In this document: positions 1 through 64,000 of the stretch, piece after piece | Position numbering within the stretch: position 1 is the first letter of the stretch | How the letters are laid out: each line of letters starts with the position of its first letter | Assembly (NCBI GenBank): GCA_021736185.1 | Contig: JAIPGJ010000001.1 | Span: forward strand, 141-64,140 | Source of the DNA: Fidelibacterota bacterium | GTDB lineage: Bacteria > Fidelibacterota > UBA8477 > JABMPR01 | Length of the DNA stretch: 64,000 nucleotides | Direction: 5' to 3' | The notes under the pieces: generated by a model | Seen by the model: the letters and a program-made list of their open reading frames with translations, nothing else | Told to the model about the DNA's origin: nothing | Databases searched by the model: none | Made by a program: the position numbers and the translations under genes

Positions 1-17
1 TGTTTTAAGTGCTAGGG

Positions 18-33
18 TGGCATCCTTTTTGCG
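18..33 (+). promoter_or_regulatory. Candidate sigma54 -24/-12 element (TGGCAT-N5-TTGCG)
   Basis: Sequence 'tggcatcctttttgcg' has GG and GC at the consensus 11-nt spacing for RpoN promoters. It lies about 255 nt upstream of the first cytochrome gene, and a T-run or weak hairpin follows at about 100-170. Confidence 0.3.
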
Positions 34-289
34 GCAATCCAGTGGACTGTTCATCAAACCCAAACTAGAAATGAATTGATTTTTCTCAAGCTTTAGTAAA
101 TCAACCCATAACAGAAAAAGTCTAAGTTACTGACAATCAATCTGTTGCTGGGTTTTTTTTAGAATAAATAGTTGCCGATAAAGACTATTATTATCATCAA
201 GATATTCCAAACCATAGGAATGTTGAGATGGTGTTTCTCAAACGTAGGAAAAAATGAAATTAACAATAGAAGTTAACATGGAGGAAAAA

Positions 290-1354
290 ATGAGTAGAAA
301 AATCAGTTACTTAGCCATTCTGATGATGGCACTGATGGTTATGTTTACAGTGAGTTGTGAGGGCCCAGAGGGTCCTGCTGGTCCTGCTGGTGAAGCTGGT
401 CCTGCTGGTGCTGATGCCCAGGTAACCTGTTTGTCTTGTCACAACGACGCCACAATGCTTGACAACCAGTTTGAAATGGCTCGTTCACAGCATGGACTTG
501 GTGACCTGGCCGTTGATTATGCCGGTGGTCGTGCCTCTTGTTCATATTGCCATTCACACGAAGGATTTGTGGAATGGGCTACTACTGGAGAAAATCCCGG
601 TAACTATACCACCCCATCCCCTTGGCAGTGTTCAACCTGTCATGGTCTGCATACCACCTTTGATGAAACATTTGAAGCGGATACAGACTACGCACTGCGT
701 AAAACCAATGCTGTTACAGCCATTTTTGACGCAACAGTCACCATGGACGTGGATGCCAGCAGTAACCTTTGCGTGAATTGTCACCAGGCTCGTACGAACT
801 ATACTGCTATGATTCAAGAGGGTGGTCTTACAGCTAGAATCACCAGTACCCATGCTGGACCCCATCATGGTCCACAAGCCAATCTGTTGCTAGCCAACAA
901 TGGCTCAAGTGCTGGTACACCTTTCAGCGCCCACCTGGGAGCTGGTTGTGTGGGTTGCCACATGTACGAGACCACTGGCGACGAAGAAATGAACGTCAAT
1001 GGCGGACACACCTTCTGGGCAGCAGCTGAGAAGTGTAACGCCTGTCACGAAGGCCCAGATGTTGTTTTCGATGCCAGTCGTGATGCCGAATTCGAGCATG
1101 AACCATACTATGACTACAAAGGTTTCCAGACTGAGATCGCAGAAAAGCTAGAAAACCTCGCTGGTCTCCTACTTGCAGCTGGTGTTTTTGACAGTACGCA
1201 TACTGTTGTTCCTGGAACTTATTCCATAGCACAATATAATGCTTTCTGGAATTATACATATATTGCTGAAGACCGGAGCCATGGTGTTCACAGTCCTTAT
1301 TACGCCGAGGAATTGCTGAACTCAGCTATCACCGGTTTGGGCGGCACACCATAA
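290..1354 (+). CDS. Lipoprotein hexaheme c-type cytochrome with a collagen-like G-X-Y linker
   Basis: The ORF track gives 254..1354. The preferred start is ATG 290, which follows GGAGG at 281-285. Signal peptide plus lipobox (FTVSC). Six CxxCH motifs: CLSCH, CSYCH, CSTCH, CVNCH, CVGCH, CNACH. GPEGPAGPAGEAGPAG repeat sits immediately after the lipobox Cys. Confidence 0.85.
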   Translation: MSRKISYLAILMMALMVMFTVSCEGPEGPAGPAGEAGPAGADAQVTCLSCHNDATMLDNQFEMARSQHGLGDLAVDYAGGRASCSYCHSHEGFVEWATTGENPGNYTTPSPWQCSTCHGLHTTFDETFEADTDYALRKTNAVTAIFDATVTMDVDASSNLCVNCHQARTNYTAMIQEGGLTARITSTHAGPHHGPQANLLLANNGSSAGTPFSAHLGAGCVGCHMYETTGDEEMNVNGGHTFWAAAEKCNACHEGPDVVFDASRDAEFEHEPYYDYKGFQTEIAEKLENLAGLLLAAGVFDSTHTVVPGTYSIAQYNAFWNYTYIAEDRSHGVHSPYYAEELLNSAITGLGGTP

Positions 1355-1370
1355 GCTCAATTCTTATCTG

Positions 1371-1401
1371 AAAAAAACCCCACTTCGGTGGGGTTTTTTT
1401 T
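1371..1401 (+). terminator. Rho-independent terminator
   Basis: aaaaaaaCCCCActtcggTGGGGttttttttt: a perfect GC stem, a tetraloop and a long T-run, directly after the stop of the hexaheme cytochrome. Confidence 0.8.
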
Positions 1402-1494
1402 TACTATCCGTCGTGGAAGCTCTGGCTTTGGTCATCGCCGCTGAACAGACATATCAAACCGGTTACAATGCCAAATCTCCTGCATTTAAACCAT

Positions 1495-1522
1495 TTGATT
1501 TTATGCGACACTCGTCTAAAAT
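1495..1522 (+). promoter_or_regulatory. Sigma70-like promoter candidate (TTGATT-N16-TAAAAT)
   Basis: -35 and -10-like hexamers with a 16-nt spacer, about 40 nt upstream of the ATG at 1564. Confidence 0.35.
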
Positions 1523-1563
1523 TAAGCGTATGTAACCCTGAAACGAAAAATGGATAAATCGCG

Positions 1564-2571
1564 ATGACAAAATCTTTGATTGTCGGCTGTATTGTAGGTC
1601 TAAGCATCCTTCTATCTCCACTGAACTTGATTGCTGCAGATGGAGATGAAATTCCTGAAATTCCTGAAAACATATCACTGGGAGTATTGAAAAACATTTT
1701 TCAACCAGTGAATTTCCCCCATCGCGATCATGCCCACATGTCAGAAATGGGGGCGGGATGTGTGACCTGCCACCATTATGCGGCAGATCAAATTTATGAT
1801 CCCTGTGCTGATTGCCACACCAATGACCCTGAAGATCTGGGCAGCGGTATCCCATCATTGAATGCAGCCTATCATCGCAAGTGTCTGAATTGTCATCGTG
1901 GCTGGAGTGAGACCAATGTTTGTGGTACCTGCCATGTCAAAAGTGATCCATCACCCAGCCCAGCCATGGCATCCACCCAGCCCAAAAAGCCCATCAAGTC
2001 TCCCCAGATGGTAAATTATATAACTCCCAAAGCGGATGGTGGACCACAAGTAAGTTTCCGTCACGCTGAGCATGTCGAGTTGTTTCGATTTGACTGTGCG
2101 GCTTGCCACACAGATGAAAATTGTGTCACCTGTCATGGACCACAACAGGTGCAGGATGTTTTTACCGGGAGTGCTGAAACCCATCATTTCCCCTGCAGCA
2201 AATGCCATGCTGTGAATGACATGCCTGGTTGTGAAAAATGTCACCGACAACAAGCCTCAAACGGTTTCACCCATGACATGACCACATTTCCTTTGAAAGC
2301 CTTCCACGCTTCCCGCAATTGTACGGATTGTCATGATGCCAACACATCAGTGAAAAAACTGGACAAAACCTGTACCCATTGTCACCAGAATTTTCAACTT
2401 GGCAATTTTGACCATGAGGCAACCGGATTGGTTCTGGAATTAGGCCATGAGGAATTTGAATGTTACGAATGTCATGTGGATGAAGATTTTAGTCAACCAC
2501 CATCATGCTACGAATGTCATGAGGATGAACTGAAATTTCCCGATGACCTGCCCGGGACTCGTGTGGATTAA
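1564..2571 (+). CDS. Dodecaheme c-type cytochrome (periplasmic)
   Basis: Signal peptide (MTKSLIVGCIVGLSILLSPLNLIAA). Twelve CxxCH motifs in 335 aa: CVTCH, CADCH, CLNCH, CGTCH, CAACH, CVTCH, CSKCH, CEKCH, CTDCH, CTHCH, CYECH, CYECH. Confidence 0.85.
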   Translation: MTKSLIVGCIVGLSILLSPLNLIAADGDEIPEIPENISLGVLKNIFQPVNFPHRDHAHMSEMGAGCVTCHHYAADQIYDPCADCHTNDPEDLGSGIPSLNAAYHRKCLNCHRGWSETNVCGTCHVKSDPSPSPAMASTQPKKPIKSPQMVNYITPKADGGPQVSFRHAEHVELFRFDCAACHTDENCVTCHGPQQVQDVFTGSAETHHFPCSKCHAVNDMPGCEKCHRQQASNGFTHDMTTFPLKAFHASRNCTDCHDANTSVKKLDKTCTHCHQNFQLGNFDHEATGLVLELGHEEFECYECHVDEDFSQPPSCYECHEDELKFPDDLPGTRVD

Positions 2572-2610
2572 CTTAGAATATTTGAGATTTACACATCATC
2601 AGTGTGAAAA

Positions 2611-2650
2611 ACGGGACCGTCTCAGTACATGAGATGGTTCCGTTTTTTTT
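2611..2650 (+). terminator. Rho-independent terminator
   Basis: cgggaccgtctc/agtacat/gagatggttccg gives a 12-bp stem with two G-U wobble pairs, followed by T8. Confidence 0.75.
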
Positions 2651-2881
2651 AGCCAGGGATCTATCTACGCTCACAGAGCTTCGATAGATAAATTTACACT
2701 CGCCTCTGCTCGTTGAGCTACGTCGGGCAGGCGGATTTTCACTGATAGGGAGAGGTAATGGTTACCCAGGCAGATGCAATTTGGATTGTGTCTTGCTGAG
2801 CTATCCCCATCTCAACCCAACCCCAGTTTACTCTACACCTTTATACCCCTTATACCATTACACCCTTAAACCCTCGACATT

Positions 2882-2913
2882 AAAAAAAGAGACCGCCCTT
2901 TTGGGACAGCCTC
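2882..2913 (-). terminator. Terminator-like hairpin downstream of the minus-strand heptaheme cytochrome
   Basis: A-run, then gagaccgccc-tttt-gggacagcctc. On the minus strand this reads as an imperfect 10-bp stem with G-U wobbles followed by T7. Confidence 0.45.
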
Positions 2914-2922
2914 TATTTCTTA

Positions 2923-3720
2923 TTACAAGTTATGGCAAGCGTAACACAATTTTTCTCTGGGTAGTCTCAGGAAATGCTGATTCTCTTCACTCCCAGCATA
3001 CACCACTGCATCAATCCCCAATGATCCATGGATATAGTGACAGGTGGTGCATTGGATCTCATTTTTCTGAGATAATGGCAGTTTGATATTATAGCGTTTC
3101 TGTGTGCTCTCGTATTGCTTGAGCGTGGCCTTTTTGGAGGCGGGAATATTTTTTCCGTAATGATTTTGTTCATGGGTATGCAAGGCATGACATTTATTGC
3201 AGGTTGACCGCATGTCTCCGTGCAGTTCTGCAGCAATCATGGGGTGATCTGTGGCTGTAGGTTGACGCGAATGACAATGGAGACAGACCGTGCTGTTAAT
3301 ACTGCCATCTTCCCGAAGTTGCTGATGTGGATTCACCTTGGCATAATTCTCAATTGAATGACAGTTATAGCAAAATTCTAATTCCCTGCGGTAGGGTCCT
3401 CCGCGTAAAAAGGCCCGGTTTGATCTGGTTTGTTTGCTAGCTGCTTCATGGCAGGTAAAACAGGTCAAATCAGCTTTTTGGGAAAGGGGGAAATCCTCGG
3501 GGATTGACATCTGGGGACTCTTTGGATTCAGATTAAACATGGGATGAATTAAGGCATTGATACCATCTACAGAGTGACATTCGCTGCAATCCCATTTTTT
3601 GCTGAGTCCTTCAGCATGGGGGTTGGATTTACCAGAGTAAGTGGTAGTTAGTTGTGCTGAAATAGTACTCACACTGAGTACAGAAGCAACAATGAGGGGG
3701 AAGATTTTATATGGCGACAA
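2923..3720 (-). CDS. Heptaheme c-type cytochrome (periplasmic)
   Basis: Signal peptide. Seven CxxCH motifs: CSECH, CFTCH, CYNCH, CLHCH, CNKCH, CTTCH, CYACH. TTG start is preceded by AGGAG at optimal spacing. Confidence 0.8.
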   Translation of the reverse strand: MSPYKIFPLIVASVLSVSTISAQLTTTYSGKSNPHAEGLSKKWDCSECHSVDGINALIHPMFNLNPKSPQMSIPEDFPLSQKADLTCFTCHEAASKQTRSNRAFLRGGPYRRELEFCYNCHSIENYAKVNPHQQLREDGSINSTVCLHCHSRQPTATDHPMIAAELHGDMRSTCNKCHALHTHEQNHYGKNIPASKKATLKQYESTQKRYNIKLPLSQKNEIQCTTCHYIHGSLGIDAVVYAGSEENQHFLRLPREKLCYACHNL

Positions 3721-3885
3721 ACTCGAACTCCTGTATGGCAGGTTAACAAATAGTTTTCTATTGCGAAGGTCCAGACGGAAGAAATATACATGCTCTCAAC
3801 GGGATAACAACTTGGATTGTCTTTTTCAAGCATGGTCATCACCGAGAAACCCGCCTTGGGTGACGAGCGCTTTGGCCATCATGCC

Positions 3886-6183
3886 TCAGGTCATTTTATT
3901 GCTGCCCTTGAGGATGAGCAAAGCTGACCCATAAAGGATCATTGCTACGCCTAATCCTGCCCTGAAACCAAAACTGATGATGATCAAAATAGTTATTGTG
4001 GATCCCAGCACCGAGGCTGCTCCATTGACGGCAAAACTCCAGTCCACCAGTGGACCCACATGTCGGACGCCTTTGGGAAAGGGCATCCCCATAAAGAAAC
4101 CCAGCGGACTGACCACCAGGACGGTTGCCAGGATGCGCATCCCCTGTTCATAGTGACCAAATAGCATAACAAAATATCTAAAAAGGATGATATCAAGAAA
4201 GAGCCAGGCTATAATGGCCAGAAAGACCATATTTGATTCAAATACGGAAGAATAACGACTTCCAATTCCTGAGCTGATGAGCAGCGTGACCAGAATGGCT
4301 GCCACACTGTAGACTGAGGGTCCCACCAACAGGGTATACTGCTGCATAAGAATCAGCTCAACGGACATATAAGCGATACCGATGAGCGCAAAATAGGCGA
4401 AATGTCTGAGAGAAAGATGAGGTCCGGCTCTGAAATAGGGGATCAGGGTGATGGGGAAGATCAGCAATAGAACCACCAGGATGATGATCAGTACAATCAA
4501 TTTTGTCAGGGGGAAGCCTCTGAACTCATAGGGCAGCAATTGAGCTTCCCTGTCAAAGCTCAAATTTTTCCATAGCCCCATTTGAGCAGCAAAGGGTCGA
4601 TTGTCACTGTTGGGAGAAATATCTACGGCCAGAGAATCTGCCACTTCTTGCCAACCCTGTTCCACGATTCTCTCGTAGATATTATCCTTAAGAGAGTCTA
4701 CAGCTGGATAGACGAGATGAACATCCTGAAAATTCTCGCTGCTGATGTCCCGCAGGGCAATCTGTAAGAAATCAGTTTCCAGGGGTCGTTTTGACAGTAA
4801 TAAAACCTTCCGACGCATGCTGGGCAAATTGTACACGGCAATATGAGATTTGGGATGCTCAACTCCAAGTTTATCCAAGGCTAGGAGTGCTTCGCTCACC
4901 AGTCGGGGCATATAAAACTGATGTTCCATCATGAGGAATCCCGAATCAGAAAGAGCGATCCAGTAATCCTGGAAGGCTTCCGTGGTGAAGAGGTAGTTTT
5001 CAGCCAAAGCAAATGACCCGGAGGCCAGAGCCGCAAAGGTGTTGGAGCTTAAGGAGTAAATCACATCAAAACGGGAGGAGTGCCGACGAATAAAGGCCCG
5101 GGCATCTTCAGAGATCACCGTCACTCGTGGATCATGATAAAATTGGCTGGTGTAGGTCGGTAATGTCACCAATTCTGACTGAAGCGTATCAGTATAGGAT
5201 CTCAGATAACCCTCAGGATCGCCCTCTAGAAGCATTTTGTTGAACCAGGGGTTGACCTCTACCGCATAAACCTCAGTCGCTCCCTGGGCCAGGGCCTGTA
5301 GAACATCAGCACCACCACCAGCCCCCAGAGAGAGGAAGTGGCAGGATTCGAATTGTCGAATCAAATCACCTGCCGGGATGCCCCACAGATCCTCTGCACC
5401 ACTATCGGGCAGTGAAAAATCACCATCGAATTTATAGACTGGGGTATTGGCAGCATTGTCGATGACCATGCCACGGGCTTCATCACCAGGATAGGCAAAC
5501 ATCTTGACCTGTGCCATGGCATCCCAGTGTTGATAAATGCTGGGGAGACGTTCGGGTTTGCTTGACTTAAGCAGGATGTGACCGAAGTAACTGGTCCCCA
5601 TGGCCAGCAGAATCAATACACCGGGAAGCAGCTTCCATAATTTAGGGCTATTGATCAAGGCGGCGATAAAGATGGGAATACTGATTAAGAAGCTGGCAAC
5701 AGGGGTGCTGAAAACATTCATGGCCAGGATGGCACCAATCACTCCAAGGCCAGCACCTAGAAGATCAGCCATATAGAGTTGGGATATGTTGGAATGAAAG
5801 CGTTTAAAGAGGATGGCCAGAGCAATGCCACTGAAATAGAAGCTGGAGCTGAGAATAATAATGACCAGTATGAGTTTGCCTAACATGGCCCAGCTGCCAG
5901 CCAGGGCTGAGAAACTCATCCCCAGACGATAGACCAGAGGGGGACCCACCAGGATCATGATGCCACCCACAAGCAGGCTGTTGCGCAGGCTGCCCAGGCT
6001 GTCTACTTTTGGGAAAAGCCGCAGGGTGAGGCCTCCAAGACCCAGACCGAGAATGGCCAGGGAGAGTACCAGAAAGGCGAAGGTATAAAAGAATTCCGCT
6101 GCCAGAATTCGTGTCCAGATGAGCTCAAGCGATAATAGTGAAAATGATAAAAGCGCGATGGTGTAGCTATGTTTGCGATCCAT
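3886..6183 (-). CDS. Polytopic membrane protein with a central spermidine-synthase/methyltransferase-fold domain
   Basis: N-terminal and C-terminal multi-TM blocks flank a soluble domain carrying the SpdS-like motif LSLGAGGGADVLQALAQGATEVYAVEVNP. The ORF track starts at TTG 6201. ATG 6183 (MDRKHSY...) is preceded by GAGGGG. Confidence 0.75.
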   Translation of the reverse strand: MDRKHSYTIALLSFSLLSLELIWTRILAAEFFYTFAFLVLSLAILGLGLGGLTLRLFPKVDSLGSLRNSLLVGGIMILVGPPLVYRLGMSFSALAGSWAMLGKLILVIIILSSSFYFSGIALAILFKRFHSNISQLYMADLLGAGLGVIGAILAMNVFSTPVASFLISIPIFIAALINSPKLWKLLPGVLILLAMGTSYFGHILLKSSKPERLPSIYQHWDAMAQVKMFAYPGDEARGMVIDNAANTPVYKFDGDFSLPDSGAEDLWGIPAGDLIRQFESCHFLSLGAGGGADVLQALAQGATEVYAVEVNPWFNKMLLEGDPEGYLRSYTDTLQSELVTLPTYTSQFYHDPRVTVISEDARAFIRRHSSRFDVIYSLSSNTFAALASGSFALAENYLFTTEAFQDYWIALSDSGFLMMEHQFYMPRLVSEALLALDKLGVEHPKSHIAVYNLPSMRRKVLLLSKRPLETDFLQIALRDISSENFQDVHLVYPAVDSLKDNIYERIVEQGWQEVADSLAVDISPNSDNRPFAAQMGLWKNLSFDREAQLLPYEFRGFPLTKLIVLIIILVVLLLIFPITLIPYFRAGPHLSLRHFAYFALIGIAYMSVELILMQQYTLLVGPSVYSVAAILVTLLISSGIGSRYSSVFESNMVFLAIIAWLFLDIILFRYFVMLFGHYEQGMRILATVLVVSPLGFFMGMPFPKGVRHVGPLVDWSFAVNGAASVLGSTITILIIISFGFRAGLGVAMILYGSALLILKGSNKMT

Positions 6184-6386
6184 ATTCCCCTCAGACGTCA
6201 AGTTTTCTTATTCAGTGATGGTGGTGGTCAATTGCGGCTGTTTTCCCAGAACCAGTATTGGATTGAAATTATAAATGCCAGGGAATAATGGGCAGTTGGA
6301 TCGGTAAAAGGCGCCAATATTCTGTGGATGGCTTGGCCCGACTGTCTTGTGTCAATGAGACCGGATGAGGGTTGAATAGTTGGGAT

Positions 6387-6812
6387 CTAGAGAATCTGAA
6401 TACAATCCTTCCACCATTTTTCGGCTTTGTAATTTTCCAGAATAATGGCATTAATGATGCAATTTGCATCGGCGATGGCATTGATTATCTCCACTTCTCT
6501 AAAATTGATACCCATTTCCACCCACAGCAGATCAAAGTTCTCTTCACTCATGTTGGCCACCGCCGCCGCTGCGGTAAAGGCATAGGCCAGATCCGAGCCA
6601 CTTTGAGTACGGCGTCCCATAATCTTTATTTTCAATGTGTGTCCCAGCTCGGGATGCTCGAATACATCAACGCTGACAAGTTCCGGACCGCCGCGATTCA
6701 GCTTAAAATATTGCCCGATACAATGGGGAATTTTAACATCCTGAAGGTGGGCTGAAAGCAGCCAGGGAATGAAGAAAATGCTCAGGAATAAATGTCGATT
6801 TTTGATATTCAA
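6387..6812 (-). CDS. Small secreted protein, paralog 1 (unknown family)
   Basis: Signal peptide. Shares a core with the next gene: TLKIKI..RR.QSG.DLA.AF.AAAAVANM, plus a C-terminal E/KKWW.DC motif. Confidence 0.6.
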   Translation of the reverse strand: MNIKNRHLFLSIFFIPWLLSAHLQDVKIPHCIGQYFKLNRGGPELVSVDVFEHPELGHTLKIKIMGRRTQSGSDLAYAFTAAAAVANMSEENFDLLWVEMGINFREVEIINAIADANCIINAIILENYKAEKWWKDCIQIL

Positions 6813-6878
6813 GTGCCCCCTTGAAACGTCAGCTCAAATGATGCGAGATAGTTTATACCCGGCTAGTTTATCTGAGCT

Positions 6879-7298
6879 CTATGGAAATTGCAGACAATCC
6901 TGCCACCATTTTTCGGTTTCGCAGTTTCCAAAAATAAGAGCATCTATGGTGCAATTTGCCGGCGCCAGTGCCAGGGTCGTTTCCGAACCTTTAAAATTAA
7001 CATCCATTTCTACCCACAGCAACTCAAAGGGCCTATCCGCCATATTAGCTACGGCAGCAGCTGCCGCAAAAGCAAACGCCAAATCTTTTCCACTCTGATT
7101 ACGTCGGGCAATAATTTTTATTTTCAGCGTCCGTCCAGACTGGTGATGATTGACTACTTCAACGGAAACAAGGTCGGGACCTGTACGGCACATTTGAAAA
7201 TATTTTTCTACTGTACTGGGGATTTTTACATCAGGAATTTGAGCCAAAACGAGCACAGGGAATAAAATAATTATCGTGAGCAATCCGCGTGAATTCAT
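6879..7298 (-). CDS. Small secreted protein, paralog 2 (tandem duplicate of 6387..6812)
   Basis: About 45% identical to its neighbour over the whole length. The preferred start MNSRGLLTIIILFPVLVLAQ sits behind a GGGGGT ribosome-binding site. Confidence 0.6.
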   Translation of the reverse strand: MNSRGLLTIIILFPVLVLAQIPDVKIPSTVEKYFQMCRTGPDLVSVEVVNHHQSGRTLKIKIIARRNQSGKDLAFAFAAAAAVANMADRPFELLWVEMDVNFKGSETTLALAPANCTIDALIFGNCETEKWWQDCLQFP

Positions 7299-7817
7299 AA
7301 AAAGTACCCCCAAATCAGATCTGAGTAATTCTAAATAAAAATTTAACAATTTTACGACTGATGAACAGGCATTTACAAGTCAATTGTTTTTAGCGATTTA
7401 TTAGGACTGATTTTAATCTGCAGAATTTCAGCTCTCAAAGGTTGAATGACACCTGCCTCCCCAAAAATATGAATCGATTCAGCTCCTGGGTCAAAATTCA
7501 AATGGTGGCAGTCAGATACGACAGGAGGTTGCGTGCGGCTATCCTCTATCTTGTGAATTCAATATAAGTTTTGTGTGTATTGACTCGTATCGGAATCGTT
7601 CAGTGGTTGTTGAATGGGTCAAAAGGGAGCTTGCAAGATAGAAAAAGAGTCAAGAAATATTCCCGCAACCATTGATCATCTGGAGTTGAAAACGAAAAGA
7701 GATAATCCATTGTAAAATTTGTTGAAAATCGTATAATTATTTATCATCAACAAATAACAGATTCGGGGGAAATATGGAGCTAAAAACACTCTGGAGCAGT
7801 TTATCCGCAGGATAACT

Positions 7818-8203
7818 GTGATCATCTCACTGTTCACCCTCGGGATGATACTAGGACTTTTTCTCAAAAATAATCAACTCCTGCGCCGAGATGTTGAATC
7901 CAGGGCCAAGTCCAACTTTGCTAACATTCTACTCACCAGGAGGTGGAATGCTAATTATCATGGAGTGTATGTTGAGAAAACGGAAGGAGTTTTATCAAAT
8001 CTCTACCGGAAGAATCCAGATATTACTGGCTCGGATGGAACCGTATATACTCAAAAAATCCGGCCCTGATGACCCGGGAAAATTCAGAACTTGCAAAATG
8101 TGAAGATGAAACGGTGATAGTCAAATATGCTGATCAAGCCCTTTACGCTGCCAAGGGAAAAGGTAGAAATCAGGTTCAGATATACAGGCCAAAATCTACC
8201 TAG
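7818..8203 (+). pseudogene. Degenerate remnant of a sensor diguanylate cyclase (GGDEF) gene
   Basis: Three consecutive short ORFs in shifting frames. The last (8069..8203, 44 aa) encodes ...CEDETVIVKYADQALYAAKGKGRNQVQIY, the characteristic C-terminal ADxALYxAKxxGRNxV tail of GGDEF domains. The first has one TM helix. The GGEEF core is absent. Confidence 0.4.
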
Positions 8204-8288
8204 TATTAATTGGATCAGAATTTGTATATTTCAGAAGATGATTTGAAAAAGATCTAATAAAAATTTTTGATTAGTTAGAGGGGTACAT

Positions 8289-11200
8289 ATGAATTCAGTA
8301 AAAAGCGTTTTACTATCCATCCTGTTTGTCACTACCAATGTATTTGCCATTGCTCCTCCAAAACCTGGCATCCAGGTGAATGAGTTCTTTGCCCGGGACC
8401 AGGCGCGCTTTGCTGAATCATATGCAAGCTCAAGTCTGGCTCAACGCATGCAACAGCTGAAATCATCCAGTCTAAGAACAACCAGCCTGATCACCTTTCC
8501 TGTCATGCTAGGCCAATACTCAGATGCTAATCATCAATTCAGCCTTACTCAGTTGGATTCCATGCTCTTAGGTGATAATGCAACAGGATCGCTGATTGAT
8601 TATTATGCACAAGTCTCCTATGATCAACTAACCATCGAAGCCACGATGTATGCCTGGCAAACCTTGCCAGGCAATCAGGCATATTACGTTGGCAATGATA
8701 ATGGCGGTGAAGGTGAGGCTGCCAGATTTTGTTATGATTTGGCAGCAGCGAATGATGCCACCCTTGATTTTTCACAATATGATAATGATGGCCCCGATGG
8801 TGTTCCCAACTCTGGAGATGATGACGGTTATGTAGATGTAATGGTGGCCGTGCATTCAGGTGGTGGAGCTGAAACTGGAGATGACGACAACATCTGGTCG
8901 CACCGCTGGACTCTCAGTGGCGCACATTATTATTATCCTGATATGATGCCCTATAGTTACTATGAAACCAATGATGTCGCGGCCAACGGTGGTTTTATCA
9001 AAATAAATGACTATATGATCCAACCTGAACAATATGGCACCGGTTTGCCCAGTGATCCCATTATTGCCATTGGTGTGTATTGCCACGAACTTGGCCATGT
9101 CCTCGGTCTCCCCGATCTCTACGATACGGATGGTACATCAGCCGGTATTGGAAATTGGGGCGTCATGTCTGGTGGTTCATATGGTGGTGATGGAGCTCAT
9201 CCCGGGACACCAGCGCAAATGTGTGCCTGGTCCAAAGAATTTATGGGTTGGCTGGATCCAATTGTGGTTAGCGCTGATATCTTTTCCCAGGACATTCAGG
9301 CAGTTGAATTTAACGAGGAAGCCTATAAGATTCATATTACCGATGATGAATACTACCTCATTGAGAACCGCCAGCAAATTGGCTTTGACCAGTATTTATT
9401 CACTAGCGGAATATGCATCTGGCATGTGGATAATACTGTTCAGAAGAATACCAATGAATTCCATAAAAAGGTGGATCTGGAAGAGGCAGATGGGCTCACC
9501 CAAATGGATGACGATGTCAATCGTGGGGATGATGGGGATCTATTCCCGGGTTCAACCGTCAATCGTCGTTTTGGGTCAGACACGACACCCAATTCTACTG
9601 CCTATAGCGGCATGCCCTCCGGTTTTAACCTTGAAAATATTAGTAATTCGTCTGCGACCATGACTGGTGACTTCATATTTGATGATCCAGTTGAAGCTGG
9701 GGGAGACGTTGTCTTTGCTGAAAGTTTTGAGAGTGGAATGCTTCCCAACCATTGGGTTGCACTCGATGAGGATGGCGATGGAGAGAACTGGCACGTCCAG
9801 TCAGAGCCCTTCACCGACGAAGATATGGCTTATCTGGGAAACAGGGGTCTCAGATGTATGAGCAACAGCACAGCCAGCAATGACTGGCTCATTACCAGTC
9901 TGAGTAATTTGTCGCTCAGTGGCGATATCGCCTTCTCCTTCTTGGCCCGTTCACGATCAGATGCAAGCCCTGGGGACTTCAATGTGCTCCTGTCAACCAC
10001 GGGATCCGATCCTACTGATTTCACAGTGACATTAGCCAGTGTCAGCGCAGCTTCCCCCGACTGGACCTACTATGCCTATGATCTCTCAAGCTATGTTGGT
10101 CAGCCTATCTATCTGGCCATCCAGATGGTAACTGTAAATGGAGACTATCTCTACCTGGATGACTTTCACCTGATCACATCTGAGCCTGTACCTGATCCAA
10201 GCCTTACTCTCTCCAGTAATTCCCTCTCCATGGTATTGCCGCCAGGGGAAACCGGGGCACAGGATTTATCTGTCAGCAATGTAGGTGAGCTGGGTTCATT
10301 GCTGACATATGATGTGTCATGGGAATATGCTGCTCCAGCCATGGCACGGCTAAGATCCAGTGAGGTTCCAATCAGTTTGGGAACCCGATCGACCACGCGC
10401 ATAACCGAGCCTGAGCCTGCGCTGGAACCTGTCATGAATCCACTGGATAACCGCGAGCAGTTCACTATCAGCTATCATGGGAGTTCCGCCTATCTTTTTC
10501 ATCTACCAGACCAATACGGTGCTACGGAATTTGCGGTGAGATTCACCCCTGAGACGTATGTCAACATCCTGGAAGGACTCAGGATTGTGTTTAATGGTGT
10601 GGTAGGTATGCCTGATGCCACCATCCATGTCTATTCAGATAATGGATTCGGTTTCCCCGGGACCGAATTAGGTACTGTCATATTAAGCTATGCTGATATC
10701 ACGCCAGGTTACTGGCAGGTGGTCAATTTATCTTCACTTAATCTCTCTTTCGAGGCTGGGGAAGATTTCTTCATTTCCTATTCAGTCAATGGCGGAGTGT
10801 ATGGTAGCAGCGAAATCAAAGCCCTTGCAGATGCAGGAGGTATGGGTCTAAACCGCTCCCTTGAATTTGATGGGAGTAATTGGGGATACATGCAAAACGA
10901 TTGGGGCACCGACTATGAATTTCTCATGGAGGCCCAGGTTTACTATACAGATGAAGTAGCACCCACATGGTTGTCTGTTACGCCCACAGCAGGTGCAATC
11001 CAGCAGAATGAAACTGACGTGCTCACCGTTCAATACGATGCTACAGATCTGGTTGCTGGCACTTATCATGCGACCATAAGCCTCAATCATAATGCCTCTG
11101 CATCCACTGATGTGATTGATGTAAGCTTTGTGGTGGACCAGAATATGGTTATCACTGCGCTGACGCCCTCCCCGGGTAGTGTGACCACGGATGAAGGCCA

Positions 11201-13328
11201 ATCCATTCAGTTCCAAGTGGAAGCCCATGATCCAGATGGGCATGACCTGGCCTATTTATGGGAACTGGGCGAACAGACAGTCTCAACCACTACCTCCTAC
11301 CTATTTGAGCCAGGTTTTGATGCATCAGGTGATTATGCACTATCACTTCTGATCACAGATTCCTTTTCCGATAGGGATACAACTTTTACCTGGGATATAA
11401 CGGTTCAGAACGTCAATCAGGCTCCCTTACCTTTTGCTCTCCTGACACCATTGGAATTAGATACTGTTCACACTTTGACACCCCACTTCCTCTGGGTATC
11501 AGCTCAAGATCCAGATCCTGAGGATATAATTAGTTATCACTTGATCCTGGGACGCCCTGGTGCTCTTCTCGATACCATTGATGTGGGAACAGATACCAGT
11601 TTTATCGCCGCCACAGCGCTTCTGGACAATACCCACTATCAATGGGATGTGATTGCCTTGGACCCCGGCGGTCTTAGCCAGGAAACCAGCAGCGGCTTTC
11701 AAAACTTTGTCGTGAATGGGGTCAATGATGTTCCAACCGACTTCCAGCTTATTGCGCCGGTTGCTAATTTAATGGTGACCAGCTTAACACCGGAATTTTT
11801 GTGGTTTGCCTCTGCGGATCCCGATGATGGTCCTTTTCTGTCCATTCGCTCCCAAGGGCAAGAAGACCTACCTCAGGGGAATTCCGTTCGCTTTATCACA
11901 GGGTATGAACTGCAATATGGTCTGGAACCAGACTTGTCCGATGCCGTCTCCGTTGTGGTGCCAGACACAAACTTCACGCCTGAAACTGTTCTAATGGAAA
12001 ATCAGGATTATTATTGGACAGTTTCTGCCATGGATGATTCCAGCAGCATGACACCTGCAGATACGGCCCATTTCTGGACCAATAGTGTGAATGAGGCACC
12101 AGCCCAATTCCTAATGCTGGAACCGACAGGGATAAACCCACCTGAAATCACCACCCTAACACCCACGTTCAGGTGGAATTCTACTTCTGATCCTGATATT
12201 CATGATGCCATTATTTACCGACTCAGTCTTGGGCAATCAGCTTTGGATATGGTAGAAGTATACGCAGGCACTGACACCAGCTGGACATTGAGTACCGCCC
12301 TGCAAGATAATGCATTCTATTCCTGGCAAGTCTGGGCTGAAGATCCATCAGGTGAATTAACAGCAGGTACGAATAATAATACAGCGAACCCCGCAGACTT
12401 CATTGTCAATACCATGAATGATGCACCTGAACCAGCCACGCTCATTTATCCAGATTCTGCAATTGTTATCAGCAATACACCAACCTTTAGCTGGCTGGCG
12501 AGTTACGATCCTGATCCGGGTGAGATGTTGGAATATGAAATGCATTGGTGGTATACAGGAGGTGAGTGGGATTCCCTTATCACCACCGAGACCTCTGGGA
12601 CTGTAACCAGTCCACTCACCAGAGAAAATCTGCAGTATTTTTGGCAGGTTATCAGTATGGATGATCAGGATGGAATCGCCCAGTCCAGGGACGGTGTATT
12701 CTGGCTTGATACCCTTGCTGAACCCCCGGGTGAGTTTTCATTGATTGCCCCAGCTGATGGCAGCAGTGGTCTGGGTACACGACCGGAGCTGACTTGGGAA
12801 GCATCAATCGATCCTGATCCATTTGATACCATTCAATATATTGCCTATATCGCCACTGATTCGCTTATGGAAAATCAGATTGAGGAGATTGCGTTGACAA
12901 CTGAATCTTCTACGCCAGACCAGGATCTGCAAAATGACAGCCGCTACTACTGGCAAGTTGCTGCGATGGATGAAGATTCTCTGGTGACATTGTCAGAAAT
13001 CTGGAGTTTTGATGTTGGCTATGTGGCGGTGGATGGGATCAACCTTCCCCAGGAATTCAGTCTGGACCAGAATTATCCGAACCCCTTCAATCCTATGACC
13101 ACCATTAGATATGGAATACCCAACAGTTCAGATGTCAATTTGGTCATCTATGATCTGAGAGGTCGGGAAATCAGGCGCTGGTCTCAGATGGCGCAGAACT
13201 CAGGCTGGTACAACGTGGTTTGGGATGGTACTAGCCAGGATGGCGTGCTTGTCCCCACAGGCGTTTATCTTGCCAGATTTCAAACGGAGGGTTACTCTCA
13301 CATGATTAAAATGGTCTATTTAAGATAG
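8289..13328 (+). CDS. Secreted M6-family (InhA-like) zinc metalloprotease with FN3-like repeat modules and a T9SS C-terminal sorting domain
   Basis: Signal peptide. HELGHVLGLPDLYD zinc motif. At least six roughly 100-aa modules with TP.F.W.....DPD...I.Y.L signatures. Terminal NYPNPFNP...IYDLRGREI...WDG...GVYLARF...KMVYLR matches the T9SS type-A C-terminal domain. Confidence 0.9.
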   Translation: MNSVKSVLLSILFVTTNVFAIAPPKPGIQVNEFFARDQARFAESYASSSLAQRMQQLKSSSLRTTSLITFPVMLGQYSDANHQFSLTQLDSMLLGDNATGSLIDYYAQVSYDQLTIEATMYAWQTLPGNQAYYVGNDNGGEGEAARFCYDLAAANDATLDFSQYDNDGPDGVPNSGDDDGYVDVMVAVHSGGGAETGDDDNIWSHRWTLSGAHYYYPDMMPYSYYETNDVAANGGFIKINDYMIQPEQYGTGLPSDPIIAIGVYCHELGHVLGLPDLYDTDGTSAGIGNWGVMSGGSYGGDGAHPGTPAQMCAWSKEFMGWLDPIVVSADIFSQDIQAVEFNEEAYKIHITDDEYYLIENRQQIGFDQYLFTSGICIWHVDNTVQKNTNEFHKKVDLEEADGLTQMDDDVNRGDDGDLFPGSTVNRRFGSDTTPNSTAYSGMPSGFNLENISNSSATMTGDFIFDDPVEAGGDVVFAESFESGMLPNHWVALDEDGDGENWHVQSEPFTDEDMAYLGNRGLRCMSNSTASNDWLITSLSNLSLSGDIAFSFLARSRSDASPGDFNVLLSTTGSDPTDFTVTLASVSAASPDWTYYAYDLSSYVGQPIYLAIQMVTVNGDYLYLDDFHLITSEPVPDPSLTLSSNSLSMVLPPGETGAQDLSVSNVGELGSLLTYDVSWEYAAPAMARLRSSEVPISLGTRSTTRITEPEPALEPVMNPLDNREQFTISYHGSSAYLFHLPDQYGATEFAVRFTPETYVNILEGLRIVFNGVVGMPDATIHVYSDNGFGFPGTELGTVILSYADITPGYWQVVNLSSLNLSFEAGEDFFISYSVNGGVYGSSEIKALADAGGMGLNRSLEFDGSNWGYMQNDWGTDYEFLMEAQVYYTDEVAPTWLSVTPTAGAIQQNETDVLTVQYDATDLVAGTYHATISLNHNASASTDVIDVSFVVDQNMVITALTPSPGSVTTDEGQSIQFQVEAHDPDGHDLAYLWELGEQTVSTTTSYLFEPGFDASGDYALSLLITDSFSDRDTTFTWDITVQNVNQAPLPFALLTPLELDTVHTLTPHFLWVSAQDPDPEDIISYHLILGRPGALLDTIDVGTDTSFIAATALLDNTHYQWDVIALDPGGLSQETSSGFQNFVVNGVNDVPTDFQLIAPVANLMVTSLTPEFLWFASADPDDGPFLSIRSQGQEDLPQGNSVRFITGYELQYGLEPDLSDAVSVVVPDTNFTPETVLMENQDYYWTVSAMDDSSSMTPADTAHFWTNSVNEAPAQFLMLEPTGINPPEITTLTPTFRWNSTSDPDIHDAIIYRLSLGQSALDMVEVYAGTDTSWTLSTALQDNAFYSWQVWAEDPSGELTAGTNNNTANPADFIVNTMNDAPEPATLIYPDSAIVISNTPTFSWLASYDPDPGEMLEYEMHWWYTGGEWDSLITTETSGTVTSPLTRENLQYFWQVISMDDQDGIAQSRDGVFWLDTLAEPPGEFSLIAPADGSSGLGTRPELTWEASIDPDPFDTIQYIAYIATDSLMENQIEEIALTTESSTPDQDLQNDSRYYWQVAAMDEDSLVTLSEIWSFDVGYVAVDGINLPQEFSLDQNYPNPFNPMTTIRYGIPNSSDVNLVIYDLRGREIRRWSQMAQNSGWYNVVWDGTSQDGVLVPTGVYLARFQTEGYSHMIKMVYLR

Positions 13329-13356
13329 TCATAAACCCAAGCTCAAGAGTTGAACA

Positions 13357-13381
13357 CAGAAGCCCCATCCAGGGGCTTCTG
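13357..13381 (+). terminator. Terminator-like hairpin after the protease gene
   Basis: agaagcccc-atcca-ggggcttct, a perfect 9-bp stem. The T tract after it is weak. Confidence 0.4.
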
Positions 13382-13465
13382 CATTTAAACAAGAGTTGTT
13401 TTGTGAGTCTGTCCAATGATTATGTTATCGTGTGGTCTAAAATCATGTCCGAAAGGGATGGAAAC

Positions 13466-13870
13466 ATGCAAGCATTAGTCTGGAATAATCGTTTCAATGT
13501 TGGGATTCGAGAATTTGACCAACACCACAAGATTTTATTCGAAATGGTGAATTCGCTAATTATCGCCAAGGAAGAGAATAGTGGTCCTCAAGTCATTAAA
13601 AATTCACTTGAGCAGCTGCATATGTATACCATTTTCCATTTCACTGCCGAAGAAGCCATGATGAGACATTTTGAATTTGATGGCCTGGATGAGCATGTGG
13701 CTGAACATGAAGCGCTCCTCCAACAGGTGATCGACTATCAAGACAGAATTGCTGCCAATGATGGTGTGACCATAGATGAGATGCTTGAATTTCTTGCAGG
13801 ATGGTTAATAGATCACACCCTGGGCTTGGATCAGCTTTATGGCCCATTCCTCAGACATCGAGTTGAATAG
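13466..13870 (+). CDS. Bacteriohemerythrin
   Basis: WNNRFNVGI...FDQHH...HFTAEE..M..H.....H..EH hemerythrin HHE cation-binding pattern. The ORF track starts at 13403. MQALVW at 13466 is the typical hemerythrin N-terminus. Confidence 0.8.
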   Translation: MQALVWNNRFNVGIREFDQHHKILFEMVNSLIIAKEENSGPQVIKNSLEQLHMYTIFHFTAEEAMMRHFEFDGLDEHVAEHEALLQQVIDYQDRIAANDGVTIDEMLEFLAGWLIDHTLGLDQLYGPFLRHRVE

Positions 13871-13896
13871 CCTTGTTTTAACATAAGGTCTGAATC

Positions 13897-14097
13897 CTAG
13901 ATGGATTCATCATCCTGAAAAATTTCCTCAATCGATAATTCAAATAATCTGGATACTTTGAAAGCCAAGGGTAAACTGGGATCAAATTTTCCAGTTTCAA
14001 TGGCGTTAACAGTCTGTCTTGAAACCTCCAGGGCCTCGGCCAGTTGAGCCTGTGTCCAATCCCGCTCTGCGCGCAGTACCTTCAGTCGATTTTTCAT
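13897..14097 (-). CDS. XRE-family helix-turn-helix transcriptional regulator (YozG-like)
   Basis: 66 aa. LRAERDWTQAQLAEALEVSRQTVNAIETGKFDPSL is the canonical XRE HTH. Confidence 0.85.
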   Translation of the reverse strand: MKNRLKVLRAERDWTQAQLAEALEVSRQTVNAIETGKFDPSLPLAFKVSRLFELSIEEIFQDDESI

Positions 14098-14516
14098 CGA
14101 TAGCGCCTATTCCCGGTAAAAACACCAATAGCATAAGCAAGGGACATTAAAACGACCAGGTGTGAAATTTCTGGCTGAAAGCTTATGAGGTGTATGTCTT
14201 CTAATAGTTCATAGCTGAGTCCTGCCACAACTCCAACGCTCAGGGACAACGCAGTCGCCTCAAGTTGGATTTTTTGTTGCAGGTCATCAAGATCTCTCAA
14301 GTTCAGCTTATTGGCGTGTATCCAGCCAAGGCCTGCGGCAAGGTTCACCAGGAGCGCTAAAATGCTGGGTAAGGTTGCATAATCCCAGGCGAACTTGGGG
14401 CCAAATGCGGCAATTGCCAAGGTTATGACCCAGGCCGTTGTCCAGTATCCAAGACGGAGGGTATTCTTTTTTAATCGGGTTGTCCAGTTGCTGTTTTCTG
14501 TTGCTGGTGTATTCAT
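14094..14516 (-). CDS. Small four-TM membrane protein co-transcribed with the XRE regulator (DUF2975-like)
   Basis: Four predicted TM helices. Its stop overlaps the start of the HTH gene. This pairing is typical for the YozG/DUF2975 arrangement. Confidence 0.5.
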   Translation of the reverse strand: MNTPATENSNWTTRLKKNTLRLGYWTTAWVITLAIAAFGPKFAWDYATLPSILALLVNLAAGLGWIHANKLNLRDLDDLQQKIQLEATALSLSVGVVAGLSYELLEDIHLISFQPEISHLVVLMSLAYAIGVFTGNRRYR

Positions 14517-14621
14517 AAGTATGGTTCCTTTGTCATAATGTTAAGTGTGCTTGACTAATCTAGAGGTGAATATTCAAAAGTCAAGCATCCTTTACAAAAA
14601 GAATGGTGTGCTTGATATTAA

Positions 14622-15740
14622 TTGTTTAACCGGATGCCAGCAACAAGCCCATTAATTGATTACCACCTCAGCTATGTTATCATTAGCTTTCTATCCATGA
14701 GAATGCTTAAACGACTCCTCCTGTTTATCACTGCGCTAATTGCCTATGTCATTTTACGCGAAATGCTCAATTTTTATGTCCTGGCTCATACGGCAAGCCC
14801 CTATCTGGGATATCTTGTTTTAATAATCCTTATTTCTGTTTTATTCTATTTTGTGGTTATCCCGCTCTACCGAATTAGCAGACTCAGCGGTGATCCTGGA
14901 CCCGTTCGGAAAAAGCGAAAAGAAGCCGAGCTTATGGAAATGCGTCTCCAGCGCAGAGCGAGTAACAAGTTTCTGAAGGACCTGGGATATGTGATTCCAA
15001 GTTCAGGGACAACCCTTGAGCGTTATGAGCTTTCAACAAAGGAGCTGTCGCTACGCTGTGACGAGATCAGACGAAAATATGTTGTTCATTTATTTTACAG
15101 CAGTGCCGTATCCCAGTATGGCTTTATTGACGCGATTCTCATCTTTTCAGCCAACGTTAATCTGATCAAAGAAATTTTCACCCTCTACACAGGCCGCGCT
15201 TCGGGTAGAGATTTGTGGCACATCATGAAACAGATATACTATTCCATTGCCATTGGAGGGTCTGAAGGGGTGGAGTTTGCTGTGGAAGAACTGATCTCCA
15301 AGATGGGCTCGGATACCTTGAAAAGTATTCCCTTCTTTGACAAGGTCATGGCGTCCATTGCCAGCGGTTTTACCAATGCCGTTTTGTTGTCACGGATATC
15401 TTTGATTACAGAAAATTACTGCAGAATGACTTATATCGAATCGACCCGCGATCTCTCTCCTGATCCCAGACAAATTCTGTCTTCAACCAAATCTATTGTG
15501 CAGGAACCCATTCGTCATATTAAAGCGCAGCTGAATGATATCGCCAAACAAAAGGCCATCGATTTCTCTCGCTATGCCCTCAACCCAACCCGTACGGTGA
15601 TTGAAAAGGCCCTGGATAAATTCACTTCCAAATCTGAGGAGGAAAGTGAAGAGACTCAAGCAGTGAAAAGCAGTATTGCCATTGGTTTGAATCCATTGAG
15701 ATTATTCAGCTTCCGACGACTCCGTAAATCCAAAAAATAA
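14622..15740 (+). CDS. Hypothetical membrane protein (possibly DUF697/YcjF-like)
   Basis: Two N-terminal TM helices, a basic linker, a large cytoplasmic domain and a C-terminal basic tail. No diagnostic catalytic motif. Confidence 0.45.
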   Translation: MFNRMPATSPLIDYHLSYVIISFLSMRMLKRLLLFITALIAYVILREMLNFYVLAHTASPYLGYLVLIILISVLFYFVVIPLYRISRLSGDPGPVRKKRKEAELMEMRLQRRASNKFLKDLGYVIPSSGTTLERYELSTKELSLRCDEIRRKYVVHLFYSSAVSQYGFIDAILIFSANVNLIKEIFTLYTGRASGRDLWHIMKQIYYSIAIGGSEGVEFAVEELISKMGSDTLKSIPFFDKVMASIASGFTNAVLLSRISLITENYCRMTYIESTRDLSPDPRQILSSTKSIVQEPIRHIKAQLNDIAKQKAIDFSRYALNPTRTVIEKALDKFTSKSEEESEETQAVKSSIAIGLNPLRLFSFRRLRKSKK

Positions 15741-15974
15741 TCGCACACCATTTTTACAAAGAACGAAACGAGGTAAACGAATTATTATATAGTCATTCGT
15801 TCCTTTCGTTGTAAGAACTTGTTGTAATAGTTTCAGGCGGAGATTATTCATTTTGGTTTAGATTGGTATGGCTTGAATGGGCTGTTAATCAGACTGTGGG
15901 GAAGACAGATATCAGACAACTACCAGCTATAAATTGTTCACAAAAATGCGATTGCTGTTGCAGCTTGAAAATTT

Positions 15975-15991
15975 GTGACTATTATAGTCAC
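15975..15991. promoter_or_regulatory. Perfect palindrome GTGACTA-tta-TAGTCAC, candidate operator upstream of the PDH operon
   Basis: 7-bp inverted arms with a 3-bp spacer, about 75 nt upstream of the aceE start. It overlaps the only -35/-10-like hexamers in the region (TTGAAA, TAGTAT). Confidence 0.45.
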
Positions 15992-16053
15992 GTTAGTATG
16001 AGTTACTCTGAACTATTCTGCCAAATTTCTATCCTAAAAAATGCAATTATTTA

Positions 16054-18738
16054 TTGAGGTATGCCGTGGCTAGTGTAAACATTCATCAAGATACTGATCC
16101 CCAGGAAACCAGCGAATGGCTGGATTCTCTGGCTGCTGTCTTCGAAGAAGCAGGCGTGAATCGCGCCCATTTTCTTGTCAACGAACTGATTGATTATGCC
16201 AGTCGGCATGGAGTGCGACTTCCTTATAGTCCCAACACCTCTTATCTGAACACTATTCCTGTCTCACAACAGCCCCAATTCCCCGGTGATCGGGACATTG
16301 AGCGCCGTATCAAATCAATCATACGCTGGAACGCCATGGCCATGGTGGTTCGCGCCAATAAAGCCAGCGATGGCATCGGTGGACATATCTCCACTTACGC
16401 CTCCTCAGCCACCTTGCTTGAGATTGGTTTTAATCATTTTTTCCGTTCAGCCACTGATGAGTTTGGTGGAGATCTAGTCTACTTTCAAGGTCATGGTTCT
16501 CCGGGAATTTATGCCCGGGCCTTCCTGGAAGGTCGCCTCAGCGAGCAGGACCTGGCCAATTTCCGTCGTGAATTAGCAGATGGTGGTGGTCTCTCCTCAT
16601 ATCCGCACCCCTGGTTGATGCCTAATTTCTGGCAATTCCCCACCGTATCCATGGGTCTGGGACCCCTGCAGGCCATTTATCAGGCCCGTTTCATGCGCTA
16701 TATGGAAAACCGCGAACTGATTCCCAGGAGTGATCGTAAAGTCTGGGCTTTTCTCGGCGATGGGGAAATGGATGAACCAGAATCCCTGGGAGCCATTACC
16801 CTGGCTTCACGGGAAAAGCTGGATAACCTCATTTTTGTAGTGAATTGCAATATGCAGCGTTTGGATGGCCCTGTCCGCGGTAATGGCAAAGTCGTCCAGG
16901 AACTGGAAGGCGCTTTCAGAGGGGCTGGCTGGAATGTCATTAAAGTTATCTGGGGTTCAGAATGGGATGAACTGCTGGCCAAAGACAAAAATGGGACCCT
17001 GGCCAAGCGCATGGAAGAAGTGGTGGATGGAGATATCCTCAAGTATATCGTTGAGGGAGGTGCCTATATCCGTGAACATTTCTTTGGAGCCTATCCGGAA
17101 CTGCTGGAGATGGTGAATCATCTCAGTGATGAGGACCTTGAAAAATTAAAACGTGGGGGACATGACCCTGCCAAAGTCTACGCCGCCTATGCAGAAGCGC
17201 TGGCTCATGTGGATCAACCCACTGTAATTCTTACCAGTACGGTCAAGGGTTATGGAATGGGCGAAGCCGGTGAAGGTAAAAACATTACCCATGGTCAGAA
17301 AAAATTGAACGAAGAGGAACTAAAGGCGTTCCGCAGTCGTTTTGGAATACCGATTTCTGATGAAGAAGTGGTGAAGGCTCCTTTTTATCGTCCGGATGAC
17401 AACTCAGAAGAAGTCAAATATTTAAAAGCCCGTCGTGAAGCATTGGGTGGGCATTTTCCTGCTCGTCGTACCTCAGCAGAGCCTACTGAAACTCCCGAAT
17501 TATCAGCCTTTAAAGCTGCTTTGGAGGGAACTGGCGATCGAGCTCAATCCACTACCATGGCTTTTGTCCGTATTTTATCCATGCTCACCAAAGATAAAAC
17601 CATGGGCAAGCGAGTCGTTCCCATCGTTCCTGATGAAGCCCGAACTTTTGGTATGGAAGCCCTGTTTAGAAGTCTGGGTATTTACTCCAGCGTAGGTCAG
17701 CTTTACGACCCGGTAGATTCAGATCAATACCTTTATTATCGCGAAGATATCAAGGGACAAATTCTGGAAGAAGGTATCACCGAGGCCGGGTCGGCGAGTT
17801 CCTGGGTTTCAGCAGCAACCTCCTATAGTACTCATGGTGTCAATATGATGCCTTTTTATATCTACTACTCCATGTTTGGATTTCAGAGGGTCGGTGACAT
17901 GTTCTGGTTGGCCGGTGATATTCGCGCCAGAGGTTTCCTCCTGGGTGCCACAGCTGGAAGAACAACCCTGAACGGTGAGGGTCTGCAACACCAGGATGGC
18001 CATAGCCATCTCGCTGCAGCAACCATTCCCAATTGTCGGGCTTATGATCCAGCTTACTCCTACGAGATTGCCGTGATAATACAACATGGTATGAAGCGCA
18101 TGATGCAAGAGCAGATTGATGAATTTTATTATCTCACTCTGGAAAATGAACCCTATATCCACCCCGCCATGCCCAAAGGCGCTGAAGAGGGGATCATTAA
18201 AGGGATGTACCAGTTATCCAGCACAGGAAAAGCCAAGGATGACATGCATGTTCAATTACTGGGATCAGGAGCTATTCTTGGAGAAGTTATTGCAGCTGCC
18301 GATATGCTGAAAAAGGAATGGAAAGTTACCTCAGATGTCTGGAGTGTAACAAGTTATTCAGAATTACGATTGGAAGCTCAGGATGCACAGCGCTGGAACC
18401 GTCTCCATCCCACCGAGGCCAGGCGTAAAGCTTATGCCTGCCAGCTCATGCACGATAAGGTGGGGCCGGTGATTGCAGCTTCAGATTACATCAAACTGGT
18501 TGCCGAGCAGATATCCATTTTTATTGATAAGCCGTTTATCGCCCTGGGTACCGATGGCTTTGGCAGAAGTGAATCCCGAGAAAACCTGCGTAAGTTTTTT
18601 GAGGTTGATCGTTATTCCATCGTTGCTGCAGCACTGTTTCAGCTGCAAAAACTGGGTATTATTAAAGGTGAAGTTGTGGCTAAAGCCATCAAAAAGTATA
18701 AAATCGAAACAGAATCAGACAACCCAGTGAAGCGCTAG
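16054..18738 (+). CDS. aceE: Pyruvate dehydrogenase E1 component (homodimeric AceE type)
   Basis: The N-terminal ...DPQETSEWLDSLAAVFEEAGVNRAHFLVNELIDYA and full-length architecture are diagnostic of AceE. The ORF-track start at TTG 16054 is doubtful. GTG 16066 follows GAGG with a 6-nt spacer and is the likelier start. Confidence 0.9.
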   Translation: MRYAVASVNIHQDTDPQETSEWLDSLAAVFEEAGVNRAHFLVNELIDYASRHGVRLPYSPNTSYLNTIPVSQQPQFPGDRDIERRIKSIIRWNAMAMVVRANKASDGIGGHISTYASSATLLEIGFNHFFRSATDEFGGDLVYFQGHGSPGIYARAFLEGRLSEQDLANFRRELADGGGLSSYPHPWLMPNFWQFPTVSMGLGPLQAIYQARFMRYMENRELIPRSDRKVWAFLGDGEMDEPESLGAITLASREKLDNLIFVVNCNMQRLDGPVRGNGKVVQELEGAFRGAGWNVIKVIWGSEWDELLAKDKNGTLAKRMEEVVDGDILKYIVEGGAYIREHFFGAYPELLEMVNHLSDEDLEKLKRGGHDPAKVYAAYAEALAHVDQPTVILTSTVKGYGMGEAGEGKNITHGQKKLNEEELKAFRSRFGIPISDEEVVKAPFYRPDDNSEEVKYLKARREALGGHFPARRTSAEPTETPELSAFKAALEGTGDRAQSTTMAFVRILSMLTKDKTMGKRVVPIVPDEARTFGMEALFRSLGIYSSVGQLYDPVDSDQYLYYREDIKGQILEEGITEAGSASSWVSAATSYSTHGVNMMPFYIYYSMFGFQRVGDMFWLAGDIRARGFLLGATAGRTTLNGEGLQHQDGHSHLAAATIPNCRAYDPAYSYEIAVIIQHGMKRMMQEQIDEFYYLTLENEPYIHPAMPKGAEEGIIKGMYQLSSTGKAKDDMHVQLLGSGAILGEVIAAADMLKKEWKVTSDVWSVTSYSELRLEAQDAQRWNRLHPTEARRKAYACQLMHDKVGPVIAASDYIKLVAEQISIFIDKPFIALGTDGFGRSESRENLRKFFEVDRYSIVAAALFQLQKLGIIKGEVVAKAIKKYKIETESDNPVKR

Positions 18739-18855
18739 CAGAATCGAAACAATTAAAGAGAATTGATATGCTTCGACCAGCTCAGCAAGACATACCAAGA
18801 GATTTAGTGCAATAATATTATCTCAAATTGAAATTGATTGAAGAAAGATAAAATC

Positions 18856-20118
18856 ATGCTAAAAGAAATAATCATACCGGATCTAGGGGAAGGCATTGAT
18901 AGTGTTGAAGTAGGGGAGATCAATGTCAAACCCGGTGATCATGTAGATGTTGGTGATATTCTGGTCATCCTGGAGAGTGATAAAGCCTCCATGGAAATTG
19001 AATCCGAGTACGCCGGCACCATTAAAGATATTCGCATTAGCAGCGGTTCTGAAGTCAGTACCAATACCATTCTGGCTACCATTGAAGCAGATGAGACGGA
19101 AGCAGTAGCAGCGCCTGAACCAGAAGCAGTCAAAGCCGAAGAAAAACCAGTCAAAACCGCAGCTCCGGCAGCTCCAGTTGAAGAAGAAATGCCCAAAATT
19201 CCCATTGAAGTTCCGGTTACCAAGCGTCGGATCATTCCTGCCAGCCCTTCCGTTCGCAGATTTGCCCGTGAATTGGGTTGCGATTTAAGTCAGGTCAGTG
19301 GTACCGGCCCCAAAGGTCGTGTCCTCAAGGAAGATGTTCAGAATTATGTCAAGGGACGTCTCAGCGATGCTCCCGGTGTCAATTTGAGCCGACCTCCTCA
19401 AGCTGAGATCGATTTCAGCCAATGGGGTGAAATTGAAAAGGTCCATCTGAGCAAGATACGCAAAGTGACGGCTGTCAACCTGCAGCAGGCCTGGCAAACC
19501 ATTCCCCATGTCACCCAATATGATGAAACAGATATTACAGAACTGGAAGCCTTTAGAAAGATATACAAGCATGCCGTGGCCAAAGACGGAGGCAAGCTTT
19601 CCATATTACCCTTTATTATGAGGGCAGCAGCCAATGCTCTCAAGGAATTCCCGGATTTTAATAGCTCACTGGATGTATACGGCGAAAACCTGATCCATAA
19701 AAAATATATTCATCTGGGGATTGCAGTGGATACCCCCAATGGATTGGTTGTGCCCGTCATTCGAGATGTTGACCAGAAAAGCTTGAGTCAACTCGCCGTA
19801 GAGTTGGTTGATGTGAGCACCCGGACCCGTGATCGTAAAATCAAGCCAGCTGAACTGGTTGGTGCAACCTTTTCCATTTCAAGTCTTGGCGGCATTAGCG
19901 GAACCGGTTTTTCACCTATTGTCAATCCGCCGCAGGTTGCCATCCTGGGTGTTTCCCGCTCGAAGATCAAACCAGAATACGATGGTTCGGACTTTCAACC
20001 CCGACTTATGCTGCCTTTCTCACTGTCCTATGACCACAGGGTTATCGATGGTGCCACTGCAGCCAGATTCACAAAATTTATCGCTGATGAATTAAAAGCG
20101 ATCAAAAATTTATTTTAG
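18856..20118 (+). CDS. aceF: Dihydrolipoamide acetyltransferase E2
   Basis: Lipoyl domain (ESDKASMEIESE), E3-binding domain (PSVRRFARELGCDLSQVSGTGPKGR) and catalytic DHRVIDGA motif. The ORF track starts at TTG 18838. ATG 18856 is preferred. Confidence 0.9.
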   Translation: MLKEIIIPDLGEGIDSVEVGEINVKPGDHVDVGDILVILESDKASMEIESEYAGTIKDIRISSGSEVSTNTILATIEADETEAVAAPEPEAVKAEEKPVKTAAPAAPVEEEMPKIPIEVPVTKRRIIPASPSVRRFARELGCDLSQVSGTGPKGRVLKEDVQNYVKGRLSDAPGVNLSRPPQAEIDFSQWGEIEKVHLSKIRKVTAVNLQQAWQTIPHVTQYDETDITELEAFRKIYKHAVAKDGGKLSILPFIMRAAANALKEFPDFNSSLDVYGENLIHKKYIHLGIAVDTPNGLVVPVIRDVDQKSLSQLAVELVDVSTRTRDRKIKPAELVGATFSISSLGGISGTGFSPIVNPPQVAILGVSRSKIKPEYDGSDFQPRLMLPFSLSYDHRVIDGATAARFTKFIADELKAIKNLF

Positions 20119-20133
20119 CTTCAGGAGATTTAA

Positions 20134-21549
20134 ATGTCTAGTGCTCTTCAGGCCGATGTGGTCGTTCTCGGTGCAGGACCAGGGGGTTATGCTGCTGCTT
20201 TTCGAGCTGCTGATCTGGGTAAATCCGTCATACTCATTGATAAGGATAAAACACTGGGAGGTGTTTGTCTCAATCGGGGCTGCATCCCTTCCAAAGCCCT
20301 TCTCCATCTTGCCCGCGTAAAGTCAGAAAGTGCTGAGGTAAAAAGTTTTGGACTCAATTTTGCCGAACCGGTATGGGACCTTGAAGCCGTCAAACAATGG
20401 AAAAACGAACGGGTTGTCGGTCGCTTAACCAAGGGGATAGCTGCCCTGGCAAAAGCCCGCAAGGTTCAGGTTGTCACCGGCTCGGGAGTTTTCACCTCGC
20501 CTACAAGTATAGAAGTAACTCAAGCGGATGGGGTTGTGGAAGTCGTTTTCGAAGACGCCATCATTGCCGTTGGCTCCCATCCCACAAAAATCCCTGGCTT
20601 CCCTGAAGATCCCCGGATTATGGATTCCACCTCAGCCCTTGATCTTGATGGCATCCCAGAAAATCTGCTCATTATTGGTGGTGGTTATATTGGTCTTGAG
20701 ATGGGTACCATCTATTCCGCCCTGGGCTCCAGGGTCACGGTAGTGGAATTTATGCCCAATCTTCTGCCTGGTGCTGATCCTGATGTTGTTCAGCCCCTGG
20801 AGAAACGATTGAAGAAAGAATTTTCATCCATTCAGACCGGAACCAAGGTTTTGGGGATAAAACCCCACGATGACTATTTGGAAGTAAGCATTGAAGGCAA
20901 AGCCGGTCCAAGTACCGTGCAGGTCGATAAGGTTCTGGTAGCGGTGGGTCGTCGGCCCAATACTTTTGGCAGTGGCTTTGAAACCATCGGTTTGGATATC
21001 GACGAACGTGGATTCATCAAAGTGAATGAAAAGCGCCAGACCAATATTCCTCATATTTACGCCATTGGGGATATCACTGGTGATCCCATGCTGGCTCACA
21101 AAGCCACCCATGAAGGCAAGGTGGCTGCTGAGGTTATCTGCGGGCAACCCGCTGCGTTTGATATTTCCATTATTCCAGCAGTGATCTTTACTGACCCTGA
21201 AATTGCCTGGGCTGGTCTGACTGAAACACAGGCAAAGGAGCAGGGCATAGAATATGATAAGGGTGTTTTCCCCTGGTCTGCCAGTGGCCGAGCACTGGCC
21301 TTGGGGCGCACTGAAGGATTCTCCAAGGCTCTGTTTGACAAGGAGAGCGGAAAATTAATCGGGATGAGTATCGTGGGAACCAATGCTGGTGATCTGATTG
21401 CTGAAGCGGTTCTGGCCATGGAGATGGGAGCTGATGCTGAAGATATCGCCCTCATCATACATCCCCACCCAAGTCTATCAGAATCCGTTGGGAATGCAGC
21501 TGAGATCGTAGCTGGCAGTATAACTGACCTTTTTTCCCCTAAGAAATAA
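20134..21549 (+). CDS. lpdA: Dihydrolipoamide dehydrogenase E3
   Basis: GAGPGGYAAAFRAADLG...GGVCLNRGCIPSK is the FAD/redox-disulfide signature. A second Rossmann motif and a C-terminal dimerisation HPHPSLSE motif are present. Confidence 0.9.
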   Translation: MSSALQADVVVLGAGPGGYAAAFRAADLGKSVILIDKDKTLGGVCLNRGCIPSKALLHLARVKSESAEVKSFGLNFAEPVWDLEAVKQWKNERVVGRLTKGIAALAKARKVQVVTGSGVFTSPTSIEVTQADGVVEVVFEDAIIAVGSHPTKIPGFPEDPRIMDSTSALDLDGIPENLLIIGGGYIGLEMGTIYSALGSRVTVVEFMPNLLPGADPDVVQPLEKRLKKEFSSIQTGTKVLGIKPHDDYLEVSIEGKAGPSTVQVDKVLVAVGRRPNTFGSGFETIGLDIDERGFIKVNEKRQTNIPHIYAIGDITGDPMLAHKATHEGKVAAEVICGQPAAFDISIIPAVIFTDPEIAWAGLTETQAKEQGIEYDKGVFPWSASGRALALGRTEGFSKALFDKESGKLIGMSIVGTNAGDLIAEAVLAMEMGADAEDIALIIHPHPSLSESVGNAAEIVAGSITDLFSPKK

Positions 21550-21564
21550 TAGACTGAGGGAATC

Positions 21565-22218
21565 ATGCCAGGCTTCCGGATCGTTGAAATTGAGCAATGG
21601 GAGCGGAAGCAACAATTCCAGTTTTTCAAGAATTACGACAACCCTTTCTTTGGGTTGGTTGCCGATATTGAGGTTAGCAGACTGCTGGAGTATACGCGGA
21701 CCCGCGGTCACTCCTTTTTTGCTGCCTATCTGTATATTTCTCAGCTTCAGGTAAATAAGATTAAAGAATTCCGCTACCGAATCCTGGATGATCAAGTTAT
21801 CGATTATGCCACAATTTCTGCCGGGTCAACCGTGCTAAAAGCAAATGATGTTTTCACTTTTTGCTATTTCGAATTCATGAATTCATTTTCAGCATTCGAG
21901 GCCCATGTCCTTAAGCAGATTGAAAGCTGTCGCCAAGCTGAAAGCCTGCTGGAAGACCATGATCACGATCTGGCCATGATTCATTATTCGGTGATTCCCT
22001 GGGTCCATTTTCGGGGTTTGAGTCATCCCAGGAACTACAGCTCAGGTGACAGTATTCCCAAGATCGTTTTTGGGAAATATGCCAGTGCCAATGGTTTAAC
22101 AAATATGCCCATCTCAGTGGAAGCGCACCACTCGTTGATGGATGGATTTCATATGGGACAGTATTTTGAAGGCTTTCAGTCTTGTGCTAACTTCCCCGAA
22201 AATTATTTAGAGGGCTAG
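21565..22218 (+). CDS. Chloramphenicol-acetyltransferase (CAT) family protein
   Basis: 217 aa. The HHSLMDGFHMGQYF catalytic-His motif and overall length match the classic trimeric CAT family. Confidence 0.75.
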   Translation: MPGFRIVEIEQWERKQQFQFFKNYDNPFFGLVADIEVSRLLEYTRTRGHSFFAAYLYISQLQVNKIKEFRYRILDDQVIDYATISAGSTVLKANDVFTFCYFEFMNSFSAFEAHVLKQIESCRQAESLLEDHDHDLAMIHYSVIPWVHFRGLSHPRNYSSGDSIPKIVFGKYASANGLTNMPISVEAHHSLMDGFHMGQYFEGFQSCANFPENYLEG

Positions 22219-22220
22219 AC

Positions 22221-22676
22221 GTGGAATATTGTTTGATTCAACACGGAACCAAAGCTTACGAAGCATCGCTGAAGCTGCGACATCAAATCCTCAGGGTACC
22301 CTTGGGTATGAATCTATATGATGGATCATATGATGACCTCAGTCAAGAATCCAGATATTATCATTTTGGTGCTTTTAATGAAGCCGGTGAATTGATTTCA
22401 AGTGTCATTGGTATTCCAACTGCCACCCACGAAGTTCGAATCAAACAGATGGTTGTTGCTGAGGGTCACCAGAACCAGGGTGTGGGTAAAAGACTTTTCA
22501 TGGCCTTCGAAGCTTACTTGCTCAACCTGGGATTTCAGGTGTTCATTCTGCACTCTCGAAAGACTGCTCATGGTTTTTATCTGAATCTGGGCTACGAGAT
22601 TGTTGGTGAAAAATTTGAGGAAGTTGGCCTACCCCATTATAAGATGATTAAAACCTTTATACCACAACCTGATTAA
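22221..22676 (+). CDS. GNAT-family N-acetyltransferase
   Basis: QMVVAEGHQNQGVGKRLF...GYEIVGE acetyl-CoA-binding motif. GTG start is 3 nt after the CAT stop. Confidence 0.8.
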   Translation: MEYCLIQHGTKAYEASLKLRHQILRVPLGMNLYDGSYDDLSQESRYYHFGAFNEAGELISSVIGIPTATHEVRIKQMVVAEGHQNQGVGKRLFMAFEAYLLNLGFQVFILHSRKTAHGFYLNLGYEIVGEKFEEVGLPHYKMIKTFIPQPD

Positions 22677-22695
22677 GAGAGTCACCCCGCAAAAC

Positions 22696-23298
22696 TTATT
22701 TTCCCTTGCGCAGGGGGAAGAAATTCAATCCTCCTCCGCGTTTGGCACTATTACGCTTAGGTGAAAGGGGAAAAGTCCCTTCAGAAACCTTTTTAACATC
22801 TTCAATGGAATAAAAAGCCCTGGGGTTAAAGCGTGTTACCTCTTCGATGGTTTCTTGTAAATCCTTGCGAGCAATAATGCTAAAAAGGACTTTCACCGGT
22901 CCCTGGGCACCCATTCCATCGACCACGGTGATGCCCAATCCCTTCGCCCGGAAGAAACTCACCAAAGCATCTGCATTTTCACGGGTGATCACTCTCAGGG
23001 CGACCTTGCCAATGTAGAGGCGTCGCTCGATGGCAATACCGATATAATTCCCAGTGGCAAAGCCAGCAGCATAGAATACAAAATAGAAAGGTGAACTCAG
23101 GTTTTTCATAATACCTGAAATGACCACCAGCCAAATGAATACCTCAAAAAAACCTAGTACAGAGGCCAGGGTTTGTACACCCCTGGCAATGAATAATATG
23201 CGAATGGTGCCAAGGCTTACATCAATAATCCGGGCTAAAAATATAAGCACGGGTAATACAATATAGGCAAACCACCAGATTTCCAGCCAGGCTTCCAT
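22696..23298 (-). CDS. UPF0316/DUF2179-family membrane protein
   Basis: LIFLARIIDVSLGTIRILFIARG is the UPF0316 signature. Three TM helices plus a C-terminal soluble domain. ATG 23298 follows GGAG. Confidence 0.6.
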   Translation of the reverse strand: MEAWLEIWWFAYIVLPVLIFLARIIDVSLGTIRILFIARGVQTLASVLGFFEVFIWLVVISGIMKNLSSPFYFVFYAAGFATGNYIGIAIERRLYIGKVALRVITRENADALVSFFRAKGLGITVVDGMGAQGPVKVLFSIIARKDLQETIEEVTRFNPRAFYSIEDVKKVSEGTFPLSPKRNSAKRGGGLNFFPLRKGK

Positions 23299-23320
23299 GT
23301 TCAACTCCATTTGAAATCAG

Positions 23321-25792
23321 TTATTTTACCAGAAGGCATTTCCCTGAAAGTTCTTGATTTCCCAGCGTCGCTTTAAATAAATAAACACCACTGGGGAGAT
23401 TGTCAGCTTCCCAAGTGAGGGTCAGGCTGCCTTGTCTGGCATCCTGTTTTACCATGTCCACTTCTCGTCCATCAAGGCTGTAGAGTTTTAGCTCGAGAAT
23501 ACCAGCTTCCTGAATGCTGAACCGGAATCGGGTCGTCGAATTAAATGGATTGGGGTAGTGCTCTTCTAGCGTGAATGATTGCGGGCTGATACTGGCTGGG
23601 GAATCAATATCTGAGGCAATAAAGTTCACTTTAAAATCATCCAGATAGATCGTACCGGCATCTTTATTATTTTCATCGGTTTCAGCCAGATAAATTTTGG
23701 TCCAGGTGAGAGGGAAGCTGAGGATGGCATTGGGATTACCCCAGTATGGGACAGCATCTTCCAGCATTACTGTGACCTCTCTCCACTCGTTCTCCCAGTC
23801 AATACCAGGTGAGGCTGTCGTGAAGTCGAGGACGAATTTTTCATTCTGAGCGTTCTTAAACTCACCCCGTATCCAGTGTGCTGAGTTGTCACCATAAACC
23901 TGGAGCGAAACAGATTCAGGTGTACCTGAAATTTGGATATTGCAATCAAGGTAGAGAACACTGGTACCCCCTGTGGTCAGGCTGTAGTCCAATTTCCCTG
24001 AAGTTGGAGCAGATACGAATTGAGTATTGTCTGCTGTAAAACTACACGCTGCCAGGTTGATCCTTGCACCGCTGATGGTGAAGTTGTTGGTATTATCAAA
24101 ACTATCGATAGTAACCGAGGTTGAGCTACCAATTGCCAGGGGAATTGTGGCGGTTACCTCATGAAAGGTGGCCGTGATTGTGCCTTCTCCAATACTTTCA
24201 GCTTGGACAACTCCCGTTGCAGAAATTGTAGCAATATCAGGACTTACCCACCAGGTATAAGCTTCAGGTTCAACATGGATCAAATTGCCAAAAGCATCTC
24301 TAGAGACTGCGGAAATCACCTGTGACTCACCGGGTTCGAGGACAACTGCAGCGGGCTGCAGCGAAAGTGTAGCTATGTCTGTGACATGGACCCAGGTGGT
24401 ATCATGAATATCACCGCTACTCACGTATACATAACCCTCAGACTCGGTAGTGCTGGCTGAGAGTAGTCCGGTTGCGGAGATCGTACCGATGGTTGGATCG
24501 CAGGACCACTGCACAGACCCATCTGATATAGTAACAGGATTAAAATATTGATCTGTTCCGTAGACTGAGAATTGGAGCTGGGTTTCCACCAGTGTGAAAG
24601 TCTCACTCCAGGGTAGATTAATATATGCAAGGGAACCAAGGGGAGCTTTGGAAATGGCCATGAGTGCGTTTGCCACAGATCGCTCACCACCTGCATCGGA
24701 TGGGCTATTGACAACATTGCCTCGGACAACCATAGTGGTAGAGCCACCGCCATCCAGGTTGACAGCTTGATAAATACCCCACTCCAACATATAATCTGCT
24801 AATTCAAAGAGACTCATGCCTACACTGTAGTCCCCTTGTCTTCCATCAACCGTTACAAAAAACACGGTTGTACTATCTTCTGAGAAGCCTACAGCTGTTC
24901 GGGGGTGGCGATCCTGTGCAAAGCTGGAGCCCACGGATTCTTCCACCCATTCAACACTGCTAACACCATTTCGAATAATTCTGGGTCCACCTCCCACTAA
25001 CTGTGTCAGTGCATCTGCGCTTGGTGGTAGTGCCAGGTCAATGGTCAAGGTATCACCAACAAACATGGAATTATTGAGAAACGCTCCTGCCGTACCGTGA
25101 CCTGAAAGCACTGCTCCTTCTGCTGATAAGGGGATGGTAGAGTTGCCATGTCCATTTGCCTGGATACTATCTTTGGCAGTGACCACAGCGAGCATGGAAT
25201 TGCCAACGCCATGAGGTGAATTCACGTATTCAACTGTGATTTCAGATCCCCATTCGTTGGTACCTGTACTGGCCCCCATATAGCGATTATAGAGTACGAG
25301 CATGTCAGTATTCCTGACTTCGTTGACTCCATTGATATCAATTGAAAGGCTGTCCCCTTTGGATATTTGACCACTAAAAGTAACCACATCGATAAAGGGT
25401 TGTTTGTTGTCTGTAAGGGCGAATACCGATCGAATGTGAGGACGCTTTAACAAGGTCCCATTAATAATTTGAGAGCCAATACTGATTCCACCACTGGCAT
25501 AAAAGTCAGCATTGATGGCACCTATGACTGTATGTCCGGGAGCACTCGATCGAGCAGCCATGGAGGATGTGCGCTCGTAGCCGGCAATATTATTACCTGC
25601 TTTTATGGTCTCTAGTGTGTTCATGGTGTCAGAGAGATCGATTTCCAGAATTTGTAGGTGCCAGGGCCCACCAGGGAGAAAGGCGTGGTGATGGACAATG
25701 CCTGGACCAACAGGGCGACTGCTAAGGGTTTGCGCTTCTATTGAGACGAATGATAGTGCAATGATCATCATAAGCAGGGCTGTTTTACGCAT
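23321..25792 (-). CDS. Secreted phosphodiester glycosidase (DUF2233) with Ig-like domains and a T9SS C-terminal sorting domain
   Basis: Signal peptide. ...TAVGFSEDSTTVFFVTVDGRQ...GMSLFELADYMLEWGIYQAVNLDGGGSTTM matches the phosphodiester glycosidase core. C-terminal HYPNPFNS...LYSLDGREV...SGVYLFKA...LLVK is the T9SS C-terminal domain. Confidence 0.8.
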   Translation of the reverse strand: MRKTALLMMIIALSFVSIEAQTLSSRPVGPGIVHHHAFLPGGPWHLQILEIDLSDTMNTLETIKAGNNIAGYERTSSMAARSSAPGHTVIGAINADFYASGGISIGSQIINGTLLKRPHIRSVFALTDNKQPFIDVVTFSGQISKGDSLSIDINGVNEVRNTDMLVLYNRYMGASTGTNEWGSEITVEYVNSPHGVGNSMLAVVTAKDSIQANGHGNSTIPLSAEGAVLSGHGTAGAFLNNSMFVGDTLTIDLALPPSADALTQLVGGGPRIIRNGVSSVEWVEESVGSSFAQDRHPRTAVGFSEDSTTVFFVTVDGRQGDYSVGMSLFELADYMLEWGIYQAVNLDGGGSTTMVVRGNVVNSPSDAGGERSVANALMAISKAPLGSLAYINLPWSETFTLVETQLQFSVYGTDQYFNPVTISDGSVQWSCDPTIGTISATGLLSASTTESEGYVYVSSGDIHDTTWVHVTDIATLSLQPAAVVLEPGESQVISAVSRDAFGNLIHVEPEAYTWWVSPDIATISATGVVQAESIGEGTITATFHEVTATIPLAIGSSTSVTIDSFDNTNNFTISGARINLAACSFTADNTQFVSAPTSGKLDYSLTTGGTSVLYLDCNIQISGTPESVSLQVYGDNSAHWIRGEFKNAQNEKFVLDFTTASPGIDWENEWREVTVMLEDAVPYWGNPNAILSFPLTWTKIYLAETDENNKDAGTIYLDDFKVNFIASDIDSPASISPQSFTLEEHYPNPFNSTTRFRFSIQEAGILELKLYSLDGREVDMVKQDARQGSLTLTWEADNLPSGVYLFKATLGNQELSGKCLLVK

Positions 25793-26067
25793 GGATGGAT
25801 CTCCGTTTCATTAATAATCTTTTCATATGTTCATTATTCATGGGGTTTCTGAAACCCTGATGTCAAGCTTAGGACAAAGGGATGCGTTTTTCTGGATAAG
25901 CGACATTGAAAGATCCTGTATCAGTGTGAATCCGTGGAAAATCGATTTTACCTGCATGTCGCGTCCTTCAGTGCTGTGAATATAACCTGGTAAAACTAGA
26001 GGTGTAGGGGTTTGTTAATATTTTGCACAAATTGATTTAGGTATGTATAAGTTGGAAAATGAAGCAA

Positions 26068-26096
26068 TAAAAAGCCGTCGGTACGACGGCTTTTTA
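26068..26096. terminator. Bidirectional rho-independent terminator
   Basis: aaaaaGCCGTCGgtaCGACGGCttttt: a perfect 7-bp GC stem flanked by A- and T-runs, immediately downstream of the minus-strand gene ending at 26118. Confidence 0.7.
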
Positions 26097-26117
26097 TAGA
26101 ACAGTTATGAAGCGTTT

Positions 26118-27356
26118 TTAAAAAGTATATATCAGATCTGCACAGATACCCAGCGTGCCATAGAGATCATTAAAAATCATTTGAGGACCGGTGATCCAAA
26201 AGGTGTTATTTAATAAAATATCCAACTGGAGATCCCCATAGTTAAAACCCATACCTGCGGTGTAATTGTAAACACCATTACCACCCAGTGAGAATGTGGA
26301 GTAGCTATCTTCATCATCGACACTGCCTGAGACATAAACACTCTTTGAACTGGTAAATCCCAGAGTTGTGATCTGTCTTTCCAGTCCAAATCTAAGGGAT
26401 GCGTATTTCAAATTCGCTTCCAAACCCACATTGAAAATTGGGGCAACCAGACCAAAACTCATATCGGTATCTTGGGATTCAGACCCACTTATTTTATCCT
26501 CGTCTGCGACACGGGAAAAAAACAGGGAACCACCCAATCCATAAACGAGAAATATTTTGTCGTTTGCCAGATTCAGGTTATTGAAAACTCGGTAGGTTGA
26601 GCTGATGGAAAATTGACTGCCAGATTCATCTTCGAGCTTGGTGTTGGCATTGGTGTATTCACTGGAACTGCCCTGGTAACCCAGGCCAAATACGGCATAG
26701 CTGTGGTCAAAGAAAAATAGACCTTCGTTGGCCCGTGCTTTTACCTGTAGGGCAAAAGTGAGCTTACTTGCTTTTCCCTCATCTGTCCAACTGTTCCCCG
26801 GTGTTTCATAATCACCAGTAAAACTACCGTGGGGCGTTGGGAAGGTACCTATGAGATTATTAATATTGTCAGGAGTTAGACCGAAACTAAACGATGTTGA
26901 GAGTTCCATATCTTTCGTGTCCATACCATATTCAAGGTCAAGCATGATGTTGGTCTGGCTGAGTTTCTCCTCGCTGGTAGTAGGAGTAGTTTCCTTGTCA
27001 TCGTTCACATCAGTTTGGCTGGTTATTCCAAAACGGACCCCCATACGGATTGCTGCCCGACCTCCAAGGCTGCGAATGATGTTGAAATAGTCATTTTGCT
27101 GAACGCTTCCTCCATAGAAGCCCCAGGAGTTTGCAGAATCTCCAACGACCAGCAAATAATTTGGGCTTGCCAGATGAATATCCTCAAAATATATCAGATT
27201 CATGTCATTGATTCTCTGCGGAAATAGCTGGATGGAGGCATCATCACCCGGGAGCATATATGGATTGTTTCCCAAAGCCTGGACGCGTTTGTCCGTGGCT
27301 AAAAGAGAACTGAATGCAACCAGCAGGATAAGACCCATTACGAGTGTTTTTTTCAT
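26118..27356 (-). CDS. Outer-membrane beta-barrel protein (porin-like; PorV/LptO-like is a speculation)
   Basis: Signal peptide. Alternating amphipathic beta-strand pattern throughout. C-terminal ...DLIYTF with a terminal Phe, typical of beta-barrel outer-membrane proteins. Adjacent to T9SS cargo. Confidence 0.5.
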   Translation of the reverse strand: MKKTLVMGLILLVAFSSLLATDKRVQALGNNPYMLPGDDASIQLFPQRINDMNLIYFEDIHLASPNYLLVVGDSANSWGFYGGSVQQNDYFNIIRSLGGRAAIRMGVRFGITSQTDVNDDKETTPTTSEEKLSQTNIMLDLEYGMDTKDMELSTSFSFGLTPDNINNLIGTFPTPHGSFTGDYETPGNSWTDEGKASKLTFALQVKARANEGLFFFDHSYAVFGLGYQGSSSEYTNANTKLEDESGSQFSISSTYRVFNNLNLANDKIFLVYGLGGSLFFSRVADEDKISGSESQDTDMSFGLVAPIFNVGLEANLKYASLRFGLERQITTLGFTSSKSVYVSGSVDDEDSYSTFSLGGNGVYNYTAGMGFNYGDLQLDILLNNTFWITGPQMIFNDLYGTLGICADLIYTF

Positions 27357-27540
27357 GCGTTTACTCCCAAAAGATGTGTGTGTTAGAAATCTACTTGCTT
27401 ACATGATAATACATAAAATTGTAATTCCCAAAGCCCGAAAATCAATATTTGAATTTGTTGTGACCCGCATCAAATGATGACAATATGCATCACAATAGAT
27501 CAATAGTAACAGCCCTTTATGAAATTTTTTTTATTCAAAG

Positions 27541-27695
27541 AATACTGTATTTGTAACTACCGATAATCACATTATATTCTTCACGCAATTATTGAACAAT
27601 AGAAACTATTAGGGATGAATTAAGTCATGAATTACTTCATGGATGCGTCTTTACACAATCAGAAAAATACCTGGTTTGTAACTACCACGTTGACC
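27541..27695. promoter_or_regulatory. Two copies of a roughly 21-nt direct repeat (core TTTGTAACTACC) upstream of the hydrogenase operon
   Basis: aatactgtaTTTGTAACTACCga at 27541 and aatacctggTTTGTAACTACCac at 27665. They are about 120 bp apart, 55-180 nt upstream of hybO. Confidence 0.35.
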
Positions 27696-27746
27696 TGAAG
27701 TCAATTCGGAATCAGACCTTGTTAATCAGAGGGAAAGGGTAACTGA

Positions 27747-28892
27747 ATGGGAACACTACTCAAAACCGATGAAGCCCTGAACAATGCCTACTCAGAAGAG
27801 TTGGCTGCAAGAGGCGTGTCGCGTAGAGATTTTATTAAATTCTGTACTGCGATTACAGCTGCAATGGGATTGCCAGTTGGAATGGTGGCTAAAGTTGCCG
27901 AAACGGTAGCCAATCCAAAACGTCCACCTGTAATCTGGCTTCATTTCCAAGAATGTACAGGTTGCACCGAGTCACTACTCCGTGCTACGCATCCAACTGT
28001 TGAGAACCTTGTTTTGGACTTGATCTCGTTGGATTATTCTGAAACGCTTTGCGCCGCTGCTGGCCATCAAGTGGAAGAAGCATTGCACAACTCTGTTGAA
28101 GCCAATGCAGGCAAATTTATTCTTGTCATCGAAGGATCGATTCCAACAGCTGAAAATGGTATCTACTGTAAGATCGGCGGTCGCACTGCCATGGAGATCA
28201 TGGCAGATATTGGTCCCAAGGCAGCTGCTGTAGTTGCTATCGGCTCATGCGCAAGCTGGGGCGGAGTACAGTCTTCCGGTCCTAATCCTACTGGAGCCAA
28301 GGGCATTCATGAAGTATTTACGGATAAGCCTGTGATCAACCTTCCAGGTTGTCCAGCCAGTCCCTACAATCTATTGCAGACCGTTCTCTACTACCTGACA
28401 TTAGGTAAACTGCCTCAACTGGACGAGAAGAACCGCCCCATGCTGGCCTATGGCAAGCTTATCCATGAGAACTGTGAACGTCGTCCACATTTCGATGCTG
28501 GTCGTTTTGCTCAGCAGTTTGGTGATGCCGGTCATCGCCAGGGCTGGTGCCTGTATAAACTTGGTTGTAAAGGTCCCGAAACCTACGCGAACTGTCCATC
28601 GATCCTCTACGGGGATGTGGGGTCAGGCGCATGGCCAGTGGGTACTGGACATCCATGTTTTGGGTGTTCGGAAGAAGGTGTCGGATTCACCAAAGCAATT
28701 CACGAACAAGCCGATGTATTTACGGTGCGGCCACCTTCCTTATATCCTGAGGTCGACACACCTCAAGGTAATGGGTTGGGAGTTGGCGCTGCCGCAGTGG
28801 TAGGCGCTGCCGCCGGTATTGCTATCGGAGCTTCCGTAGCTACGGCGAAGAAGACAAAGGAATCCGATCAATCCTCATCAACTGAATCCTAA
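27747..28892 (+). CDS. hybO: [NiFe] hydrogenase small subunit, Tat-exported, with C-terminal membrane anchor (group 1, Hyb type)
   Basis: SRRDFIKFC Tat motif. PVIWLHFQECTGCTESLL proximal-cluster motif. C-terminal hydrophobic anchor GVGAAAVVGAAAGIAIGA. Confidence 0.9.
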   Translation: MGTLLKTDEALNNAYSEELAARGVSRRDFIKFCTAITAAMGLPVGMVAKVAETVANPKRPPVIWLHFQECTGCTESLLRATHPTVENLVLDLISLDYSETLCAAAGHQVEEALHNSVEANAGKFILVIEGSIPTAENGIYCKIGGRTAMEIMADIGPKAAAVVAIGSCASWGGVQSSGPNPTGAKGIHEVFTDKPVINLPGCPASPYNLLQTVLYYLTLGKLPQLDEKNRPMLAYGKLIHENCERRPHFDAGRFAQQFGDAGHRQGWCLYKLGCKGPETYANCPSILYGDVGSGAWPVGTGHPCFGCSEEGVGFTKAIHEQADVFTVRPPSLYPEVDTPQGNGLGVGAAAVVGAAAGIAIGASVATAKKTKESDQSSSTES

Positions 28893-28903
28893 GAGGCGTC
28901 ATT

Positions 28904-29956
28904 ATGCAAGTTGATAGAAGAGAATTTTTCAAAATCCTGTCCGCGGGTGCGGTTACGATGTCCAGCATCAGTACCGTTCAAGCTCGTAGCGTAGCGACAC
29001 TTCCGCCAGAGGCTGAAGGTGTGCTTTACGATGCCACGCTTTGCATCGGGTGTAAATCATGTGAAGTGGCCTGTAAACGTAATAACAGCATGCCCATGGA
29101 CTTTGGTTCCTATGAGGAAAGCCTCGGTGTGGAGGGTGTCTGGGATGCTCCCAAAAACCTGAATGCGAAGACATTAAATAAGATTCAGGTGTATCGAAAT
29201 GGGAAAGCAACTACGAGAAATCAGGAAAAAGATGGCTTTTCATTCATTCGTCGGGCCTGTATGCACTGTGCCGATCCGGACTGTGCTTCTGCTTGTCCAA
29301 CAACGGCCTTTACAAAAGACCCCAAGACCGGGATTGTCAGCTGGGAAAAGGATAACTGCTGTGGCTGTCGCTACTGCCAGATAGCCTGTCCATATGACAT
29401 CCCCAAGTTTGAATACGATAAAGCTATTCCACTGGTCCATAAATGCGAAATGTGCTCCCATGTACAGGCTGAGGGTGGCATACCCGGATGCGCAGAATTC
29501 TGTCCAACCGGAGCCACGATCCATGGGAAGCTTACTGATATCCTGGAAGAGGCTAAGCGTCGTATTGCCCTGCAGGAAGGGGATGAATATCCCTATCCTA
29601 CCGCGTCGTTGAAAGGCGTATATCGCCGTACCAGCGATAAAGATGGATCCTTCATTCAGGACGAAGCGCAGGATAACTCCTTTATCCAGCGTAGGCCTGT
29701 GGCCAAGTACATTGACTATATCTATGGTGAGCAAGAGAGTGGAGGGGCTCAGTACTTGATTCTCTCTGCAGTACCTTTCGAGAAATTGGGACTGCCCCGT
29801 CGCGGATTTACCTCGTCGGCTGTTCGCTCGGAAAATATCTCACACACGCTCTACAAGGGAATGATTGCACCGATCGCCCTCTTGGGTGGTCTGGTCTTCG
29901 CAGCTCATCGTAGTTCCAAATCACTAGCTGACGGCGAGGAGGTGGGTGATGAGTGA
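28904..29956 (+). CDS. hybA: Hydrogenase-2-type 4x[4Fe-4S] ferredoxin subunit (HybA/NrfC-like), Tat-exported
   Basis: RREFFK Tat motif. Four Cys clusters: CIGCKSCEVAC, CMHCADPDCASACP, CCGCRYCQIACP, CEMC...CAEFCP. C-terminal TM helix. Confidence 0.85.
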   Translation: MQVDRREFFKILSAGAVTMSSISTVQARSVATLPPEAEGVLYDATLCIGCKSCEVACKRNNSMPMDFGSYEESLGVEGVWDAPKNLNAKTLNKIQVYRNGKATTRNQEKDGFSFIRRACMHCADPDCASACPTTAFTKDPKTGIVSWEKDNCCGCRYCQIACPYDIPKFEYDKAIPLVHKCEMCSHVQAEGGIPGCAEFCPTGATIHGKLTDILEEAKRRIALQEGDEYPYPTASLKGVYRRTSDKDGSFIQDEAQDNSFIQRRPVAKYIDYIYGEQESGGAQYLILSAVPFEKLGLPRRGFTSSAVRSENISHTLYKGMIAPIALLGGLVFAAHRSSKSLADGEEVGDE

Positions 29957-31088
29957 TACTTATGCGCCATTAGGTGGTAAATTGTGGACAAAGCCCTTTT
30001 CCATTCTATTCATGCTGGCAGTGGTAGGCCTGGTCCTCATAGGCTACCGTTTTCTCTTTGGCTTGGGGGCGGTAACCAATCTCAATGACGGATATCCATG
30101 GGGTCTCTGGATTGTCTATGACATTCTGGTAGCCACTGGATTGGCTTGCGGTGGTTATGCCATGGCTATTCTTGTCTATGCCTTCAATCGCGGCCAGTAT
30201 CATCCGCTGATCAGACCGGCCTTGCTGGCTAGTGTCTTTGGATACACGCTTGCTGCAGGTGCCATTGTCATAGATACGGGGCGTTACTGGAACCTCATTA
30301 ACATATTCCTGCCGCAGACAAGCAATATTGGAAGTTCCTGGATGGTAGAGGTGGCCATTTCCATCTCAGCCTACATCGTCGTCCTGTGGTTGGAACTTTC
30401 CCCTGTGATGCTTGAGAAGTGGAACAAGACCAAACTTCGTCGGCGTGTACACCGTATCATGTTTGTGGTGGTGGCCTTCGGGATGCTTTTCCCGACGCTG
30501 CACCAGAGTTCTTTGGGTGGTCTGATGATTGTCGCTGGTGACAAACTGTCTCCCCTGTGGCAAACCAACTGGCTTCCGGCACTCTTCCTGCTTTCAGCAC
30601 TCTCCATGGGATTTGCTGTGGTGGTTTTCGAGGCAATCTTTTCAGCCACGGTGCTGAAGCGACCCTATGAACAGTCCATGTTGAGTAAGTTAGCCGGGAC
30701 CATTCCTTGGATACTCGGGTTTTATCTGATCTTGCGCTGGACCACCTTGCTGATCAACGGTGGTCTTAGCGACTGGGCACTGAATGCTAAAGGCATCATG
30801 TTCATTATTGAAAATCTGCTGTTCATTTATCCCTTCATTGTCTTGTTGAGCGAGGCGAACAGAGGGAAACTGACGCAGTTGTTTTATGCTTCCATCTCAA
30901 TCCTGCTGGCAGGCGCAGTGTATCGATTTGATGCCTTCCTGGTAGGATTCGAACCAGGTGGCGGTTATGTCTATTTTCCAGCTGTTGCTGAGATCCTGAT
31001 CACTGTTGGTATCATCTCCATCGAGCTGGTAGCTTACTTATTCTTTGTTAAACGTTTCCCGGTTTTACCGGTGCTAAAAGATGCCTAG
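29949..31088 (+). CDS. hybB: NrfD/PsrC-family integral membrane quinone-interacting subunit
   Basis: About 10 TM helices. Its position between hybA and the large subunit matches the hyb operon order. ATG 29949 follows GGAGG. The ORF track starts at GTG 29946. Confidence 0.85.
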   Translation: MSDTYAPLGGKLWTKPFSILFMLAVVGLVLIGYRFLFGLGAVTNLNDGYPWGLWIVYDILVATGLACGGYAMAILVYAFNRGQYHPLIRPALLASVFGYTLAAGAIVIDTGRYWNLINIFLPQTSNIGSSWMVEVAISISAYIVVLWLELSPVMLEKWNKTKLRRRVHRIMFVVVAFGMLFPTLHQSSLGGLMIVAGDKLSPLWQTNWLPALFLLSALSMGFAVVVFEAIFSATVLKRPYEQSMLSKLAGTIPWILGFYLILRWTTLLINGGLSDWALNAKGIMFIIENLLFIYPFIVLLSEANRGKLTQLFYASISILLAGAVYRFDAFLVGFEPGGGYVYFPAVAEILITVGIISIELVAYLFFVKRFPVLPVLKDA

Positions 31089-31100
31089 GGAGGATTTCTA

Positions 31101-32804
31101 ATGGCTAAACGTATTGTTGTAGATCCCGTGACCAGAATCGAAGGACACCTGCGCATCGATTGCGAGGTGAAGAATGGAAAAATCTCAAATGCCTGGTCAT
31201 CGGGACAGATGTGGCGTGGAATCGAGACCATCTTGGAAGGTCGTGACCCCAGGGACGCCTGGGTTTTTACCCAGCGTATCTGCGGTGTTTGTACCACGGT
31301 ACATGCCATAACATCAGTCAGAGCTGTAGAGAATGCCCTGGCCATGGAAGTGCCGTTGAACGCTCAGTATATTCGAAATATGATCATTGCGGCTCATGGT
31401 ATCCACGATCATATCGTTCATTTTTATCATCTGTCTGCCCTCGACTGGGTAGATGTTGTCTCTGCCCTTTCAGCAGATCCTGCCAAGGCTTCCAAACTGG
31501 CGGAGAGCCTTTCTGATTGGCCACATAATGGGGTTCAGGAATTCAAGGCTGTTCAAGATAAGTTGAAAGCCTTTGTGGGTTCAGGACAGCTTGGCATTTT
31601 TGCCAACGGCTACTGGGGACACCCAGCCATGAAGCTGTCACCTGAGGTAAACCTGCTGGCTGCTGCACATTATCTCCAGGCTTTTGAGATTCAGCGCTTG
31701 GCCAACCAGATTACCACCATCCTGGGATCAAAGACCCCCCATATTCAGAATCTGGCTGTAGGTGGCGTTGCCAATCCCATCAATCCTGACAGTGAGGATG
31801 CTCTTAACATGGAGCGTCTGGCAGCGATCAAGACTTTGATGGATAAGCTGGAACAGTTCATTTATCAGGCTTATTTTGTTGATGTTACAGCGATTGGTGG
31901 ATTCTATGCAGACTGGACTCAATATGGATCAGGTGTCATGAACTACTTGTCCGTTCCGGATTTCCCGACTGATACGAAGGGAACTCAATTCGGCATGCCC
32001 GGTGGATATATTCCCAACGGTGATGTGGGTGCCTTCAAGCCCATCAACTCATTCAACGACGCCATGTTTGAAAAAGGCGTTAAAGAAAGCATCAAGCACT
32101 CCTGGTATGATGGTGATCATAATCGACATCCATACAAGGGGGAGACTATTCCCAAGTATACGGATTGGGACGATGACGGTGCCTACAGCTGGGTAAAATC
32201 ACCTACATTCAATGATCAGCCTGCTCAGGTTGGTCCCTTGGCCAATGTGCTAGGTATGTATGCCGCAGGTCATAAAACCACCCAAAAAGTGGCGAATCTT
32301 GCGCTGGAGCGTGTGTCGGCGATTGCCGGGACAAAGGTTGGAATCGGTGCCTTGCATTCTACAATAGGTCGCCATGCAGCACGCTGTATTCGTACGGCTG
32401 TTCTTTATGAAGAGCTTCAAAAGAACTACGATCTTCTCATTAATAATATAGCAGGTGGCGATATGACCACATTTAACCCACCTGTATTTCCCAAGGGTGA
32501 GCAGACGGGCTTCGGTTTTCATGAAGCACCTCGTGGTACCTTGAGTCACTGGGTGGTCATCAATAATGGTAAGATCAAGAACTACCAGTGCGTGGTTCCT
32601 TCGACTTGGAACGCCGGTCCTCGAAACGGCGATGACAAGCTGGGACCATACGAGGCATCCTTGGTGGGTAACCCCATCGCGGATGAAGAGAAGCCTCTGG
32701 AGTTATTGCGGACGGTGCATTCCTTTGATCCATGCCTGGCATGCGCCATCCATCTCCATGACAACGATCGCAAGGACATTGTGAAAGTCAATGTCCTTCC
32801 CTGA
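31101..32804 (+). CDS. hybC: [NiFe] hydrogenase large subunit
   Basis: N-terminal RIEGHLRID...RICGVCTTVH (CxxC Ni ligands) and C-terminal DPCLACAIH (DPCxxCxxH) motifs. Cys, not Sec, at the C-terminal motif. Confidence 0.9.
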   Translation: MAKRIVVDPVTRIEGHLRIDCEVKNGKISNAWSSGQMWRGIETILEGRDPRDAWVFTQRICGVCTTVHAITSVRAVENALAMEVPLNAQYIRNMIIAAHGIHDHIVHFYHLSALDWVDVVSALSADPAKASKLAESLSDWPHNGVQEFKAVQDKLKAFVGSGQLGIFANGYWGHPAMKLSPEVNLLAAAHYLQAFEIQRLANQITTILGSKTPHIQNLAVGGVANPINPDSEDALNMERLAAIKTLMDKLEQFIYQAYFVDVTAIGGFYADWTQYGSGVMNYLSVPDFPTDTKGTQFGMPGGYIPNGDVGAFKPINSFNDAMFEKGVKESIKHSWYDGDHNRHPYKGETIPKYTDWDDDGAYSWVKSPTFNDQPAQVGPLANVLGMYAAGHKTTQKVANLALERVSAIAGTKVGIGALHSTIGRHAARCIRTAVLYEELQKNYDLLINNIAGGDMTTFNPPVFPKGEQTGFGFHEAPRGTLSHWVVINNGKIKNYQCVVPSTWNAGPRNGDDKLGPYEASLVGNPIADEEKPLELLRTVHSFDPCLACAIHLHDNDRKDIVKVNVLP

Positions 32805-33312
32805 CGTTGTTGTACTAGGACTGGGTAACCTGTTACTGCAGGATGAGGGCGTGGGAATCCACGCCCTCCGCATTCTGCAGGAGAATTACCTGTTTACCCC
32901 CCAAATTGAACTCGTTGATGGGGGAACCTCCGGCCTGGATCTTTTACAATTTTTCAGGCCTGAATCAAAGATGATCATGCTGGATGCCATGCTCTTTGAG
33001 CAATCAGCAGGCAGTATCGGTCGCGTGGAAAATGAGGATATTCACGCTCGCCTGAATACCAAAACATCTGTGCATCACTTGGGGTTGAGCGACCTGCTTG
33101 CTATCGCCAAACTGACGGATGTCACTCCCCGGGAAATCGTCCTTTTCGGAGTTCAGCCTGAAAGTATGGAACTGAAAGTAGAGCTCACAAAGACGGTGAA
33201 TGATGCCATTCCAAAGCTTATGGAGTATGTGATTCAGCAGCTAGGGGAGTGGGATGTGAAAACATCCACCTTGAAAAATGAGGGAAAGGGAACCACTCAG
33301 GCAGACTGGTAG
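32791..33312 (+). CDS. hybD: Hydrogenase maturation endopeptidase (HybD/HyaD family)
   Basis: VVVLGLGNLLLQDEGVGIHA...ELVDGGTSGLDLL family signature. Overlaps the hybC stop. Confidence 0.85.
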   Translation: MSFPDVVVLGLGNLLLQDEGVGIHALRILQENYLFTPQIELVDGGTSGLDLLQFFRPESKMIMLDAMLFEQSAGSIGRVENEDIHARLNTKTSVHHLGLSDLLAIAKLTDVTPREIVLFGVQPESMELKVELTKTVNDAIPKLMEYVIQQLGEWDVKTSTLKNEGKGTTQADW

Positions 33313-33352
33313 TGTGCGTTTTTTCAGTCGGTTCGGCTTGAATTTCGCCGTG

Positions 33353-33733
33353 CTATTTCATCACCCCGGCATGGGTTAACATGTAGGCGACGGCATCCTC
33401 AATATCCTTTTCAGAACACTGAGAACACATCCCCATAACAGGGAGCTCGCCATATTTACCGCGGTAGCCATGAACAGTATTGTACACGAGTTGGTCAAAC
33501 CCCTTCTCAGCACTCTCCTGCCAACGGCTATTCTGATCTAAGCGATGTGCACCCTCGATGGCGCCAGTATGACAGAGCATGCAATTATCCTTGTAAATTT
33601 TCTCACCATTAACCAGGTCAGCATGGATATCATGCAAATTAAGTTCGCTTTTTGAGCTACAGCTGAAGATTGCTGCAATCATGAGTAAACTGGATGCTAA
33701 AAAAAGTGATCGATACATGGATTCCCCTCTCAC
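33353..33733 (-). CDS. Monoheme class-I c-type cytochrome
   Basis: Signal peptide. A single CMLCH motif with a downstream Met. Likely start MYRSLFL (33718). Confidence 0.75.
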   Translation of the reverse strand: MRGESMYRSLFLASSLLMIAAIFSCSSKSELNLHDIHADLVNGEKIYKDNCMLCHTGAIEGAHRLDQNSRWQESAEKGFDQLVYNTVHGYRGKYGELPVMGMCSQCSEKDIEDAVAYMLTHAGVMK

Positions 33734-33919
33734 AACTCATAAAGTGCAATGAATGCACTGAAATTTAAAATATCAAGGGTATTTTGAAAGCCATAGTATA
33801 TCAAAAAATGAGGAGCTAATTCATTTAAGCCATTTCAAAATGTTTTATGTTCTTTATCTTAAAATCATGGAGCTTAGAAATCGAATCTGTCTGGATGGTA
33901 GATATGAGTCCCTGTTGGC

Positions 33920-34348
33920 TTGAATTTTGAAGGCATTCCAACGATGAATCTTTTCAAGAATGTCAGTTTGTTTCGTTTGTTGCTGCAGCTTATTGCTATC
34001 CACTCCTTCCTCGTTGGTCTGGGGCTGATCGTCCTTCCCTTTGGAGTTCTTTCCTGGTTTGGATTTACCGTAGACCCATATCGCTTCTTCTCCGCCCAGG
34101 GAGGCGTTTTCCACGTTGTGATGAGCATTGGCTATTTTCTTGCTGCACGAAATCCACGGGGGGAGAAGAATCTCATTATTTTCATCATCCTGGCAAAATG
34201 GATCGCTTTCTTTTTTCTGGCATTTTATTTTCTGTTTTCAGAAATGGTTCCAGTCATAGCCTTTTCCGCTGTGAGTGATGGCTTGATGGGCTTGATCGTC
34301 ATGATGTTTTTCCTCGAATTATACACTCAGGAGGAAATGGATGGCTGA
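33920..34348 (+). CDS. Small hypothetical membrane protein
   Basis: Three or four TM helices. TTG start in the ORF track (ATG at 33944 is an alternative). No motif recognised. Confidence 0.4.
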   Translation: MNFEGIPTMNLFKNVSLFRLLLQLIAIHSFLVGLGLIVLPFGVLSWFGFTVDPYRFFSAQGGVFHVVMSIGYFLAARNPRGEKNLIIFIILAKWIAFFFLAFYFLFSEMVPVIAFSAVSDGLMGLIVMMFFLELYTQEEMDG

Positions 34349-35879
34349 CAAGCCCCTTCCCAGAATAGTTATCACTGGGGCATCAGGGTTTATTGGTAGC
34401 CACTTTGTAGAAACCTACAAAGATGAATTTCAAATATATGCCCTGGCCCGTCGGAGTCAGCAGGAAGTGGGTATCCCCAGACATAAAAACATCAACTGGA
34501 TCCTGGTGGACATAGCCGATCGTGATCAGGTTCAAAGGGTGATGAGTGAGATCGAGACCAGCGGTGGAGCAGATTATTTTATTCACCTCGCAGCTTATTT
34601 TGACTTCTCTAACGAAGCGAATGCTGAGTATGAACGGACCAACGTACTGGGATCAAAAGTCATTTTTGAGGCGGCTTCAGGTCTGGGACTCAAACGATTT
34701 ATTTTTGCAAGTTCACTGGTGGTTTCAGAATTTCCACGACAGGGGGAAAGATTAAACGAACAGAGTCCACTGGACGCCGATTTTCCCTATGCAGTTACCA
34801 AAAAAGCGGGCGAAGCCATGGCCAAAGAGTGGTCTGAATCGTATCCCTGCACGGTGGTTCGCTTTGCAGCAGTGTATAGTGACTGGTGCGAATATGGTCC
34901 CCTCTATAAATTTTTAGACACCTGGTCATCCAGTTCATGGAAATCCAGAATTCTAGGTGGCCAAGGGGAATCATCAGTACCCTATATTCACATTGTCTGT
35001 TTGGTGCGGATGTTAAAAACGATCCTCGACAAAACGGAACAACTGAAACCATTCGATGTGCTCCTTGCCAGTCCCGATGAAAGTACGAGTCATCAGGAAT
35101 TATTCGACTTAAGCACCCGATTTGTATTTGGTGAAAAACGAAGCGCTGTTCACATGCCCGTTTCTCTGGCTCGGCTGGGTGTTTACCTCATGGATTTGAG
35201 CGGAAAACTCATCGGTCATCGTCCCTTCGAACGGCCCTGGATGATGAAATACATAGACGAACGTATGGATGTTGATGCTTCTTATACCAGGGATGAACTG
35301 GATTGGCAGGTGATTCCACGATATCGGCCCGAGCGCAGAATTCTACATGTGATTGAGCATATGAAAACTTTTCCCATAGAGTGGCATTCTAAGAACGTTC
35401 TGGCTCTGTATAAAACACCTGACAGGCCAAATCTGGAAATTTCTGAGGCACTTGCCCATCAGGAGGCTCAGATTCTCAGTGCCCTGCAAGTTCAAATTAT
35501 GAATGTGGATGAACCCTGGCGATATCCATCATATAAGCAAATGGAACCGGAAAAATTGGCCTGGTATCTTAGCATTGTGTATAATTTGCTCAAGGTTGCC
35601 GTACGGACAGGTGACCGATTATCTCTGGCAAATTATGCACGCTTTATCGCTAGCATACGTATCCATGAAGGTTTTAAATTGCCTGAAGTCGTTGATGTTT
35701 ATCAAACCCTCTCTGAGTTGGTCATCCAGCACCTGCTCGAATTTGATGCTGTCAAACATCTTGAGCAACGCATTCGCGACGATATTGACCTGACCATTCA
35801 GATGGCGGTGGATGAAATTGAAGACGCCTATGATAATGCTCATGCTCCAGCGCCATATATTCGATTTCATCAACGCTAG
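34341..35879 (+). CDS. Two-domain protein: N-terminal extended-SDR NAD-dependent epimerase/dehydratase fold plus a roughly 180-aa C-terminal helical domain of unknown function
   Basis: ITGASGFIGSHF Rossmann motif. YAVTK (Yx3K) catalytic pair. The C-terminal domain is shared only with the next gene. Confidence 0.75.
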   Translation: MADKPLPRIVITGASGFIGSHFVETYKDEFQIYALARRSQQEVGIPRHKNINWILVDIADRDQVQRVMSEIETSGGADYFIHLAAYFDFSNEANAEYERTNVLGSKVIFEAASGLGLKRFIFASSLVVSEFPRQGERLNEQSPLDADFPYAVTKKAGEAMAKEWSESYPCTVVRFAAVYSDWCEYGPLYKFLDTWSSSSWKSRILGGQGESSVPYIHIVCLVRMLKTILDKTEQLKPFDVLLASPDESTSHQELFDLSTRFVFGEKRSAVHMPVSLARLGVYLMDLSGKLIGHRPFERPWMMKYIDERMDVDASYTRDELDWQVIPRYRPERRILHVIEHMKTFPIEWHSKNVLALYKTPDRPNLEISEALAHQEAQILSALQVQIMNVDEPWRYPSYKQMEPEKLAWYLSIVYNLLKVAVRTGDRLSLANYARFIASIRIHEGFKLPEVVDVYQTLSELVIQHLLEFDAVKHLEQRIRDDIDLTIQMAVDEIEDAYDNAHAPAPYIRFHQR

Positions 35880-35926
35880 GCCGGTTATTCGCATTTGATT
35901 CTAAGGATCAAAGCTGGATATATAAA

Positions 35927-37444
35927 ATGGGACATCCGCAGACAAATAGAACGGTCCTCATTACCGGTGCCTCGGGATTTGTCGGTCGGCATCTTGTAAA
36001 ATATCTGTGCTCTGAGCATAAGGTCATCGCCTTTGCCCGGCGAACTCAAAAGGAAGTCGGTCTGGAACCACATCCCAATCTTGAGTGGGTTTTGGTAGAT
36101 ATCACTGATTCGAAACAATTGAAAAAAGCCTTTCTTAAGGCGACTACTTCACACCCCATTGATTTTATTTTTCATCTGGCTGCCTATTATGATTTTGGGG
36201 AGCAGATTTATTCAGATACCTATGAGAAAACCAATATTGAGGCAACTTATAACTTATTAGAATTGGCCAGAGCGGCTCATGTCCAACGATTTGTGTTTAC
36301 CAGTTCCATGGTTGCCAGCAATTTCCCCCTACCCGGCGATCTGGTTAATGAGCGCAACCTGCCAGATGCTGAATATCCTTATGCCATTACCAAACGTCAG
36401 GGGGAAAAACTGGTCCAGGAATTCTCCCATTATTTCCCCTGCTCGGTGGTGCGGCTGGCTGCAGTTTGCAGCGATTGGTGTGAGTATGAACCGCTTTATC
36501 ACTTTTTGAAAATATGGTTATCTGATCGATGGGATGCCCGTATTATCCCGGGTAAAGGAATGATGGCCATTCCCTATATCCATGTTTGCTGTATCATTTC
36601 ACTTTTCGTCCAGATCATGGAAAAATCTACCGAATTGAAGGATTATGATGTATTTCTGGCCAGTTCTGATCAACCCGTATCACTGGTTGAGTTATTTAGA
36701 TTTGCCACTCGTCATTATTATGGTGAGGAGCGACACCCTGTTTTTATCCCCGTTTTCCTGGCCAGGCTAGGTGTGTTTTTCCGCAATATCAGGGGCAAAC
36801 TGATGGGGCAGCCTCCGTTTGAAAAGTTATGGATGCTGGACTATACGGATAAAGCATTTCCTACTGATTCATCTTATACCAGAGCAACGCTCGATTGGCA
36901 ACCGAAAGCGCGGCACCAAATATCAAGACGCCTCCTTCATCTTATTGAAAATTTGAAAGCCAGACCAGAGGAATGGCATCGCAAAAACATTGATCGATTG
37001 CACAGATTTTCCAGAAGTCGACCTTCCCTCGCGCTAGCCGAAGAAATGATCAAGTTGCATGAGACCTTGGTGGAGACTATCACTTCCCACATTATGCAGC
37101 CTGAAAACGCAGAGCAGTTGAAGTTTTATCATTCCATGGAGGCTGATGAGCTCAAGTGGTATATAAGCGTTGTTTTTAATAATCTACTAACCTCTGTACG
37201 TCATGGGGACAGATCGATCATGATCGTCTTTGCCCACGATCTTGCCAACCGGCGCATGCAGGAGGATGTGAGCCTGGAAGAATTATGTGAAGTACTATAT
37301 ATCACTCGTGATGTCATCACAGAAAGTTTGTACAACAATCCCAAGCTCCACAATATGAAACTGCTTGTCCATGATTACATCACCCTGGCCATTCAACTGG
37401 CCATCGATGAAATCAAAGATATTTATGAAAATATCCCCCTCTAG
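35927..37444 (+). CDS. Paralog of 34341..35879 (SDR epimerase fold plus the same C-terminal domain)
   Basis: ITGASGFVGRHLV, YAITK, and conserved CSDWCEYxPLY and L.WY.S.V.N.L..VR.GDR motifs. Co-linear with the upstream gene over the full length. Confidence 0.75.
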   Translation: MGHPQTNRTVLITGASGFVGRHLVKYLCSEHKVIAFARRTQKEVGLEPHPNLEWVLVDITDSKQLKKAFLKATTSHPIDFIFHLAAYYDFGEQIYSDTYEKTNIEATYNLLELARAAHVQRFVFTSSMVASNFPLPGDLVNERNLPDAEYPYAITKRQGEKLVQEFSHYFPCSVVRLAAVCSDWCEYEPLYHFLKIWLSDRWDARIIPGKGMMAIPYIHVCCIISLFVQIMEKSTELKDYDVFLASSDQPVSLVELFRFATRHYYGEERHPVFIPVFLARLGVFFRNIRGKLMGQPPFEKLWMLDYTDKAFPTDSSYTRATLDWQPKARHQISRRLLHLIENLKARPEEWHRKNIDRLHRFSRSRPSLALAEEMIKLHETLVETITSHIMQPENAEQLKFYHSMEADELKWYISVVFNNLLTSVRHGDRSIMIVFAHDLANRRMQEDVSLEELCEVLYITRDVITESLYNNPKLHNMKLLVHDYITLAIQLAIDEIKDIYENIPL

Positions 37445-37451
37445 GAAAACG

Positions 37452-37982
37452 CTAAGCAGTCAGCATCGAGAGCTCGTTTTGACAGGTCTGGCAAAACATA
37501 TCTGACTTTTGATCCATTTCTTCTACATAGGTGGTTGAGACCATGACGCAGCCAGGCTTTAGGCAGTGTTTCAGTCCAAACGTGTGACCGAGCTCATGGA
37601 CGATACACTTGATGATACGATCCGAAAATATTTGTGGATCACTGGCGAGACCATATCGTCTATTCTCTAAACGATGCCCTGAGACCAGGGCCACGGATCC
37701 ACCCAGGTAGGCCTGTCCAAATATGTAACTGAGTACGGGTATAAATAAATCCAAGTCAGTGACGCCGACGATTTTATCATCTTCACCTGCCAAAGGGAGC
37801 AACTTTTGTATGATTTCATTGGCATTATACTGAGATCTCACCGGATTGAAGAAGGGGGTCAAGTCCAGATGTTGACCGCTCAATCTGGTTTCCATCTTGA
37901 AGCGATTGCTGAGCACAGAAAGCATTGTTTCCATCGTAGAAACGCTGGAAAACTGTAGAGGAATGATCCTGATCAGGGGCAT
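37452..37982 (-). CDS. Archaemetzincin-like zinc metallopeptidase (M54)
   Basis: HELGHTFGLKHCLKPGCVM-x16-CQTC reproduces the archaemetzincin signature HExxHxxGx3Cx4CxMx17CxxC. Confidence 0.7.
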   Translation of the reverse strand: MPLIRIIPLQFSSVSTMETMLSVLSNRFKMETRLSGQHLDLTPFFNPVRSQYNANEIIQKLLPLAGEDDKIVGVTDLDLFIPVLSYIFGQAYLGGSVALVSGHRLENRRYGLASDPQIFSDRIIKCIVHELGHTFGLKHCLKPGCVMVSTTYVEEMDQKSDMFCQTCQNELSMLTA

Positions 37983-38002
37983 GAATCTAAGCCTGATCTA
38001 GA

Positions 38003-39343
38003 CTATTTTGGTTTCTCTATTTTATACTTTTTAATTTTACTGTAAAGGGTTACCCGGTCAACCCCCAGAGCTTTGGCCGCGCGTGAGATATTCCAATCAT
38101 ATTTAGTAAGTATTGCCTCAATGTGATGTTGTTCCATATCCTGGATGGACTCCCAAGTGGGTTTGGACATCTGGTGTTCGAAGGGGAGATCTTTGAGTTG
38201 CACCGTATCACCGGTTCCGATGACAATGGCTCGCTCAATGAGATTTTCAAGTTCACGTACGTTCCCAGGGAAAGCATAATTGTTCAAGGCTTTGGCTGCT
38301 CGTTTACCGATGTAGCGCGTTCCCTTGTTCATCTGGTCAGCATAGAGTTTAACAAAGTGTTCGGAGAGGAGTTTAATATCCTCTGGTCGTTCCCGTAGTG
38401 GCGGTATTTCAATTGAGAATACATTTAATCTATAATACAAATCCTCTCGAAACTCTCCAGCTTTGACCATGGTCTGCAAGTCCCGGTTGGTAGCGCAGAT
38501 CACTCGAAAGTCAGATTGGAGTTCACGGTTCCCGCCAACCCGGGTAAAGCGTTTTGATTCCAATACGCGCAATAATTCTATTTGCATCTTCATGGAGATA
38601 GTAGAAATCTCGTCCAGAAAAAGAGTTGCCCCATCAGCCATTTCAAATTTGCCTTTTCGCGCATATTGAGCACCGGTAAAAGCACCTCGTTCATGACCGA
38701 ACAGCTCGCTTTCCATGAGACTTTCAGCAATGGCGCCGCAATGCACAGTTACCATGGGAAAGAAACGTCTCGGCGAATTCATATGAATAGCTTTGGCGAT
38801 GAGTTCTTTACCCGTACCACTTTCGCCATGAATGATCACTGTTGAATCAGTTTCAGCCACAATTCTGACCTGCTCGAGGACTTTGAGAATACCCTCGCTT
38901 TGACCGATGATGTATTCAACATTGACCAGGCTTTTAATCCGATCCTGAAGCGAGAGGTTTTCACGGCTCAATTGAATGGATTTGCTCGCATTCCGTATGA
39001 TATGTGTGACTGCATCTGGATCGAATGGTTTGCATACATAATCGTAGGCTCCATCTTTCAAAGCTTGTACCGCAGAATCCACGGAAGCAAAAGCGGTCAT
39101 AATAATGACGATGGTATCTTCATTGATGGCTTTAATTCGCCGGTTGAGCTCAAGTCCGTCCATTCCAGGGAGTTTGATATCGATCAGGACGATGTGAAAG
39201 TGGAATGCTTCAATCTTTTTCAGGGCAACTTTGGCATCTTCAGCTGTGTCGACATCATAACCATCCTCGAGAAACCAATTGGATAGTGAATCCCTGACAG
39301 ATAGCTCGTCATCGACTACCAATATGGAAAGATTATTGTCCAT
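38003..39343 (-). CDS. Sigma54-dependent response regulator (NtrC family)
   Basis: Receiver domain (ILVVDDE...D). AAA+ core with GESGTGKE Walker A and the GAFTGA sigma54-contact motif (ERGAFTGAQ). C-terminal Fis-type HTH. ATG 39343 follows GGGAGG. Confidence 0.9.
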   Translation of the reverse strand: MDNNLSILVVDDELSVRDSLSNWFLEDGYDVDTAEDAKVALKKIEAFHFHIVLIDIKLPGMDGLELNRRIKAINEDTIVIIMTAFASVDSAVQALKDGAYDYVCKPFDPDAVTHIIRNASKSIQLSRENLSLQDRIKSLVNVEYIIGQSEGILKVLEQVRIVAETDSTVIIHGESGTGKELIAKAIHMNSPRRFFPMVTVHCGAIAESLMESELFGHERGAFTGAQYARKGKFEMADGATLFLDEISTISMKMQIELLRVLESKRFTRVGGNRELQSDFRVICATNRDLQTMVKAGEFREDLYYRLNVFSIEIPPLRERPEDIKLLSEHFVKLYADQMNKGTRYIGKRAAKALNNYAFPGNVRELENLIERAIVIGTGDTVQLKDLPFEHQMSKPTWESIQDMEQHHIEAILTKYDWNISRAAKALGVDRVTLYSKIKKYKIEKPK

Positions 39344-41009
39344 CCTCAAGCCTCCCAACACTAAGTTTAAATATAAATTTCATTGAGGTTCCAACTCCTG
39401 GAGTTGAATCAACAGCCACCCTGGCCTGATGTTGTTCCAAAATCCCATACGTGACTGCCAGTCCAAGGCCAATTCCAGACATTTCTTTTTTGCTGGAGAA
39501 AAAGGGCTCAAAAATATGCTCCAAATCAGATTCTGGAATACCAATGCCATTGTCTTTAATTTCAATAATAACATGCTCCATATCCGGATTAGAGCTGCGG
39601 TAGGTCACCAGACCCTCCGAACCTGGACGAACAGCTTCCAGGGCATTGGTAAGTGTGGCCAGACAGGCCTGAATGATTTGGTTGCCATTGGCCATGATTT
39701 TATCTCTGCTGGCTGAAAAATCAGTAACGAGTCTCACATCAGAGATTTGGAAACTATGCTGAATAAGCTTTTCAGTTTCCATAAGCACCTCATTAAGGTG
39801 AATTTCCTCAAATTTTTCGCTACCATCCCTGGAAAAATTTAGCAGACCTTTTACAATATTACCACAGCGGGTAGTTTCAGACTGAATCATATCAAGATGC
39901 TTTAAGACAGCGGTTTTCTTCTCATCCGTGAAATCACTGGTCTGAAGTATTCTGGAAACCAGCTTGGCATAGGTCAGAACTCCTGCCAAGGGGTTATTAA
40001 TTTCATGTGCTACCGAGGACGAAAGGCGACCCAGCGAGGCGAGTCTTTCGATTTGATATATTTCATTCTGAGTTCTGGCGATATCCTCCGATTTGCTCCG
40101 GACCTTACTTTCCAGCTCACTGGACCATTCATGTAACTCACGATTACTTTCATTAATGGATTCCAGCATGGTATTCAGTGCCAGACCCACCTGGTGAATA
40201 TCAATCAGGTCATTGGGTTGTATATCCACTCGAACCGATAAATTACCGGCAGAAACGGCCCGGCTGGCTTCCACAATCCGTTGGAGGGGCTGATTGATGC
40301 GGCGCTGGACAAAATACAACAAGGTGCCGACCAGGAGGATCAGAAAGAGCACCACAATGCTGAAGTATTCATACAAAACTTTGTTCAATGCCGAGTCCAC
40401 CTCAGTCAAGGGCAATTCAATTTCCATAAATCCCAGTACTTCGGAGGGGGAAGATGTTTGATGACAGGAAATCGAACCGCAGGAGGGGGCAGACATGATG
40501 GGTGAGAGGACGATCATATTCCGGCCGTCCTTAAGCTCCACATTGTATACGCAAGTAGCCGGCATGCCCCATTGAGCTGGATCTACTTCCGCATGGCAAT
40601 GGGAGCAGGGGAGCAGGGGCTCTTCGCCCCGGGCCTTACTTGAGGCATCCTGAGTGTGATGTTTGATCTCACCGCGATTATTATATATCCTAATCGCGCT
40701 GATACCAGGCACCTCCAACACCTCGTTGATGGCGCTGGCAAGTTCAGCATGATCCTCACTGATCATACTGCTGCGGATCGACTTATCAATGACCGTAGCC
40801 ATTCGTTTTCCAAAGCGGGTAGTGACACTTTCCAGATAATTGTTTGACATTGAAAAGATGAGCCAGGCTAAAAATGCGAAGAGAATCACAGACATGCTTA
40901 CCAGCAGGCTAAGGAGATGTCCATATAATGATTTTGGTTGAAACTTTTTTTTCATAAATGAGATGTGGTGTTTTTGCATTGGTGGAACCTGATTGAGCTT
41001 AGAGTTCAT
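39333..41009 (-). CDS. Sensor histidine kinase with a periplasmic heme-c-binding (CxxCH) sensor domain
   Basis: TM1, a roughly 170-aa periplasmic domain containing CSHCH plus CGSISCH, TM2, HAMP, HisKA (SSSVAHEINNPLAGV), HATPase_c (DNGIGIPE...GIGLGL). Start chosen at MNSKLNQ (GAGG-preceded ATG 41009). The ORF track extends to 41102. Confidence 0.85.
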   Translation of the reverse strand: MNSKLNQVPPMQKHHISFMKKKFQPKSLYGHLLSLLVSMSVILFAFLAWLIFSMSNNYLESVTTRFGKRMATVIDKSIRSSMISEDHAELASAINEVLEVPGISAIRIYNNRGEIKHHTQDASSKARGEEPLLPCSHCHAEVDPAQWGMPATCVYNVELKDGRNMIVLSPIMSAPSCGSISCHQTSSPSEVLGFMEIELPLTEVDSALNKVLYEYFSIVVLFLILLVGTLLYFVQRRINQPLQRIVEASRAVSAGNLSVRVDIQPNDLIDIHQVGLALNTMLESINESNRELHEWSSELESKVRSKSEDIARTQNEIYQIERLASLGRLSSSVAHEINNPLAGVLTYAKLVSRILQTSDFTDEKKTAVLKHLDMIQSETTRCGNIVKGLLNFSRDGSEKFEEIHLNEVLMETEKLIQHSFQISDVRLVTDFSASRDKIMANGNQIIQACLATLTNALEAVRPGSEGLVTYRSSNPDMEHVIIEIKDNGIGIPESDLEHIFEPFFSSKKEMSGIGLGLAVTYGILEQHQARVAVDSTPGVGTSMKFIFKLSVGRLEDGQ

Positions 41010-41076
41010 GTCCCCCTCAATAAAAAAGTGACTTCGTAAATAATCGCGTGAGTTAATTATGCATAATACATGCCAG

Positions 41077-41784
41077 TCAACAGACATAAGCCAGGCCATC
41101 ACTAATGCCTAGCAGGTATTTTGAGAATGCGCTTTTATTCAATTTGGATCGCCGAAGGAGTGTGTGCGGCGTAGGTTCATCTGACCTATGGAGGAGTTTG
41201 CTGAACCTATCCAGATCTTCCTCAGCCAGTTTTAGGTACTCATCTCGCCTGAGATATTCAAGTTCAAGTGAGTTTTCATCCACTTCCAATTCTACAAACC
41301 AGAGTTCTTCCTCAGGGCTCATATATAAATAAGTGTCCTGAATTTGATTTGAGCTGAACAGGGGATTGGACTGAAGAATTTGTCCAGATACGGGTGTGCG
41401 CAGGTAGATAATATCATCTTCCAATTGCAGCCAACTGAAACATTGTTTTTGAAGGAGTGCGGTGTTGACCTTGGGTGTAATTATTTTTTGAACTGAGGAA
41501 AAATATTGCCACAAAAATGCATCGATTCCCAGGCGAATTTTACCTTTCCCCGTTCTCTTGATCCAGAAATGCCGATGAGTGAATTGGAGCCCCGGTGTAA
41601 ACTGAATCACTGATACTTCAGGGTTTTTAATATCGATGGTGGTGGTTTCAGCTTTTATTCCAGGTCGTCGACACCCCCGCATCATTTCCCTGTGAAAATC
41701 ACATAAGTCGCAATTCTGTTTGAGGGGACAAAGTTGATATTCAACGGATTCGGCATCCATCCATATACATTTTTGCGATTCCAT
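41077..41784 (-). CDS. Soluble GcvH-fold protein with an N-terminal Cys-rich region
   Basis: HFWIKRTGKGKIRLGIDAF...IITPKV...IYLRTPVSGQILQSN aligns with the H-protein core (HEW..VGITD(F/Y)A..LP.VG..ES.K..IYAPVSGEV..N..L). No Lys at the lipoylation position. N-terminal CIW...C..C..C..C cluster. No TM helix. Confidence 0.6.
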   Translation of the reverse strand: MESQKCIWMDAESVEYQLCPLKQNCDLCDFHREMMRGCRRPGIKAETTTIDIKNPEVSVIQFTPGLQFTHRHFWIKRTGKGKIRLGIDAFLWQYFSSVQKIITPKVNTALLQKQCFSWLQLEDDIIYLRTPVSGQILQSNPLFSSNQIQDTYLYMSPEEELWFVELEVDENSLELEYLRRDEYLKLAEEDLDRFSKLLHRSDEPTPHTLLRRSKLNKSAFSKYLLGISDGLAYVC

Positions 41785-41873
41785 CTTTGATCCACCTATC
41801 TATCATTCAGCAGGGTAGGGAGGGGTAGTCCTAAAAGGACCCCCCTCCAAAAAGTCCCACTGACTCACTATTG

Positions 41874-42566
41874 TCATTTAGCTGCATCAATGAATTCAGA
41901 CTGGAATTCTTCCCATATTTCAGGTGAGAGTGATTCCAGCACCTTATCTTCGATTTCGCCACCTTCCTGGAGCAGGATAGGTTGAACGTTCAGATCATAT
42001 TTTCTTTCGGCAAAAGCGAGAACATCACGTAATCGGGCTTTTTCCTGCTGAATCCATCCTTGAGCTTTTTCACCTAGAATGAGCATGGTTTTTTCTGCAT
42101 CCCAGCGCTTGGGAGCCATATCGAACAGCCAATTCTCTGTGAAATCATTATGGGTACGCTTGCTGAATTTATGCAGGGCTTTTTTATTGATCGATGTTAA
42201 GGTTCCACTTACTGGCGAATAGATTTTCAGGCTTTTCCCATCGCCCATCAAGGTAGCTAGATGATCCCCGCGTTGAATCTCTCCACCACTATATTTATGA
42301 AGTTGTATAGAAACGGGACCTGTTAGAGCGGCTAAAAAATCGTCAATTCCCACTTGAACCTGACCCGCTGATTTGAGATAAGCCCAGGTATGGGTTTTAT
42401 CAAAGAAAACACCGCGGGGCAAGCGGACTTTGGCCAGTGAAAATAGGGGACCTTCAACTTCCTTCAAATAGGAGTAAAAGGGGATGAAAACGAGGAAGAA
42501 ACTTATGATGAGTAAGTATTCAACTCCTTTTGTTGAAAAAATATCAGTATAATAAAAACTAGGCAT
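41874..42566 (-). CDS. Membrane-tethered GcvH-fold protein (paralog B)
   Basis: One N-terminal TM helix, then THTWAYLKSAGQVQVGIDDFLAALTGPVSIQL...GDGKSLKIYSPVSGTLTSINKKAL...NWLFDMAPKRWD, a close match to the GcvH consensus, plus a C-terminal LLQEGGEI extension. Confidence 0.6.
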   Translation of the reverse strand: MPSFYYTDIFSTKGVEYLLIISFFLVFIPFYSYLKEVEGPLFSLAKVRLPRGVFFDKTHTWAYLKSAGQVQVGIDDFLAALTGPVSIQLHKYSGGEIQRGDHLATLMGDGKSLKIYSPVSGTLTSINKKALHKFSKRTHNDFTENWLFDMAPKRWDAEKTMLILGEKAQGWIQQEKARLRDVLAFAERKYDLNVQPILLQEGGEIEDKVLESLSPEIWEEFQSEFIDAAK

Positions 42567-43812
42567 GATTTGTCACCTCATAGTGTTTTGCTTTTTTTTC
42601 TGTCATGGATTCCATGGTTCTTAACACAGGCATACGATGCAGTACCCAACGAAAGATCCAGATTTGTACAAAGAGAATTGATACCGTCACGACAATTTCC
42701 ATCCAGGTGGGCACATATCGGGGAATCTGATCCCAACGATAAGCGATTACGGACACATTCATGCGATTGAGAACAATTCCAATCAGCGCCATGAGTGAGG
42801 CAAGTTTAATAATGAAGGGTGTTCCTAATCTGACTCCTCTGACGAAGAGCAGCATGGGGATGAGGACAAAACCAATCATCTCGAGCATATACCAGGCGCC
42901 CATAGGTGACATGAGATATCCCAGTGTATGATTGTGAACCATATCCACGATTTTAAGGAAGAAGTATACGAACATAGTGACAGCGCATACCTTGGACAAT
43001 CCTCGAATCATAACATTATTACGTTCATCACTATGCTCATCCATTTGATAGGCAAAGACCTTCTGTAGGATACTTCCCTGGAAAATCACCATGCTCAGTC
43101 CAGCAAAAATACTGGAAATGAAAAATAGTGTCGGGATAAACTCAGAATACCACAGAGGATGAATTTTGCCCTTGGCCATGAGGAAAAGCGCTCCAAGTCC
43201 TGACTGGTGTAAGGTGGAAAGGGTGATGCCAAAAATAACGGCACCAATGGTCAGGCGTTTCAGGTTTCGTCGCGCACGCTCCGAACCCAACCATTCCGCT
43301 ATCGTCGGAGAAAATTCGATGAGTTGGGCGACGATATAAAGAATGAAGTGCCAGGCCACCAGGAATAGAATACTGCTGGTCCCAAATGAGTTACCAATAA
43401 CGGGATTGATAATATTCCAGGGTTTTCCCAGATCTAGAATCAAGGCAATTGCATAAAAGGTGTAGGCGAGAAAGCCATTGAGAACGGTCACTCGAACCAA
43501 GGGCTTATATTTTTCCAAACCCAGGATATAAACCATGAAGGTTAATACATAGGCTCCACCGGCAAAGGCCACACCGGTAACCACGTTAAACCCTTTCCAT
43601 AATCCCCAGGGCATGGTTTGAGTCACATTTGAAACTGCTTCTAGACCATAAATAAAGCGTATCACAATGATCACGGCAGCAACCATCACCGTTGGCACTG
43701 AAATCATATTGAACACGGTCCAGGGATTGCCACGTGGTTTTAATTCAGATAGCAAAAATTTCCAAGTGCTGGCAGGACGTTTGTAGCTTTCAGATAGAAT
43801 GGTTTCACTCAT
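42559..43812 (-). CDS. NrfD/PsrC-family polytopic membrane subunit (paralog of hybB)
   Basis: About 10 TM helices. Overlaps the upstream FeS gene by 8 nt. ATG 43812 follows AGGAAGGAG. Confidence 0.8.
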   Translation of the reverse strand: MSETILSESYKRPASTWKFLLSELKPRGNPWTVFNMISVPTVMVAAVIIVIRFIYGLEAVSNVTQTMPWGLWKGFNVVTGVAFAGGAYVLTFMVYILGLEKYKPLVRVTVLNGFLAYTFYAIALILDLGKPWNIINPVIGNSFGTSSILFLVAWHFILYIVAQLIEFSPTIAEWLGSERARRNLKRLTIGAVIFGITLSTLHQSGLGALFLMAKGKIHPLWYSEFIPTLFFISSIFAGLSMVIFQGSILQKVFAYQMDEHSDERNNVMIRGLSKVCAVTMFVYFFLKIVDMVHNHTLGYLMSPMGAWYMLEMIGFVLIPMLLFVRGVRLGTPFIIKLASLMALIGIVLNRMNVSVIAYRWDQIPRYVPTWMEIVVTVSILFVQIWIFRWVLHRMPVLRTMESMTEKKAKHYEVTNHA

Positions 43813-44674
43813 GGTCATCTCCTTCCTTGTCTTTCTCTTTGGTTGCTTCTCTCAAACCCAGGAGCAATGCTGGCCAGAGAACAAAGACAGAAGGAACACT
43901 GTAGAGAAATCCCTTCGTTAATTCGGGGTAAGGCTTGGTTTCAAGATTCGTTTTAAAGCCAAGCTCTTCAAAGGGGACAGGGGATATGTTTAACCAGGAT
44001 GTCCCACCGGCTTCATATTCACCATAGACGTGGTCTACGTATGAATCAGGATCTTCAATGATTCTTTTATGGGCTTCGGCTAATATTTCGCTGCGTTTCC
44101 CAAAAATGAGTGCTTCAGCTGGACAGTTTTCAACGCAGGCTGGGACCTCACCTTTCGTTAATCTGTCAAAACACATCTGGCACTTGCCAATTTTTGGATT
44201 GTTGTCATCGAACTCGAATTGTGGGATATCGAATGGACAGGAGACCATGCAATAGCGACATCCCATACATTTCCCTTCTTCCCAGGTTACAGGTCCTTCT
44301 TTGTGTTTCTTCATGGCCTGAGTGAGACATGCAGATGCACAGGCCGGTTGGGCACAATGCATACATTGTTGTTTGGTATATACTTCACCGACACTGGTCT
44401 CAACGGCGTTGATCACCGAGTATTGATCAGGTTTTAATTTTCGTTTTATGCTACTATCAGGATAGTCATCGCTGGAAGGTTCCGGTAAATTATTAGCAGC
44501 AGCACAGGCAAATTCACACTCCTGGCAGCCTTCACACAAGGTAATGTCATGCAGAATAGCATAAAATTCTTCTGGATCAGAATCCGACTTAGTTTTTCCT
44601 AACGCAGAGACACCAGTGAGGCTGGCGCCCGCTACCCCGAGAGTCTTTAGAAATTCTCGTCTATCAATTGTCAT
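43805..44674 (-). CDS. Tat-exported 4x[4Fe-4S] ferredoxin subunit (NrfC/HybA/DsrO-like) with C-terminal TM anchor
   Basis: RREFLK Tat motif. Four Cys clusters: CEGCQECEFAC, CMHCAQPACASAC, CMGCRYCMVSCP, CQMC...CVENCP. C-terminal hydrophobic helix. Confidence 0.85.
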   Translation of the reverse strand: MTIDRREFLKTLGVAGASLTGVSALGKTKSDSDPEEFYAILHDITLCEGCQECEFACAAANNLPEPSSDDYPDSSIKRKLKPDQYSVINAVETSVGEVYTKQQCMHCAQPACASACLTQAMKKHKEGPVTWEEGKCMGCRYCMVSCPFDIPQFEFDDNNPKIGKCQMCFDRLTKGEVPACVENCPAEALIFGKRSEILAEAHKRIIEDPDSYVDHVYGEYEAGGTSWLNISPVPFEELGFKTNLETKPYPELTKGFLYSVPSVFVLWPALLLGLREATKEKDKEGDDHE

Positions 44675-44725
44675 AATATTTTATCCTTACAGGGTCTAGA
44701 GTAATATTTGTAGGTAGATGGATCA

Positions 44726-45436
44726 TCAGGAATGATGCAATAATTCCTGATTTGATGGATCCAGGATGAGCTTCTGAAATGAACCCCACAAACCTTTGCC
44801 TGCGAATCCCAGAGCGCCCTCGGCAATATCTCCGCCTTCTTGCAGAAGTACCACACCGCGTTCAGCATGGGGAGGCGCAAAAGAATGGGCAAAGAAATCA
44901 CGGATACGGGCGATTTCAGCTTTGAGCCAGCTGGCCGTACTTTGACCCAGATAAAGTCTGCGTGTCTCATGCTCCCAGTTATCGGGTTCCATTTCCAGAA
45001 GCCACCCGAAGGTATAGGGGTCACGATGGACCATGCGCAGGTTTTGAAGTGCTTCAGTATTAATCGTTTTAATCTTGCCGGATACTGGAGCCGTGATGAC
45101 GAGTTTGTTCCCCTTGTGGATGATGTCAAAAAGAGGATCCCCCTGTTTAACCCTGGTGTTGCCTTCAGGTACATGTATTTCTGAAAGAATACCCGTGAGT
45201 CCCTGAATGAATGCGTCAACACCTACCTTGGCGCGACCATTGGTTTCAAGATGCGCCCAGCTGTGGGTAGGACTGAAATATATGCCTGCCGGTACAGCCA
45301 TATTTTCCATCTTGAATTGATACGATTCACGTTTTACGAGTGGGGAGCTGCTGATCGCTTGATTACGTCGCATACTTTGATACCACGTAACACTGATAGC
45401 GATTGCTACAAATAAAATAACGAGTGAGATGACCAT
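44726..45436 (-). CDS. Membrane-tethered GcvH-fold protein (paralog A), first gene of the operon
   Basis: N-terminal TM helix followed by RR (C-in topology), then THSWAHLETNGRAKVGVDAFIQGLTGILSEI...ITAPVSGKIKTINTEAL...GWLLEMEPDNWE, the GcvH core. Strong AGGAGG ribosome-binding site. Confidence 0.6.
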   Translation of the reverse strand: MVISLVILFVAIAISVTWYQSMRRNQAISSSPLVKRESYQFKMENMAVPAGIYFSPTHSWAHLETNGRAKVGVDAFIQGLTGILSEIHVPEGNTRVKQGDPLFDIIHKGNKLVITAPVSGKIKTINTEALQNLRMVHRDPYTFGWLLEMEPDNWEHETRRLYLGQSTASWLKAEIARIRDFFAHSFAPPHAERGVVLLQEGGDIAEGALGFAGKGLWGSFQKLILDPSNQELLHHS

Positions 45437-45468
45437 AATGAACCTCCTTTTTAGTTCACCCCTATTAG

Positions 45469-45484
45469 TTCAAGATAGGTGCCA
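45469..45484 (-). promoter_or_regulatory. Candidate sigma54 promoter (minus strand: TGGCAC-N5-TTGAA) about 45 nt upstream of the GcvH-like/NrfCD operon
   Basis: The reverse complement of 45469-45484 reads CTGGCACctatcTTGAAC. The -24 GG is present. The -12 reads GA instead of GC. Geometry relative to the RBS and ATG is appropriate, and an NtrC-family activator is encoded at the 3' end of the operon. Confidence 0.3.
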
Positions 45485-46069
45485 GAGATTTTTACATGAC
45501 ATAAACATAAAAGTAATATATAGATAGGACGAAATGATGACTGGGAACGCACGAGGCGAAAGTGTGGAGATATTCACCACCCCCATGAATTCAACACTAT
45601 AGGTGGGCGTCACACCCATTTAATGTTAGTGCATAGAAATACAACAGGTGTAAGGAATGCTTACAGTTTCAATCTTCAGGCGAAAAGTGAAATAAATATT
45701 TGAATATAAAAGACTTATGAAGAAATATCATGAAACTGATGGTAATAAAATGCCACAAAATTTTGTTATTCCAATGGCCAAGCTCAGAAGTGAATATATT
45801 TTTAACACCTCATCTTTTTGGAGGTAAAAATTCATGATGTGCAGAAGCTATCCCTAATAGAATAATGATGTAAAACGAATAAAAACAATATCATGAAACT
45901 TGCCATTTTATGAGATGATATGTTGAATATGTAAACACACCAATAATTTGGTCATTTTGATAGCTTACTTCATTTCTCAGTGATATTAATGACTTCTCTC
46001 ATTTTGTTTGAGAGTTTAATTCCATCCAAGTTTAGATTCTTGGACTTAAAATTGTTAGGAGAGTTCATC

Positions 46070-46819
46070 GTGCGACAGTTTATCATCATACTTGTCACTG
46101 CCTCAATCTTGTTGGGCTGGGGAAAAACTGGTCATAGAGTTATCGGTAAAATTGCAGAAGAGAATTTGTCACCTGAAGCAAAAGAGAAAATCACTCAATT
46201 ATTTGGTCATAGTGATCTTGCCAGCCTCGCAAATTGGGCAGATGATATAAAATCTGATCCAGCCTGGCGCCATGCAAACGACTGGCATTATTGCACCATA
46301 CTGGAAGGTAAAGAATATGAAGGTCCGGATGCTGGGGGAAGAGCAGTCCAGAAAGTTACAGAATTTACTGATCTGTTGAACAAGGGAACCCTCTCAGAAA
46401 AAGATCAGAAAGATGTCCTTAGATTTATTATTCATATTGTAGGTGACCTTCATCAGCCCTTGCATGTTGGTAATGGAACTGACCGGGGCGGGAATGATGT
46501 GAAAGTGACCTGGTTTCGGGAAGAAACCAATCTGCACAGAGTTTGGGATTCGCAGCTGATTGACCATTTGCAATTTAGTTATACTGAATATGCACAGCAG
46601 ATTCAACTTGGCATAACCCCTGCTGAAAAGGACACGCTTACGAATCCCACACTTCTCAGCTTTGTATACGCCTCTAAAGCAGTTCATCCCCAGGTGTATG
46701 ACATAGGAGATGGAAAATTATCCTACGAATACATCTACAAAAATCGGGATCTCCTGGATGATCGTCTATTGAAGGCTGGATATCACCTTGCCGCTATTTT
46801 GAACGATATTTTTAAGTAA
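46070..46819 (+). CDS. Secreted S1/P1-family nuclease
   Basis: WGKTGHRVIGKIAEENL, HIVGDLHQPLHV, GGND and LHRVWD motifs of S1/P1 nucleases. GTG 46070 follows AGGAG. The ORF track starts at 45980. Confidence 0.8.
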   Translation: MRQFIIILVTASILLGWGKTGHRVIGKIAEENLSPEAKEKITQLFGHSDLASLANWADDIKSDPAWRHANDWHYCTILEGKEYEGPDAGGRAVQKVTEFTDLLNKGTLSEKDQKDVLRFIIHIVGDLHQPLHVGNGTDRGGNDVKVTWFREETNLHRVWDSQLIDHLQFSYTEYAQQIQLGITPAEKDTLTNPTLLSFVYASKAVHPQVYDIGDGKLSYEYIYKNRDLLDDRLLKAGYHLAAILNDIFK

Positions 46820-47821
46820 ATGAAGCATTATCGCTGTAATTTCCTGATATTGATATTCCTTTGCATGGCTTGCGGGCCAGTGAAGGCAGCTTCCCCCAAT
46901 TCATCAACTTTGGACAAAAAGTTCAGGCTGGTTCTGGAAGGAAAGGCTGAGCAGGATTTCACTGTGGGCCTGGCTCTGGGGGCCGGCGCTGCAAAAGGGT
47001 TCGCTCATATCGGGGTTCTAGAGGCACTGGAACAGGCCGGGATTCGAATTGATATGATTGCCGGTAGCAGCATGGGCGCCATCATCGGCGGTGGCTATGC
47101 CGCAGGTCTGAGCGTTGATTCATTATCAAAGGTTGCACTTACATCGAATTGGTTGGATGTATTGAATCTCCTGGATCCGGTTTTTCCCGCCCGTGGATTT
47201 ATTGATGGACAGAAAATTCATAACTTTTTAGACGAGCTATACGGTCATAAAAACATCGAGGATTTAGCAATCCCATTCTCTGCAACCACGGTAGATATAC
47301 TCAATGGGGAGCTATTTGTACTCAATGAGGGAAATTTAGCCAACGCTGCCCGCGCTAGCTCATCCATCCCCATCATTTTTAACCCGCTTGCCAACAAGGA
47401 TCGCTTCCTGGTTGATGGAGGTATGATTGACCCCGTGCCCATTGATGTGGTTCGATCCATGGGGGCGGACTATGTCATTGCGGTGAATGTGCTTGCCATG
47501 CCTGAAGGAAAATTGGATAAGGCACCTTTCAATTACATGAACGCCAATGACCTAACGAATAGTCGCTCGACATGGCATTTTCCCAGGGGCAATGAAGCCT
47601 GGTATACTGCAGGGAAACCCAATATGGTTGAAATAGCTCATGAGACAGTCATTCTCTCCATGGCGTTAATTGCGGCCAATCAAATTGAGCTGGCCAACCC
47701 CAATATGATTATCAGTATAAACACTGGACTATCTGCCTGGAATTTTCTGGAAGCCGAAATTGCCATTCAAAAAGGCTATGAAGAAACCATCCTGAATTTA
47801 AAGCTGGCAAAACAAAAGTGA
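46820..47821 (+). CDS. Patatin-like phospholipase
   Basis: GLALGAGAAKGFAHIGVL (oxyanion GGxR/K) and GSSMGA (GxSxG nucleophile) motifs. DGG catalytic Asp. Signal peptide. Confidence 0.85.
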   Translation: MKHYRCNFLILIFLCMACGPVKAASPNSSTLDKKFRLVLEGKAEQDFTVGLALGAGAAKGFAHIGVLEALEQAGIRIDMIAGSSMGAIIGGGYAAGLSVDSLSKVALTSNWLDVLNLLDPVFPARGFIDGQKIHNFLDELYGHKNIEDLAIPFSATTVDILNGELFVLNEGNLANAARASSSIPIIFNPLANKDRFLVDGGMIDPVPIDVVRSMGADYVIAVNVLAMPEGKLDKAPFNYMNANDLTNSRSTWHFPRGNEAWYTAGKPNMVEIAHETVILSMALIAANQIELANPNMIISINTGLSAWNFLEAEIAIQKGYEETILNLKLAKQK

Positions 47822-47906
47822 TACAAATCCACCTACCAGCATTATTATTCCAAATTTGAATTGAGGTTTTAGTTGACTCAGTCAATGGTCTGTAGAAATT
47901 AAATCC

Positions 47907-49349
47907 ATGCGCAAGACACCCTTTTTTAAACTCGTGATGAGGACCTGGATCATCTCACTCATACTGGGATTGATGTGGTCATGTAGTTTTTTTGGAGATA
48001 GAAAAAAGGAACAGTACATCCCCATTGAATTTGATCTTCAGGATGAAGTAGGTGCTTTTAATGGGCTTGGTGCCAATGTGCCCATCAGTTTTTACAGTCG
48101 TAGGATGAAAGTGCTTCAAACCTTTAATGATTTGGGAATTAAGTACATTCGGGTCAAACGAGTAGATGAGAACTGGAATGATATTCTGGCTCTCCGCGCT
48201 TCCACCACACGTCTGCGGATCAAATGGATTTATAGTCTGGATGCAATACCCCCTCAATTTCTAAATAAATATGGAAAGTTGATTGATGTCAAAGGCTTTG
48301 CCGGATGGTGGGCTGAGGAAGTAGATGAATTGCTCTATCAGGAAGTGCCAGCTGATTATATCGAATTATTGGATAGCCCAGATCTTCTTAGAGGTGACTC
48401 CCTGGCCCTGACATCAGATTTATTCAATGAATTAATCCACTCTACCAGGACGGAGTTGGATCTCCGAGAATTTCAAAATGTTGGCATCGTGGGACCGGGA
48501 TTGTCATCCCCGGACATCATGGGGGACAGAGAAACCTGGTATATGGATCTTGATCAGGCAGGTTTTGATATGTTGCCATTCTGGTCGGTTCAGAACTGGG
48601 AAAACAGGGATACCAGTAGACAGGTCGTCTCGGCTTTAGCCGATTTGCTGGATTACCTTGAGGAAATTGAATCCAGCAAATCCATCTTGATTTCCGCCTA
48701 TGCCAGCTCGGAAACAAATTTTAATCAGATTCAATATCCTGATCCCAATCAATACGATCTACTGGGCAACTTGAAAACATTCGAAACCTATTACTATAGC
48801 GCATCATTTTCCCTGCCCTATGCATTAAGAGTTTATTCTAATACACTGGACTTGTTAAAACATAAACAGGTCGTGCCCTTCCTTTACCAACTTTACGATG
48901 CACCTGCCGATGTAAAATACAAAAAGCAATCCTGGGGACTTCTGGATCTAAGCGGTGCAGAGAAGCCCGTTTTTTCTATGCTTTCTCAGCTGATGCAGCG
49001 AGTTCCCCAACGCTCCACCATCGTTAAAACCTTACAACCTTCCCCTGCAGGTTTGAATGCCCTGTGCTTTAAGAATCAGGAGAAGGTTCTAGTCACTGTC
49101 TTGAATGAAGACCTTCATTCGCAATCTATCCAGGTCAGCCTGGGAGGTGCAGAGGGCAAGTTGGAATATAAAAATGGCTTGCTCTGTTTTTCCCCAGGAA
49201 TATTTCCCCCTGAGCTGGGGAAAATGGATGTGGTTGAAATGGAAGATGTGGAATTAAAACTCCGATCTGATGGTGATAACCATGCTTATATTTTCACCCT
49301 TACTTTAAAACCGCAATCGATTTTTGTTGGTGAATTTCAATATAAATAA
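47907..49349 (+). CDS. Hypothetical secreted protein or lipoprotein (possible glycoside-hydrolase-like TIM-barrel; unverified)
   Basis: N-terminal hydrophobic segment with Cys. No diagnostic motif recognised. Confidence 0.4.
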   Translation: MRKTPFFKLVMRTWIISLILGLMWSCSFFGDRKKEQYIPIEFDLQDEVGAFNGLGANVPISFYSRRMKVLQTFNDLGIKYIRVKRVDENWNDILALRASTTRLRIKWIYSLDAIPPQFLNKYGKLIDVKGFAGWWAEEVDELLYQEVPADYIELLDSPDLLRGDSLALTSDLFNELIHSTRTELDLREFQNVGIVGPGLSSPDIMGDRETWYMDLDQAGFDMLPFWSVQNWENRDTSRQVVSALADLLDYLEEIESSKSILISAYASSETNFNQIQYPDPNQYDLLGNLKTFETYYYSASFSLPYALRVYSNTLDLLKHKQVVPFLYQLYDAPADVKYKKQSWGLLDLSGAEKPVFSMLSQLMQRVPQRSTIVKTLQPSPAGLNALCFKNQEKVLVTVLNEDLHSQSIQVSLGGAEGKLEYKNGLLCFSPGIFPPELGKMDVVEMEDVELKLRSDGDNHAYIFTLTLKPQSIFVGEFQYK

Positions 49350-49439
49350 ATGGTTTTGTCAGTCCCGACAGGTTTTTCCTCTTATCTAAATAAAAGTAAC
49401 CTGAGCAAATTCCCAGAGTCGGTCTAGATTCATCGAGAC

Positions 49440-50729
49440 ATGGACACATTAACCGCAAAGAAAATTTTTAAGTTTTGGTTGCCTTTGGCTGGGACCTGGC
49501 TCATGATGTCAGTTGAGGGACCATTCATAGCGGCCATCATAGCCCGTCTAGTGGATCCAAAATTTAATCTGGCTGCTTATGGAGTGGCTTTTTCATTTGC
49601 CCTCATTGTTGAAGCCCCGGTTATTATGATGATGACAGCATCCACCTCCCTGGTAAAAGACTATACCTCACTGCGGAAACTCCGCCAGTATACCTGGATA
49701 TTGAATGGTTCCATAACCATGGCGATGCTCATCCTCATCATCCCCAAAATATTCTTTTTTTTAACAATTGATCTGATTGGTCTGCCAGAAAATGTAGCCG
49801 GGTTAACCCATGTGGGTACCATCATTTTATTACCCTGGCCAGCGGCCATCGGTTTTCGTCGTTTTTATCAGGGTGTTTTAATCAGAAACCACGCCACCAG
49901 ACGGGTTGCCTATGGGACGGTCATTCGTCTGGTTTCCATGGGCTCTACTGCCCTGGGTCTATTTATTTTTACCAAGTTGCCAGGTGTGTACATAGGAACT
50001 GCAGCCCTATCAGCCGGTGTGACCATGGAGGCGTTGAGTACCCGAATCATGGTCAATCACATTTTGCACAGGCTGAGGAATGCCTCCGCTTTAGAGGTTG
50101 AACAGGAAGCACCACTAAGCTTTTCATTTATCAACAAATTTTATTTTCCATTGGCTCTCACATCCATGCTCACCCTGGGAGTGCACCCTCTGATCACATT
50201 TTTTATGGGCAAAAGTAACATGGCTCTGGAATCTCTCGCCGTCCTCCCTGTGGTTACGTCATTTGTATTTTTATTCCGGGGAATTGGTCTCTCATTTCAG
50301 GAGGCTGCCATCACCATGCTGGGGGTGAATAAAGAAAACGATAGAGTCGTTTATAAATTTGCTGCAATACTGGGCGTTATCCTTGCTTCTGCTCTGATTG
50401 TGACGGCCATTACACCGCTCTCAAAATTATGGTTCTCCAAAGTGAGTGGACTCAGCGCCGAATTGACTGGCTTAGCCCTGACACCCATTCTGATCATGGG
50501 AATCTTTCCCGCCTCCACAGTTTTGATCGCCATGCAGCGGGCTATTCTTGTGAAATCTGGACGTACGAGTCCCATTACCAATGCCACGATCATTGAGGTA
50601 TTGACCATTATTAGTGTACTCTATATAGGCATTATTCATTTATCGGCCATTGGTGTGGTGGCTGCTGCTTCCGCCTTTTTGTCGGGTCGCCTGGCAGCTA
50701 ACGCCTATTTGTATTATAAAACAAGATGA
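49440..50729 (+). CDS. MATE/MOP-superfamily transporter
   Basis: 12 predicted TM helices. N-terminal WLPLAGTWLMMSVEGPFIAAIIARLVDPKFNLAAYGVAF resembles the MATE repeat signature. Confidence 0.6.
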   Translation: MDTLTAKKIFKFWLPLAGTWLMMSVEGPFIAAIIARLVDPKFNLAAYGVAFSFALIVEAPVIMMMTASTSLVKDYTSLRKLRQYTWILNGSITMAMLILIIPKIFFFLTIDLIGLPENVAGLTHVGTIILLPWPAAIGFRRFYQGVLIRNHATRRVAYGTVIRLVSMGSTALGLFIFTKLPGVYIGTAALSAGVTMEALSTRIMVNHILHRLRNASALEVEQEAPLSFSFINKFYFPLALTSMLTLGVHPLITFFMGKSNMALESLAVLPVVTSFVFLFRGIGLSFQEAAITMLGVNKENDRVVYKFAAILGVILASALIVTAITPLSKLWFSKVSGLSAELTGLALTPILIMGIFPASTVLIAMQRAILVKSGRTSPITNATIIEVLTIISVLYIGIIHLSAIGVVAAASAFLSGRLAANAYLYYKTR

Positions 50730-50872
50730 AGACCTTTGCTAAAATATTATCCTGGAGGGAGAGAACTTCCTGGATAAGGCCTTGATACCAGTCTTAGAAG
50801 CGCGTATTTTTACATTGTACATTTTATAAAAATCTAGAAGACCTCAGAAGGGGACACACAATTAAAACAAGA

Positions 50873-52771
50873 TTGTGGACAGTGATTAAAACAGGGATAA
50901 TTCTATCGCTTCTGGCATTTCAGATGATCAGTTGCTCAGGTAATGCCGGCAAAAAGCCCCTGGCTGAGAACGGTATCCTCGACCTGCGTGATTACAAATT
51001 TGATCATCACCTCAGACTTGATGGGGAGTGGCGATTTGTCTGGAGGGATTCCAGTTCCTCGGCCCTGGCTTCCACTGATGACCACATCAATATCCAGGTT
51101 CCTGATTCCTGGAAAGGTTTCCGTTACAACGGCGCTAAACTCCCGGGACATGGCGCTGGGAGCTACTTCCTGACCATCATTATCCCGGAGCAACCCGCAT
51201 CATATGCCCTTAAATTCAGAACTGCCGGAACCGCATATAATCTTTTTGTGGATGAAAATCTTGTGGGCAGCGTGGGCATCTATTCCATTGATTCCAGCAT
51301 GTCTCATCCCCAGTATGAACCCAAAATTTACAATTTGGGTTCCCTGTCAAATCAACTCACACTGAGAATCGATGTATCCAATTTTGATCACCGTTTGGGA
51401 GGACTCTGGGAGTCGATCTACTTCGGCACCACAGAAGACATTCAGCAGGCTCGTGAAAAACAAGTCGCCATGGCTCTGTTCATGTTTGGAACCATGTTTG
51501 TCATGGGCATCTATCACCTCGGCGTGTTTTCCCTCAGCACGCGTGGCAGAACCGCCCTCTATTTTGGGATTTTCTGTCTCATTATCGGACTGAGAACCCT
51601 GACAACAGGTGAAATATTCCTCCACCAACTCTGGCCCGCACTCTCATGGCAGCAGCTTGTAAAAATTGAATACCTCACCTTTTATACAGGTATTCCCATT
51701 TTTTTCCTGTTTGTGCGTTTGCAATTCCCCGACGAAATCAACCTTCGAGTTAGTCAAGCTGTCGTTGGAATTTCAACGCTTTTTGTACTGCTGGTTCTTT
51801 TTACCAGGGTTGATACTTTCTCCTTATCACAGCCTTACTTCCAGCCTTTTAGTCTCCTGATTATGATATACATCGTCTATGCTCTGGTCCTGGCCTTCAT
51901 CCGCGGTGAAGAAGGCTCGACCATGGTTCTGATTGGATTTTTGGCCCTCGTTGTCACATTTCTGAATGATATGTTGTACATTGCCAATGTGGTGCATACT
52001 GGGTATCTCATCTCACTGGGTCTCTTGATTTTCATTTTAACCCAGGCCTTCTTAATCTCCATCCGATTCTCGAAAGCTTATACCACCATTGAGTTACAAC
52101 GAACCAAGCTTGAGCGTACCAACGCGGCCTATCAATCGGAGATTGAGAGTCGGAAATCAGCTGAGCTAGAAGTTCTCAAGCATAAAGAGCATCTCGAAGA
52201 ATTGGTGGAGGATCGTACTGCCGAACTGCAAATTGCTAATGAACGACTCAAAGAGCTATCCAGAGTCGATGGCTTAACGGGGATCGCGAATCGGCGGCGT
52301 CTTGACGAAGAGCTGGATCGCGAATGGAAAAGAATGCTCCGTGAAAAACGTCCACTCAGTGTGGTCTTATGCGATATAGACCATTTTAAATATTATAATG
52401 ATACCTATGGCCACCAACGCGGGGATGACTGTCTGGTGAGCGTTGCTACCGCCATAAAAGACTCCGTGAATCGGCCTGGTGATTTAACTGCGCGCTATGG
52501 TGGTGAAGAATTTTGTCTGGTTTTGCCTGAGACAGCTGGTCCTGGTGCCATCCGGATTGCCGAACTGGTCAGGAAGAATGTGCTTGAATTGAATCTGGAA
52601 CACAAATCTTCTCCAGTTGCCAAAATGGTGACATTGAGTTTGGGTGTTGCCACCATGATCCCCAATAAGGGAAGTCAACCCCTTGTATTATTGGAAGCCG
52701 CCGATCGAGCTCTGTATCAGGCCAAGGGTAATGGTCGCAACCGGGTTGAGCAAAACCTCACCGAAGAGTAA
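50873..52771 (+). CDS. Sensor diguanylate cyclase (periplasmic domain, 7TM region, GGDEF)
   Basis: N-terminal signal and periplasmic domain, seven TM helices, a coiled coil, then a GGDEF domain with RYGGEEF active site and ADRALYQAKGNGRNRV tail. TTG start in the ORF track. Confidence 0.85.
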   Translation: MWTVIKTGIILSLLAFQMISCSGNAGKKPLAENGILDLRDYKFDHHLRLDGEWRFVWRDSSSSALASTDDHINIQVPDSWKGFRYNGAKLPGHGAGSYFLTIIIPEQPASYALKFRTAGTAYNLFVDENLVGSVGIYSIDSSMSHPQYEPKIYNLGSLSNQLTLRIDVSNFDHRLGGLWESIYFGTTEDIQQAREKQVAMALFMFGTMFVMGIYHLGVFSLSTRGRTALYFGIFCLIIGLRTLTTGEIFLHQLWPALSWQQLVKIEYLTFYTGIPIFFLFVRLQFPDEINLRVSQAVVGISTLFVLLVLFTRVDTFSLSQPYFQPFSLLIMIYIVYALVLAFIRGEEGSTMVLIGFLALVVTFLNDMLYIANVVHTGYLISLGLLIFILTQAFLISIRFSKAYTTIELQRTKLERTNAAYQSEIESRKSAELEVLKHKEHLEELVEDRTAELQIANERLKELSRVDGLTGIANRRRLDEELDREWKRMLREKRPLSVVLCDIDHFKYYNDTYGHQRGDDCLVSVATAIKDSVNRPGDLTARYGGEEFCLVLPETAGPGAIRIAELVRKNVLELNLEHKSSPVAKMVTLSLGVATMIPNKGSQPLVLLEAADRALYQAKGNGRNRVEQNLTEE

Positions 52772-52814
52772 AATTTATTCTTAGCCTGCTAAAGGCGGGG
52801 AATGCCGAATAAAC

Positions 52815-54290
52815 CTATTCGATAATTTTCCACTCAAAATTCCATTTCCACTTATCAAAATATAGATTACCACCTGACCACTCAACTTCACCCCTTTGAC
52901 TATCAACGGTCTCAGAGCGGAAATGCTGTTTGGGAGGAGAGAAGGGCTGACTGATATCATCATTAAAAATGATACGATAGCTATCCATGCCGCTGAGATA
53001 GAACCAACGAAGTTGAGGATCACTACTTTTTCGTAGACCATAGGTGACATCCATGGGAACCCAGCCGTAAGGTTCAAAATAAATCATTCCCCAATCGTGC
53101 ATGCTGTCATCGGGTGGCTGTAATTCCCAACCCGATTGCCAGCGAGCCGGGATGCCATTTATGCGACAGAGTGTGATGAAAAACAGGGTCTGTATGCCAC
53201 AATCACCATGATGATTTTCCAGTGCATACTCAGGGATGCAGGGAATAGTGGAATATTCACTGGCCGAGGCCCAGGGTGTGTTTTCATCGACCCAGGCGAA
53301 AAGGAGTTGAGCTATCTGGTAAGGGTTTTGTTCATCCCCCACGATCTCCCTTGAAAGTGCTCTCAAGCCCTCTGTAAATACGATATGTGGCGCTTCCTCC
53401 TGAAGATATTGGTTCAGGCTCAGACTGTCTTTCAAGGGAGTGACCAAATCAGCGTCAATAGCCTGGTAAACACCATGGGAGTTAAACTCGTACTCCACAG
53501 AAAATTTGGTGGATTCACCAGCAAGAGCAGGCTTTTCCATATAAATGGTTCTTTGCAGGGCATCAGGAGCGGCCAGTTGATGTTCTGCAGGGACAGTCTG
53601 GATCAGATCAATATTTTCCTGACGACCCTCAATTAAACGAGGATAGGGTATCCAGCATTTCACTATCTCACCAGCAGGTACTTCGTCAGCCAGGACTTCA
53701 ATACTCTGCTTGATACGCAGTCGCCGGGGCTCTACAAAAAGTTGCTGCGAGCTGTTGGCGGCTTTAATCACCTGAGCATTGTGTACATCTAGGACCAGCT
53801 TGGCCCCTGAACCTGAACTGATTTCGTCTTCAGGATGTTGAGCAATCCATATTTTTTCCATTTCAGCATCAATACGAAACAAATTGCGGGCAGCCCTGGC
53901 GAAGTATCGTTTCTGGCCATCAATGATTTTGAACTCCAGAGATTTTTCTGCCTCCCAGCTTTCCATGTCAGCTGCAGTCATCTCAGGATAATATTTTTTA
54001 ATATAGTTCTCAACTTCTGCTTGAGTCTGGGTAAAGTCCGCTCTTACCCGGCTTAAACGCTCCATCTCGAAAGTATAAACACGGCGATCCTGCTCTGAAA
54101 GCGACCCGTCATCCAGATAGTGGGTGATTAATTGAGTGGCTTCGGTGAATTCACCCTTTCTGATGGCCTGGTTTATCTGTTCCTTCATATCTATTGAATC
54201 CTCAATCATATTTTGACTCCTACACATACCCAAAACTGCCATGGTAAATACAATGAGCCCTATCTCCACATAGCGTTGCCTGTTGACCAT
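52815..54290 (-). CDS. Secreted transglutaminase-like protein
   Basis: Signal peptide. HGDCGIQTLFFITLCRINGIPARWQSGW...H.W...D has the transglutaminase-core Cys/His/Asp arrangement. Confidence 0.75.
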   Translation of the reverse strand: MVNRQRYVEIGLIVFTMAVLGMCRSQNMIEDSIDMKEQINQAIRKGEFTEATQLITHYLDDGSLSEQDRRVYTFEMERLSRVRADFTQTQAEVENYIKKYYPEMTAADMESWEAEKSLEFKIIDGQKRYFARAARNLFRIDAEMEKIWIAQHPEDEISSGSGAKLVLDVHNAQVIKAANSSQQLFVEPRRLRIKQSIEVLADEVPAGEIVKCWIPYPRLIEGRQENIDLIQTVPAEHQLAAPDALQRTIYMEKPALAGESTKFSVEYEFNSHGVYQAIDADLVTPLKDSLSLNQYLQEEAPHIVFTEGLRALSREIVGDEQNPYQIAQLLFAWVDENTPWASASEYSTIPCIPEYALENHHGDCGIQTLFFITLCRINGIPARWQSGWELQPPDDSMHDWGMIYFEPYGWVPMDVTYGLRKSSDPQLRWFYLSGMDSYRIIFNDDISQPFSPPKQHFRSETVDSQRGEVEWSGGNLYFDKWKWNFEWKIIE

Positions 54291-54354
54291 GCTTAACCCC
54301 CGAAAATTTGTTATTCTGATGGCAAATATATTGGCTGAGAAGCAAATACCCTAA

Positions 54355-55086
54355 CTATTGATTCTTTTGTTTTCCAGCTTCAAAAGGCTCAAGACCTGCC
54401 TGGATAGCATGGTAGGTGGTGGATAACATTTCATCCAGCTCCATCCCCGCAATGGATTCTGCCCGGATCACTGAGCCAAAACGAACGACGATTGGACCAG
54501 GTTTAAGATGGAACGAGCCTTTGTTTTTCATCTTGAACACGCCTGATATGGACATAGGTACGATATGGGCTCCGCTTTCTTTGGCGAAACGAAAAGCCAG
54601 GCGCTTGAAAGGAATGAGTTGACCATCCAAAGATCTCCCGCCCTCGGGGAGAACCGTAATCTGGATCCCTTCCTGAAGTTTCTGCTTGGCCAGATTGAAA
54701 CTTATCAGCGACTTACGAATATTATCCCTTTGAATAGGAATACTGCCCATTCGCCTGACGGCAGACCCATACAGCAAATACTTTAATTGATCCTCAGCAA
54801 TAATGCCGACAAAGTATTGGGGAATTACTGCCTTCAGCAGCGGGATATCGATAAGACTGCTGTGGTTGGCCATGAAAATAAGCGGTTCTCCAACCGGCAA
54901 TTCCTCTGCATACTCAATCTGTGGGTCGCTGTTTAAAAGTCTGAAAAGGGTTTTTACGCAGCGTCTTAGCCAGGGGTCATAATCTTTGGGTGCTTGAAAA
55001 AGGGATCTGACAAGGAGTACCAAGAGAACCGGTACAAAATATCCTAACCCGATTACCCAATAGTAGAGTGAAATCAGACCTTTCAT
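54355..55086 (-). CDS. plsC: 1-acyl-sn-glycerol-3-phosphate acyltransferase
   Basis: NHSSLID (Hx4D) and VLPEGGRS (PEGTR-like) acyltransferase motifs. N-terminal TM helix. Confidence 0.8.
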   Translation of the reverse strand: MKGLISLYYWVIGLGYFVPVLLVLLVRSLFQAPKDYDPWLRRCVKTLFRLLNSDPQIEYAEELPVGEPLIFMANHSSLIDIPLLKAVIPQYFVGIIAEDQLKYLLYGSAVRRMGSIPIQRDNIRKSLISFNLAKQKLQEGIQITVLPEGGRSLDGQLIPFKRLAFRFAKESGAHIVPMSISGVFKMKNKGSFHLKPGPIVVRFGSVIRAESIAGMELDEMLSTTYHAIQAGLEPFEAGKQKNQ

Positions 55087-55973
55087 TTCCAGAAGACGTC
55101 AATCGCCTGTTTCAGGCAATCTACCTCCAGGGGAGTGGATCCCATGAGTTCTCCATCTGGTGTCAGGATTTTGGGTATGCTGGTTTCGATACGGATATGA
55201 CTGGCTTGAAAACACTCGACTTCTGGCATGTGAATATGTTCACCCGTAATAATTTTTGGAAAACTTCTGATCAGACCGATCCTGCTTTTAGGACCAAGAA
55301 TGGTCACATCCAACAGACCATCATCGGTTTTGGCAGCTGGAGCCATGAGGAAGTTGGCGGTGTAGCGCGTGTTTGAGATTTCTACAAACACATTTTCCCT
55401 TTCAATAAGCTGATCATCGATTTCCATTTTCACATGGAAGGGCTTTAATTTGAGAATATGATAGAGACTCCCCAGCGTATATGAAATATTCCCCAAAGCT
55501 TTCATCTTCAGGGCGGTAGCGCCAATATCAGCGACTAAACCCAGCCCCAGTATATTCAAATAGTACCAGGTTTTACCTTCAGTAGTGAAATGACCCACAT
55601 CAAATTTACGGGTATTCCCGGCCTTGATAATGTCCAGTGCAGGCTTCCAGTCATGATGGTGCAAATCCATATCTCTGACAAAGGCGTTGCCGGTTCCCAC
55701 AGGCAAAACCCCAATGGGAATTCGTACGGATGAATCATTACCATAATAGCCGTTAATGACCTCAAAGAGGGTCCCATCACCGCCTGCAGCAATGATACCA
55801 TCGTACTGACTGAAATCCGCCTCCCTGGTGAGGTCAATGCCATGCCCCTGATGCTCGGTGATCAGCATGTCGTATTCAAAGTCAATTTCCTGCAGATAGG
55901 CTTTAATTTGAGGTATAATTTTCCCAGCATGCCCGTGACCTGCCCATGGATTAAAAATGATGAGTTTTTTCAT
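55083..55973 (-). CDS. YegS/DAGK_cat-family lipid kinase
   Basis: IIAAGGDGTLFEVINGY is the diacylglycerol-kinase catalytic-domain GGDGT motif. Its stop overlaps the plsC start. Confidence 0.8.
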   Translation of the reverse strand: MKKLIIFNPWAGHGHAGKIIPQIKAYLQEIDFEYDMLITEHQGHGIDLTREADFSQYDGIIAAGGDGTLFEVINGYYGNDSSVRIPIGVLPVGTGNAFVRDMDLHHHDWKPALDIIKAGNTRKFDVGHFTTEGKTWYYLNILGLGLVADIGATALKMKALGNISYTLGSLYHILKLKPFHVKMEIDDQLIERENVFVEISNTRYTANFLMAPAAKTDDGLLDVTILGPKSRIGLIRSFPKIITGEHIHMPEVECFQASHIRIETSIPKILTPDGELMGSTPLEVDCLKQAIDVFWK

Positions 55974-56248
55974 AAATTCCGCTCTCTTGTTGATAACATT
56001 GAATGTGATTCAATATAGTTGAAAAAGTGTTTCATCTTTGCAGATAATTAAGATAAACGCATTAATAGTGGTCGAGGTCTAAATTGAGGTGAATCTGAAA
56101 TCATCCTTTTCGAGACATCTCTCAAAATAGCGTCATGAGTTTTAAGAATGTTATCTATGCAGGACTTGATTGTCTAGGGCTCTTCATTTAGCTTTCATGG
56201 CTTAATCAACTCTGATGAAGCAAGCTTGATTTAAACGAAGGAAACAGC

Positions 56249-57679
56249 ATGGATCTACAAGCAATACTTTCTGGTATTGACGTAAGAGCCGATTGGATCG
56301 GTCTACGTTACGTCAAGGAAAATACAGGATTTCGACTGGTACGGGATGGCAAACCCGAGGCCAATACAAGAGAATCAAAACAAGGCATTATGGTTGAGGT
56401 ACTGGTGCAAGGTCAGTTTGCATACTATGGAACCAGTCGTCTGGATATGCCGGGTATACAAGCGGCTGCTGAGCGAGCTGTGAAGCTGGCAACTGCGGCA
56501 GCTAAATTTAGCCTGCATTCGTTTGGTGTAGATGCGCGACCCGTAGCCAAAGGAAGTTATCACTCACCCTTTCAGACGGCTGCCGACGCTTTTTCACCTG
56601 GAGAGTTATCAGACTTGCTCATCAAAGCTACCGCTGAATTAAAGATCTCAGATAAGGTGGTAACCACCAATGCCATGGCACGCACTGTGGAGACTGAATC
56701 TCATTTTGTAGCCTCAAATGGGAGCGATGTGGATCAGAAGTATCTCATGGTTTCTGCAGACTATTCAGCCATCGCCCATGAAGGCACGGTCACCCAAAAA
56801 CGAACGGATGGTGGTCTCCTGGCCAAGAGTTATCAGGCTGGCATGGAAGTATTCAACGAAGCAGATGTTCTGGCGCGCTGTCGCAAAATCGGTGCTGAAG
56901 CTGTGGAATTGCTCTCTGCCGAGGAATGCCCCACTGGCACCATGGATCTGGTGCTGGCACCTGATCAGATGATGTTACAGATCCACGAAAGTGTGGGACA
57001 CGCTCTGGAAATTGATCGAATCCTGGGTGATGAACGCAACTATGCCGGTTGGAGCTTTGTCCGCCTTGAAGACTTTGGTAAGCTGCAGTACGGTTCCCCT
57101 CTCATGAACATCACTTTTGATCCCTATGTGGAAAATCAATTTGCCTCCTATGCCTATGATGATGGAGGTCTGAAAGCCGAGAAAGAATTTCTGATTAAAG
57201 ACGGCCTTTTGATTCGCGGGCTGGGTGGCATGGAAAGCCAAATGCGTTCCGGTATCAACGGGGTTGCCAATTTCAGGGCCAGTTCCTGGAATCGTGCCCC
57301 CATCGATAGAATGGCTAATCTCAATCTGGAGCCAGGCACCTCAAGCCATGATGAAATTATCGCCGCAGTTGACAAGGGTGTTTTCATGACATCCAATCGT
57401 TCCTGGTCCATTGATGACTATCGGAACAAATTTCAGTTTGGTTGTGAATATGGCAAACTCATTGAAAATGGGAAACTGACTAAAACAGTCAAAAACCCGA
57501 ATTACCGTGCCATCTCCAACCCCTTCTGGCGGAGCCTGAAAATGTTGGGAAACAAAGATACCTTTGAAGTCTACGGAACGCCCTTCTGTGGCAAGGGTGA
57601 ACCCAACCAGATCATTCGTGTCGGACACGCCAGCCCATTATGTCTGTTTGAAGGTGTGGAGATATTTGGTGGTGCCTAA
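56249..57679 (+). CDS. tldD: TldD-family metalloprotease (peptidase U62)
   Basis: HESVGHALE is the HExxxH zinc motif of TldD. The C-terminal Gly-rich region is conserved. Confidence 0.85.
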   Translation: MDLQAILSGIDVRADWIGLRYVKENTGFRLVRDGKPEANTRESKQGIMVEVLVQGQFAYYGTSRLDMPGIQAAAERAVKLATAAAKFSLHSFGVDARPVAKGSYHSPFQTAADAFSPGELSDLLIKATAELKISDKVVTTNAMARTVETESHFVASNGSDVDQKYLMVSADYSAIAHEGTVTQKRTDGGLLAKSYQAGMEVFNEADVLARCRKIGAEAVELLSAEECPTGTMDLVLAPDQMMLQIHESVGHALEIDRILGDERNYAGWSFVRLEDFGKLQYGSPLMNITFDPYVENQFASYAYDDGGLKAEKEFLIKDGLLIRGLGGMESQMRSGINGVANFRASSWNRAPIDRMANLNLEPGTSSHDEIIAAVDKGVFMTSNRSWSIDDYRNKFQFGCEYGKLIENGKLTKTVKNPNYRAISNPFWRSLKMLGNKDTFEVYGTPFCGKGEPNQIIRVGHASPLCLFEGVEIFGGA

Positions 57680-57736
57680 AAGATTCACCGAAGAACGCAC
57701 GCTTCTGATAGCTGAAAATATTTATTGAGGTACCCA

Positions 57737-59059
57737 ATGGAAAAATTATTTAAAGAAATTAACCAGACAATTATGGCCGAACTCCGCGATGGAGAATGTC
57801 TGGGCTTAGGTTTTGGAGGAGAGCAATCTACCTTTACTCGAATCAATGCAGCCAAAGTCAGACAAATAGGCAATGTTGATGAAGCTGATCTCGGTTTTAA
57901 TCTTATTCTAAATGGCAGAAGAACCACAGGTAGCATCTCTCTCTCGGGTGACCTTAAAGAGGATCTCAGCAGAGCACGAGGAGAACTAGAACGATTACGG
58001 GCTGAGGTGGTTCAACTGCCAGAAGATCCATATCTGGTTCTCCCTGAAAGCAAAGAAACCAGCAGAAGCGAAAAACAAGGCAAGCTGCCTGACGCTGAAG
58101 CGATTCCTGGTATCTTGTTACCGGCCATGGGCGATGTTGATCTAACAGGTATCTGGGCTTCAGGTCGTGTTTTTCAAGGGAGCGCCAATTCTGCAGGTGG
58201 CTATCACTGGTTTGCTTCAGATTCTTTCTCCCTGGATTATTCACTCATCACTCCCTCCGAAAAAATGGTGAAAGCAACCTATGCTGGTACAGAATGGGAT
58301 CAGGCTGCCTATGAGGCTTTTCTAGGCGATTCGATTACCAAGCTGGAACTCATGTCCCTGCCACCTAAAAAGATCGAACCAGGGGCTTACAGGACCTTTA
58401 TTGCTTCCGCAGGTGTGTCTGATATCCTCTCCATGTTCTCCTGGGGTGGAGTCTCTGAAGCCTCCATTCGTCAGAGCGAAAGCTGTCTGGGTAAAATGCG
58501 GAATGAAAATGTCAAACTGAGTCATTTGTTTACTTTATCAGAAGACTTTAGCTCTGGTTTTGCACCGCGGTTTAATGGGAACGGGGAAGTGGCCCCGGAA
58601 AAAACCCTCCTCATCACCAGGGGTGAATTGACTCACACTCTGGTGAGTAGCCGAACGGCCAAGGAATATGGTGTCGAATCGAATTTTGCTGCTGAAGGGG
58701 AGAGTATGCGTGCTCCCTCAATGACCCCAGGTTCCTTAAAAGAAGAGGATATCCTCGCAACCCTGGGCACGGGTGTATATCTTTCTAATCTTCATTATCT
58801 GAATTGGAGCGATATGATCGGTGGCCGTATCACGGGAATGACTCGCTATGCCTGCTTCTGGGTGGAAGATGGTAAAATTGTAGCTCCCATTGAGAATATG
58901 CGTTTTGATGATAGCATTTATAGCTTTCTTGGAGACAATCTGGAAGCAATTACCGAGAAACAACATATCAATCCTGATGTGGGAACCTATGATGGGCGAG
59001 AGCTCAGTGCCGTCGTATGTCCCGGAATTTTATTAAAATCATTTTCACTAACATTATAG
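57737..59059 (+). CDS. pmbA: PmbA/TldE-family partner protein
   Basis: Homologous to the upstream gene over its length but lacks the HExxxH motif. ATG 57737 follows GAGG. The ORF track starts at TTG 57725. Confidence 0.75.
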   Translation: MEKLFKEINQTIMAELRDGECLGLGFGGEQSTFTRINAAKVRQIGNVDEADLGFNLILNGRRTTGSISLSGDLKEDLSRARGELERLRAEVVQLPEDPYLVLPESKETSRSEKQGKLPDAEAIPGILLPAMGDVDLTGIWASGRVFQGSANSAGGYHWFASDSFSLDYSLITPSEKMVKATYAGTEWDQAAYEAFLGDSITKLELMSLPPKKIEPGAYRTFIASAGVSDILSMFSWGGVSEASIRQSESCLGKMRNENVKLSHLFTLSEDFSSGFAPRFNGNGEVAPEKTLLITRGELTHTLVSSRTAKEYGVESNFAAEGESMRAPSMTPGSLKEEDILATLGTGVYLSNLHYLNWSDMIGGRITGMTRYACFWVEDGKIVAPIENMRFDDSIYSFLGDNLEAITEKQHINPDVGTYDGRELSAVVCPGILLKSFSLTL

Positions 59060-59065
59060 GTGCCT

Positions 59066-59986
59066 ATGTCAAAGTCTGATTCCAAACATCGCTATTTACT
59101 CATTGTTAATCCCGAAGCAGGATCTCGCTCAACCATGAGGGCATTGCCAGAAATTGATCGCCTCATGCGGGTTCATAAAGCCGAGTTTGAATTTCATTTT
59201 ACCCAGGAGCGGGACCACGCAACTGAATTGGTTAAAGAAATCGGCGCCGACTTTGACGTGATCGTCTCAGTGGGGGGAGATGGCACCATCAATGAAATTG
59301 TTAATGGGATGCCAGACCTTAATAAGCCATTAGGTATATTGCCCATCGGAACGGGAAATGATTTCGCCCGGAGTTGTTCCATGAAAATAGGTGATTTGGA
59401 ATCTGCAGTGGACGTCCTCCTGGCCCACGATATAAAAACAATAGATGTGGGTGAAGTCAATGGCCGCAGGTTTGTCAATGTCATGGGACTTGGCTTTGAA
59501 GGCAGAGCGAATGACATAGGGAAAATGTTACCCCATTTACACGGCACCCCGAAATATCTTATTGCTATTGGTGGTACCTATCTCAGCTACAGACGGATGC
59601 CCCTCCGAATCAAATTCAATGAGATCGTCATTGACGAGAAGGTCTTTCTACTGAGCATCGGGAATGGCTGGAATGTGGGGGGGGGATTACAGCTGACTCC
59701 CAAAGCCGTTATGGATGATGGCATGTTTGATGTGGGATATTTGCAAAACATCTCGCGCTTCAGAATCCTTCAGGTCTTTTCCAAACTATATGATGGGACC
59801 ATTGATACGGTTCCGGAAGTTGAGATGTACCAGACCACGGAATTGACCATTGAAAGTGATCGGCCCATACCGGCCCATATCGATGGGGAGGCCTTTGATC
59901 CGGTTCAGACATCGTTTAAAATTCATCTGATACCCCAGGCCCAGGAGATCATTGGAAACTGGTCAGCAGATACAAGATTTGGTTAA
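59066..59986 (+). CDS. Second YegS/DAGK_cat-family lipid kinase
   Basis: VSVGGDGTINEIVNG motif. Contains a G9 homopolymer at 59677-59685. Confidence 0.8.
   Translation: MSKSDSKHRYLLIVNPEAGSRSTMRALPEIDRLMRVHKAEFEFHFTQERDHATELVKEIGADFDVIVSVGGDGTINEIVNGMPDLNKPLGILPIGTGNDFARSCSMKIGDLESAVDVLLAHDIKTIDVGEVNGRRFVNVMGLGFEGRANDIGKMLPHLHGTPKYLIAIGGTYLSYRRMPLRIKFNEIVIDEKVFLLSIGNGWNVGGGLQLTPKAVMDDGMFDVGYLQNISRFRILQVFSKLYDGTIDTVPEVEMYQTTELTIESDRPIPAHIDGEAFDPVQTSFKIHLIPQAQEIIGNWSADTRFG
59677..59685 (+). repeat. G9 homopolymeric tract inside a coding sequence
   Basis: ggggggggg encodes GGG in NGWNVGGGLQL of the lipid kinase. Confidence 0.9.
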
Positions 59987-60029
59987 TAGGTTTAATTATT
60001 GTAACGAAATAAATATAGAGGTGAGTTTC

Positions 60030-60929
60030 ATGAGACGTTTTTTGATCGTAGCATTGGTGTTGACCATTGGCAGTCAATTGCTGATAGGGCAAGAGCTAAA
60101 GCCATATACCATGGGGGCTCAAAGCACTGAAGGTCTGGATGTGGTACGGGAAAAGACCAGTCAAGCGCTTGTGGCTGCAGGATTTACTGTTCTGGGTGAA
60201 TATCAACCTGCCATGGATGAAACCAGGTGGGTTTATGTGGTTAATTCAAACGAATTGGTAGAGGCAGTTCAGGAAGTTGGCGGGCTTGCCGGCTTTGCCA
60301 CGGCTTTACGGGTAGGGCTGACCTTTGAAAATGGTGTCGTCAACATCTCCTATACAAATCCTATCTACCTGGGGAATGCTTATTTCCAGAAACGTTATTC
60401 CGATGTTGAAGATAAATTCTTGAAGGTCCAGGAAAAACTGAAACAAGCCATGACCGGTTTGGGAACAGTGCAGGATCAACCCTTTGGTGCTGAAAAGGGG
60501 CTGACGCCCAAAGCACTCAGCCATTACCATTATATGTTTGGTATGGAATATTTTGAGGATGTGGTTGAGCTAACCACTTTTTCAAAGTACTCTGTGGGAA
60601 AAAGCATTATTGAATCCAAACTGTCCAAGGGCGGCGATACCAAGCTGGTTTATGCATACGAAGTGCCTGGTAAAGATTTAAAGCTTTATGGCATTGCCCT
60701 GAGTGGTGAAACCGGCGAAGAACATTTCATGCCAATTATCGATATTGGCACTCCCAAGCATACTGCATTTTTACCTTATGAAATACTTCTCATGGGTAAT
60801 ACCGCTGTGATGATGCATGGTCGTTTTCGAATTGCTTTATCTTTTCCTGATTTGACCATGGGCACCTTTTCAAAAATCATGTCTACACCCGGTGATATAG
60901 AAGATTTGATGCGGAGTGTTACCGAGTAG
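60030..60929 (+). CDS. Hypothetical secreted protein
   Basis: GAGGTGA ribosome-binding site before ATG 60030. N-terminal signal peptide MRRFLIVALVLTIGSQLLIG. No recognised motif. Confidence 0.5.
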   Translation: MRRFLIVALVLTIGSQLLIGQELKPYTMGAQSTEGLDVVREKTSQALVAAGFTVLGEYQPAMDETRWVYVVNSNELVEAVQEVGGLAGFATALRVGLTFENGVVNISYTNPIYLGNAYFQKRYSDVEDKFLKVQEKLKQAMTGLGTVQDQPFGAEKGLTPKALSHYHYMFGMEYFEDVVELTTFSKYSVGKSIIESKLSKGGDTKLVYAYEVPGKDLKLYGIALSGETGEEHFMPIIDIGTPKHTAFLPYEILLMGNTAVMMHGRFRIALSFPDLTMGTFSKIMSTPGDIEDLMRSVTE

Positions 60930-60949
60930 TGATCCTGCGGGGCTGAAGC

Positions 60950-61687
60950 TTAATGTGAATGGGGATGTCGCGTCAGGGAATGGGGCACTTCCAGCTTATG
61001 GCTTTCCATTAATTGCACATCTCCAAGAATTTCATCAGGTTTACCCATCTTTATAATCTGACCTTCATCAAGTAGGATCATCTGTGTACAAGTCTCCAAT
61101 ACCAGCTCCAGATCATGGGTGGCCAGAATCATAGTCCCTGTCATTTTATGAAACAGATCGATAAAATTACGACGCCCATATGGGTCCAGCTCACGAGATG
61201 GTTCATCAAACAGTGTGATATCAGAACGTCGTGCCAGCGCCGTGGCGATGCACACCTTTCGGCGTTCTCCATAACTGAGGTGATGAGCTGATCGTTGCTC
61301 ATATCCCTCAAGTGAGACTTGAGAAAGAGCCGCTTGCCCTCGTTCCAGAGCCATCTTATCGTCAAGACCGAGTGTGTCTAAGCCAAAACAGACATCTTCA
61401 ATAACCGTGGGCATGAATAACATTTCGTCGGGGTTCTGAAAGACAAAGCTCATGTGCTCCCTGAGGCTATCCGCGTTTTTCGCTGTCAGGGGAGCATGAT
61501 TGATCAGGATTTCCCCCTGGGTCTGGAGCAATCCGGCAATGGCCAATAGCAAGGATGTCTTGCCAGCTCCATTGGGACCTACCAGAGCGGTTCTCGAACC
61601 CGTTTCCAGCTGGAAATCAAGACCTTTAAGTGCTGGAACGCCATCACTGTAGGTATAGCTAAGTCCCTTAACAGAGAGTTGACTCAT
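60950..61687 (-). CDS. cbiO: ECF/ABC transporter ATPase component
   Basis: GPNGAGKTS Walker A, LSYGERRKV ABC signature, ITLFDEPSRELD Walker B. Confidence 0.8.
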   Translation of the reverse strand: MSQLSVKGLSYTYSDGVPALKGLDFQLETGSRTALVGPNGAGKTSLLLAIAGLLQTQGEILINHAPLTAKNADSLREHMSFVFQNPDEMLFMPTVIEDVCFGLDTLGLDDKMALERGQAALSQVSLEGYEQRSAHHLSYGERRKVCIATALARRSDITLFDEPSRELDPYGRRNFIDLFHKMTGTMILATHDLELVLETCTQMILLDEGQIIKMGKPDEILGDVQLMESHKLEVPHSLTRHPHSH

Positions 61688-62325
61688 GGAAAATCTCCGG
61701 TAAAACCCCTCATTTGCATGGCCTGGTACACATGCTCAGCTCGTTCATAACTTCGCACGAGTAGCATGCCGATCATGTTTGTGTAGACCCTGATCCGTTT
61801 CCAACCTGAAACAGAACTATGTCTCATGTGTACAGCTCGCTCCAAAGCCTCAATTTCACCCATGAGGAGGAAAAAGTAGCGATACATAAAAGAAAGAATA
61901 ATGATAAATAAACGGGGTGTTCCCCAGCGGGATAATTGCTTAAGAATCTCATGGAAAGGCGTGGTAGAAGTGAGCAACAACAGAGTAAATATACTTAACA
62001 AGGATTTTACTGTGGTCTCAATCATTTGAGCAAAAGAAAAATTTCCTGACACATAATTAACAAAAACAATGAGGACCGAAAAGGGCAGGACCAATGCAGA
62101 ACGGGAAAGCAGAAAGGAAAAGGGTACACTTGAACTCAGCGTGATCAAAACCATAATTGCCGAATAGATCAGTAGTCCGGCCCAGATTTGGGGTGGATTC
62201 AGAAGAGGGATCACAAACAGAAGCGCAATCAGGCAGACAGAAACCCCCAGTATCTTCGTTGCGGGGGAGCGTTTATGAAGGGGACTGTCAAGTCTCGAAT
62301 AACGATCTATAAAGGCATGATTCAT
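61684..62325 (-). CDS. cbiQ: ECF transporter T component (CbiQ/EcfT-like)
   Basis: About five TM helices. Its position between cbiM and cbiO and the overlapping stop/start codons fit the CbiMQO arrangement. Confidence 0.7.
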   Translation of the reverse strand: MNHAFIDRYSRLDSPLHKRSPATKILGVSVCLIALLFVIPLLNPPQIWAGLLIYSAIMVLITLSSSVPFSFLLSRSALVLPFSVLIVFVNYVSGNFSFAQMIETTVKSLLSIFTLLLLTSTTPFHEILKQLSRWGTPRLFIIILSFMYRYFFLLMGEIEALERAVHMRHSSVSGWKRIRVYTNMIGMLLVRSYERAEHVYQAMQMRGFTGDFP

Positions 62326-62933
62326 GCGGTGCTTTCTAATAATTCAGGCTTGATCTTCTTGAGAAATTCCAGAATAAACATGCTTGCAACACCCTCTATT
62401 GTTCCCGTTATCCCGTAGATCAGCAACATGGTTGCAAAAGCGCTTGATAAATCCAACATGCCTGATAAAGCCAGTTCCAGAGCACAAAAACTGGCTGAAA
62501 CCACTCCGGAAAGGAGTCCGGCAACAATCAGCGATGCTCGGCGCCCGGGGATGAAGCGATAGATTCCATATCCCAGAAAGCATCCCACAACGCCCATATT
62601 CAGAATATTAGCACCCAAACTGAGCATCCCACCATGTTGAAATAACAATGCCAGGGCAAAAAGGGAAATGGTCATAATGAGAAAACCTGCCAGAGGACCA
62701 ACCAGAATTGAGATCAGCAGGGCTCCGGTGAGATGAATGGAGGTGCCAATACCTATTGGGAAGCTGAACAATTGTATCATAAAAACGAAGCTGGCCAATA
62801 AACCCAGCAGAGGGATTTGTTCTGGTCGAATGGATTGGTTTACTTTTTTAAGGCTGTATACCAGCGTGAGACCGGAGACGCCTGCAGTAGCCAGGGTTAC
62901 GGGTGTATTTAAAAATCCATCAGGAATATGCAT
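62322..62933 (-). CDS. cbiM: Cobalt/nickel ECF substrate-capture component CbiM/NikM
   Basis: The N-terminal MHIPDGFL is the hallmark metal-binding start of CbiM/NikM. The ORF track extends to 62972, but His2 is required at the N-terminus. Confidence 0.85.
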   Translation of the reverse strand: MHIPDGFLNTPVTLATAGVSGLTLVYSLKKVNQSIRPEQIPLLGLLASFVFMIQLFSFPIGIGTSIHLTGALLISILVGPLAGFLIMTISLFALALLFQHGGMLSLGANILNMGVVGCFLGYGIYRFIPGRRASLIVAGLLSGVVSASFCALELALSGMLDLSSAFATMLLIYGITGTIEGVASMFILEFLKKIKPELLESTA

Positions 62934-63360
62934 GGCGATTTCTTTTGCGCTGGATATAAAAATACCAGACACTGAAAATGAACAGGATGTATCCCAACCC
63001 GGAAACGATTCTCTGGAAACGTGATGGTCCTGGGGTCTCAGGAGTGTTCAGGCTAACCTCATCCACTGGGAATTGAATGACCTGACCATGTCCCAGGCCG
63101 TCTGAGACTTTTATCGTCCAGGAGCCGGTGGTGTCCGGTTTAAACATGAACACGCCATTTTCATCGGTCATGCCAGCTTGAAATTCAATTTCTGACTCGC
63201 CTGGTCTGAAAATTTCTACATCAGCAAAAGTCATGGGATCCTGATTGTCATACGTGATGAGAATACCCACACCCCAGTGCAATTCCTGATATTCAACACC
63301 ATGAGCAAGCAGGGTGGAACAAGTCAGGGTCAGGAGAACAAACTGGATTATTGAACGCAT
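62920..63360 (-). CDS. Periplasmic beta-rich accessory protein with C-terminal TM anchor (NikK/NikL- or DUF4198-like)
   Basis: ATG 63360 follows GAGGAG. Signal peptide cleaved before HGVEY. C-terminal hydrophobic helix plus KRNRH. Located directly upstream of cbiM. Confidence 0.45.
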   Translation of the reverse strand: MRSIIQFVLLTLTCSTLLAHGVEYQELHWGVGILITYDNQDPMTFADVEIFRPGESEIEFQAGMTDENGVFMFKPDTTGSWTIKVSDGLGHGQVIQFPVDEVSLNTPETPGPSRFQRIVSGLGYILFIFSVWYFYIQRKRNRHAYS

Positions 63361-63361
63361 T

Positions 63362-63988
63362 TTACTCCTCGATATACACTGAATAGGAGGCCGTCTGTCG
63401 CCTGAAATGACAGATGAGAACGTGAAAACCTGCTTGAGCAGGAGTGAAGGCACTTATACCCTCACGATCCATGATCAGTGATCTTTCCGACCCATCAGGT
63501 GCCAGCAGAGTCAACGGAACTTTTACTGGATCAGCACTTGCAAAAACGCTAAATGAAGTCCCTGAACCGGCAGGCATGATCTCAAGTTCCTGTGTAGGTG
63601 CCAGTGGGGAATCCAGTTCTGGGGACCCAACTCGAACCTGCGTTTTCAAAAGGTAAATGGAGGGACCCTTATTGCGTTTCCGAAGATTGACGAGGATGGT
63701 ATATGTACCTGGAGTCATCGTCTGAAAATATGCGATATGCTCATTCCCACTGGCATGTAGCTGGATGGGTTCCTGTGTATTATCTGGTCTGATGATCAGG
63801 GCGGTCTGGATGAGTTGGGTATCAATTAAAAATTCACTGTTACCCGGGGAATGGCCGCTTCTCAAGGTGACACCAATGGAATCACCTATGGCGTAGCTTG
63901 GTGATTCAGTATACAACCAGTGTTCATGCGCCCAAAGACCCACGGTCATGACTAAAAGCGAAACGAGAGTTCGGGTGGAAAAGTTCAT
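63362..63988 (-). CDS. Periplasmic accessory protein (NikK/DUF4198-like)
   Basis: Signal peptide cleaved before HEHWLY, a mature N-terminal His like that reported for DUF4198 metal-binding proteins. Its stop abuts the downstream start. Confidence 0.45.
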   Translation of the reverse strand: MNFSTRTLVSLLVMTVGLWAHEHWLYTESPSYAIGDSIGVTLRSGHSPGNSEFLIDTQLIQTALIIRPDNTQEPIQLHASGNEHIAYFQTMTPGTYTILVNLRKRNKGPSIYLLKTQVRVGSPELDSPLAPTQELEIMPAGSGTSFSVFASADPVKVPLTLLAPDGSERSLIMDREGISAFTPAQAGFHVLICHFRRQTASYSVYIEE

Positions 63989-64000
63989 GATCTAGAAGCG

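Follow-up and report, generated by a model that had tools for sequence, protein, structure and literature searches.

The Hmc and Nhc systems of Desulfovibrio, in which the 16-haem HmcA and the nine-haem NhcA consist of c3-like tetrahaem units that show the c3 pattern of histidine ligands, carry electrons inward to quinone, and the hydrogenase/c3 system of the same genus links hydrogenase and cytochrome directly. In Geobacter sulfurreducens, the soluble periplasmic dodecahaem GSU1996 (3ov0, 318 aa) consists of four c7-type trihaem domains, and periplasmic multihaem cytochromes of Geobacter have been proposed to act as haem capacitors or buffers. Porin-cytochrome conduits such as MtrCAB of Shewanella and OmaB-OmbB-OmcB of Geobacter combine periplasmic multihaem cytochromes with a lipoprotein multihaem cytochrome. 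NhcABCD has been described as a TpIc3:quinone oxidoreductase with multihaem, Fe-S, and NrfD-like subunits (PMC8076601), and OcwA, the nonahaem cytochrome of Thermincola potens (6i5b), is a cell-surface terminal reductase (PMC6703420).

The locus described here follows the same logic as the conduits in pairing periplasmic multihaem cytochromes with a lipoprotein one. It lies in a window of 64,000 nucleotides, the whole stretch of DNA that we analysed, on a contig from an uncultured, marine Candidatus Marinimicrobia MAG, and contains the following features.

254..1354, plus strand: gene A, a hexahaem lipoprotein of 366 aa with 6 CxxCH
356..415, plus strand: within gene A, lipobox Cys35 and a collagen-like (Gly-X-Y)6 run, GPEGPAGPAGEAGPAGAD
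1371..1402, plus strand: intrinsic terminator of A, a perfect 13-bp stem, 4-nt loop, and T9
1422..1535, plus strand: pseudogene relic of a c554-like tetrahaem gene, covering its final ~38 codons and forming the right-hand deletion scar
1564..2571, plus strand: gene B, a soluble dodecahaem of 335 aa with 12 CxxCH as six pairs
2607..2650, plus strand: intrinsic terminator of B, an 18-nt stem (89% complementary), 5-nt loop, and T8
2888..2914, minus strand: intrinsic terminator of C, an 11-bp stem with 6 G-C pairs, then T7
2923..3720, minus strand: gene C, a soluble periplasmic heptahaem of 265 aa with 7 CxxCH
3886..6201, minus strand: polytopic membrane protein of 771 aa with a weak spermidine-synthase-like domain (Pfam PF01564, E 0.01)

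The original prediction had counted 25 CxxCH motifs within 3.5 kb, divided 6 + 12 + 7, and both the open reading frames and the counts were reproduced. Six-frame translation places 25 motifs in the 3.47-kb region versus 6 in the other 60.3 kb, and the real number is far beyond chance: shuffling the DNA of the region gave 0.18 on average and never more than 2, and shuffling the residues of each protein gave at most 2. The proteins contain 13, 25, and 14 cysteines, respectively, and outside the signal peptides every one falls within a CxxCH. All three carry signal peptides for Sec export, as read from the sequence with computed hydrophobic segments, and the terminators expected for each gene were located 3' of A, B, and C. 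Judged by these features, A, B, and C are genuine multihaem c-type cytochromes, each predicted to form a separate transcription unit.

Gene order in related genomes explains how these units came to be neighbors. In sister lineages, A is followed by a sensor kinase, a sigma-54 regulator, a nine-gene operon ending in B, and then convergent C; the operon encodes an unknown 551-aa protein, a membrane-anchored 8-haem cytochrome, NrfC-like and NrfD-like proteins, a Rieske protein, cytochrome b, a 9-haem cytochrome, a c554-like tetrahaem, and B. Loci L012 and L013 have the order A-HK-RR-p551-MHC8-NrfC-NrfD, with a cytochrome b gene in addition on the L012 contig, and L001, L004, L014, L016, and L174 run from p551 through B to convergent C. 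The spacer between A and B retains traces of both ends of this block. On its left, a 29-nt stretch of the A terminator is 100% identical to DNA 3' of A in L012. On its right, tblastn with residues 149-182 of the c554-like protein of L001 finds 53% identity over 34 aa (E 9e-6), in a relic whose fourth haem motif, once CLGCH, now reads YQTGY, and positions 1467-1503 are 89% identical to the DNA directly upstream of B in L001. The same junction is present in L007, and L007-L009 are independent assemblies with it; further downstream, the order hemerythrin-DUF697-PDH is common to the window and L174.

By this comparative reading, approximately 11.5 kb was deleted in the ancestor that this genome shares with L007, from just 3' of the A terminator to a point inside the c554-like gene, and A and B adjoin because the respiratory block between them was lost. 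The three genes are thus, on the evidence of gene order, not an evolved unit, and the locus is what remains of a larger respiratory island after its collapse. Since their adjacency would be an accident of deletion, a joint pathway is not required. The conserved pair within the trio is B with convergent C only, an arrangement found in the Marinimicrobia loci where B identity is at least 46% (L001-L009, L014-L017, L019, L174, and L181).

Gene B had been described as a periplasmic dodecahaem with haem packing close to that of cytochrome c3, and this description held: 12 CxxCH in ~310 mature residues amount to 25.8 residues per haem, behind an ordinary Sec signal peptide with cleavage at about LIA/A. 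The comparison with c3 families by HMM that had been proposed gave a match to Pfam Cytochrom_CIII of 57.6 bits (cut-off, 22.9), and the B-family profile matched HmcA (1h29, E 2e-32) and the nine-haem cytochrome (1ofw, 3e-21), the nearest relatives with solved structures, as well as GSU1996 (3ov0, 2e-10). The protein consists of three tandem c3-like tetrahaem units at about aa 40-128, 155-231, and 232-335, homologous to one another according to HHalign (probabilities of 97.4, 94.5, and 95.2%). Eleven non-motif histidines are invariant in the family, and module 1 shows the c3 arrangement of ligands, HxxH...CxxCHH...CxxCH...H...CxxCH...CxxCH, without variation. B is nevertheless distinct from its relatives in Desulfovibrio, with 12 haems in three modules rather than 16 or 9 haems and NCBIfam equivalog scores far under the cut-offs (42 versus 400 bits and 26 versus 640). 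GSU1996 has the same haem count and density and, like B, is soluble and periplasmic, but B has three c3-type tetrahaem modules, and the similarity in sequence is confined to one B region.

Relatives of B are encoded in the genomes of at least 549 species, and in other phyla they nearly always lie beside HmcB/HmcC-like (NrfC/NrfD) genes: an HmcB-like gene was within 4.5 kb of the B homologue at 60 of 74 genome loci, together with an HmcC-like gene in 57. This linkage again resembles Hmc and Nhc, and the pair is also present in the window. The hydrogenase, NrfCD-like modules, and monohaem cytochrome that the original prediction listed elsewhere in the window were all located.

27747-33312: NiFe hydrogenase of the Hyd-2 (HybOABC) type
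28904-31088: first NrfC/NrfD-type pair
33353-33733: monohaem cytochrome c
42559-44674, minus strand: second NrfC/NrfD-type pair, the HmcB/HmcC-like pair
42559-43818, minus strand: HmcC-like NrfD-family membrane protein, best NCBIfam match HmcC (E 1e-107), under the equivalog cut-off
43805-44674, minus strand: HmcB-like Fe-S protein with a Tat signal, best NCBIfam match HmcB (E 7e-99), under the equivalog cut-off

The HmcB/HmcC-like pair lies 40 kb from B, and its products resemble those of the B-adjacent genes of other phyla, with 40-49% identity for the Fe-S protein and 29-45% for the membrane protein. It is most plausibly the candidate membrane partner of B. In Ignavibacteria, a module of the window type occurs with GcvH-like proteins and without a cytochrome gene, beside a second, B-linked module, so the window-type module may not need B. 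Several features separate this arrangement from Hmc and Nhc: relatives of B have a B-C-A-like gene order (Fe-S, membrane, cytochrome), HmcD/E/F and NhcD genes were not found, and in their place the module comes with GcvH-like proteins, a haem-motif kinase, and a sigma-54 regulator. In addition, B of this window is unlinked and monocistronic, and the hosts are FCB-group bacteria, not sulfate reducers.

Gene C proved to be the convergent heptahaem it had been called, on the minus strand and facing B, with an ordinary Sec signal peptide cleaved at about ISA/Q. Its sequence is that of P0241 (NCBI locus tag K9M55_00015, Candidatus Marinimicrobia), with 100% identity. C is a single copy of a widespread 7-8-haem module that also makes up giant cytochromes: an exhaustive profile search of the family returned 307 cluster representatives at E<1e-30, among them proteins 1-2 thousand aa long in which the module is present up to 14 times. 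Its profile matches OcwA best (E 3e-6). The structural model of C, made without haems, is poor (pLDDT 68) and gave no structural match. Relatives of C cluster with 9- and 20-haem cytochromes, a cytochrome b561-multihaem fusion, and NHL-repeat proteins. As a separate observation, orthologues of the 771-aa neighbor adjoin C or lie close to it in L001, L007, and L015.

Gene A encodes, as first proposed, a hexahaem lipoprotein, with 6 CxxCH and a signal peptide ending at lipobox Cys35; its true start is probably Met9 or Met13. More than 613 homologues come from Marinimicrobia and marine Bacteroidota. In all 50 aligned homologues, an uninterrupted run of 4-16 Gly-X-Y triplets immediately follows the Cys, with Gly columns that are invariant or nearly so, and the run recurs in 79 of 79 further metagenomic homologues (Cys adjacent in 78). 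This A has 6 triplets, compared to a mode of 8-9, and Pfam collagen (PF01391) is annotated on homologues P0132 and P0136. Uninterrupted Gly-X-Y is shared with bacterial collagen-like proteins such as streptococcal Scl and Bacillus BclA, and in the run of A position X is Pro, Thr, or Ala, with charged or polar residues at Y. It differs from them in being very short and placed between lipid anchor and haem domain, where a triple helix is putative. Our literature search found no paper linking collagen-like repeats to multihaem cytochromes.

The haem domain of A belongs, according to profile and model comparisons, to the NrfA/OcwA structural superfamily, as a distant relative of both. Against NrfA, the family profile gives E 2e-8; haems 3-6 of A correspond to haems 2-5 of NrfA, and the C-terminal helices align as well, although A itself scores 21.8 bits against Pfam NrfA, under the 24.1-bit cut-off. 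The AlphaFold model (pLDDT 78, modelled without haems) has OcwA as its top Foldseek match (6i5b, E 1e-4, probability 1.0), with a TM-score (TMq) of only 0.46. A has six haems, compared to nine in OcwA and five in NrfA, and lacks any CxxCK motif; it also differs in being a lipoprotein, in its diderm host, and in its collagen-like stalk. OcwA haems 2 and 5 are high-spin (PMC6703420), and the same cannot be inferred for A. Its 8-9 conserved non-motif histidines for six haems fit all-bis-His electron transfer and would also be compatible with a catalytic site.

In Bacteroidota, the A homologue heads a conserved cluster at 29 of 42 loci, followed by a monohaem-like 127-aa protein, a DUF5777 membrane beta-barrel, a 312-aa multihaem cytochrome, and cytochrome b561. 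This set of barrel, periplasmic multihaem cytochrome, and membrane cytochrome b resembles, in gene content, porin-cytochrome conduits, but no outer-membrane barrel gene was found in the window, and DUF5777 neighbors were absent beside the Marinimicrobia A copies in the loci examined. The HMM comparison with Mtr and Omc families that the original prediction suggested likewise found no homology to Mtr or Oma/Omb/Omc beyond generic haem motifs.

In the likeliest role, which we regard as probable, the cytochromes relay electrons within the periplasm from quinol-oxidising modules to an end cytochrome tethered to the membrane. B would be an HmcA/NhcA-type haem wire of three c3-like modules, docking from the periplasmic side onto a membrane module of the NrfC/NrfD type that interacts with quinone, here most plausibly the pair at 42.6-44.7 kb, and swapping electrons with C and other periplasmic cytochromes. 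A, held off its lipid anchor by the Gly-X-Y stalk, would be the end-station of such a chain and, by analogy with its structural relative OcwA, would most likely hand electrons to an extracellular or outer-membrane-proximal acceptor. Electrons from H2, oxidised by the hydrogenase, and from other donors would enter the chain by way of the menaquinone pool. Both HybA and HybB exceed their NCBIfam cut-offs, and since the Hyd-2 type reduces quinone, the hydrogenase would meet the cytochromes via the quinone pool only. Both acceptor and direction of flow are putative, and direction is not readable from sequence. Among window ORFs of at least 150 aa there is, as had been stated, no haem-copper oxidase or terminal reductase, and none for cytochrome c maturation. 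Of the periplasmic or extracellular network that had been proposed, the electron-transfer part fits homology and gene neighborhoods, and the extracellular part finds no matching barrel gene in the window.

A less likely but possible reading is that a soluble compound such as nitrite, hydroxylamine, sulfite, or tetrathionate is respired in the periplasm, with A as a tethered NrfA-like catalytic reductase, B and C as its donors, and electrons staying in the cell. The shared haems and helices with NrfA, conserved histidines in excess of bis-His ligation, and a window in which no conduit gene was found all suit it, the Bacteroidota DUF5777 barrel could be a substrate channel instead of a conduit, and OcwA slowly reduces nitrite and hydroxylamine (PMC6703420). 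It is weakened by the missing CxxCK, by the subthreshold Pfam score, by an N-terminal part that would hold the catalytic haem and has no alignment to NrfA, and by histidines sufficient for six bis-His haems. A long collagen-like stalk, moreover, is known from no periplasmic reductase of the NrfA-like family.

Inward flow as in Desulfovibrio is improbable. In that reading, donors in the periplasm or outside the cell, such as reduced cytochromes, Fe(II), reduced humics, or sulfur species, would supply electrons that pass through B and the HmcB/HmcC-like proteins to menaquinone. Sister-lineage B shares its operon with a Rieske/cytochrome b complex and NrfCD module, typical quinol oxidisers; the hydrogenase has its own HybA/HybB path to quinone, making a cytochrome unnecessary; and no periplasmic donor enzyme was found in the window. 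In its favor, the nearest characterised relatives of B and the pair are cytochrome c3:quinone oxidoreductases (PMC8076601), and genes for sulfur handling (DsrE2, DsrC/TusE-like, and rhodanese) adjoin the homologues of B-C or C in L001 and L180.

We give little credence to B, with or without C, being mainly a periplasmic haem capacitor rather than a subunit of a defined complex: 12 haems in ~310 residues of a soluble, monocistronic protein that outlived operon loss under purifying selection and resembles GSU1996 in sequence would suit a store, but the cross-phylum linkage to HmcB/HmcC-like genes argues for a fixed partner, and c3 tetrahaem modules are not the c7 trihaem domains of GSU1996. That A, B, and C are decaying leftovers, as the lost operon and adjoining relic might suggest, is close to refuted, because their ORFs keep every haem motif and terminator while the relic lost its motif, and dN/dS against L007, which has the same deletion, is 0.12, 0.11, and 0.07, respectively (dS 0.39-0.55).

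By these measures, A, B, and C remain complete genes that purifying selection has maintained after loss of the operon. They are members of widespread yet unstudied protein families and do not represent a new kind of system; what is new here is the decayed c554-like relic in the A-B spacer and, with it, the lineage-specific loss of the intervening block.

Three multiheme cytochromes, here called A, B, and C, are encoded at the start of the window, and all three are exported, intact, kept by selection, and each transcribed alone. Their genes and intrinsic terminators, the latter all of textbook form, are as follows.

254-1354, plus strand: gene A, 366 amino acids, 6 CxxCH motifs
1371-1402, plus strand: intrinsic terminator of A
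1564-2571, plus strand: gene B, 335 amino acids, 12 CxxCH motifs
2607-2650, plus strand: intrinsic terminator of B
2914-2888, minus strand: intrinsic terminator of C
2923-3720, minus strand: gene C, 265 amino acids, 7 CxxCH motifs

Counted per reading frame, these genes hold the 6 + 12 + 7 = 25 heme motifs of the original prediction, far above what shuffling yields. A six-frame translation has 25 CxxCH motifs within this 3.47-kb region versus 6 across the other 60.3 kb, DNA shuffles of the region average 0.18 (maximum, 2), and residue shuffles within each protein never exceed 2. Neither CxxCK nor longer-spaced heme motifs occur in A, B, or C. The signal sequence of A is hydrophobic and ends at the lipobox residue Cys35, B and C carry ordinary signal peptides, read from the sequence as hydrophobic segments, and mature B (~310 residues) accommodates one heme per 25.8 residues. 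A lipoprotein hexaheme, a heme-dense periplasmic dodecaheme, and a convergent heptaheme (C faces B), each with its own terminator, had been expected, and that description was borne out in every detail. The residues IVGC at positions 6 to 9 of B were rejected as a lipobox, as only five residues precede them and the Cys is not conserved in L005, a locus with homologs. A sigma-70 promoter scan found sites no more numerous than in shuffles.

Protein C is 100% identical to NCBI protein K9M55_00015 of a "Candidatus Marinimicrobia" metagenome-assembled genome (MAG) and is the third gene of its contig; the window begins at a contig end, with sequence starting just upstream of A. An exact look-up of B returned no record. 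The nearest relatives of A, B, and C alike are from Marinimicrobia, and type IX secretion (T9SS) sorting domains encoded elsewhere in the window agree with an FCB-group host. Such C-terminal domains occur in a secreted 1,679-amino-acid M6 (immune inhibitor A-like) peptidase that also has adhesin, PKD, and BACON domains (8289-13328, plus strand) and in a secreted 823-amino-acid protein with an NAGPA phosphodiester-glycosidase domain (23321-25792, minus strand).

Placing A in a family required a family profile, as a single-sequence search against PDB sequences gave no match. The profile of 50 homologs matches NrfA nitrite reductases (2j7a, E = 2e-8; also 3ubr) over profile positions 114 to 341, with hemes 3 to 6 of A aligned to NrfA hemes 2 to 5 and the C-terminal helix motif aligned as well. 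An AlphaFold model (pLDDT, 78) has long C-terminal helices at residues 288 to 308, 325 to 340, and 348 to 361, and Foldseek against the PDB ranks OcwA of Thermincola potens first (E = 1e-4, probability 1.0, TM score 0.46), the S-layer undecaheme cytochrome of Carboxydothermus ferrireducens second, and NrfA and the octaheme nitrite reductases (ONR) after these. The profile, the model helices, and Foldseek place A in the NrfA/ONR/OcwA structural superfamily, defined by a heme core arranged as NrfA hemes 2 to 5 and long C-terminal helices with a GxHNP motif. It lies outside the NrfA family itself, which is defined by five hemes and a CxxCK active-site heme: A has six CxxCH motifs and scores 21.8 bits against Pfam PF02335 (cutoff, 24.1). 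OcwA is a cell-surface terminal reductase, structurally a relative of NrfA, whose substrates are iron oxides, shuttles, and, at a slow rate, nitrite (PMC6703420). For this relative of nitrite reductases, a catalytic, periplasmic role is a main rival to electron transfer; the missing CxxCK motif and conserved histidines sufficient for six bis-His hemes favor electron transfer over catalysis.

Between the membrane and the heme domain, the A family carries an unexpected element. Cys35 lies in a hydrophobic segment (residues 15 to 38) and is invariant across the 50 homologs, matching the signal peptide and lipobox pattern of bacterial lipoproteins. Right after it comes an uninterrupted, collagen-like run of Gly-X-Y triplets, present in all 50 members of the alignment and in all 79 additional metagenomic ones, with the Cys adjoining the run in 78 of those 79. 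Window protein A has 6 triplets, and all 129 members examined have 4 to 16 (mode, 8 to 9), Y being frequently Asp and X frequently Pro, Thr, or Ala; in the monomer model the region has a pLDDT of 47 to 58. A is a predicted lipoprotein that combines a Gly-X-Y stalk with a heme domain of the NrfA/OcwA superfamily, and its family comprises more than 613 protein clusters and at least 509 metagenomic loci. Our literature search found no paper tying collagen-like repeats to multiheme cytochromes, and the conserved stalk has not been described before for cytochromes.

In marine Bacteroidota, an A homolog (36 to 46% identity) heads a cluster that continues with a 127-amino-acid monoheme-like protein, a DUF5777 membrane beta-barrel, a 312-amino-acid multiheme cytochrome, and cytochrome b561, often followed by NrfH-like and c554-like cytochromes. 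The first part of this cluster is present in 29 of 42 loci of at least 6 kb, and the whole looks like a trans-envelope electron pathway. No such neighbors lie beside the Marinimicrobia copies of A. The gene set of a porin-cytochrome conduit, in which an outer membrane beta-barrel is encoded with periplasmic and lipoprotein multiheme cytochromes, is found solely for the Bacteroidota relatives of A, and no barrel family was found in the window or beside Marinimicrobia A genes; the literature searched contained no papers on DUF5777. A more ambitious reading, which we consider unlikely, is that A represents an unrecognized class of lipid-anchored multiheme cytochromes, widespread in Bacteroidota and Marinimicrobia, whose obligatory Gly-X-Y segment would trimerize into a rigid, Asp-rich stalk holding an OcwA-like hexaheme head off the membrane. 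The head would form the outer terminus of a trans-envelope conduit of FCB type, built in Bacteroidota from the DUF5777 barrel, a monoheme cytochrome c, the 312-amino-acid multiheme cytochrome, and cytochrome b561 and wired in Marinimicrobia to Hmc-like 12-heme cytochromes. If this were true, respiration of particles, metal oxides, or humics would be within reach of FCB bacteria that are abundant in pelagic waters and sediments.

Protein B is a heme wire of the Hmc family. A class III (c3) cytochrome domain makes up its N-terminal third (Pfam PF02085, 57.6 bits; cutoff, 22.9), and the ligand pattern HxxH...CxxCHH...CxxCH...H...CxxCH...CxxCH is invariant there. The profile built from 43 members of the B family hits the 16-heme HmcA in four stretches (E = 2e-32), the nine-heme cytochrome (E of ~1e-21), tetraheme c3 (E = 1e-11 to 1e-7), and, with partial similarity, the Geobacter dodecaheme GSU1996 (3ov0, E = 2e-10). 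When the alignment was cut at residues 40 to 128, 155 to 231, and 232 to 335, HHalign related the parts at 97.4, 94.5, and 95.2%, the first two values being those of modules 2 and 3 against module 1; B therefore consists of three tandem c3-like tetraheme modules. This architecture differs from that of GSU1996-type dodecahemes, which comprise four c7-type triheme domains. The tetraheme module, paired CxxCH motifs, and bis-His pattern of the class III/Hmc family are all present, whereas the HmcA and NhcA equivalogs call for 16 and 9 hemes, respectively, and for scores above the NCBIfam cutoffs; B has 12 CxxCH motifs and scores 42 bits against 400 for HmcA (NF045713) and 25.8 against 640 for the nine-heme model (NF045784). 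By sequence, B is a distinct 12-heme branch of the Hmc family.

All 12 CxxCH motifs and 11 further histidines are invariant in the B family, giving 11 nonmotif histidines for 12 hemes. Because module 2 lacks one expected distal ligand, the second His of the c3 signature CxxCHH, one heme of B may be His/Met ligated or five-coordinate; the only conserved methionines are Met59 (95%) and Met62 (77%). A role for B as a capacitor is a main rival to electron relay.

A survey of one genome per species places relatives of B in at least 549 species genomes, among them members of Marinimicrobia, Ignavibacteria, Zixibacteria, Calditrichota, Gemmatimonadota, Phycisphaerae, and further groups. Sufficient flanking DNA was available for 74 loci; at 60 of them an Fe-S gene lies no more than 4.5 kb from the B homolog, and 57 have an NrfD-family gene as well. 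The genes usually run Fe-S, NrfD-like, cytochrome, and in many cases genes for a sensor kinase, a response regulator, and a membrane-anchored GcvH-like protein come next. No other reference matches these B-adjacent Fe-S and membrane genes as well as a pair in the window itself, which among NCBIfam models scores best against HmcB (E = 7e-99) and HmcC (E = 1e-107).

42559-43818, minus strand: HmcC-like gene, NrfD family
43805-44674, minus strand: HmcB-like gene, Fe-S protein

HmcA-like, HmcB-like, and HmcC-like genes are all present in the window, ~40 kb apart, with B monocistronic between A and C; the adjacency of cytochrome, HmcB/NhcB, and HmcC/NhcC genes that defines an Hmc/Nhc-type complex is found at 57 to 60 of the 74 loci elsewhere. 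NhcABCD and its relatives are described as cytochrome c3:quinone oxidoreductases of multiheme, Fe-S, and NrfD-like subunits (PMC8076601). That B works with the window's HmcB/HmcC-like pair is a reasonable proposal. It is not secure, because several Ignavibacteria carry the module twice, side by side, once linked to B and once without a cytochrome gene, and by its regulator (54 to 57% identity) the cytochrome-less module is the closer counterpart of the window's. In the literature searched, an HmcB-HmcC-B module outside sulfate reducers was not described.

The pair belongs to a seven-gene cluster (38003-45436, minus strand) that encodes a transmembrane (TM)-anchored GcvH-like protein, the HmcB-like and HmcC-like proteins, a second TM-anchored GcvH-like protein, a third GcvH-like protein with an N-terminal Cys-rich motif, a sensor kinase, and a sigma-54 response regulator. 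This module also occurs in Ignavibacteria, divergent from an operon for HmcB, HmcC, and a 13-heme cytochrome, and was not described in the literature searched. At L059, a B locus, one string of genes runs GcvH-like, GcvH-like, B, HmcB, HmcC, GcvH-like, and response regulator. A role for the GcvH-like proteins as lipoylated carriers is unsupported, the lipoyl-Lys position of true GcvH not being conserved. The sensor histidine kinase (39333-41102, minus strand) has CSHCH at residue 166, in a predicted periplasmic loop between two transmembrane segments, which suggests a c-type-heme redox sensor; the kinase adjoining B homologs in Ignavibacteria (e.g., L044) likewise has one CxxCH motif.

Protein C is less easily classified. 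A single-sequence search against PDB sequences gave only a marginal match, the best PDB profile match is OcwA (E = 3e-6), and the model is too poor for fold classification. A word-indexed search retrieved 43 relatives, almost all from Marinimicrobia, and an exhaustive profile search retrieved 2,163 cluster representatives, of which 307 fall below E = 1e-30. Among these, the complete C module occurs singly (~280 to 350 amino acids), doubled (~500 to 560 amino acids), and in up to 14 copies in proteins of one to two thousand residues. Eight hemes are the rule for members of the family, against 7 in the clade to which the window protein belongs. Wherever B identity is at least 46% in Marinimicrobia loci, C is convergent with B; it was not detected beside more distant B homologs (L018, L020-L026). 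Distant C homologs cluster with 9- and 20-heme cytochromes (L005) or with a cytochrome b561-multiheme fusion, NHL-repeat proteins, and a 686-amino-acid cytochrome (L180). A 771-amino-acid polytopic membrane protein with a weak spermidine-synthase-like domain (3886-6201, minus strand) is encoded next to or near C in other Marinimicrobia at 82 to 95% identity. At L001, the stretch between it and C has acquired DsrE2-like, DsrC/TusE-like, and pyridine-nucleotide-disulfide oxidoreductase genes. We rejected it as an operon partner, as four sulfur-related genes intervene in L001 and a 165-bp gap separates the two in the window, and regard it as a syntenic neighbor only.

An NiFe uptake hydrogenase and a monoheme cytochrome had been noted elsewhere in the window, and both are present. 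The hydrogenase operon (27747-33733 region) is of the hybOABC type, with a maturation protease and with Fe-S and membrane subunits above the HybA and HybB NCBIfam cutoffs; a 126-amino-acid lipoprotein monoheme cytochrome c is encoded at 33353-33733 on the opposite strand. HybOABC-type hydrogenases reduce quinone, and any link between hydrogenase and cytochromes would therefore run via the quinone pool. A Hyb hydrogenase has also been reported for Marinimicrobia (PMC5688066). As the original prediction held for heme-copper oxidases and obvious terminal reductases, the window yielded no gene for an oxidase, a terminal reductase, or cytochrome c maturation. The genes for CbiM, CbiQ, and an ABC ATPase (60950-63988, minus strand) probably form an Ni/Co uptake system that possibly supplies the hydrogenase; two overlapping DUF4198-like open reading frames precede them (62920-63453 and 63362-63988), an overlap that may reflect a frameshift or a miscalled start. 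Two tandem paralogs of 505 to 512 amino acids (34341-37444, plus strand) each begin with an NAD-dependent epimerase/dehydratase domain and continue into a long C-terminal extension that matches no family.

In the model we propose, menaquinol electrons would enter the periplasmic cytochrome pool via NrfCD-type modules, the candidate here being the HmcB/HmcC-like pair, B and C would relay them, and A would be a tethered end-station donating to an external or outer-membrane-proximal acceptor. Inward flow, as in Desulfovibrio Hmc and Nhc, is a main rival to this outward direction, and B and the HmcB/HmcC-like pair are kin to those complexes. The earlier, cautious reading of the locus as part of an electron transfer network stands. 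A, B, and C are variants within known cytochrome superfamilies, from an uncultured phylum, rather than a new kind of system.

How A, B, and C came to lie together is explained by their relatives. In Marinimicrobia with B at 59 to 74% identity (L001, L004, L014, L016, L174), B closes an operon of nine genes, with C convergent behind it. The order is a 551-amino-acid protein without known domains or signal peptide, a membrane-anchored 8-heme cytochrome, NrfC-like, NrfD-like, Rieske, cytochrome b, a 9-heme cytochrome, a c554-like tetraheme cytochrome, and B. This operon, for which we found no description, joins two quinol-oxidizing modules, one of 8-heme cytochrome, NrfC, and NrfD and the other of Rieske, cytochrome b, and 9-heme cytochrome. 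At L012/L013 an A ortholog (71%) lies upstream of the operon, with a sensor kinase and a sigma-54 regulator between, on a 90.9-kb contig that carries the cytochrome b gene too. The downstream order of hemerythrin, DUF697, and pyruvate dehydrogenase E1/E2/E3 genes is common to L174 and the window (13403-21549, plus strand), which anchors the orthology of the whole neighborhood.

In the window, only a 209-bp spacer separates A from B, and B likewise directly follows A in L007, the nearest relative (A, 91%; B, 90%; C, 92%). Positions 1373-1401, in the A terminator, are 100% identical to the sequence 3' of A in L012, and positions 1467-1503 share 89% identity with the DNA immediately 5' of B in L001. 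Between the genes, the translation of 1422-1523 matches 34 residues of the c554-like protein C terminus (53% identity, E = 9e-6), a relic whose last heme motif has decayed from CLGCH to YQTGY and whose stop codon lies at 1533-1535. The junction is common to L007-L009, which are independent assemblies, so it is no assembly artifact and arose before these lineages diverged. The lost block measured ~11.5 kb by the coordinates of L012 and L174, and a cluster look-up of cytochrome b and NrfD orthologs showed none attributable to the window's MAG. The locus is a deletion derivative of a quinol-oxidizing respiratory island. A, B, and C have been under purifying selection since the deletion (dN/dS versus L007 of 0.12, 0.11, and 0.07, at dS of 0.39 to 0.55), and decay of the three genes is effectively excluded.

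Marinimicrobia abound in oxygen-minimum zones and in the dark ocean; to our knowledge no member has been cultured. Published reconstructions of their metabolism stress Hyb hydrogenase, polysulfide reductase, and NosZ and leave multiheme cytochromes unmentioned (PMC5688066). The genes described here show that Marinimicrobia carry Hmc-like and OcwA/NrfA-like multiheme cytochromes of large families without experimental study. The points of moderate interest are the clean deletion scar, which created the apparent cluster of three cytochrome genes, and the stalk of the A family. Respiratory islands in Marinimicrobia have been remodeled by clean deletions that left soluble carriers in service. Current ideas are not overturned, and the A, B, and C families offer concrete, testable candidates for electron exchange with particles or minerals by FCB-group bacteria, among which Draconibacterium, Labilibaculum, and Maribellus, carriers of the A-family cluster, are culturable.

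Follow-up and report, generated by a model that had tools for sequence, protein, structure and literature searches.

Hyb-type uptake hydrogenases play a central part in the cycling of H2 in sediments, oxygen-minimum zones, and guts. In Firmicutes, hydrogenase genes are controlled by Rex. In ERG26/ERG28, a 3beta-HSD-like SDR is tethered by a small 4-TM scaffold; VKOR is a quinone-dependent thiol oxidoreductase; and in NmrA-type sensors the catalytic Tyr is no longer present. RsbR-type globins have been reported to bind fatty acids (PMC8717448), and the structural matches of the solved non-haem globin MabR-N comprise phycobiliproteins, pXO1-118-like non-haem globins, and haem globin sensors (PMC11617747).

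Here we analyse a 64,000-nt stretch of DNA from a Fidelibacterota bacterium (GCA_021736185.1, JAIPGJ010000001.1:141-64140; "the window"), in which a gene for a small 4-TM membrane protein and two genes for SDR-globin fusion proteins follow a hydrogenase operon. We are highly confident in the description given below of gene structure, architecture, fold, conserved residues, domain exclusivity, partner gene, hydrogenase synteny, and fusions, and, together with it, in the view that the 4-TM protein and the SDR-globin protein constitute a conserved module accompanying H2-metabolising redox complexes, chiefly Hyb-type [NiFe]-hydrogenase operons. Neither protein is named or mentioned in the literature searched, and the distinctive part of each is without a Pfam family; searching it for hydrogenase clusters that contain SDR or epimerase genes, and for SDR-globin or SDR-VKOR fusions, yielded nothing relevant.

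The gene pair

Gene A (34341..35879, plus strand) encodes a 512-aa protein (MCF7825603.1, publicly labelled 'NAD(P)-dependent oxidoreductase'), and gene B (35927..37444, plus strand) encodes a 505-aa protein (MCF7825604.1). Both ORFs were confirmed at these positions, and, as the original prediction had it, the two adjacent genes share the same architecture: BLASTP aligns the proteins with 202/493 identities (41%, E 1e-148) in an alignment that extends through the C-terminal part, and over just the C-terminal 180 aa, identity is about 31–32%. Described originally as 'tandem duplicated', the genes are indeed adjacent paralogues but do not stem from a recent duplication. In particular, B is 56% identical to a single-copy protein of Lentisphaeria (L007), exceeding its identity to A, and an NJ tree groups A with the Hyb-associated subclade and places B in another subclade, with the second copy of locus L089, L007, and L001. 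Since B is nearer to single-copy genes of other phyla than to A, a recent tandem duplication was rejected, and A and B are old paralogues from different subclades. Independent paired copies also occur in L005 and L089, and one family protein (P0132) is a head-to-tail double; these paired forms suggest that A and B probably form a heterodimer here.

The SDR part

The extended-SDR part of A comprises aa 1–356 (34341..35408, plus strand), with a PF01370 match, the catalytic motifs, and clade-specific helices at 330–356; that of B comprises ~aa 1–358 on the same strand, with a PF01370 match and the family-invariant residues. Scores for PF01370 (Epimerase) are 101 bits for A and 98 bits for B (Pfam gathering cutoff, 20.9), and the coverage of both proteins by Pfam and NCBIfam is limited to ~aa 9–240. 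Both proteins contain TGASGF(I/V)G and Y150-x3-K154. In an alignment of 38 family members, over which conservation was scored, residues T12, G13, A14, S15, G16, and G19, together with N101, S124, Y150, and K154, are unchanged in 38/38 sequences, as are the substrate-side residues DWCEY (181–185), H217, and PFERPWM; B keeps every family-invariant residue. The motifs and the invariant Asn, Ser, Tyr, and Lys bear out the original reading of a catalytically intact extended SDR. The AF2 full-length model of A (pLDDT 89.7) has the two-lobed Rossmann and substrate-domain fold of an extended SDR, and Foldseek matches the SDR part to RmlB/GalE with E values of 4e-18 to 1e-15, TMt of 0.74–0.80, and ~20% identity.

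None of the NCBIfam equivalogs for GalE, RmlB, HpnA, LegB, or OleD is reached (best scores, 56–61 bits; cutoffs, 262–580). Similarity of the SDR to Pfam 3Beta_HSD amounts to 47–63 bits, and Pfam NmrA falls below threshold (23.2 and 26.1 bits; cutoff, 27). Directly after strand beta2, ARR occupies the place where an acidic residue would be expected, suggesting that the SDR prefers NADP(H). Among relatives without a globin domain, those nearest to the family are SDR-VKOR-SPW membrane fusions from Bradyrhizobium and Sphingomonas (L025 and L026; E 3e-37), which align over aa 7–354 with 26% identity. The SDR clade's own C-terminal extension, common to globin-less relatives, reaches ~aa 356; the added domain is thus ~140 aa in length (~360–500) and not, as first proposed, 180 aa.

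The C-terminal domain

The C-terminal domain of A (~aa 360–500; 35418..35840, plus strand) is predicted to be a non-haem globin-fold domain from its AF2 model, Foldseek, and the absence of a conserved ligand, and that of B (~aa 362–503; nt ~37010–37435, plus strand) is predicted to be globin-like. The AF2 model of the A domain has a pLDDT of 90.6, and all 50 best Foldseek PDB matches belong to the globin superfamily (TMt 0.57–0.71, probability 1.00, E only ~1e-2); sensor globins such as BpeGReg (TMt 0.69, rmsd 2.8) and pXO1-118 (TMt 0.71) are among them. The domain confidently models as a globin fold, closest to sensor globins, and as a highly divergent member of the superfamily, an assignment made from the AF2 model with Foldseek as the single comparison method.

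The original prediction held this domain to be conserved, helical, and unassignable. Its C-terminal motif (L.WY..V.N.L..VR.GDR ... DEI.D.Y.N) was confirmed as one conserved throughout the family, and the sequence libraries still give no assignment: Pfam and NCBIfam contain nothing at threshold for aa 340–512 of A or B, and a comparison of the domain profile with PDB sequences returned nothing meaningful. What changes is that a known fold, that of the globin superfamily, is now predicted, alongside sub-threshold similarity to RsbRD_N (PF14361); this goes halfway towards the match to a known domain that would have refuted the original prediction. RsbRD_N is the sole recurrent non-SDR Pfam family, found in 9/75 members with a best E of 8.7e-4 (P0008 has an E of 0.046 and 14.9 bits, against a cutoff of 24.3), and the weak matches span nearly the whole Pfam model; neither A nor B matches it, and no member is reported above the gathering threshold. 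Rsbr_N (PF08678) gives an E of 0.11, and when hhalign was used to align the domain profile with the RsbRA N-domain (2bnl, its sequence verified) the probability came to 0.2%, which leaves no ground for claiming a sequence-level tie to Rsbr_N.

With neither His nor Cys conserved in the domain, the haem-globin and phycobiliprotein readings were both rejected. Specifically, among the 38 sequences, no His in aa 360–500 is conserved above 55% (H479 is present in 21/38 and is Arg in A), no bilin-attachment Cys is conserved (C451 is present in 19/38 and is Val in A), and a conserved Met ligand is absent; the conserved residues of the domain are mostly Arg, Asp, Glu, Tyr, and Trp.

A profile search established the distribution of the fusion: the domain occurs solely behind this SDR, in 274 clusters among 1.84 billion representatives, all of them full-length fusions or fragments. 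An impression of extreme rarity, gained from a word-index search with the C-terminal 182 aa (10 fragments), was overturned by the full-length and exhaustive profile searches. Rare members carry fusions to HydA, Rieske, REC (P0177), or PAS (P0199). A role for the tail as a substrate-delivery or regulatory module, as originally suggested, is plausible.

The 4-TM partner

Upstream of gene A lies a gene for a small 4-TM membrane protein (33944..34348, plus strand; 134 aa from the ATG at 33944, with a longer ORF from the TTG at 33920). At the junction (34330..34348, plus strand), a GGAGG Shine-Dalgarno sequence (34330–34334) precedes the gene A ATG (34341), and the TGA of the 4-TM gene occupies 34346–34348, such that the two genes, as read from the sequence, overlap by 8 nt. 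The 4-TM gene is predicted to be translationally coupled to gene A, and equivalent 4-nt or 8-nt overlaps join the 4-TM and SDR-globin genes in L082, L086, L088, and L089.

The 4-TM protein is 100% identical to Ca. Marinimicrobia 'hypothetical protein K9M55_00130' and has 109 homologues, none named or with a Pfam domain; it shows no sequence similarity to ERG28 or any Pfam family. Its four hydrophobic segments bear a conserved His (AiHSF), QGGVFH, a Lys, and an Asp. The 4-TM gene adjoins the family gene in 17/31 loci, and in a strict screen it was found in 14/30 family loci and in 0/57 control SDR loci (p = 3e-8). The 4-TM protein is the usual conserved partner of the SDR-globin family.

Genomic context

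The region 27747..33312 (plus strand) is a Hyb-type (hydrogenase-2-like) [NiFe]-hydrogenase operon with a full HybO-A-B-C-D set, all on the plus strand: hybO (27747–28892; small subunit, E 7e-155, 516 bits vs an equivalog cutoff of 659), hybA (28904–29956; NCBIfam HybA, 386 bits, cutoff 263), hybB (29946–31088; NCBIfam HybB, 464 bits, cutoff 450), hybC (31101–32804; hydrogenase-2 large subunit, E 1.7e-262, 872 bits vs an equivalog cutoff of 969), and hybD (32791–33312; HybD-type protease). For the large and small subunits the hydrogenase-2 models score best, yet close below equivalog level. The original prediction contained neither the hydrogenase nor the 4-TM context. A sigma70 promoter and terminator scan of 33200–38100 gave results at chance level.

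A complete HybOABC(D) set lies within 8 kb of the family gene in 12/31 family loci (the window and 11 others, with several gene orders) and in 0/57 control SDR loci (p = 2e-6). The Hyb-linked loci come from at least six lineages (Marinimicrobia, Krumholzibacteriia, Acidobacteriota, a Myxococcota-like delta-proteobacterium, Desulfobacula, and unclassified); Ignavibacteria (L006) has a partial hyb set without a detectable large subunit, and ~60% of family loci are without a hydrogenase nearby. Other neighbours include a HydCBA [FeFe]-hydrogenase and Rnf in L005, a sensory [FeFe]-hydrogenase-histidine kinase in L085, and multihaem cytochrome/HmcB/HmcC genes in L001. Membrane acyltransferase genes are located directly downstream in two lineages: TMEM164 (L002, L082, and L086) and Acyl_transf_3/HGSNAT (L084). 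Glycan, sterol, glycosyltransferase, and polysaccharide genes show no recurrence near family loci. The sugar-nucleotide or sterol role originally put forward is not borne out: no equivalog cutoff is reached, glycan or sterol neighbours are absent, and the context is one of hydrogenases, a 4-TM partner, and quinone-type membrane complexes.

Proposed function and alternatives

The module is most likely a membrane-docked NADP(H) oxidoreductase or sensor that has a hydrophobic quinone or lipid ligand and acts in hydrogen metabolism. In our proposed mechanism, the 4-TM protein would dock the SDR-globin protein (here, probably the A/B heterodimer) at the cytoplasmic face of the membrane; the SDR would use NADP(H) to reduce or oxidise a hydrophobic membrane-borne compound, possibly a carbonyl or quinone-type compound; the globin domain may hold a hydrophobic ligand (substrate tail or effector), gating or reporting catalysis in the manner of haem-less sensor globins; and the module would couple the pyridine-nucleotide pool to the quinone/lipid surroundings of the hydrogenase, with a presumed effect on the hydrogenase. 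A hydrophobic or quinone substrate is proposed because of the SDR-VKOR-SPW relatives, the downstream membrane acyltransferases, and the fatty-acid binding by RsbR-type globins. To this overall mechanism, in which a membrane-docked NADP(H) module links pyridine nucleotides to the quinone/lipid milieu of the hydrogenase, we assign a probability of roughly 0.35.

A possible, if doubtful, alternative is a pure redox sensor or regulator, in which the SDR would bind NAD(P)H/NAD(P)+ without turnover (cf. NmrA, HSCARG, and CtBP), and the globin domain would relay the state to kinases, response regulators, or other partners, tuning hydrogenase or Rnf expression or activity. A globin tail of a type otherwise known from signalling proteins and the REC and PAS fusions fit such a role, but the retention of the catalytic and substrate-side residues (N101, S124, Y150, K154, DWCEY, H217, and PFERPWM) in 38/38 sequences does not, the catalytic Tyr being the residue lost in NmrA-type sensors. 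The neighbours point both ways: a sensor kinase and a REC protein in L005, the [FeFe]-hydrogenase-like histidine kinase together with a REC-HK in L085, sigma54 response regulators in the window, L008, L010, L011, and L089, and an MCP in L009 speak for a regulator, as does the company of several differing redox complexes, which suits a regulator more than one dedicated enzyme, whereas coupling to a membrane protein gene at the ends of structural hyb operons is unusual for one. A scan of the window for sigma54 promoters found 42 sites (38 expected), none of which precedes hybO or the 4-TM gene; the best of them, and the sole good one, serves the neighbouring minus-strand operon and not the hyb/SDR unit. 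Within the window there is thus no support for control of this unit by the sigma54 two-component system next to it.

It is unlikely that the module is a maturation or assembly factor for Hyb-type [NiFe]-hydrogenase, providing, for example, NADPH reducing power, a ligand precursor, or membrane insertion of HybA/HybB. The position of the family gene is that of an accessory gene (after the HybD protease gene in 8 loci, beside HypE in L023, and, as a pair, between hybD and hypA-hypB-hypF-hypC-hypD-hypE in L088), but the family also occurs near [FeFe]-hydrogenases, whose maturation is a pathway unrelated to that of [NiFe]-hydrogenases, near Rnf and kinases, and fused to HydA, and most of its loci have no hydrogenase in the vicinity. 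Moreover, A, B, and the 4-TM protein have no Pfam or NCBIfam match to the Hyb/Hyp accessory families (HybE/F/G and HypA-F), and well-studied Hyb systems, such as that of E. coli, mature without an SDR-globin module.

We regard as decidedly improbable a further reading, in which the 4-TM and SDR-globin proteins are a previously unknown flavin-free electron input/output module that couples hydrogenases to the NADP(H) pool. On this view, a redox-active hydrophobic cofactor (quinone or similar) would sit in the haem-less globin, and the 4-TM protein would use its conserved His pair to bind haem b or quinone. As suggested by the HydA and Rieske fusions, hydride transfer involving NADP(H) would then connect with the Fe-S chains of two kinds of hydrogenase, Hyb-type [NiFe] and HydA-type [FeFe]. 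It is very improbable that the protein is simply a conventional nucleotide-sugar epimerase or dehydratase whose helical tail serves oligomerisation and which lies near the hydrogenase by chance: although the N-terminal 330 aa are best matched by GalE, RmlB, and relatives (Pfam, PDB-sequence, and Foldseek), and although public labels read 'nucleoside-diphosphate-sugar epimerase' or 'NAD(P)-dependent oxidoreductase', identity is only ~20%, the NCBIfam equivalogs are far off (56 vs 262–365 bits), glycosyltransferase and polysaccharide genes are not recurrent nearby, the Hyb and 4-TM synteny is highly non-random against control SDR loci, the closest relatives are VKOR membrane fusions, and ARR suggests NADP(H) rather than the tightly bound NAD+ of epimerases.

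Hyb operons had been regarded as well catalogued, and yet the two-gene module recurs inside them in Marinimicrobia, Acidobacteriota, Krumholzibacteriia, Desulfobacterota, and other mostly uncultured lineages. If the module modulates or extends hydrogenase function (through quinone/lipid chemistry, redox sensing, or NADP coupling), it would be a missing component of models of H2 metabolism for these phyla, and its globin domain would be the first of the sensor type joined to a metabolic enzyme instead of a signalling output. The SDR-globin protein and the 4-TM protein are concrete, cloneable targets for biochemistry.

Comparison with known systems

Non-haem sensor globins (the RsbR N-domain, 2bnl; pXO1-118, 3pmd; and the MabR N-domain) and the SDR-globin domain, whose fold is predicted, both lack a proximal His or other conserved haem or bilin ligand, and the structural matches reported for MabR-N (PMC11617747) have the same make-up as the Foldseek matches of the SDR-globin domain. 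The sensor globins are N-terminal in signalling proteins (STAS proteins, kinase inhibitors, and transcription factors), whereas the SDR-globin domain invariably follows an intact enzyme at the C-terminal end; with respect to RsbRD_N and Rsbr_N, it is under the Pfam threshold and has no hhalign similarity to RsbRA-N. Flavohaemoglobins and globin-coupled sensors also combine a globin fold and an NAD(P)H-binding or signalling domain in one chain, but bind haem via a proximal His and have an FAD reductase or a GGDEF or MCP output, whereas the SDR-globin protein has neither haem ligand nor flavin domain. NmrA, HSCARG, and Rex are likewise Rossmann-fold dinucleotide binders tied to the regulation of redox metabolism; the SDR-globin protein, in contrast, keeps the catalytic Tyr and Lys, has a membrane partner, and contains no DNA-binding domain.

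The GalE/RmlB extended SDRs share TGxxGxxG, N-S-Y-K, and the two-lobed fold (TMt up to 0.80), and the SDR-globin protein differs from them by ARR after beta2, DWCEY/PFERPWM, the helical extension, the globin domain, the membrane partner, and the hydrogenase context. The SDR-VKOR-SPW fusions share the clade motifs HLAAYFD, FIFASS, F-x-RPWM, and P-x-x-W-x-x-N and are physically linked to a 4-helix-type membrane module; they have no globin domain and no DWCEY, carry a covalent VKOR instead of a separate His-, Lys-, and Asp-bearing 4-TM protein, and show no hydrogenase context in their loci (L025 and L026). ERG26/ERG28 offers a parallel to the pairing itself, namely an extended SDR with 3Beta_HSD similarity and a 4-TM protein of ~135 aa, which there serve sterol synthesis and here belong to bacterial hydrogenase operons.

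Genes A and B encode extended SDRs with an intact active site

Two adjacent plus-strand genes, A (34341-35879, 512 aa, MCF7825603.1) and B (35927-37444, 505 aa, MCF7825604.1), lie exactly where the original prediction placed them, and are publicly annotated only as 'NAD(P)-dependent oxidoreductase' in Candidatus Marinimicrobia records. The predicted common architecture is borne out by 41% identity over 493 aligned residues (E 1e-148), with similarity extending into the C-terminal part. In particular, Pfam identifies an extended-SDR 'Epimerase' domain at residues ~9-240 of A (101 bits) and B (98 bits), while the last ~170 residues have no assignment in Pfam or NCBIfam, and neither protein approaches any NCBIfam equivalog cutoff. 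Both proteins carry the motif TGASGF(I/V)G and residues N101, S124, Y150, and K154, all of which are invariant across an alignment of 38 family sequences (homologues having both parts), confirming that the SDR active site is intact, as predicted. The SDR part also has partial similarity to 3beta-HSD and fatty-acyl reductases. In the region where NAD-dependent extended SDRs have an acidic residue, the family has invariant A34, A36, and R37, and 33 of 38 sequences also have R38 (completing the ARR of residues 36-38); by established SDR coenzyme rules, the SDR probably prefers NADP(H).

The relationships of the two genes argue against a recent tandem duplication. Specifically, B shares more identity with the single-copy gene of a Lentisphaeria genome (L007; 56%) than with A (41%), and, in a neighbour-joining tree, A falls with the clade associated with hydrogenase-2-like [NiFe]-hydrogenase (Hyb), whereas B falls with L007, L001, and the second copy of L089, a related Marinimicrobia-like contig. 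Judged by sequence, A and B are old paralogues. Copies have also become paired independently elsewhere: L005 carries a divergent pair, and the metagenomic protein P0132 is a 1029-aa head-to-tail double SDR-globin whose halves are mutually closest relatives. This independent recurrence suggests that two copies may act together, for example as a dimer, and A and B may heterodimerise.

The C-terminal domain is a predicted haem-less globin confined to this SDR

An AlphaFold2 model of full-length A, computed with the 38-sequence alignment, has a pLDDT of 89.7, and a model of residues 325-512 alone, computed with 75 sequences, has an all-alpha tail with a pLDDT of 90.6. The 50 best Foldseek matches of the isolated domain in the PDB all belong to the globin superfamily, with modest E values (about 2e-2), and include phycocyanin/allophycocyanin subunits, cytoglobin, a Bordetella globin-coupled sensor (TMt 0.69, rmsd 2.8 Å), and the non-haem sensor globin pXO1-118 (TMt 0.71). 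At the sequence level, the only recurring non-SDR Pfam family is RsbRD_N (PF14361), matched by 9 of 75 members below the gathering threshold (best E 8.7e-4); in one member the match, also below threshold, spans nearly the whole Pfam model. Comparison of the domain with the RsbRA N-domain (2bnl) by hhalign gave no match, nor did a search of PDB sequences with a profile. The helical domain, which the original prediction could not assign, has no Pfam or NCBIfam assignment, but the structural models give it a haem-less globin fold.

The original division into ~330 residues of SDR and ~180 residues of added domain holds as a two-part layout with a shifted boundary. The nearest tail-less SDR relatives are 850-880-aa proteins of Bradyrhizobium sp. 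CCH5-F6 (L025, 584-3238) and a Sphingomonas MAG (L026, 1720-4275). Alignment of A with the Bradyrhizobium protein extends to residue 354 (E 3e-37, versus only 1e-12 for the best solved SDR), indicating that helices 330-356 are part of the SDR clade and that the added globin domain comprises residues ~360-500. A domain scan of the L025 protein reveals that an extended SDR of the family's clade shares the chain with a VKOR (vitamin K epoxide reductase) domain and with SPW repeats, an architecture that hints at quinone-type membrane modules as general partners of this SDR clade.

When 1.84 billion representative proteins were searched exhaustively with an HMM, the domain was recovered in just 274 clusters. 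Of the 150 clusters listed, 33 comprise the full SDR and globin, 104 are N-truncated fragments starting inside the SDR, and none has another upstream architecture; among the matches listed, the globin-fold tail is exclusive to this SDR. The full-length architecture is widespread (more than 120 proteins at at least 88% coverage), and its phylogenetic distribution comprises 22 species-level genomes, all MAGs, from many phyla, including Bacteroidota, KSB1, Ignavibacteria, Lentisphaeria, Krumholzibacteriia, Acidobacteriota, and Desulfobacterota. Rare metagenomic members (P0187, P0190, P0177, and P0199, read from metagenomic assemblies) are fused C-terminally to a complete HydA, Rieske, REC, or PAS domain, the HydA-type [FeFe]-hydrogenase fusion being 1104 aa long. 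Separately, P0127, P0084, and P0112 (about 648 aa) and P0217 and P0220 (N-terminal extensions) have 140-180 extra residues with no Pfam match. The C-terminal domain profile matches two stretches of P0127, whose extension may be a second globin-like repeat.

The family is associated with a membrane-protein partner and with hydrogenases

A gene for a 134-aa small membrane protein (33944-34348) lies directly 5' of A and is translationally coupled to it: the two reading frames share 8 nt, from the ATG of A to the TGA stop of the small gene, and a GGAGG is positioned 7 nt 5' of that ATG. The protein has four hydrophobic segments bearing a conserved His (AiHSF), QGGVFH, Lys, and Asp, and 109 homologues, all 'hypothetical' and none with a Pfam domain. 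Of 31 family loci, 17 also have the small-TM gene, some of them without a hydrogenase; in a stricter screen, it was present in 14 of 30 family loci versus 0 of 57 control loci of other SDR genes collected by the same scan (p = 3e-8).

The module formed by the small-TM and SDR-globin genes lies 3' of hybO-A-B-C-D (27747-33312), a complete operon for a Hyb-type [NiFe]-hydrogenase. Using neighbour clustering, tblastn, and precomputed Pfam, we found that 12 of 31 independent loci have a complete HybOABC(D) set no more than 8 kb from the family gene. These sets vary in orientation and come from distant lineages that include Marinimicrobia, Krumholzibacteriia, Acidobacteriota, a Myxococcota-like delta-proteobacterium, and Desulfobacula; none of the 57 control loci has one (p = 2e-6, or p = 3e-4 with species-representative genomes only). 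The commonest order is hybOABCD-smallTM-SDR, with genes that overlap or nearly abut; in L088 this order is followed directly by hypA-hypB-hypF-hypC-hypD-hypE, and in L023 the module and hybO are separated by an AIR-synthase-type (HypE-like) gene. An Ignavibacteria MAG (L006, 270-6729) has a partial, Hyb-like cluster in which genes for a protease, the small subunit, HybA, HybB, a membrane protein of the DsbD_2 family, the small-TM protein, and the SDR follow one another in that order, with no large-subunit gene detectable within the locus. A DsbD_2 protein also closes the hyp cluster of L088. In the window, a 126-aa mono-haem cytochrome c (33353-33733, minus strand; PF00034, E 2e-9) is encoded between hybD and the small-TM gene; none of the other family loci, including the closely related L089, yielded a counterpart.

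Further family genes lie directly 5' of a NuoE-like/NuoF-like/HydA [FeFe]-hydrogenase operon that adjoins Rnf, a sensor kinase, and a REC protein (L005), between Rnf clusters (L009), and beside a multihaem cytochrome/HmcB/HmcC set (L001). In L085 (4447-7657), a putative H2-sensing histidine kinase (683 aa, with Fer4, [FeFe]-hydrogenase large-subunit, FeS, and HisKA/HATPase domains) is followed by a REC-HisKA-HATPase protein, both directly 5' of the family member. The association with hydrogen-metabolising complexes is statistically strong, crosses phyla, and survives gene rearrangement. Membrane acyltransferase genes lie directly 3' of the SDR-globin gene in two lineages: an Acyl_transf_3/HGSNAT gene in L084 and, in one lineage, TMEM164-family (PF14808) genes with overlapping or abutting ends (L002, 7588-8295; L082, 9527-10243; L086, 9530-10228). 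Eukaryotic TMEM164 is a lipid acyltransferase.

A minus-strand operon (37452-45484) faces the module. It comprises genes for a GcvH-like protein (44726-45436), an HmcB-like 4Fe-4S protein (43805-44674), an HmcC/NrfD-like membrane protein (42559-43818), two further GcvH-like proteins (41874-42566 and 41077-41784), a histidine kinase, a sigma54 response regulator, and an archaemetzincin-family (M54) Zn protease (37452-37982; NCBIfam NF033823, 153 bits versus a cutoff of 145), an unusual pairing of an NrfD/Fe-S quinone module with three lipoyl-carrier-like proteins. The archaemetzincin gene is convergent with B and has the same position in L089, which keeps the entire operon. The window's best sigma54-promoter-like site, TGGCACCTATCTTGAA (45469-45484), lies ~33 nt 5' of the first gene of this operon; the scan of the window revealed none 5' of hyb or of the module. 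Elsewhere in the window is a very large plus-strand ORF (8289-13328, 1679 aa).

Proposed function and relation to known systems

Together, these features favour, with a probability of about 0.35, a membrane-docked oxidoreductase. The 4-TM protein would dock the SDR-globin protein at the membrane, the SDR would act as an NADP(H)-dependent oxidoreductase, and the globin domain would bind a hydrophobic ligand and gate or report catalysis, among the quinones and lipids that surround the hydrogenase. A quinone- or lipid-type ligand is suggested by the VKOR-fused relatives, the acyltransferase neighbours, the 3beta-HSD/fatty-acyl-reductase similarity, and the reported binding of fatty acid by RsbR-type globins (PMC8717448).

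The main alternative, a non-catalytic NAD(P)H sensor or regulator, would account for the fusions to REC and PAS and for the neighbouring kinases, but the invariant catalytic residues, the operon position of the module, and the lack of a sigma54 promoter before hyb or the module make it the less likely of the two. A dedicated role in [NiFe] maturation would explain where the gene lies, but it is at odds with the [FeFe], Rnf, and stand-alone contexts, and we consider it improbable. An ordinary sugar-nucleotide enzyme is contradicted by genomic context and equivalog scores and is very improbable.

SDR and globin folds are both already known. The enzyme-fused sensor-type globin, its partner protein, and its place in hydrogenase operons are undescribed in Pfam, NCBIfam, the non-haem globin survey, and targeted literature searches, and the module of small-TM and SDR-globin genes is a component of H2 metabolism in abundant uncultured lineages that has so far been overlooked and can be tested. 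The family domain has a structural match list like in make-up to that of the crystal structure of MabR-N, a bona fide non-haem sensor globin, in which phycobiliproteins are the top matches, followed by non-haem globins (RsbR, pXO1-118) and haem-containing globin sensors (PMC11617747).

Follow-up and report, generated by a model that had tools for sequence, protein, structure and literature searches.

The gene at 39333..41009 encodes a sensor histidine kinase of 558 aa that is probably, judging from its sequence, a di-haem Cache sensor kinase. Covalent haem on its periplasmic domain is almost certain, as predicted from two conserved attachment motifs and homology to known haem c sensors, and translation of the kinase is coupled to that of an NtrC-type sigma54 activator. 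The whole chain, in which a di-haem Cache sensor kinase would perceive a redox signal and pass it to sigma54-dependent output, is given a probability of about 0.5. The finding adds to a known class and reveals no new one. Computation established the topology, the conservation of the motifs, the homology, the fold, the order of the genes and the conserved sigma54-promoter-like elements; the window is the whole 64-kb stretch of DNA that was analysed. The kinase, its regulator, the conserved gene cluster and the promoter-like elements are all on the minus strand.

Topology and domains of the kinase

The open reading frame has a ribosome-binding site and an ATG at 41009, with GAGGGGGA 5' of the start codon. 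Together with the Pfam domains HAMP, HisKA and HATPase_c this confirms the histidine kinase proposed by a previous reading made from the sequence only. The order of parts is TM1, a periplasmic domain, TM2, HAMP, HisKA and HATPase. TM1 (about residues 31-53, 40851..40919) was placed by hydropathy and the positive-inside rule and follows a Lys-rich cytoplasmic tail with six lysines and no acidic residue. TM2 (about residues 215-235, 40305..40367) was placed by hydropathy and is followed by QRR and then by the HAMP domain (residues 234-286, 40152..40310; PF00672, E 3.1e-8). Because of the hydropathy of TM1 and TM2, the Lys-rich tail and the QRR/HAMP sequence after TM2, residues 54-214 (40368..40850) are assigned to the periplasm. 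The loop between TM1 and TM2 had been put at about 170 aa; its periplasmic location stands and its length is 161 aa.

The cytoplasmic half has the features of a class I histidine kinase. The HisKA (DHp) domain at 39819..40034 (PF00512) contains the H-box AHEINNPL with the phospho-acceptor His335 at 40005-40007. The HATPase_c domain at 39363..39683 (PF02518, E 9e-21) has all of the N, G1, F and G2 boxes, and the motif search found NALEA, DNGIGI, FEPFF and GIGLGL. Pfam and NCBIfam searches of the kinase returned these cytoplasmic domains only and no sensor-domain family.

Haem attachment motifs and homology to haem c sensors

Two motifs of the haem c type are found in the periplasmic domain, CSHCH at residues 135-139 (40593..40607), which is the canonical CxxCH, and CGSISCH at residues 177-183 (40461..40481), a Cx4CH. 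The sequence-only reading had noticed both in the loop, and the topology check puts them in the periplasm rather than the cytoplasm. Since the periplasm is the site of haem c attachment, the location of both motifs is compatible with haem c.

Conservation was counted among 153 aligned relatives with 20-30% identity; the two-motif family comprises 242 clusters at 50% identity. Cys177, Cys182 and His183 are retained in 153/153 relatives (Cx4CH, 100%) and Cys135, Cys138 and His139 in 145-147 of the 153 (CxxCH, about 95%). The spacing of about 43 residues between the two motifs is also conserved, and position 82 is Met in 151/153 (Met82 codon, 40764..40766). All motif residues are present in those Marinimicrobia orthologues that cover the positions. 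A word-indexed homologue search yielded two close relatives only, and a search with the domain alignment yielded mostly truncated fragments from one acidobacterial lineage. Occurrence of the motifs by chance is ruled out by this conservation, by an expectation of 4.6e-4 CxxCH per 161 aa calculated from the window's own amino acid composition, and by the finding of neither CxxCH nor Cx4CH in the 17,557 aa of the window's other ORFs, the four cytochromes excluded. The family consensus of the longer motif is C-S/A-T/N-A-x-C-H. Desulfovibrio tetrahaem cytochrome c3 has similar Cx4CH haem sites, e.g. CGTAGCH, in which Cx4CH is a working haem c attachment motif. Cytochrome c3 differs in being a soluble electron carrier of another fold, and no homology to it was detected in the PDB profile search.

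Conservation is not uniform. P0003, a relative with 52% identity, lacks both Cys of the first motif and reads FxxIH, suggesting that a haem at this site is dispensable at least in that protein. Within the Marinimicrobia clade, pocket residues that are otherwise conserved are altered (R87H, R153C, H185T, S118H and N173S), suggesting that haem ligation may depart from the family norm. One of these, Cys153 (40551..40553), is an additional cysteine specific to the clade where most of the family has Arg.

A profile from the full-length alignment was drowned in kinase domains, and an alignment of the sensor domain only was used. Searched against 177,635 PDB sequences, the domain profile matched the Geobacter sulfurreducens chemoreceptor sensors 3b42 (GSU0935, E 1e-7) and 3b47 (GSU0582, E 6e-6); the single sensor-domain sequence gave matches at chance level only. 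The hhalign comparison of the domain family with GSU0935 reached 96% probability (E 4.9e-9). Alignment to known haem c sensor domains, a comparison that the sequence-only reading had named, places Cx4CH on C140-x-x-C143-H144 of GSU0935 with a gap of two residues, so that both Cys and the His are in register. The aligned motif, at the conserved position before the last strand, is two residues longer than that of GSU0935. Met82 pairs with M26 of the 3b42 chain, corresponding to Met60 of GSU0935, the distal haem ligand of that protein on its N-terminal helix (PMC8396549). In the hhalign alignment CSHCH falls where GSU0935 has a gap of 16 columns, that is, in a 16-residue insertion without counterpart in the single-haem sensors. 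The profile segment around this CxxCH weakly matches haem sites of NrfA and NapB.

AlphaFold2 modelled the sensor domain as a single-Cache (PDC) fold with a pLDDT of 86.9 from an alignment of 94 sequences; this run was used in place of one with three sequences, which gave a pLDDT of 46. The order of elements is helix-helix-strand-strand-(insert)-strand-strand-strand-helix, and the two motif-bearing loops are the segments of lowest confidence. Foldseek matched the model to the Cache domains of WalK, GSU0935 (3b42), 3b47, KinD and CitA. With PF21563 (Mcp40H-20_sensor), the Pfam family of GSU0935 and GSU0582, the window's domain scored 13.3 bits (E 0.1), under the cut-off of 27; 29/37 domain sequences of relatives matched this model at E up to 10, with a best value of 4.6e-7. 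PF11845 did not match the window's domain and matched 5/37 relatives at E 0.0075 or weaker, and its structure 5B82 was absent from the profile search of the PDB.

GSU0935 and GSU0582 (3B42, 3B47) resemble the kinase in having a periplasmic domain that is flanked by TM helices and precedes HAMP, in homology at the profile level and in fold class, and their haem-attachment site and distal Met are in register with Cx4CH and Met82 (PMC8396549). They differ in having one haem, on CxxCH, whereas here Cx4CH occupies the equivalent site and a second CxxCH lies in the insertion. Their output is MCP signalling, and here it is HisKA/HATPase and a sigma54 regulator. CX2-4CH is accepted as the haem signature of GSU0935-type sensors, which change spin state with redox and also bind NO and CO (PMC8396549). 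The sCache_heme/DUF3365/Tll0287-like proteins (PF11845; 5B82) resemble the domain in using a Cache fold with covalent haem c as an extracytoplasmic sensor module, and fusions to kinases, MCPs or GGDEF/EAL domains are frequent in both (PMC12889525). Tll0287 has Cys/His ligation, in contrast to the aligned distal Met here. A search of that paper for 'two heme', 'diheme' and 'CX4CH' returned no mention of these terms.

Signal transducers with two CX2-4CH motifs have been described, namely the two-component protein GSU0599, GSU0591, and Adeh_2011 and Adeh_3383 of A. dehalogenans; the latter two are reported to be PAS-like homologues of GSU0935 and GSU0582 (PMC8396549, PMC3831638). Judged from these descriptions, the four presumably belong to the same family as the window's kinase. 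Their hosts are Desulfuromonadota and Myxococcota, not Marinimicrobia. The literature searched yielded no biochemical study of the four, and no purification of, or experimental haem evidence for, any family member with CxxCH and Cx4CH; publications on NrfA regulation, NmpR and Geobacter comparative genomics contributed nothing of relevance.

The partner regulator and the conserved gene cluster

The product of the regulator gene (38003..39343) is an NtrC-type sigma54 enhancer-binding response regulator, in which Pfam recognises Response_reg, Sigma54_activat, AAA_lid_14 and HTH_8. It contains Asp61, the Walker A sequence GESGTGKE, GAFTGA and a Fis-type HTH, all characteristic of the NtrC class. 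Its ATG at 39343 (alternative GTG at 39361) lies inside the 3' end of the kinase gene, and the overlap of 11 nt spans the kinase stop codon, in agreement with the co-transcription proposed earlier. By these motifs, the transmitter of the kinase and the receiver of the regulator are both intact. The transmitter half scored best against AtoS/ZraS models and the regulator against AtoC/NtrC/ZraR, a likeness to the NtrB/NtrC class (ZraSR, AtoSC). However, every score was under the equivalog cut-offs, and ZraS and AtoS have sensor domains unrelated to the one found here.

Upstream of the kinase lies a gene set at 41077..45436 that encodes a GcvH-like protein, an HmcB/HybA-like FeS protein with a Tat signal, an HmcC/HybB-like NrfD membrane protein, another GcvH-like protein and a Cys-rich GcvH-like protein (Pfam, NCBIfam; synteny in loci L001, L002, L004 and L005). 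The last gene of the conserved cluster, at 37452..37982, encodes an archaemetzincin-like Peptidase_M54; its position is conserved in L001-L005, and such a gene also adjoins a distant family member in L006. All four Marinimicrobia loci that cover the whole cluster keep the eight-gene order, the fifth (L003) being cut, and the synteny block ends at nuclease and patatin genes. The gene set at 41077..45436 is the likely regulatory target of the kinase/regulator pair.

Five Marinimicrobia loci have two sigma54-like -24/-12 elements in common. The first, of sigma54 type, TGGCATGTATTATGC (41061..41075), was found by pattern search in the 67-nt gap directly 5' of the kinase gene; its GG-N10-GC is retained in all five loci while the remaining spacer diverges. 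The second, TGGCACCTATCTTGA (45470..45484), lies 5' of the first GcvH-like gene and has TTGA instead of TTGC in its -12 part. It was the sole match of the 1-mismatch scan shortly upstream of any gene start. The kinase had been placed at the 3' end of the NrfCD/GcvH-like operon. That gene order is correct, but the element in the 67-nt gap suggests that kinase and regulator may own a promoter and not merely form the tail of the upstream operon. No rpoN gene was found within the 64-kb window.

The source organism makes c-type cytochromes. Three multihaem cytochromes at 254-3720 contain 6, 12 and 7 CxxCH, the 25 sites counted previously, and the total for the window beyond the kinase is 26 CxxCH in four cytochrome genes. 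An NiFe hydrogenase is encoded at 27747-33312. Cytochromes and hydrogenase are therefore present as the sequence-only reading had said, but a functional link to the kinase was rejected. The cytochromes are 36 kb and the hydrogenase 6 kb from the kinase, unrelated genes (for pyruvate dehydrogenase, a peptidase and an epimerase) intervene, and conserved synteny reaches no further than the nuclease and patatin genes. Cytochrome c maturation genes were absent from the 64-kb window.

Proposed working and alternative explanations

From these features we infer haem attachment, haem number, ligands, signal and regulon as follows. Haem A would be attached to Cys177 and Cys182 of Cx4CH, with His183 as proximal and Met82 as exchangeable distal ligand, and this site is the homologue of the one that holds haem in GSU0935 and GSU0582. 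Haem B would be bound through Cys135 and Cys138 and ligated by His139, within the 16-residue insertion, and is probably an electron entry or tuning site. The haems would equilibrate with electron carriers of the periplasm. Reduction or oxidation would bind Met82 to haem A or release it, with a change between high and low spin as in GSU0935; a small ligand that displaces Met82 would have the same effect. This switch may shift the N-terminal helix, which runs into TM1, and the C-terminal helix, which runs into TM2, and through HAMP and DHp alter autophosphorylation of His335. The phosphoryl group would pass from His335 to Asp61 of the overlapping regulator, which would activate sigma54 promoters, the candidates being those 5' of the kinase gene and 5' of the HmcB/HmcC-like/GcvH-like set.

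NO and sulfide occur in low-oxygen marine water, and MAGs from such water, e.g. from the Black Sea at 150 m, are among the close relatives of the source organism. It is possible, though we favour it less than redox sensing, that the same haem c Cache sensor responds not to ambient redox but to the displacement of Met82 from haem A by a small ligand (NO or CO, perhaps sulfide). NO binds to GSU0582 and GSU0935 whether these are oxidised or reduced, CO binds to their reduced form, and Met60 is displaced (PMC8396549), and a 2026 preprint regards Cache_heme domains fused to signalling modules as sensors of NO, not O2 (PMC12889525). Against a gas ligand, the conserved cluster lacks NO-, nitrite- or CO-metabolising genes, its members being a quinone-linked FeS/NrfD module and GcvH-like proteins, and a second haem fits an electron relay more easily than part of a gas sensor. 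The earlier proposal of redox sensing through covalent haem is upheld for the haem c sensor domain, by homology to GSU0935/GSU0582 and the conserved motifs. Redox is only a candidate signal, as the relatives also bind NO and CO, and we consider the odds of redox over a gas ligand to be even.

At least one covalent haem on the sensor domain is very likely, and two are likely. A solved homologue exists for the Cx4CH site only, and the invariance of Cx4CH and the loss of CxxCH from about 5% of relatives, P0003 among them, would agree with a single haem at Cx4CH, the CxxCH of the insertion serving as a metal site, a disulfide or a structural element. This appears unlikely, as the full C-x-x-C-H pattern persists in about 95% of a family otherwise 20-30% identical, its surroundings weakly resemble the NrfA and NapB haem sites, and both motifs are counted as haem sites in GSU0599, GSU0591, Adeh_2011 and Adeh_3383 (PMC8396549, PMC3831638). 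Far less probable still is a domain devoid of haem, with Cys/His clusters that bind Zn or Fe or act as a periplasmic thiol-disulfide redox switch. The four to five periplasmic Cys could in principle form disulfides through Dsb enzymes, and a sequence contains no proof of haem attachment. Yet the domain is homologous to proven haem c domains with both Cys, the His and the distal Met in register, and a conserved His right after the second Cys, present in both motifs, marks a haem c site and not a disulfide or a Zn site.

A more speculative reading, which we consider improbable, is that the Marinimicrobia clade has rewired its haem pockets (R87H, R153C and loss of His185), leaving one haem perhaps His/Cys-ligated or with an open site. 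The sensor might then read sulfide/polysulfide, or else the electron load on a neighbouring module, the HmcB/HmcC-like FeS/NrfD pair with its three non-lipoylated GcvH-fold proteins, and control that module via sigma54. If true, haem c sensors would gain a new set of ligands, and a marine phylum that is abundant and uncultured would gain a new regulated respiratory module.

Sensors of this haem c kind were first seen in Geobacter. In ocean water that is poor in oxygen Marinimicrobia are abundant, and to our knowledge they have no cultured model. Versions with two motifs had been recorded before in Geobacter and Anaeromyxobacter (PMC8396549, PMC3831638). Haem c sensor kinases had been called rare and mostly described in Geobacter-type organisms, and neither holds: the Cache_heme collection has about 20,000 sequences (PMC12889525), the two-motif family alone has the 242 clusters given above, and the organisms nearest to the window are Candidatus Neomarinimicrobiota MAGs. 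The branch of haem c Cache sensors with CxxCH and Cx4CH is thus a sizeable family, most members of which fall outside current Pfam models. For the putative di-haem redox sensor described here, the readable cofactor, the intact two-component output and the conserved target cluster offer a handle on respiratory regulation in Marinimicrobia. The role of the second haem, once worked out, would show how a sensor couples electron transfer to signalling.

Topology and haem motifs of the kinase

The open reading frame of the sensor histidine kinase lies on the minus strand, ends at 39333 and has a possible GTG start at 41102. The ATG at 41009 has GAGGGGGA 3 bases upstream, lies 67 nt downstream of the preceding gene's stop and yields a 558-aa protein, which agrees with the extent (39333-41009) assumed in the sequence-only reading. 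Pfam places HAMP at residues 234-286, HisKA at 326-397 and HATPase_c at 443-549, with no match in residues 1-233. The H-box (His335) and the N, G1, F and G2 boxes are all intact. Two hydrophobic segments, residues 31-53 (TM1) and 215-235 (TM2), were identified by a 19-residue hydropathy scan. The N-terminal 30 residues contain six lysines and no acidic residue, and TM2 is followed by QRR and the HAMP domain. The topology is therefore predicted to be N-in, with residues 54-214 (161 aa) periplasmic. Both haem motifs, CSHCH at residues 135-139 (CxxCH, putative haem B site) and CGSISCH at residues 177-183 (Cx4CH, putative haem A site), fall within this loop and not in the cytoplasm, confirming the original observation of haem motifs in the periplasmic sensor of a histidine kinase. 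A fifth periplasmic cysteine is found at residue 153.

Given how often each amino acid occurs in the window's ORFs, a stretch of 161 residues would be expected to hold 4.6e-4 CxxCH motifs by chance. Neither CxxCH nor Cx4CH occurs in 17,557 residues of window ORFs, the four cytochromes and the kinase excluded. With the periplasmic domain as query, a full HMMER search of 1.84 billion cluster representatives (E <= 1e-3) matched 242 clusters, the majority being 500-560-aa proteins matched at the same N-terminal position. In an alignment of 153 relatives, mostly 20-30% identical to the query, C177, C182 and H183 are each present in 153/153, while C135, C138 and H139 are retained in 145, 146 and 147, respectively. 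The two motifs are about 43 residues apart, and Met82 is retained in 151/153. HAMP was detected in 69/94 scanned members, HisKA in 51/94 and HATPase_c in 43/94, many of the sequences being incomplete, and an MCP output in only one of the 94. One relative (P0003, 52% identity) has lost both cysteines of the CxxCH motif.

Homology and fold of the sensor domain

Searched as a single sequence, the periplasmic domain matched nothing significantly in the PDB or Pfam. When a profile built from 37 domain sequences was run against 177,635 PDB sequences, the top two matches were 3b42 (GSU0935, E 1e-7) and 3b47 (GSU0582, E 6e-6), the pair of c-type-haem periplasmic sensor domains from Geobacter sulfurreducens chemoreceptors that have crystal structures. 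Comparison of the domain profile with the 3b42 sequence by hhalign gave 96% probability and E 4.9e-9 over 116 columns. In this alignment to a known haem-c sensor, a check proposed in the sequence-only reading, the family Cx4CH lies opposite the Geobacter CxxCH, both cysteines and the histidine being in register although the spacing of the cysteines is two residues longer. Met82 lies opposite residue 26 of chain 3b42, which is Met60 of GSU0935 (offset derived from His144 = chain position 110), a residue that serves as distal axial ligand, binding when the haem is reduced and giving way to NO or CO (PMC8396549). The family CxxCH lies opposite a 16-column gap of GSU0935 and is therefore an insertion bearing a second motif. 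PF21563, the Pfam family of the Geobacter sensors, was matched by 29/37 domain sequences (best E 4.6e-7); the kinase itself scored 13.3 bits, below the cut-off of 27. PF11845 (Tll0287-like) was matched weakly by 5/37.

An AlphaFold model of residues 25-236, built from a 94-sequence alignment, was confident (pLDDT 86.9, pTM 0.79). From the N-terminus, the model runs from a long helix that extends TM1 through a short helix and two strands to a helical insert with CSHCH; two long strands, the loop with CGSISCH, a fifth strand and a final helix leading without a break into TM2 come next. Confidence was lowest in the two motif-bearing segments, as expected for cofactor-dependent loops. A Foldseek search of the PDB with the model returned single-Cache sensor domains (WalK, GSU0935, KinD, GSU0582 and CitA).

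By homology to the solved site, Cys177 and Cys182 would hold haem A, and His183 and Met82 would be its axial ligands. Haem B would be held by Cys135 and Cys138, with His139, as suggested by strict motif conservation and a weak resemblance of the profile segment to haem sites of NrfA and NapB. The Marinimicrobia clade departs from the family consensus at position 87 (40749-40751, minus strand; Arg to His), 118 (Ser to His), 153 (40551-40553, minus strand; Arg to Cys), 173 (Asn to Ser) and 185 (40455-40457, minus strand; His, present in 128/153, to Thr). His185, which follows the histidine of haem A by two residues, is the natural candidate for the distal ligand of haem B in most family members. 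The clade has lost it and gained His87 and Cys153, changes that suggest a different haem ligation. The haem-motif residues, Met82, His87 and Cys153 are all kept in Marinimicrobia relatives wherever sequence covers them. P0004 (30% identity) stands between the two patterns, having H87 and C153 but also H185.

Gene neighbourhood and sigma54-type elements

The regulator gene, whose ATG is overlapped by the last 11 nt of the kinase gene, encodes a 447-aa NtrC-type protein that combines a receiver (Asp61), an AAA+ domain carrying GAFTGA and an HTH of the Fis type. Upstream of the kinase on the same strand (41077-45436, minus strand) lie, in order, genes for a GcvH-like protein, an HmcB/HybA-like FeS protein with a Tat signal, an HmcC/HybB-like NrfD membrane protein and two further GcvH-like proteins, a module that has no catalytic subunit. 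Two of the three GcvH-fold paralogues have an N-terminal hydrophobic segment and one has a Cys-rich N-terminus. At what we take to be the lipoyl-lysine column of E. coli GcvH, the three have Gly, Gly and Asp, so they are probably not lipoylated. The organism uses lipoylated proteins elsewhere, as seen from genes for pyruvate dehydrogenase E1, a lipoyl-bearing E2 and E3 (16054-21549, plus strand).

A scan of species-representative genomes recovered four relatives, all Candidatus Neomarinimicrobiota MAGs (84, 78, 64 and 63% identity), and one metagenome contig carries a 63%-identical kinase copy. Each of the four Marinimicrobia loci covering the whole cluster has all eight genes in the same order, the GcvH/FeS/NrfD module included; L003, a short contig, has only the kinase, regulator and peptidase genes. 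The last encodes a Peptidase_M54 (archaemetzincin-like; 37452-37982, minus strand) downstream of the regulator and is found in all five related loci. Peptidase_M54 sequence (L006, 7369-8139) also adjoins kinase and sigma54-regulator fragments at the locus of a distant family member (sensor 31% identical), which hints at a wider association. In metagenome contig L001, the orthologous kinase has an in-frame TAA (7884-7886) in place of the window's Glu (KS*DIART), which splits it into two gene calls and reflects either an error in sequencing or a pseudogene.

All five loci retain two sigma54-type -24/-12 elements, whereas neighbouring bases vary. CTGGCATGTATTATGCA (41061-41075, minus strand) immediately precedes the kinase with GG-N10-GC intact, and TGGCACCTATCTTGA (45470-45484, minus strand), with a non-consensus -12 of TTGA, precedes the first GcvH-like gene by 34 nt. 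About 80-150 nt further upstream of this second element are conserved blocks, e.g. TGATGAAT.TCT..ACACTT, that could be activator binding sites. No terminator-like site was found between the upstream genes and the kinase. A third good match, TGGCATCCTTTTTGC (18-32, plus strand), lies about 220 nt upstream of the gene for a hexahaem cytochrome (254-1354), after which a 12-haem cytochrome is encoded.

The 25 other CxxCH sites and the NiFe hydrogenase reported earlier are real, the former in three multihaem cytochrome genes (254-3720) and the latter Hyb-type (27747-33312). A link to the kinase was rejected: pyruvate dehydrogenase, peptidase and epimerase genes lie between, and both are outside the conserved block. 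They show only that the organism makes c-type cytochromes. The hydrogenase cluster (27747-33312, plus strand, and 33353-33733, minus strand) encodes the small subunit, HybA-like and HybB-like proteins, the large subunit and a putative maturation protease; a gene for a monohaem class I cytochrome c comes next. Since this cluster already contains one FeS/NrfD pair, the HmcB/HmcC-like genes beside the kinase represent a second such pair. The window also encodes two large secreted proteins, at 8289-13328 (plus strand) and 23321-25792 (minus strand), one an M6 peptidase of 1679 aa that carries adhesin and Ig-like domains, the other an 823-aa protein whose type IX secretion C-terminal sorting domain fits an FCB-group organism.

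Proposed signalling and relation to known sensors

If it works as GSU0935 and GSU0582 do, the sensor would answer reduction or ligand binding with a change in the Met-haem bond that shifts the N-terminal helix relative to the sheet. The sensor helices run into TM1 and TM2 and no cytoplasmic PAS domain intervenes; therefore the change would pass straight to HAMP and DHp, and from there to the sigma54 activator. We infer, with slight preference, redox sensing rather than gas sensing, because the second haem suggests an electron relay and because the conserved neighbours form a quinone-linked redox module, not nitrogen-oxide enzymes.

Haem-c periplasmic sensors of Geobacter have been known since 2006-2008. 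A review counts twelve G. sulfurreducens signal transducers with CX2-4CH motifs, two of which, GSU0591 and the two-component protein GSU0599, have two motifs (PMC8396549). [quoted passage not shown] A 2026 preprint, with datasets that take in the GSU0582/0935 domains, reclassified the DUF3365/Tll0287 family as "sCache_heme" and reports for it about 20,000 sequences from many phyla and NO-sensor properties (PMC12889525); searching its text for "two heme", "diheme" and "CX4CH" gave no match. Our literature search found no biochemical study of any two-motif member. The core reading, a haem-c sensor kinase, is well supported in silico. Judged by its sequence, the kinase appears to be a divergent new Marinimicrobia member of an already known kind of haem-c sensor, and the two-motif branch to which it belongs is under-described.
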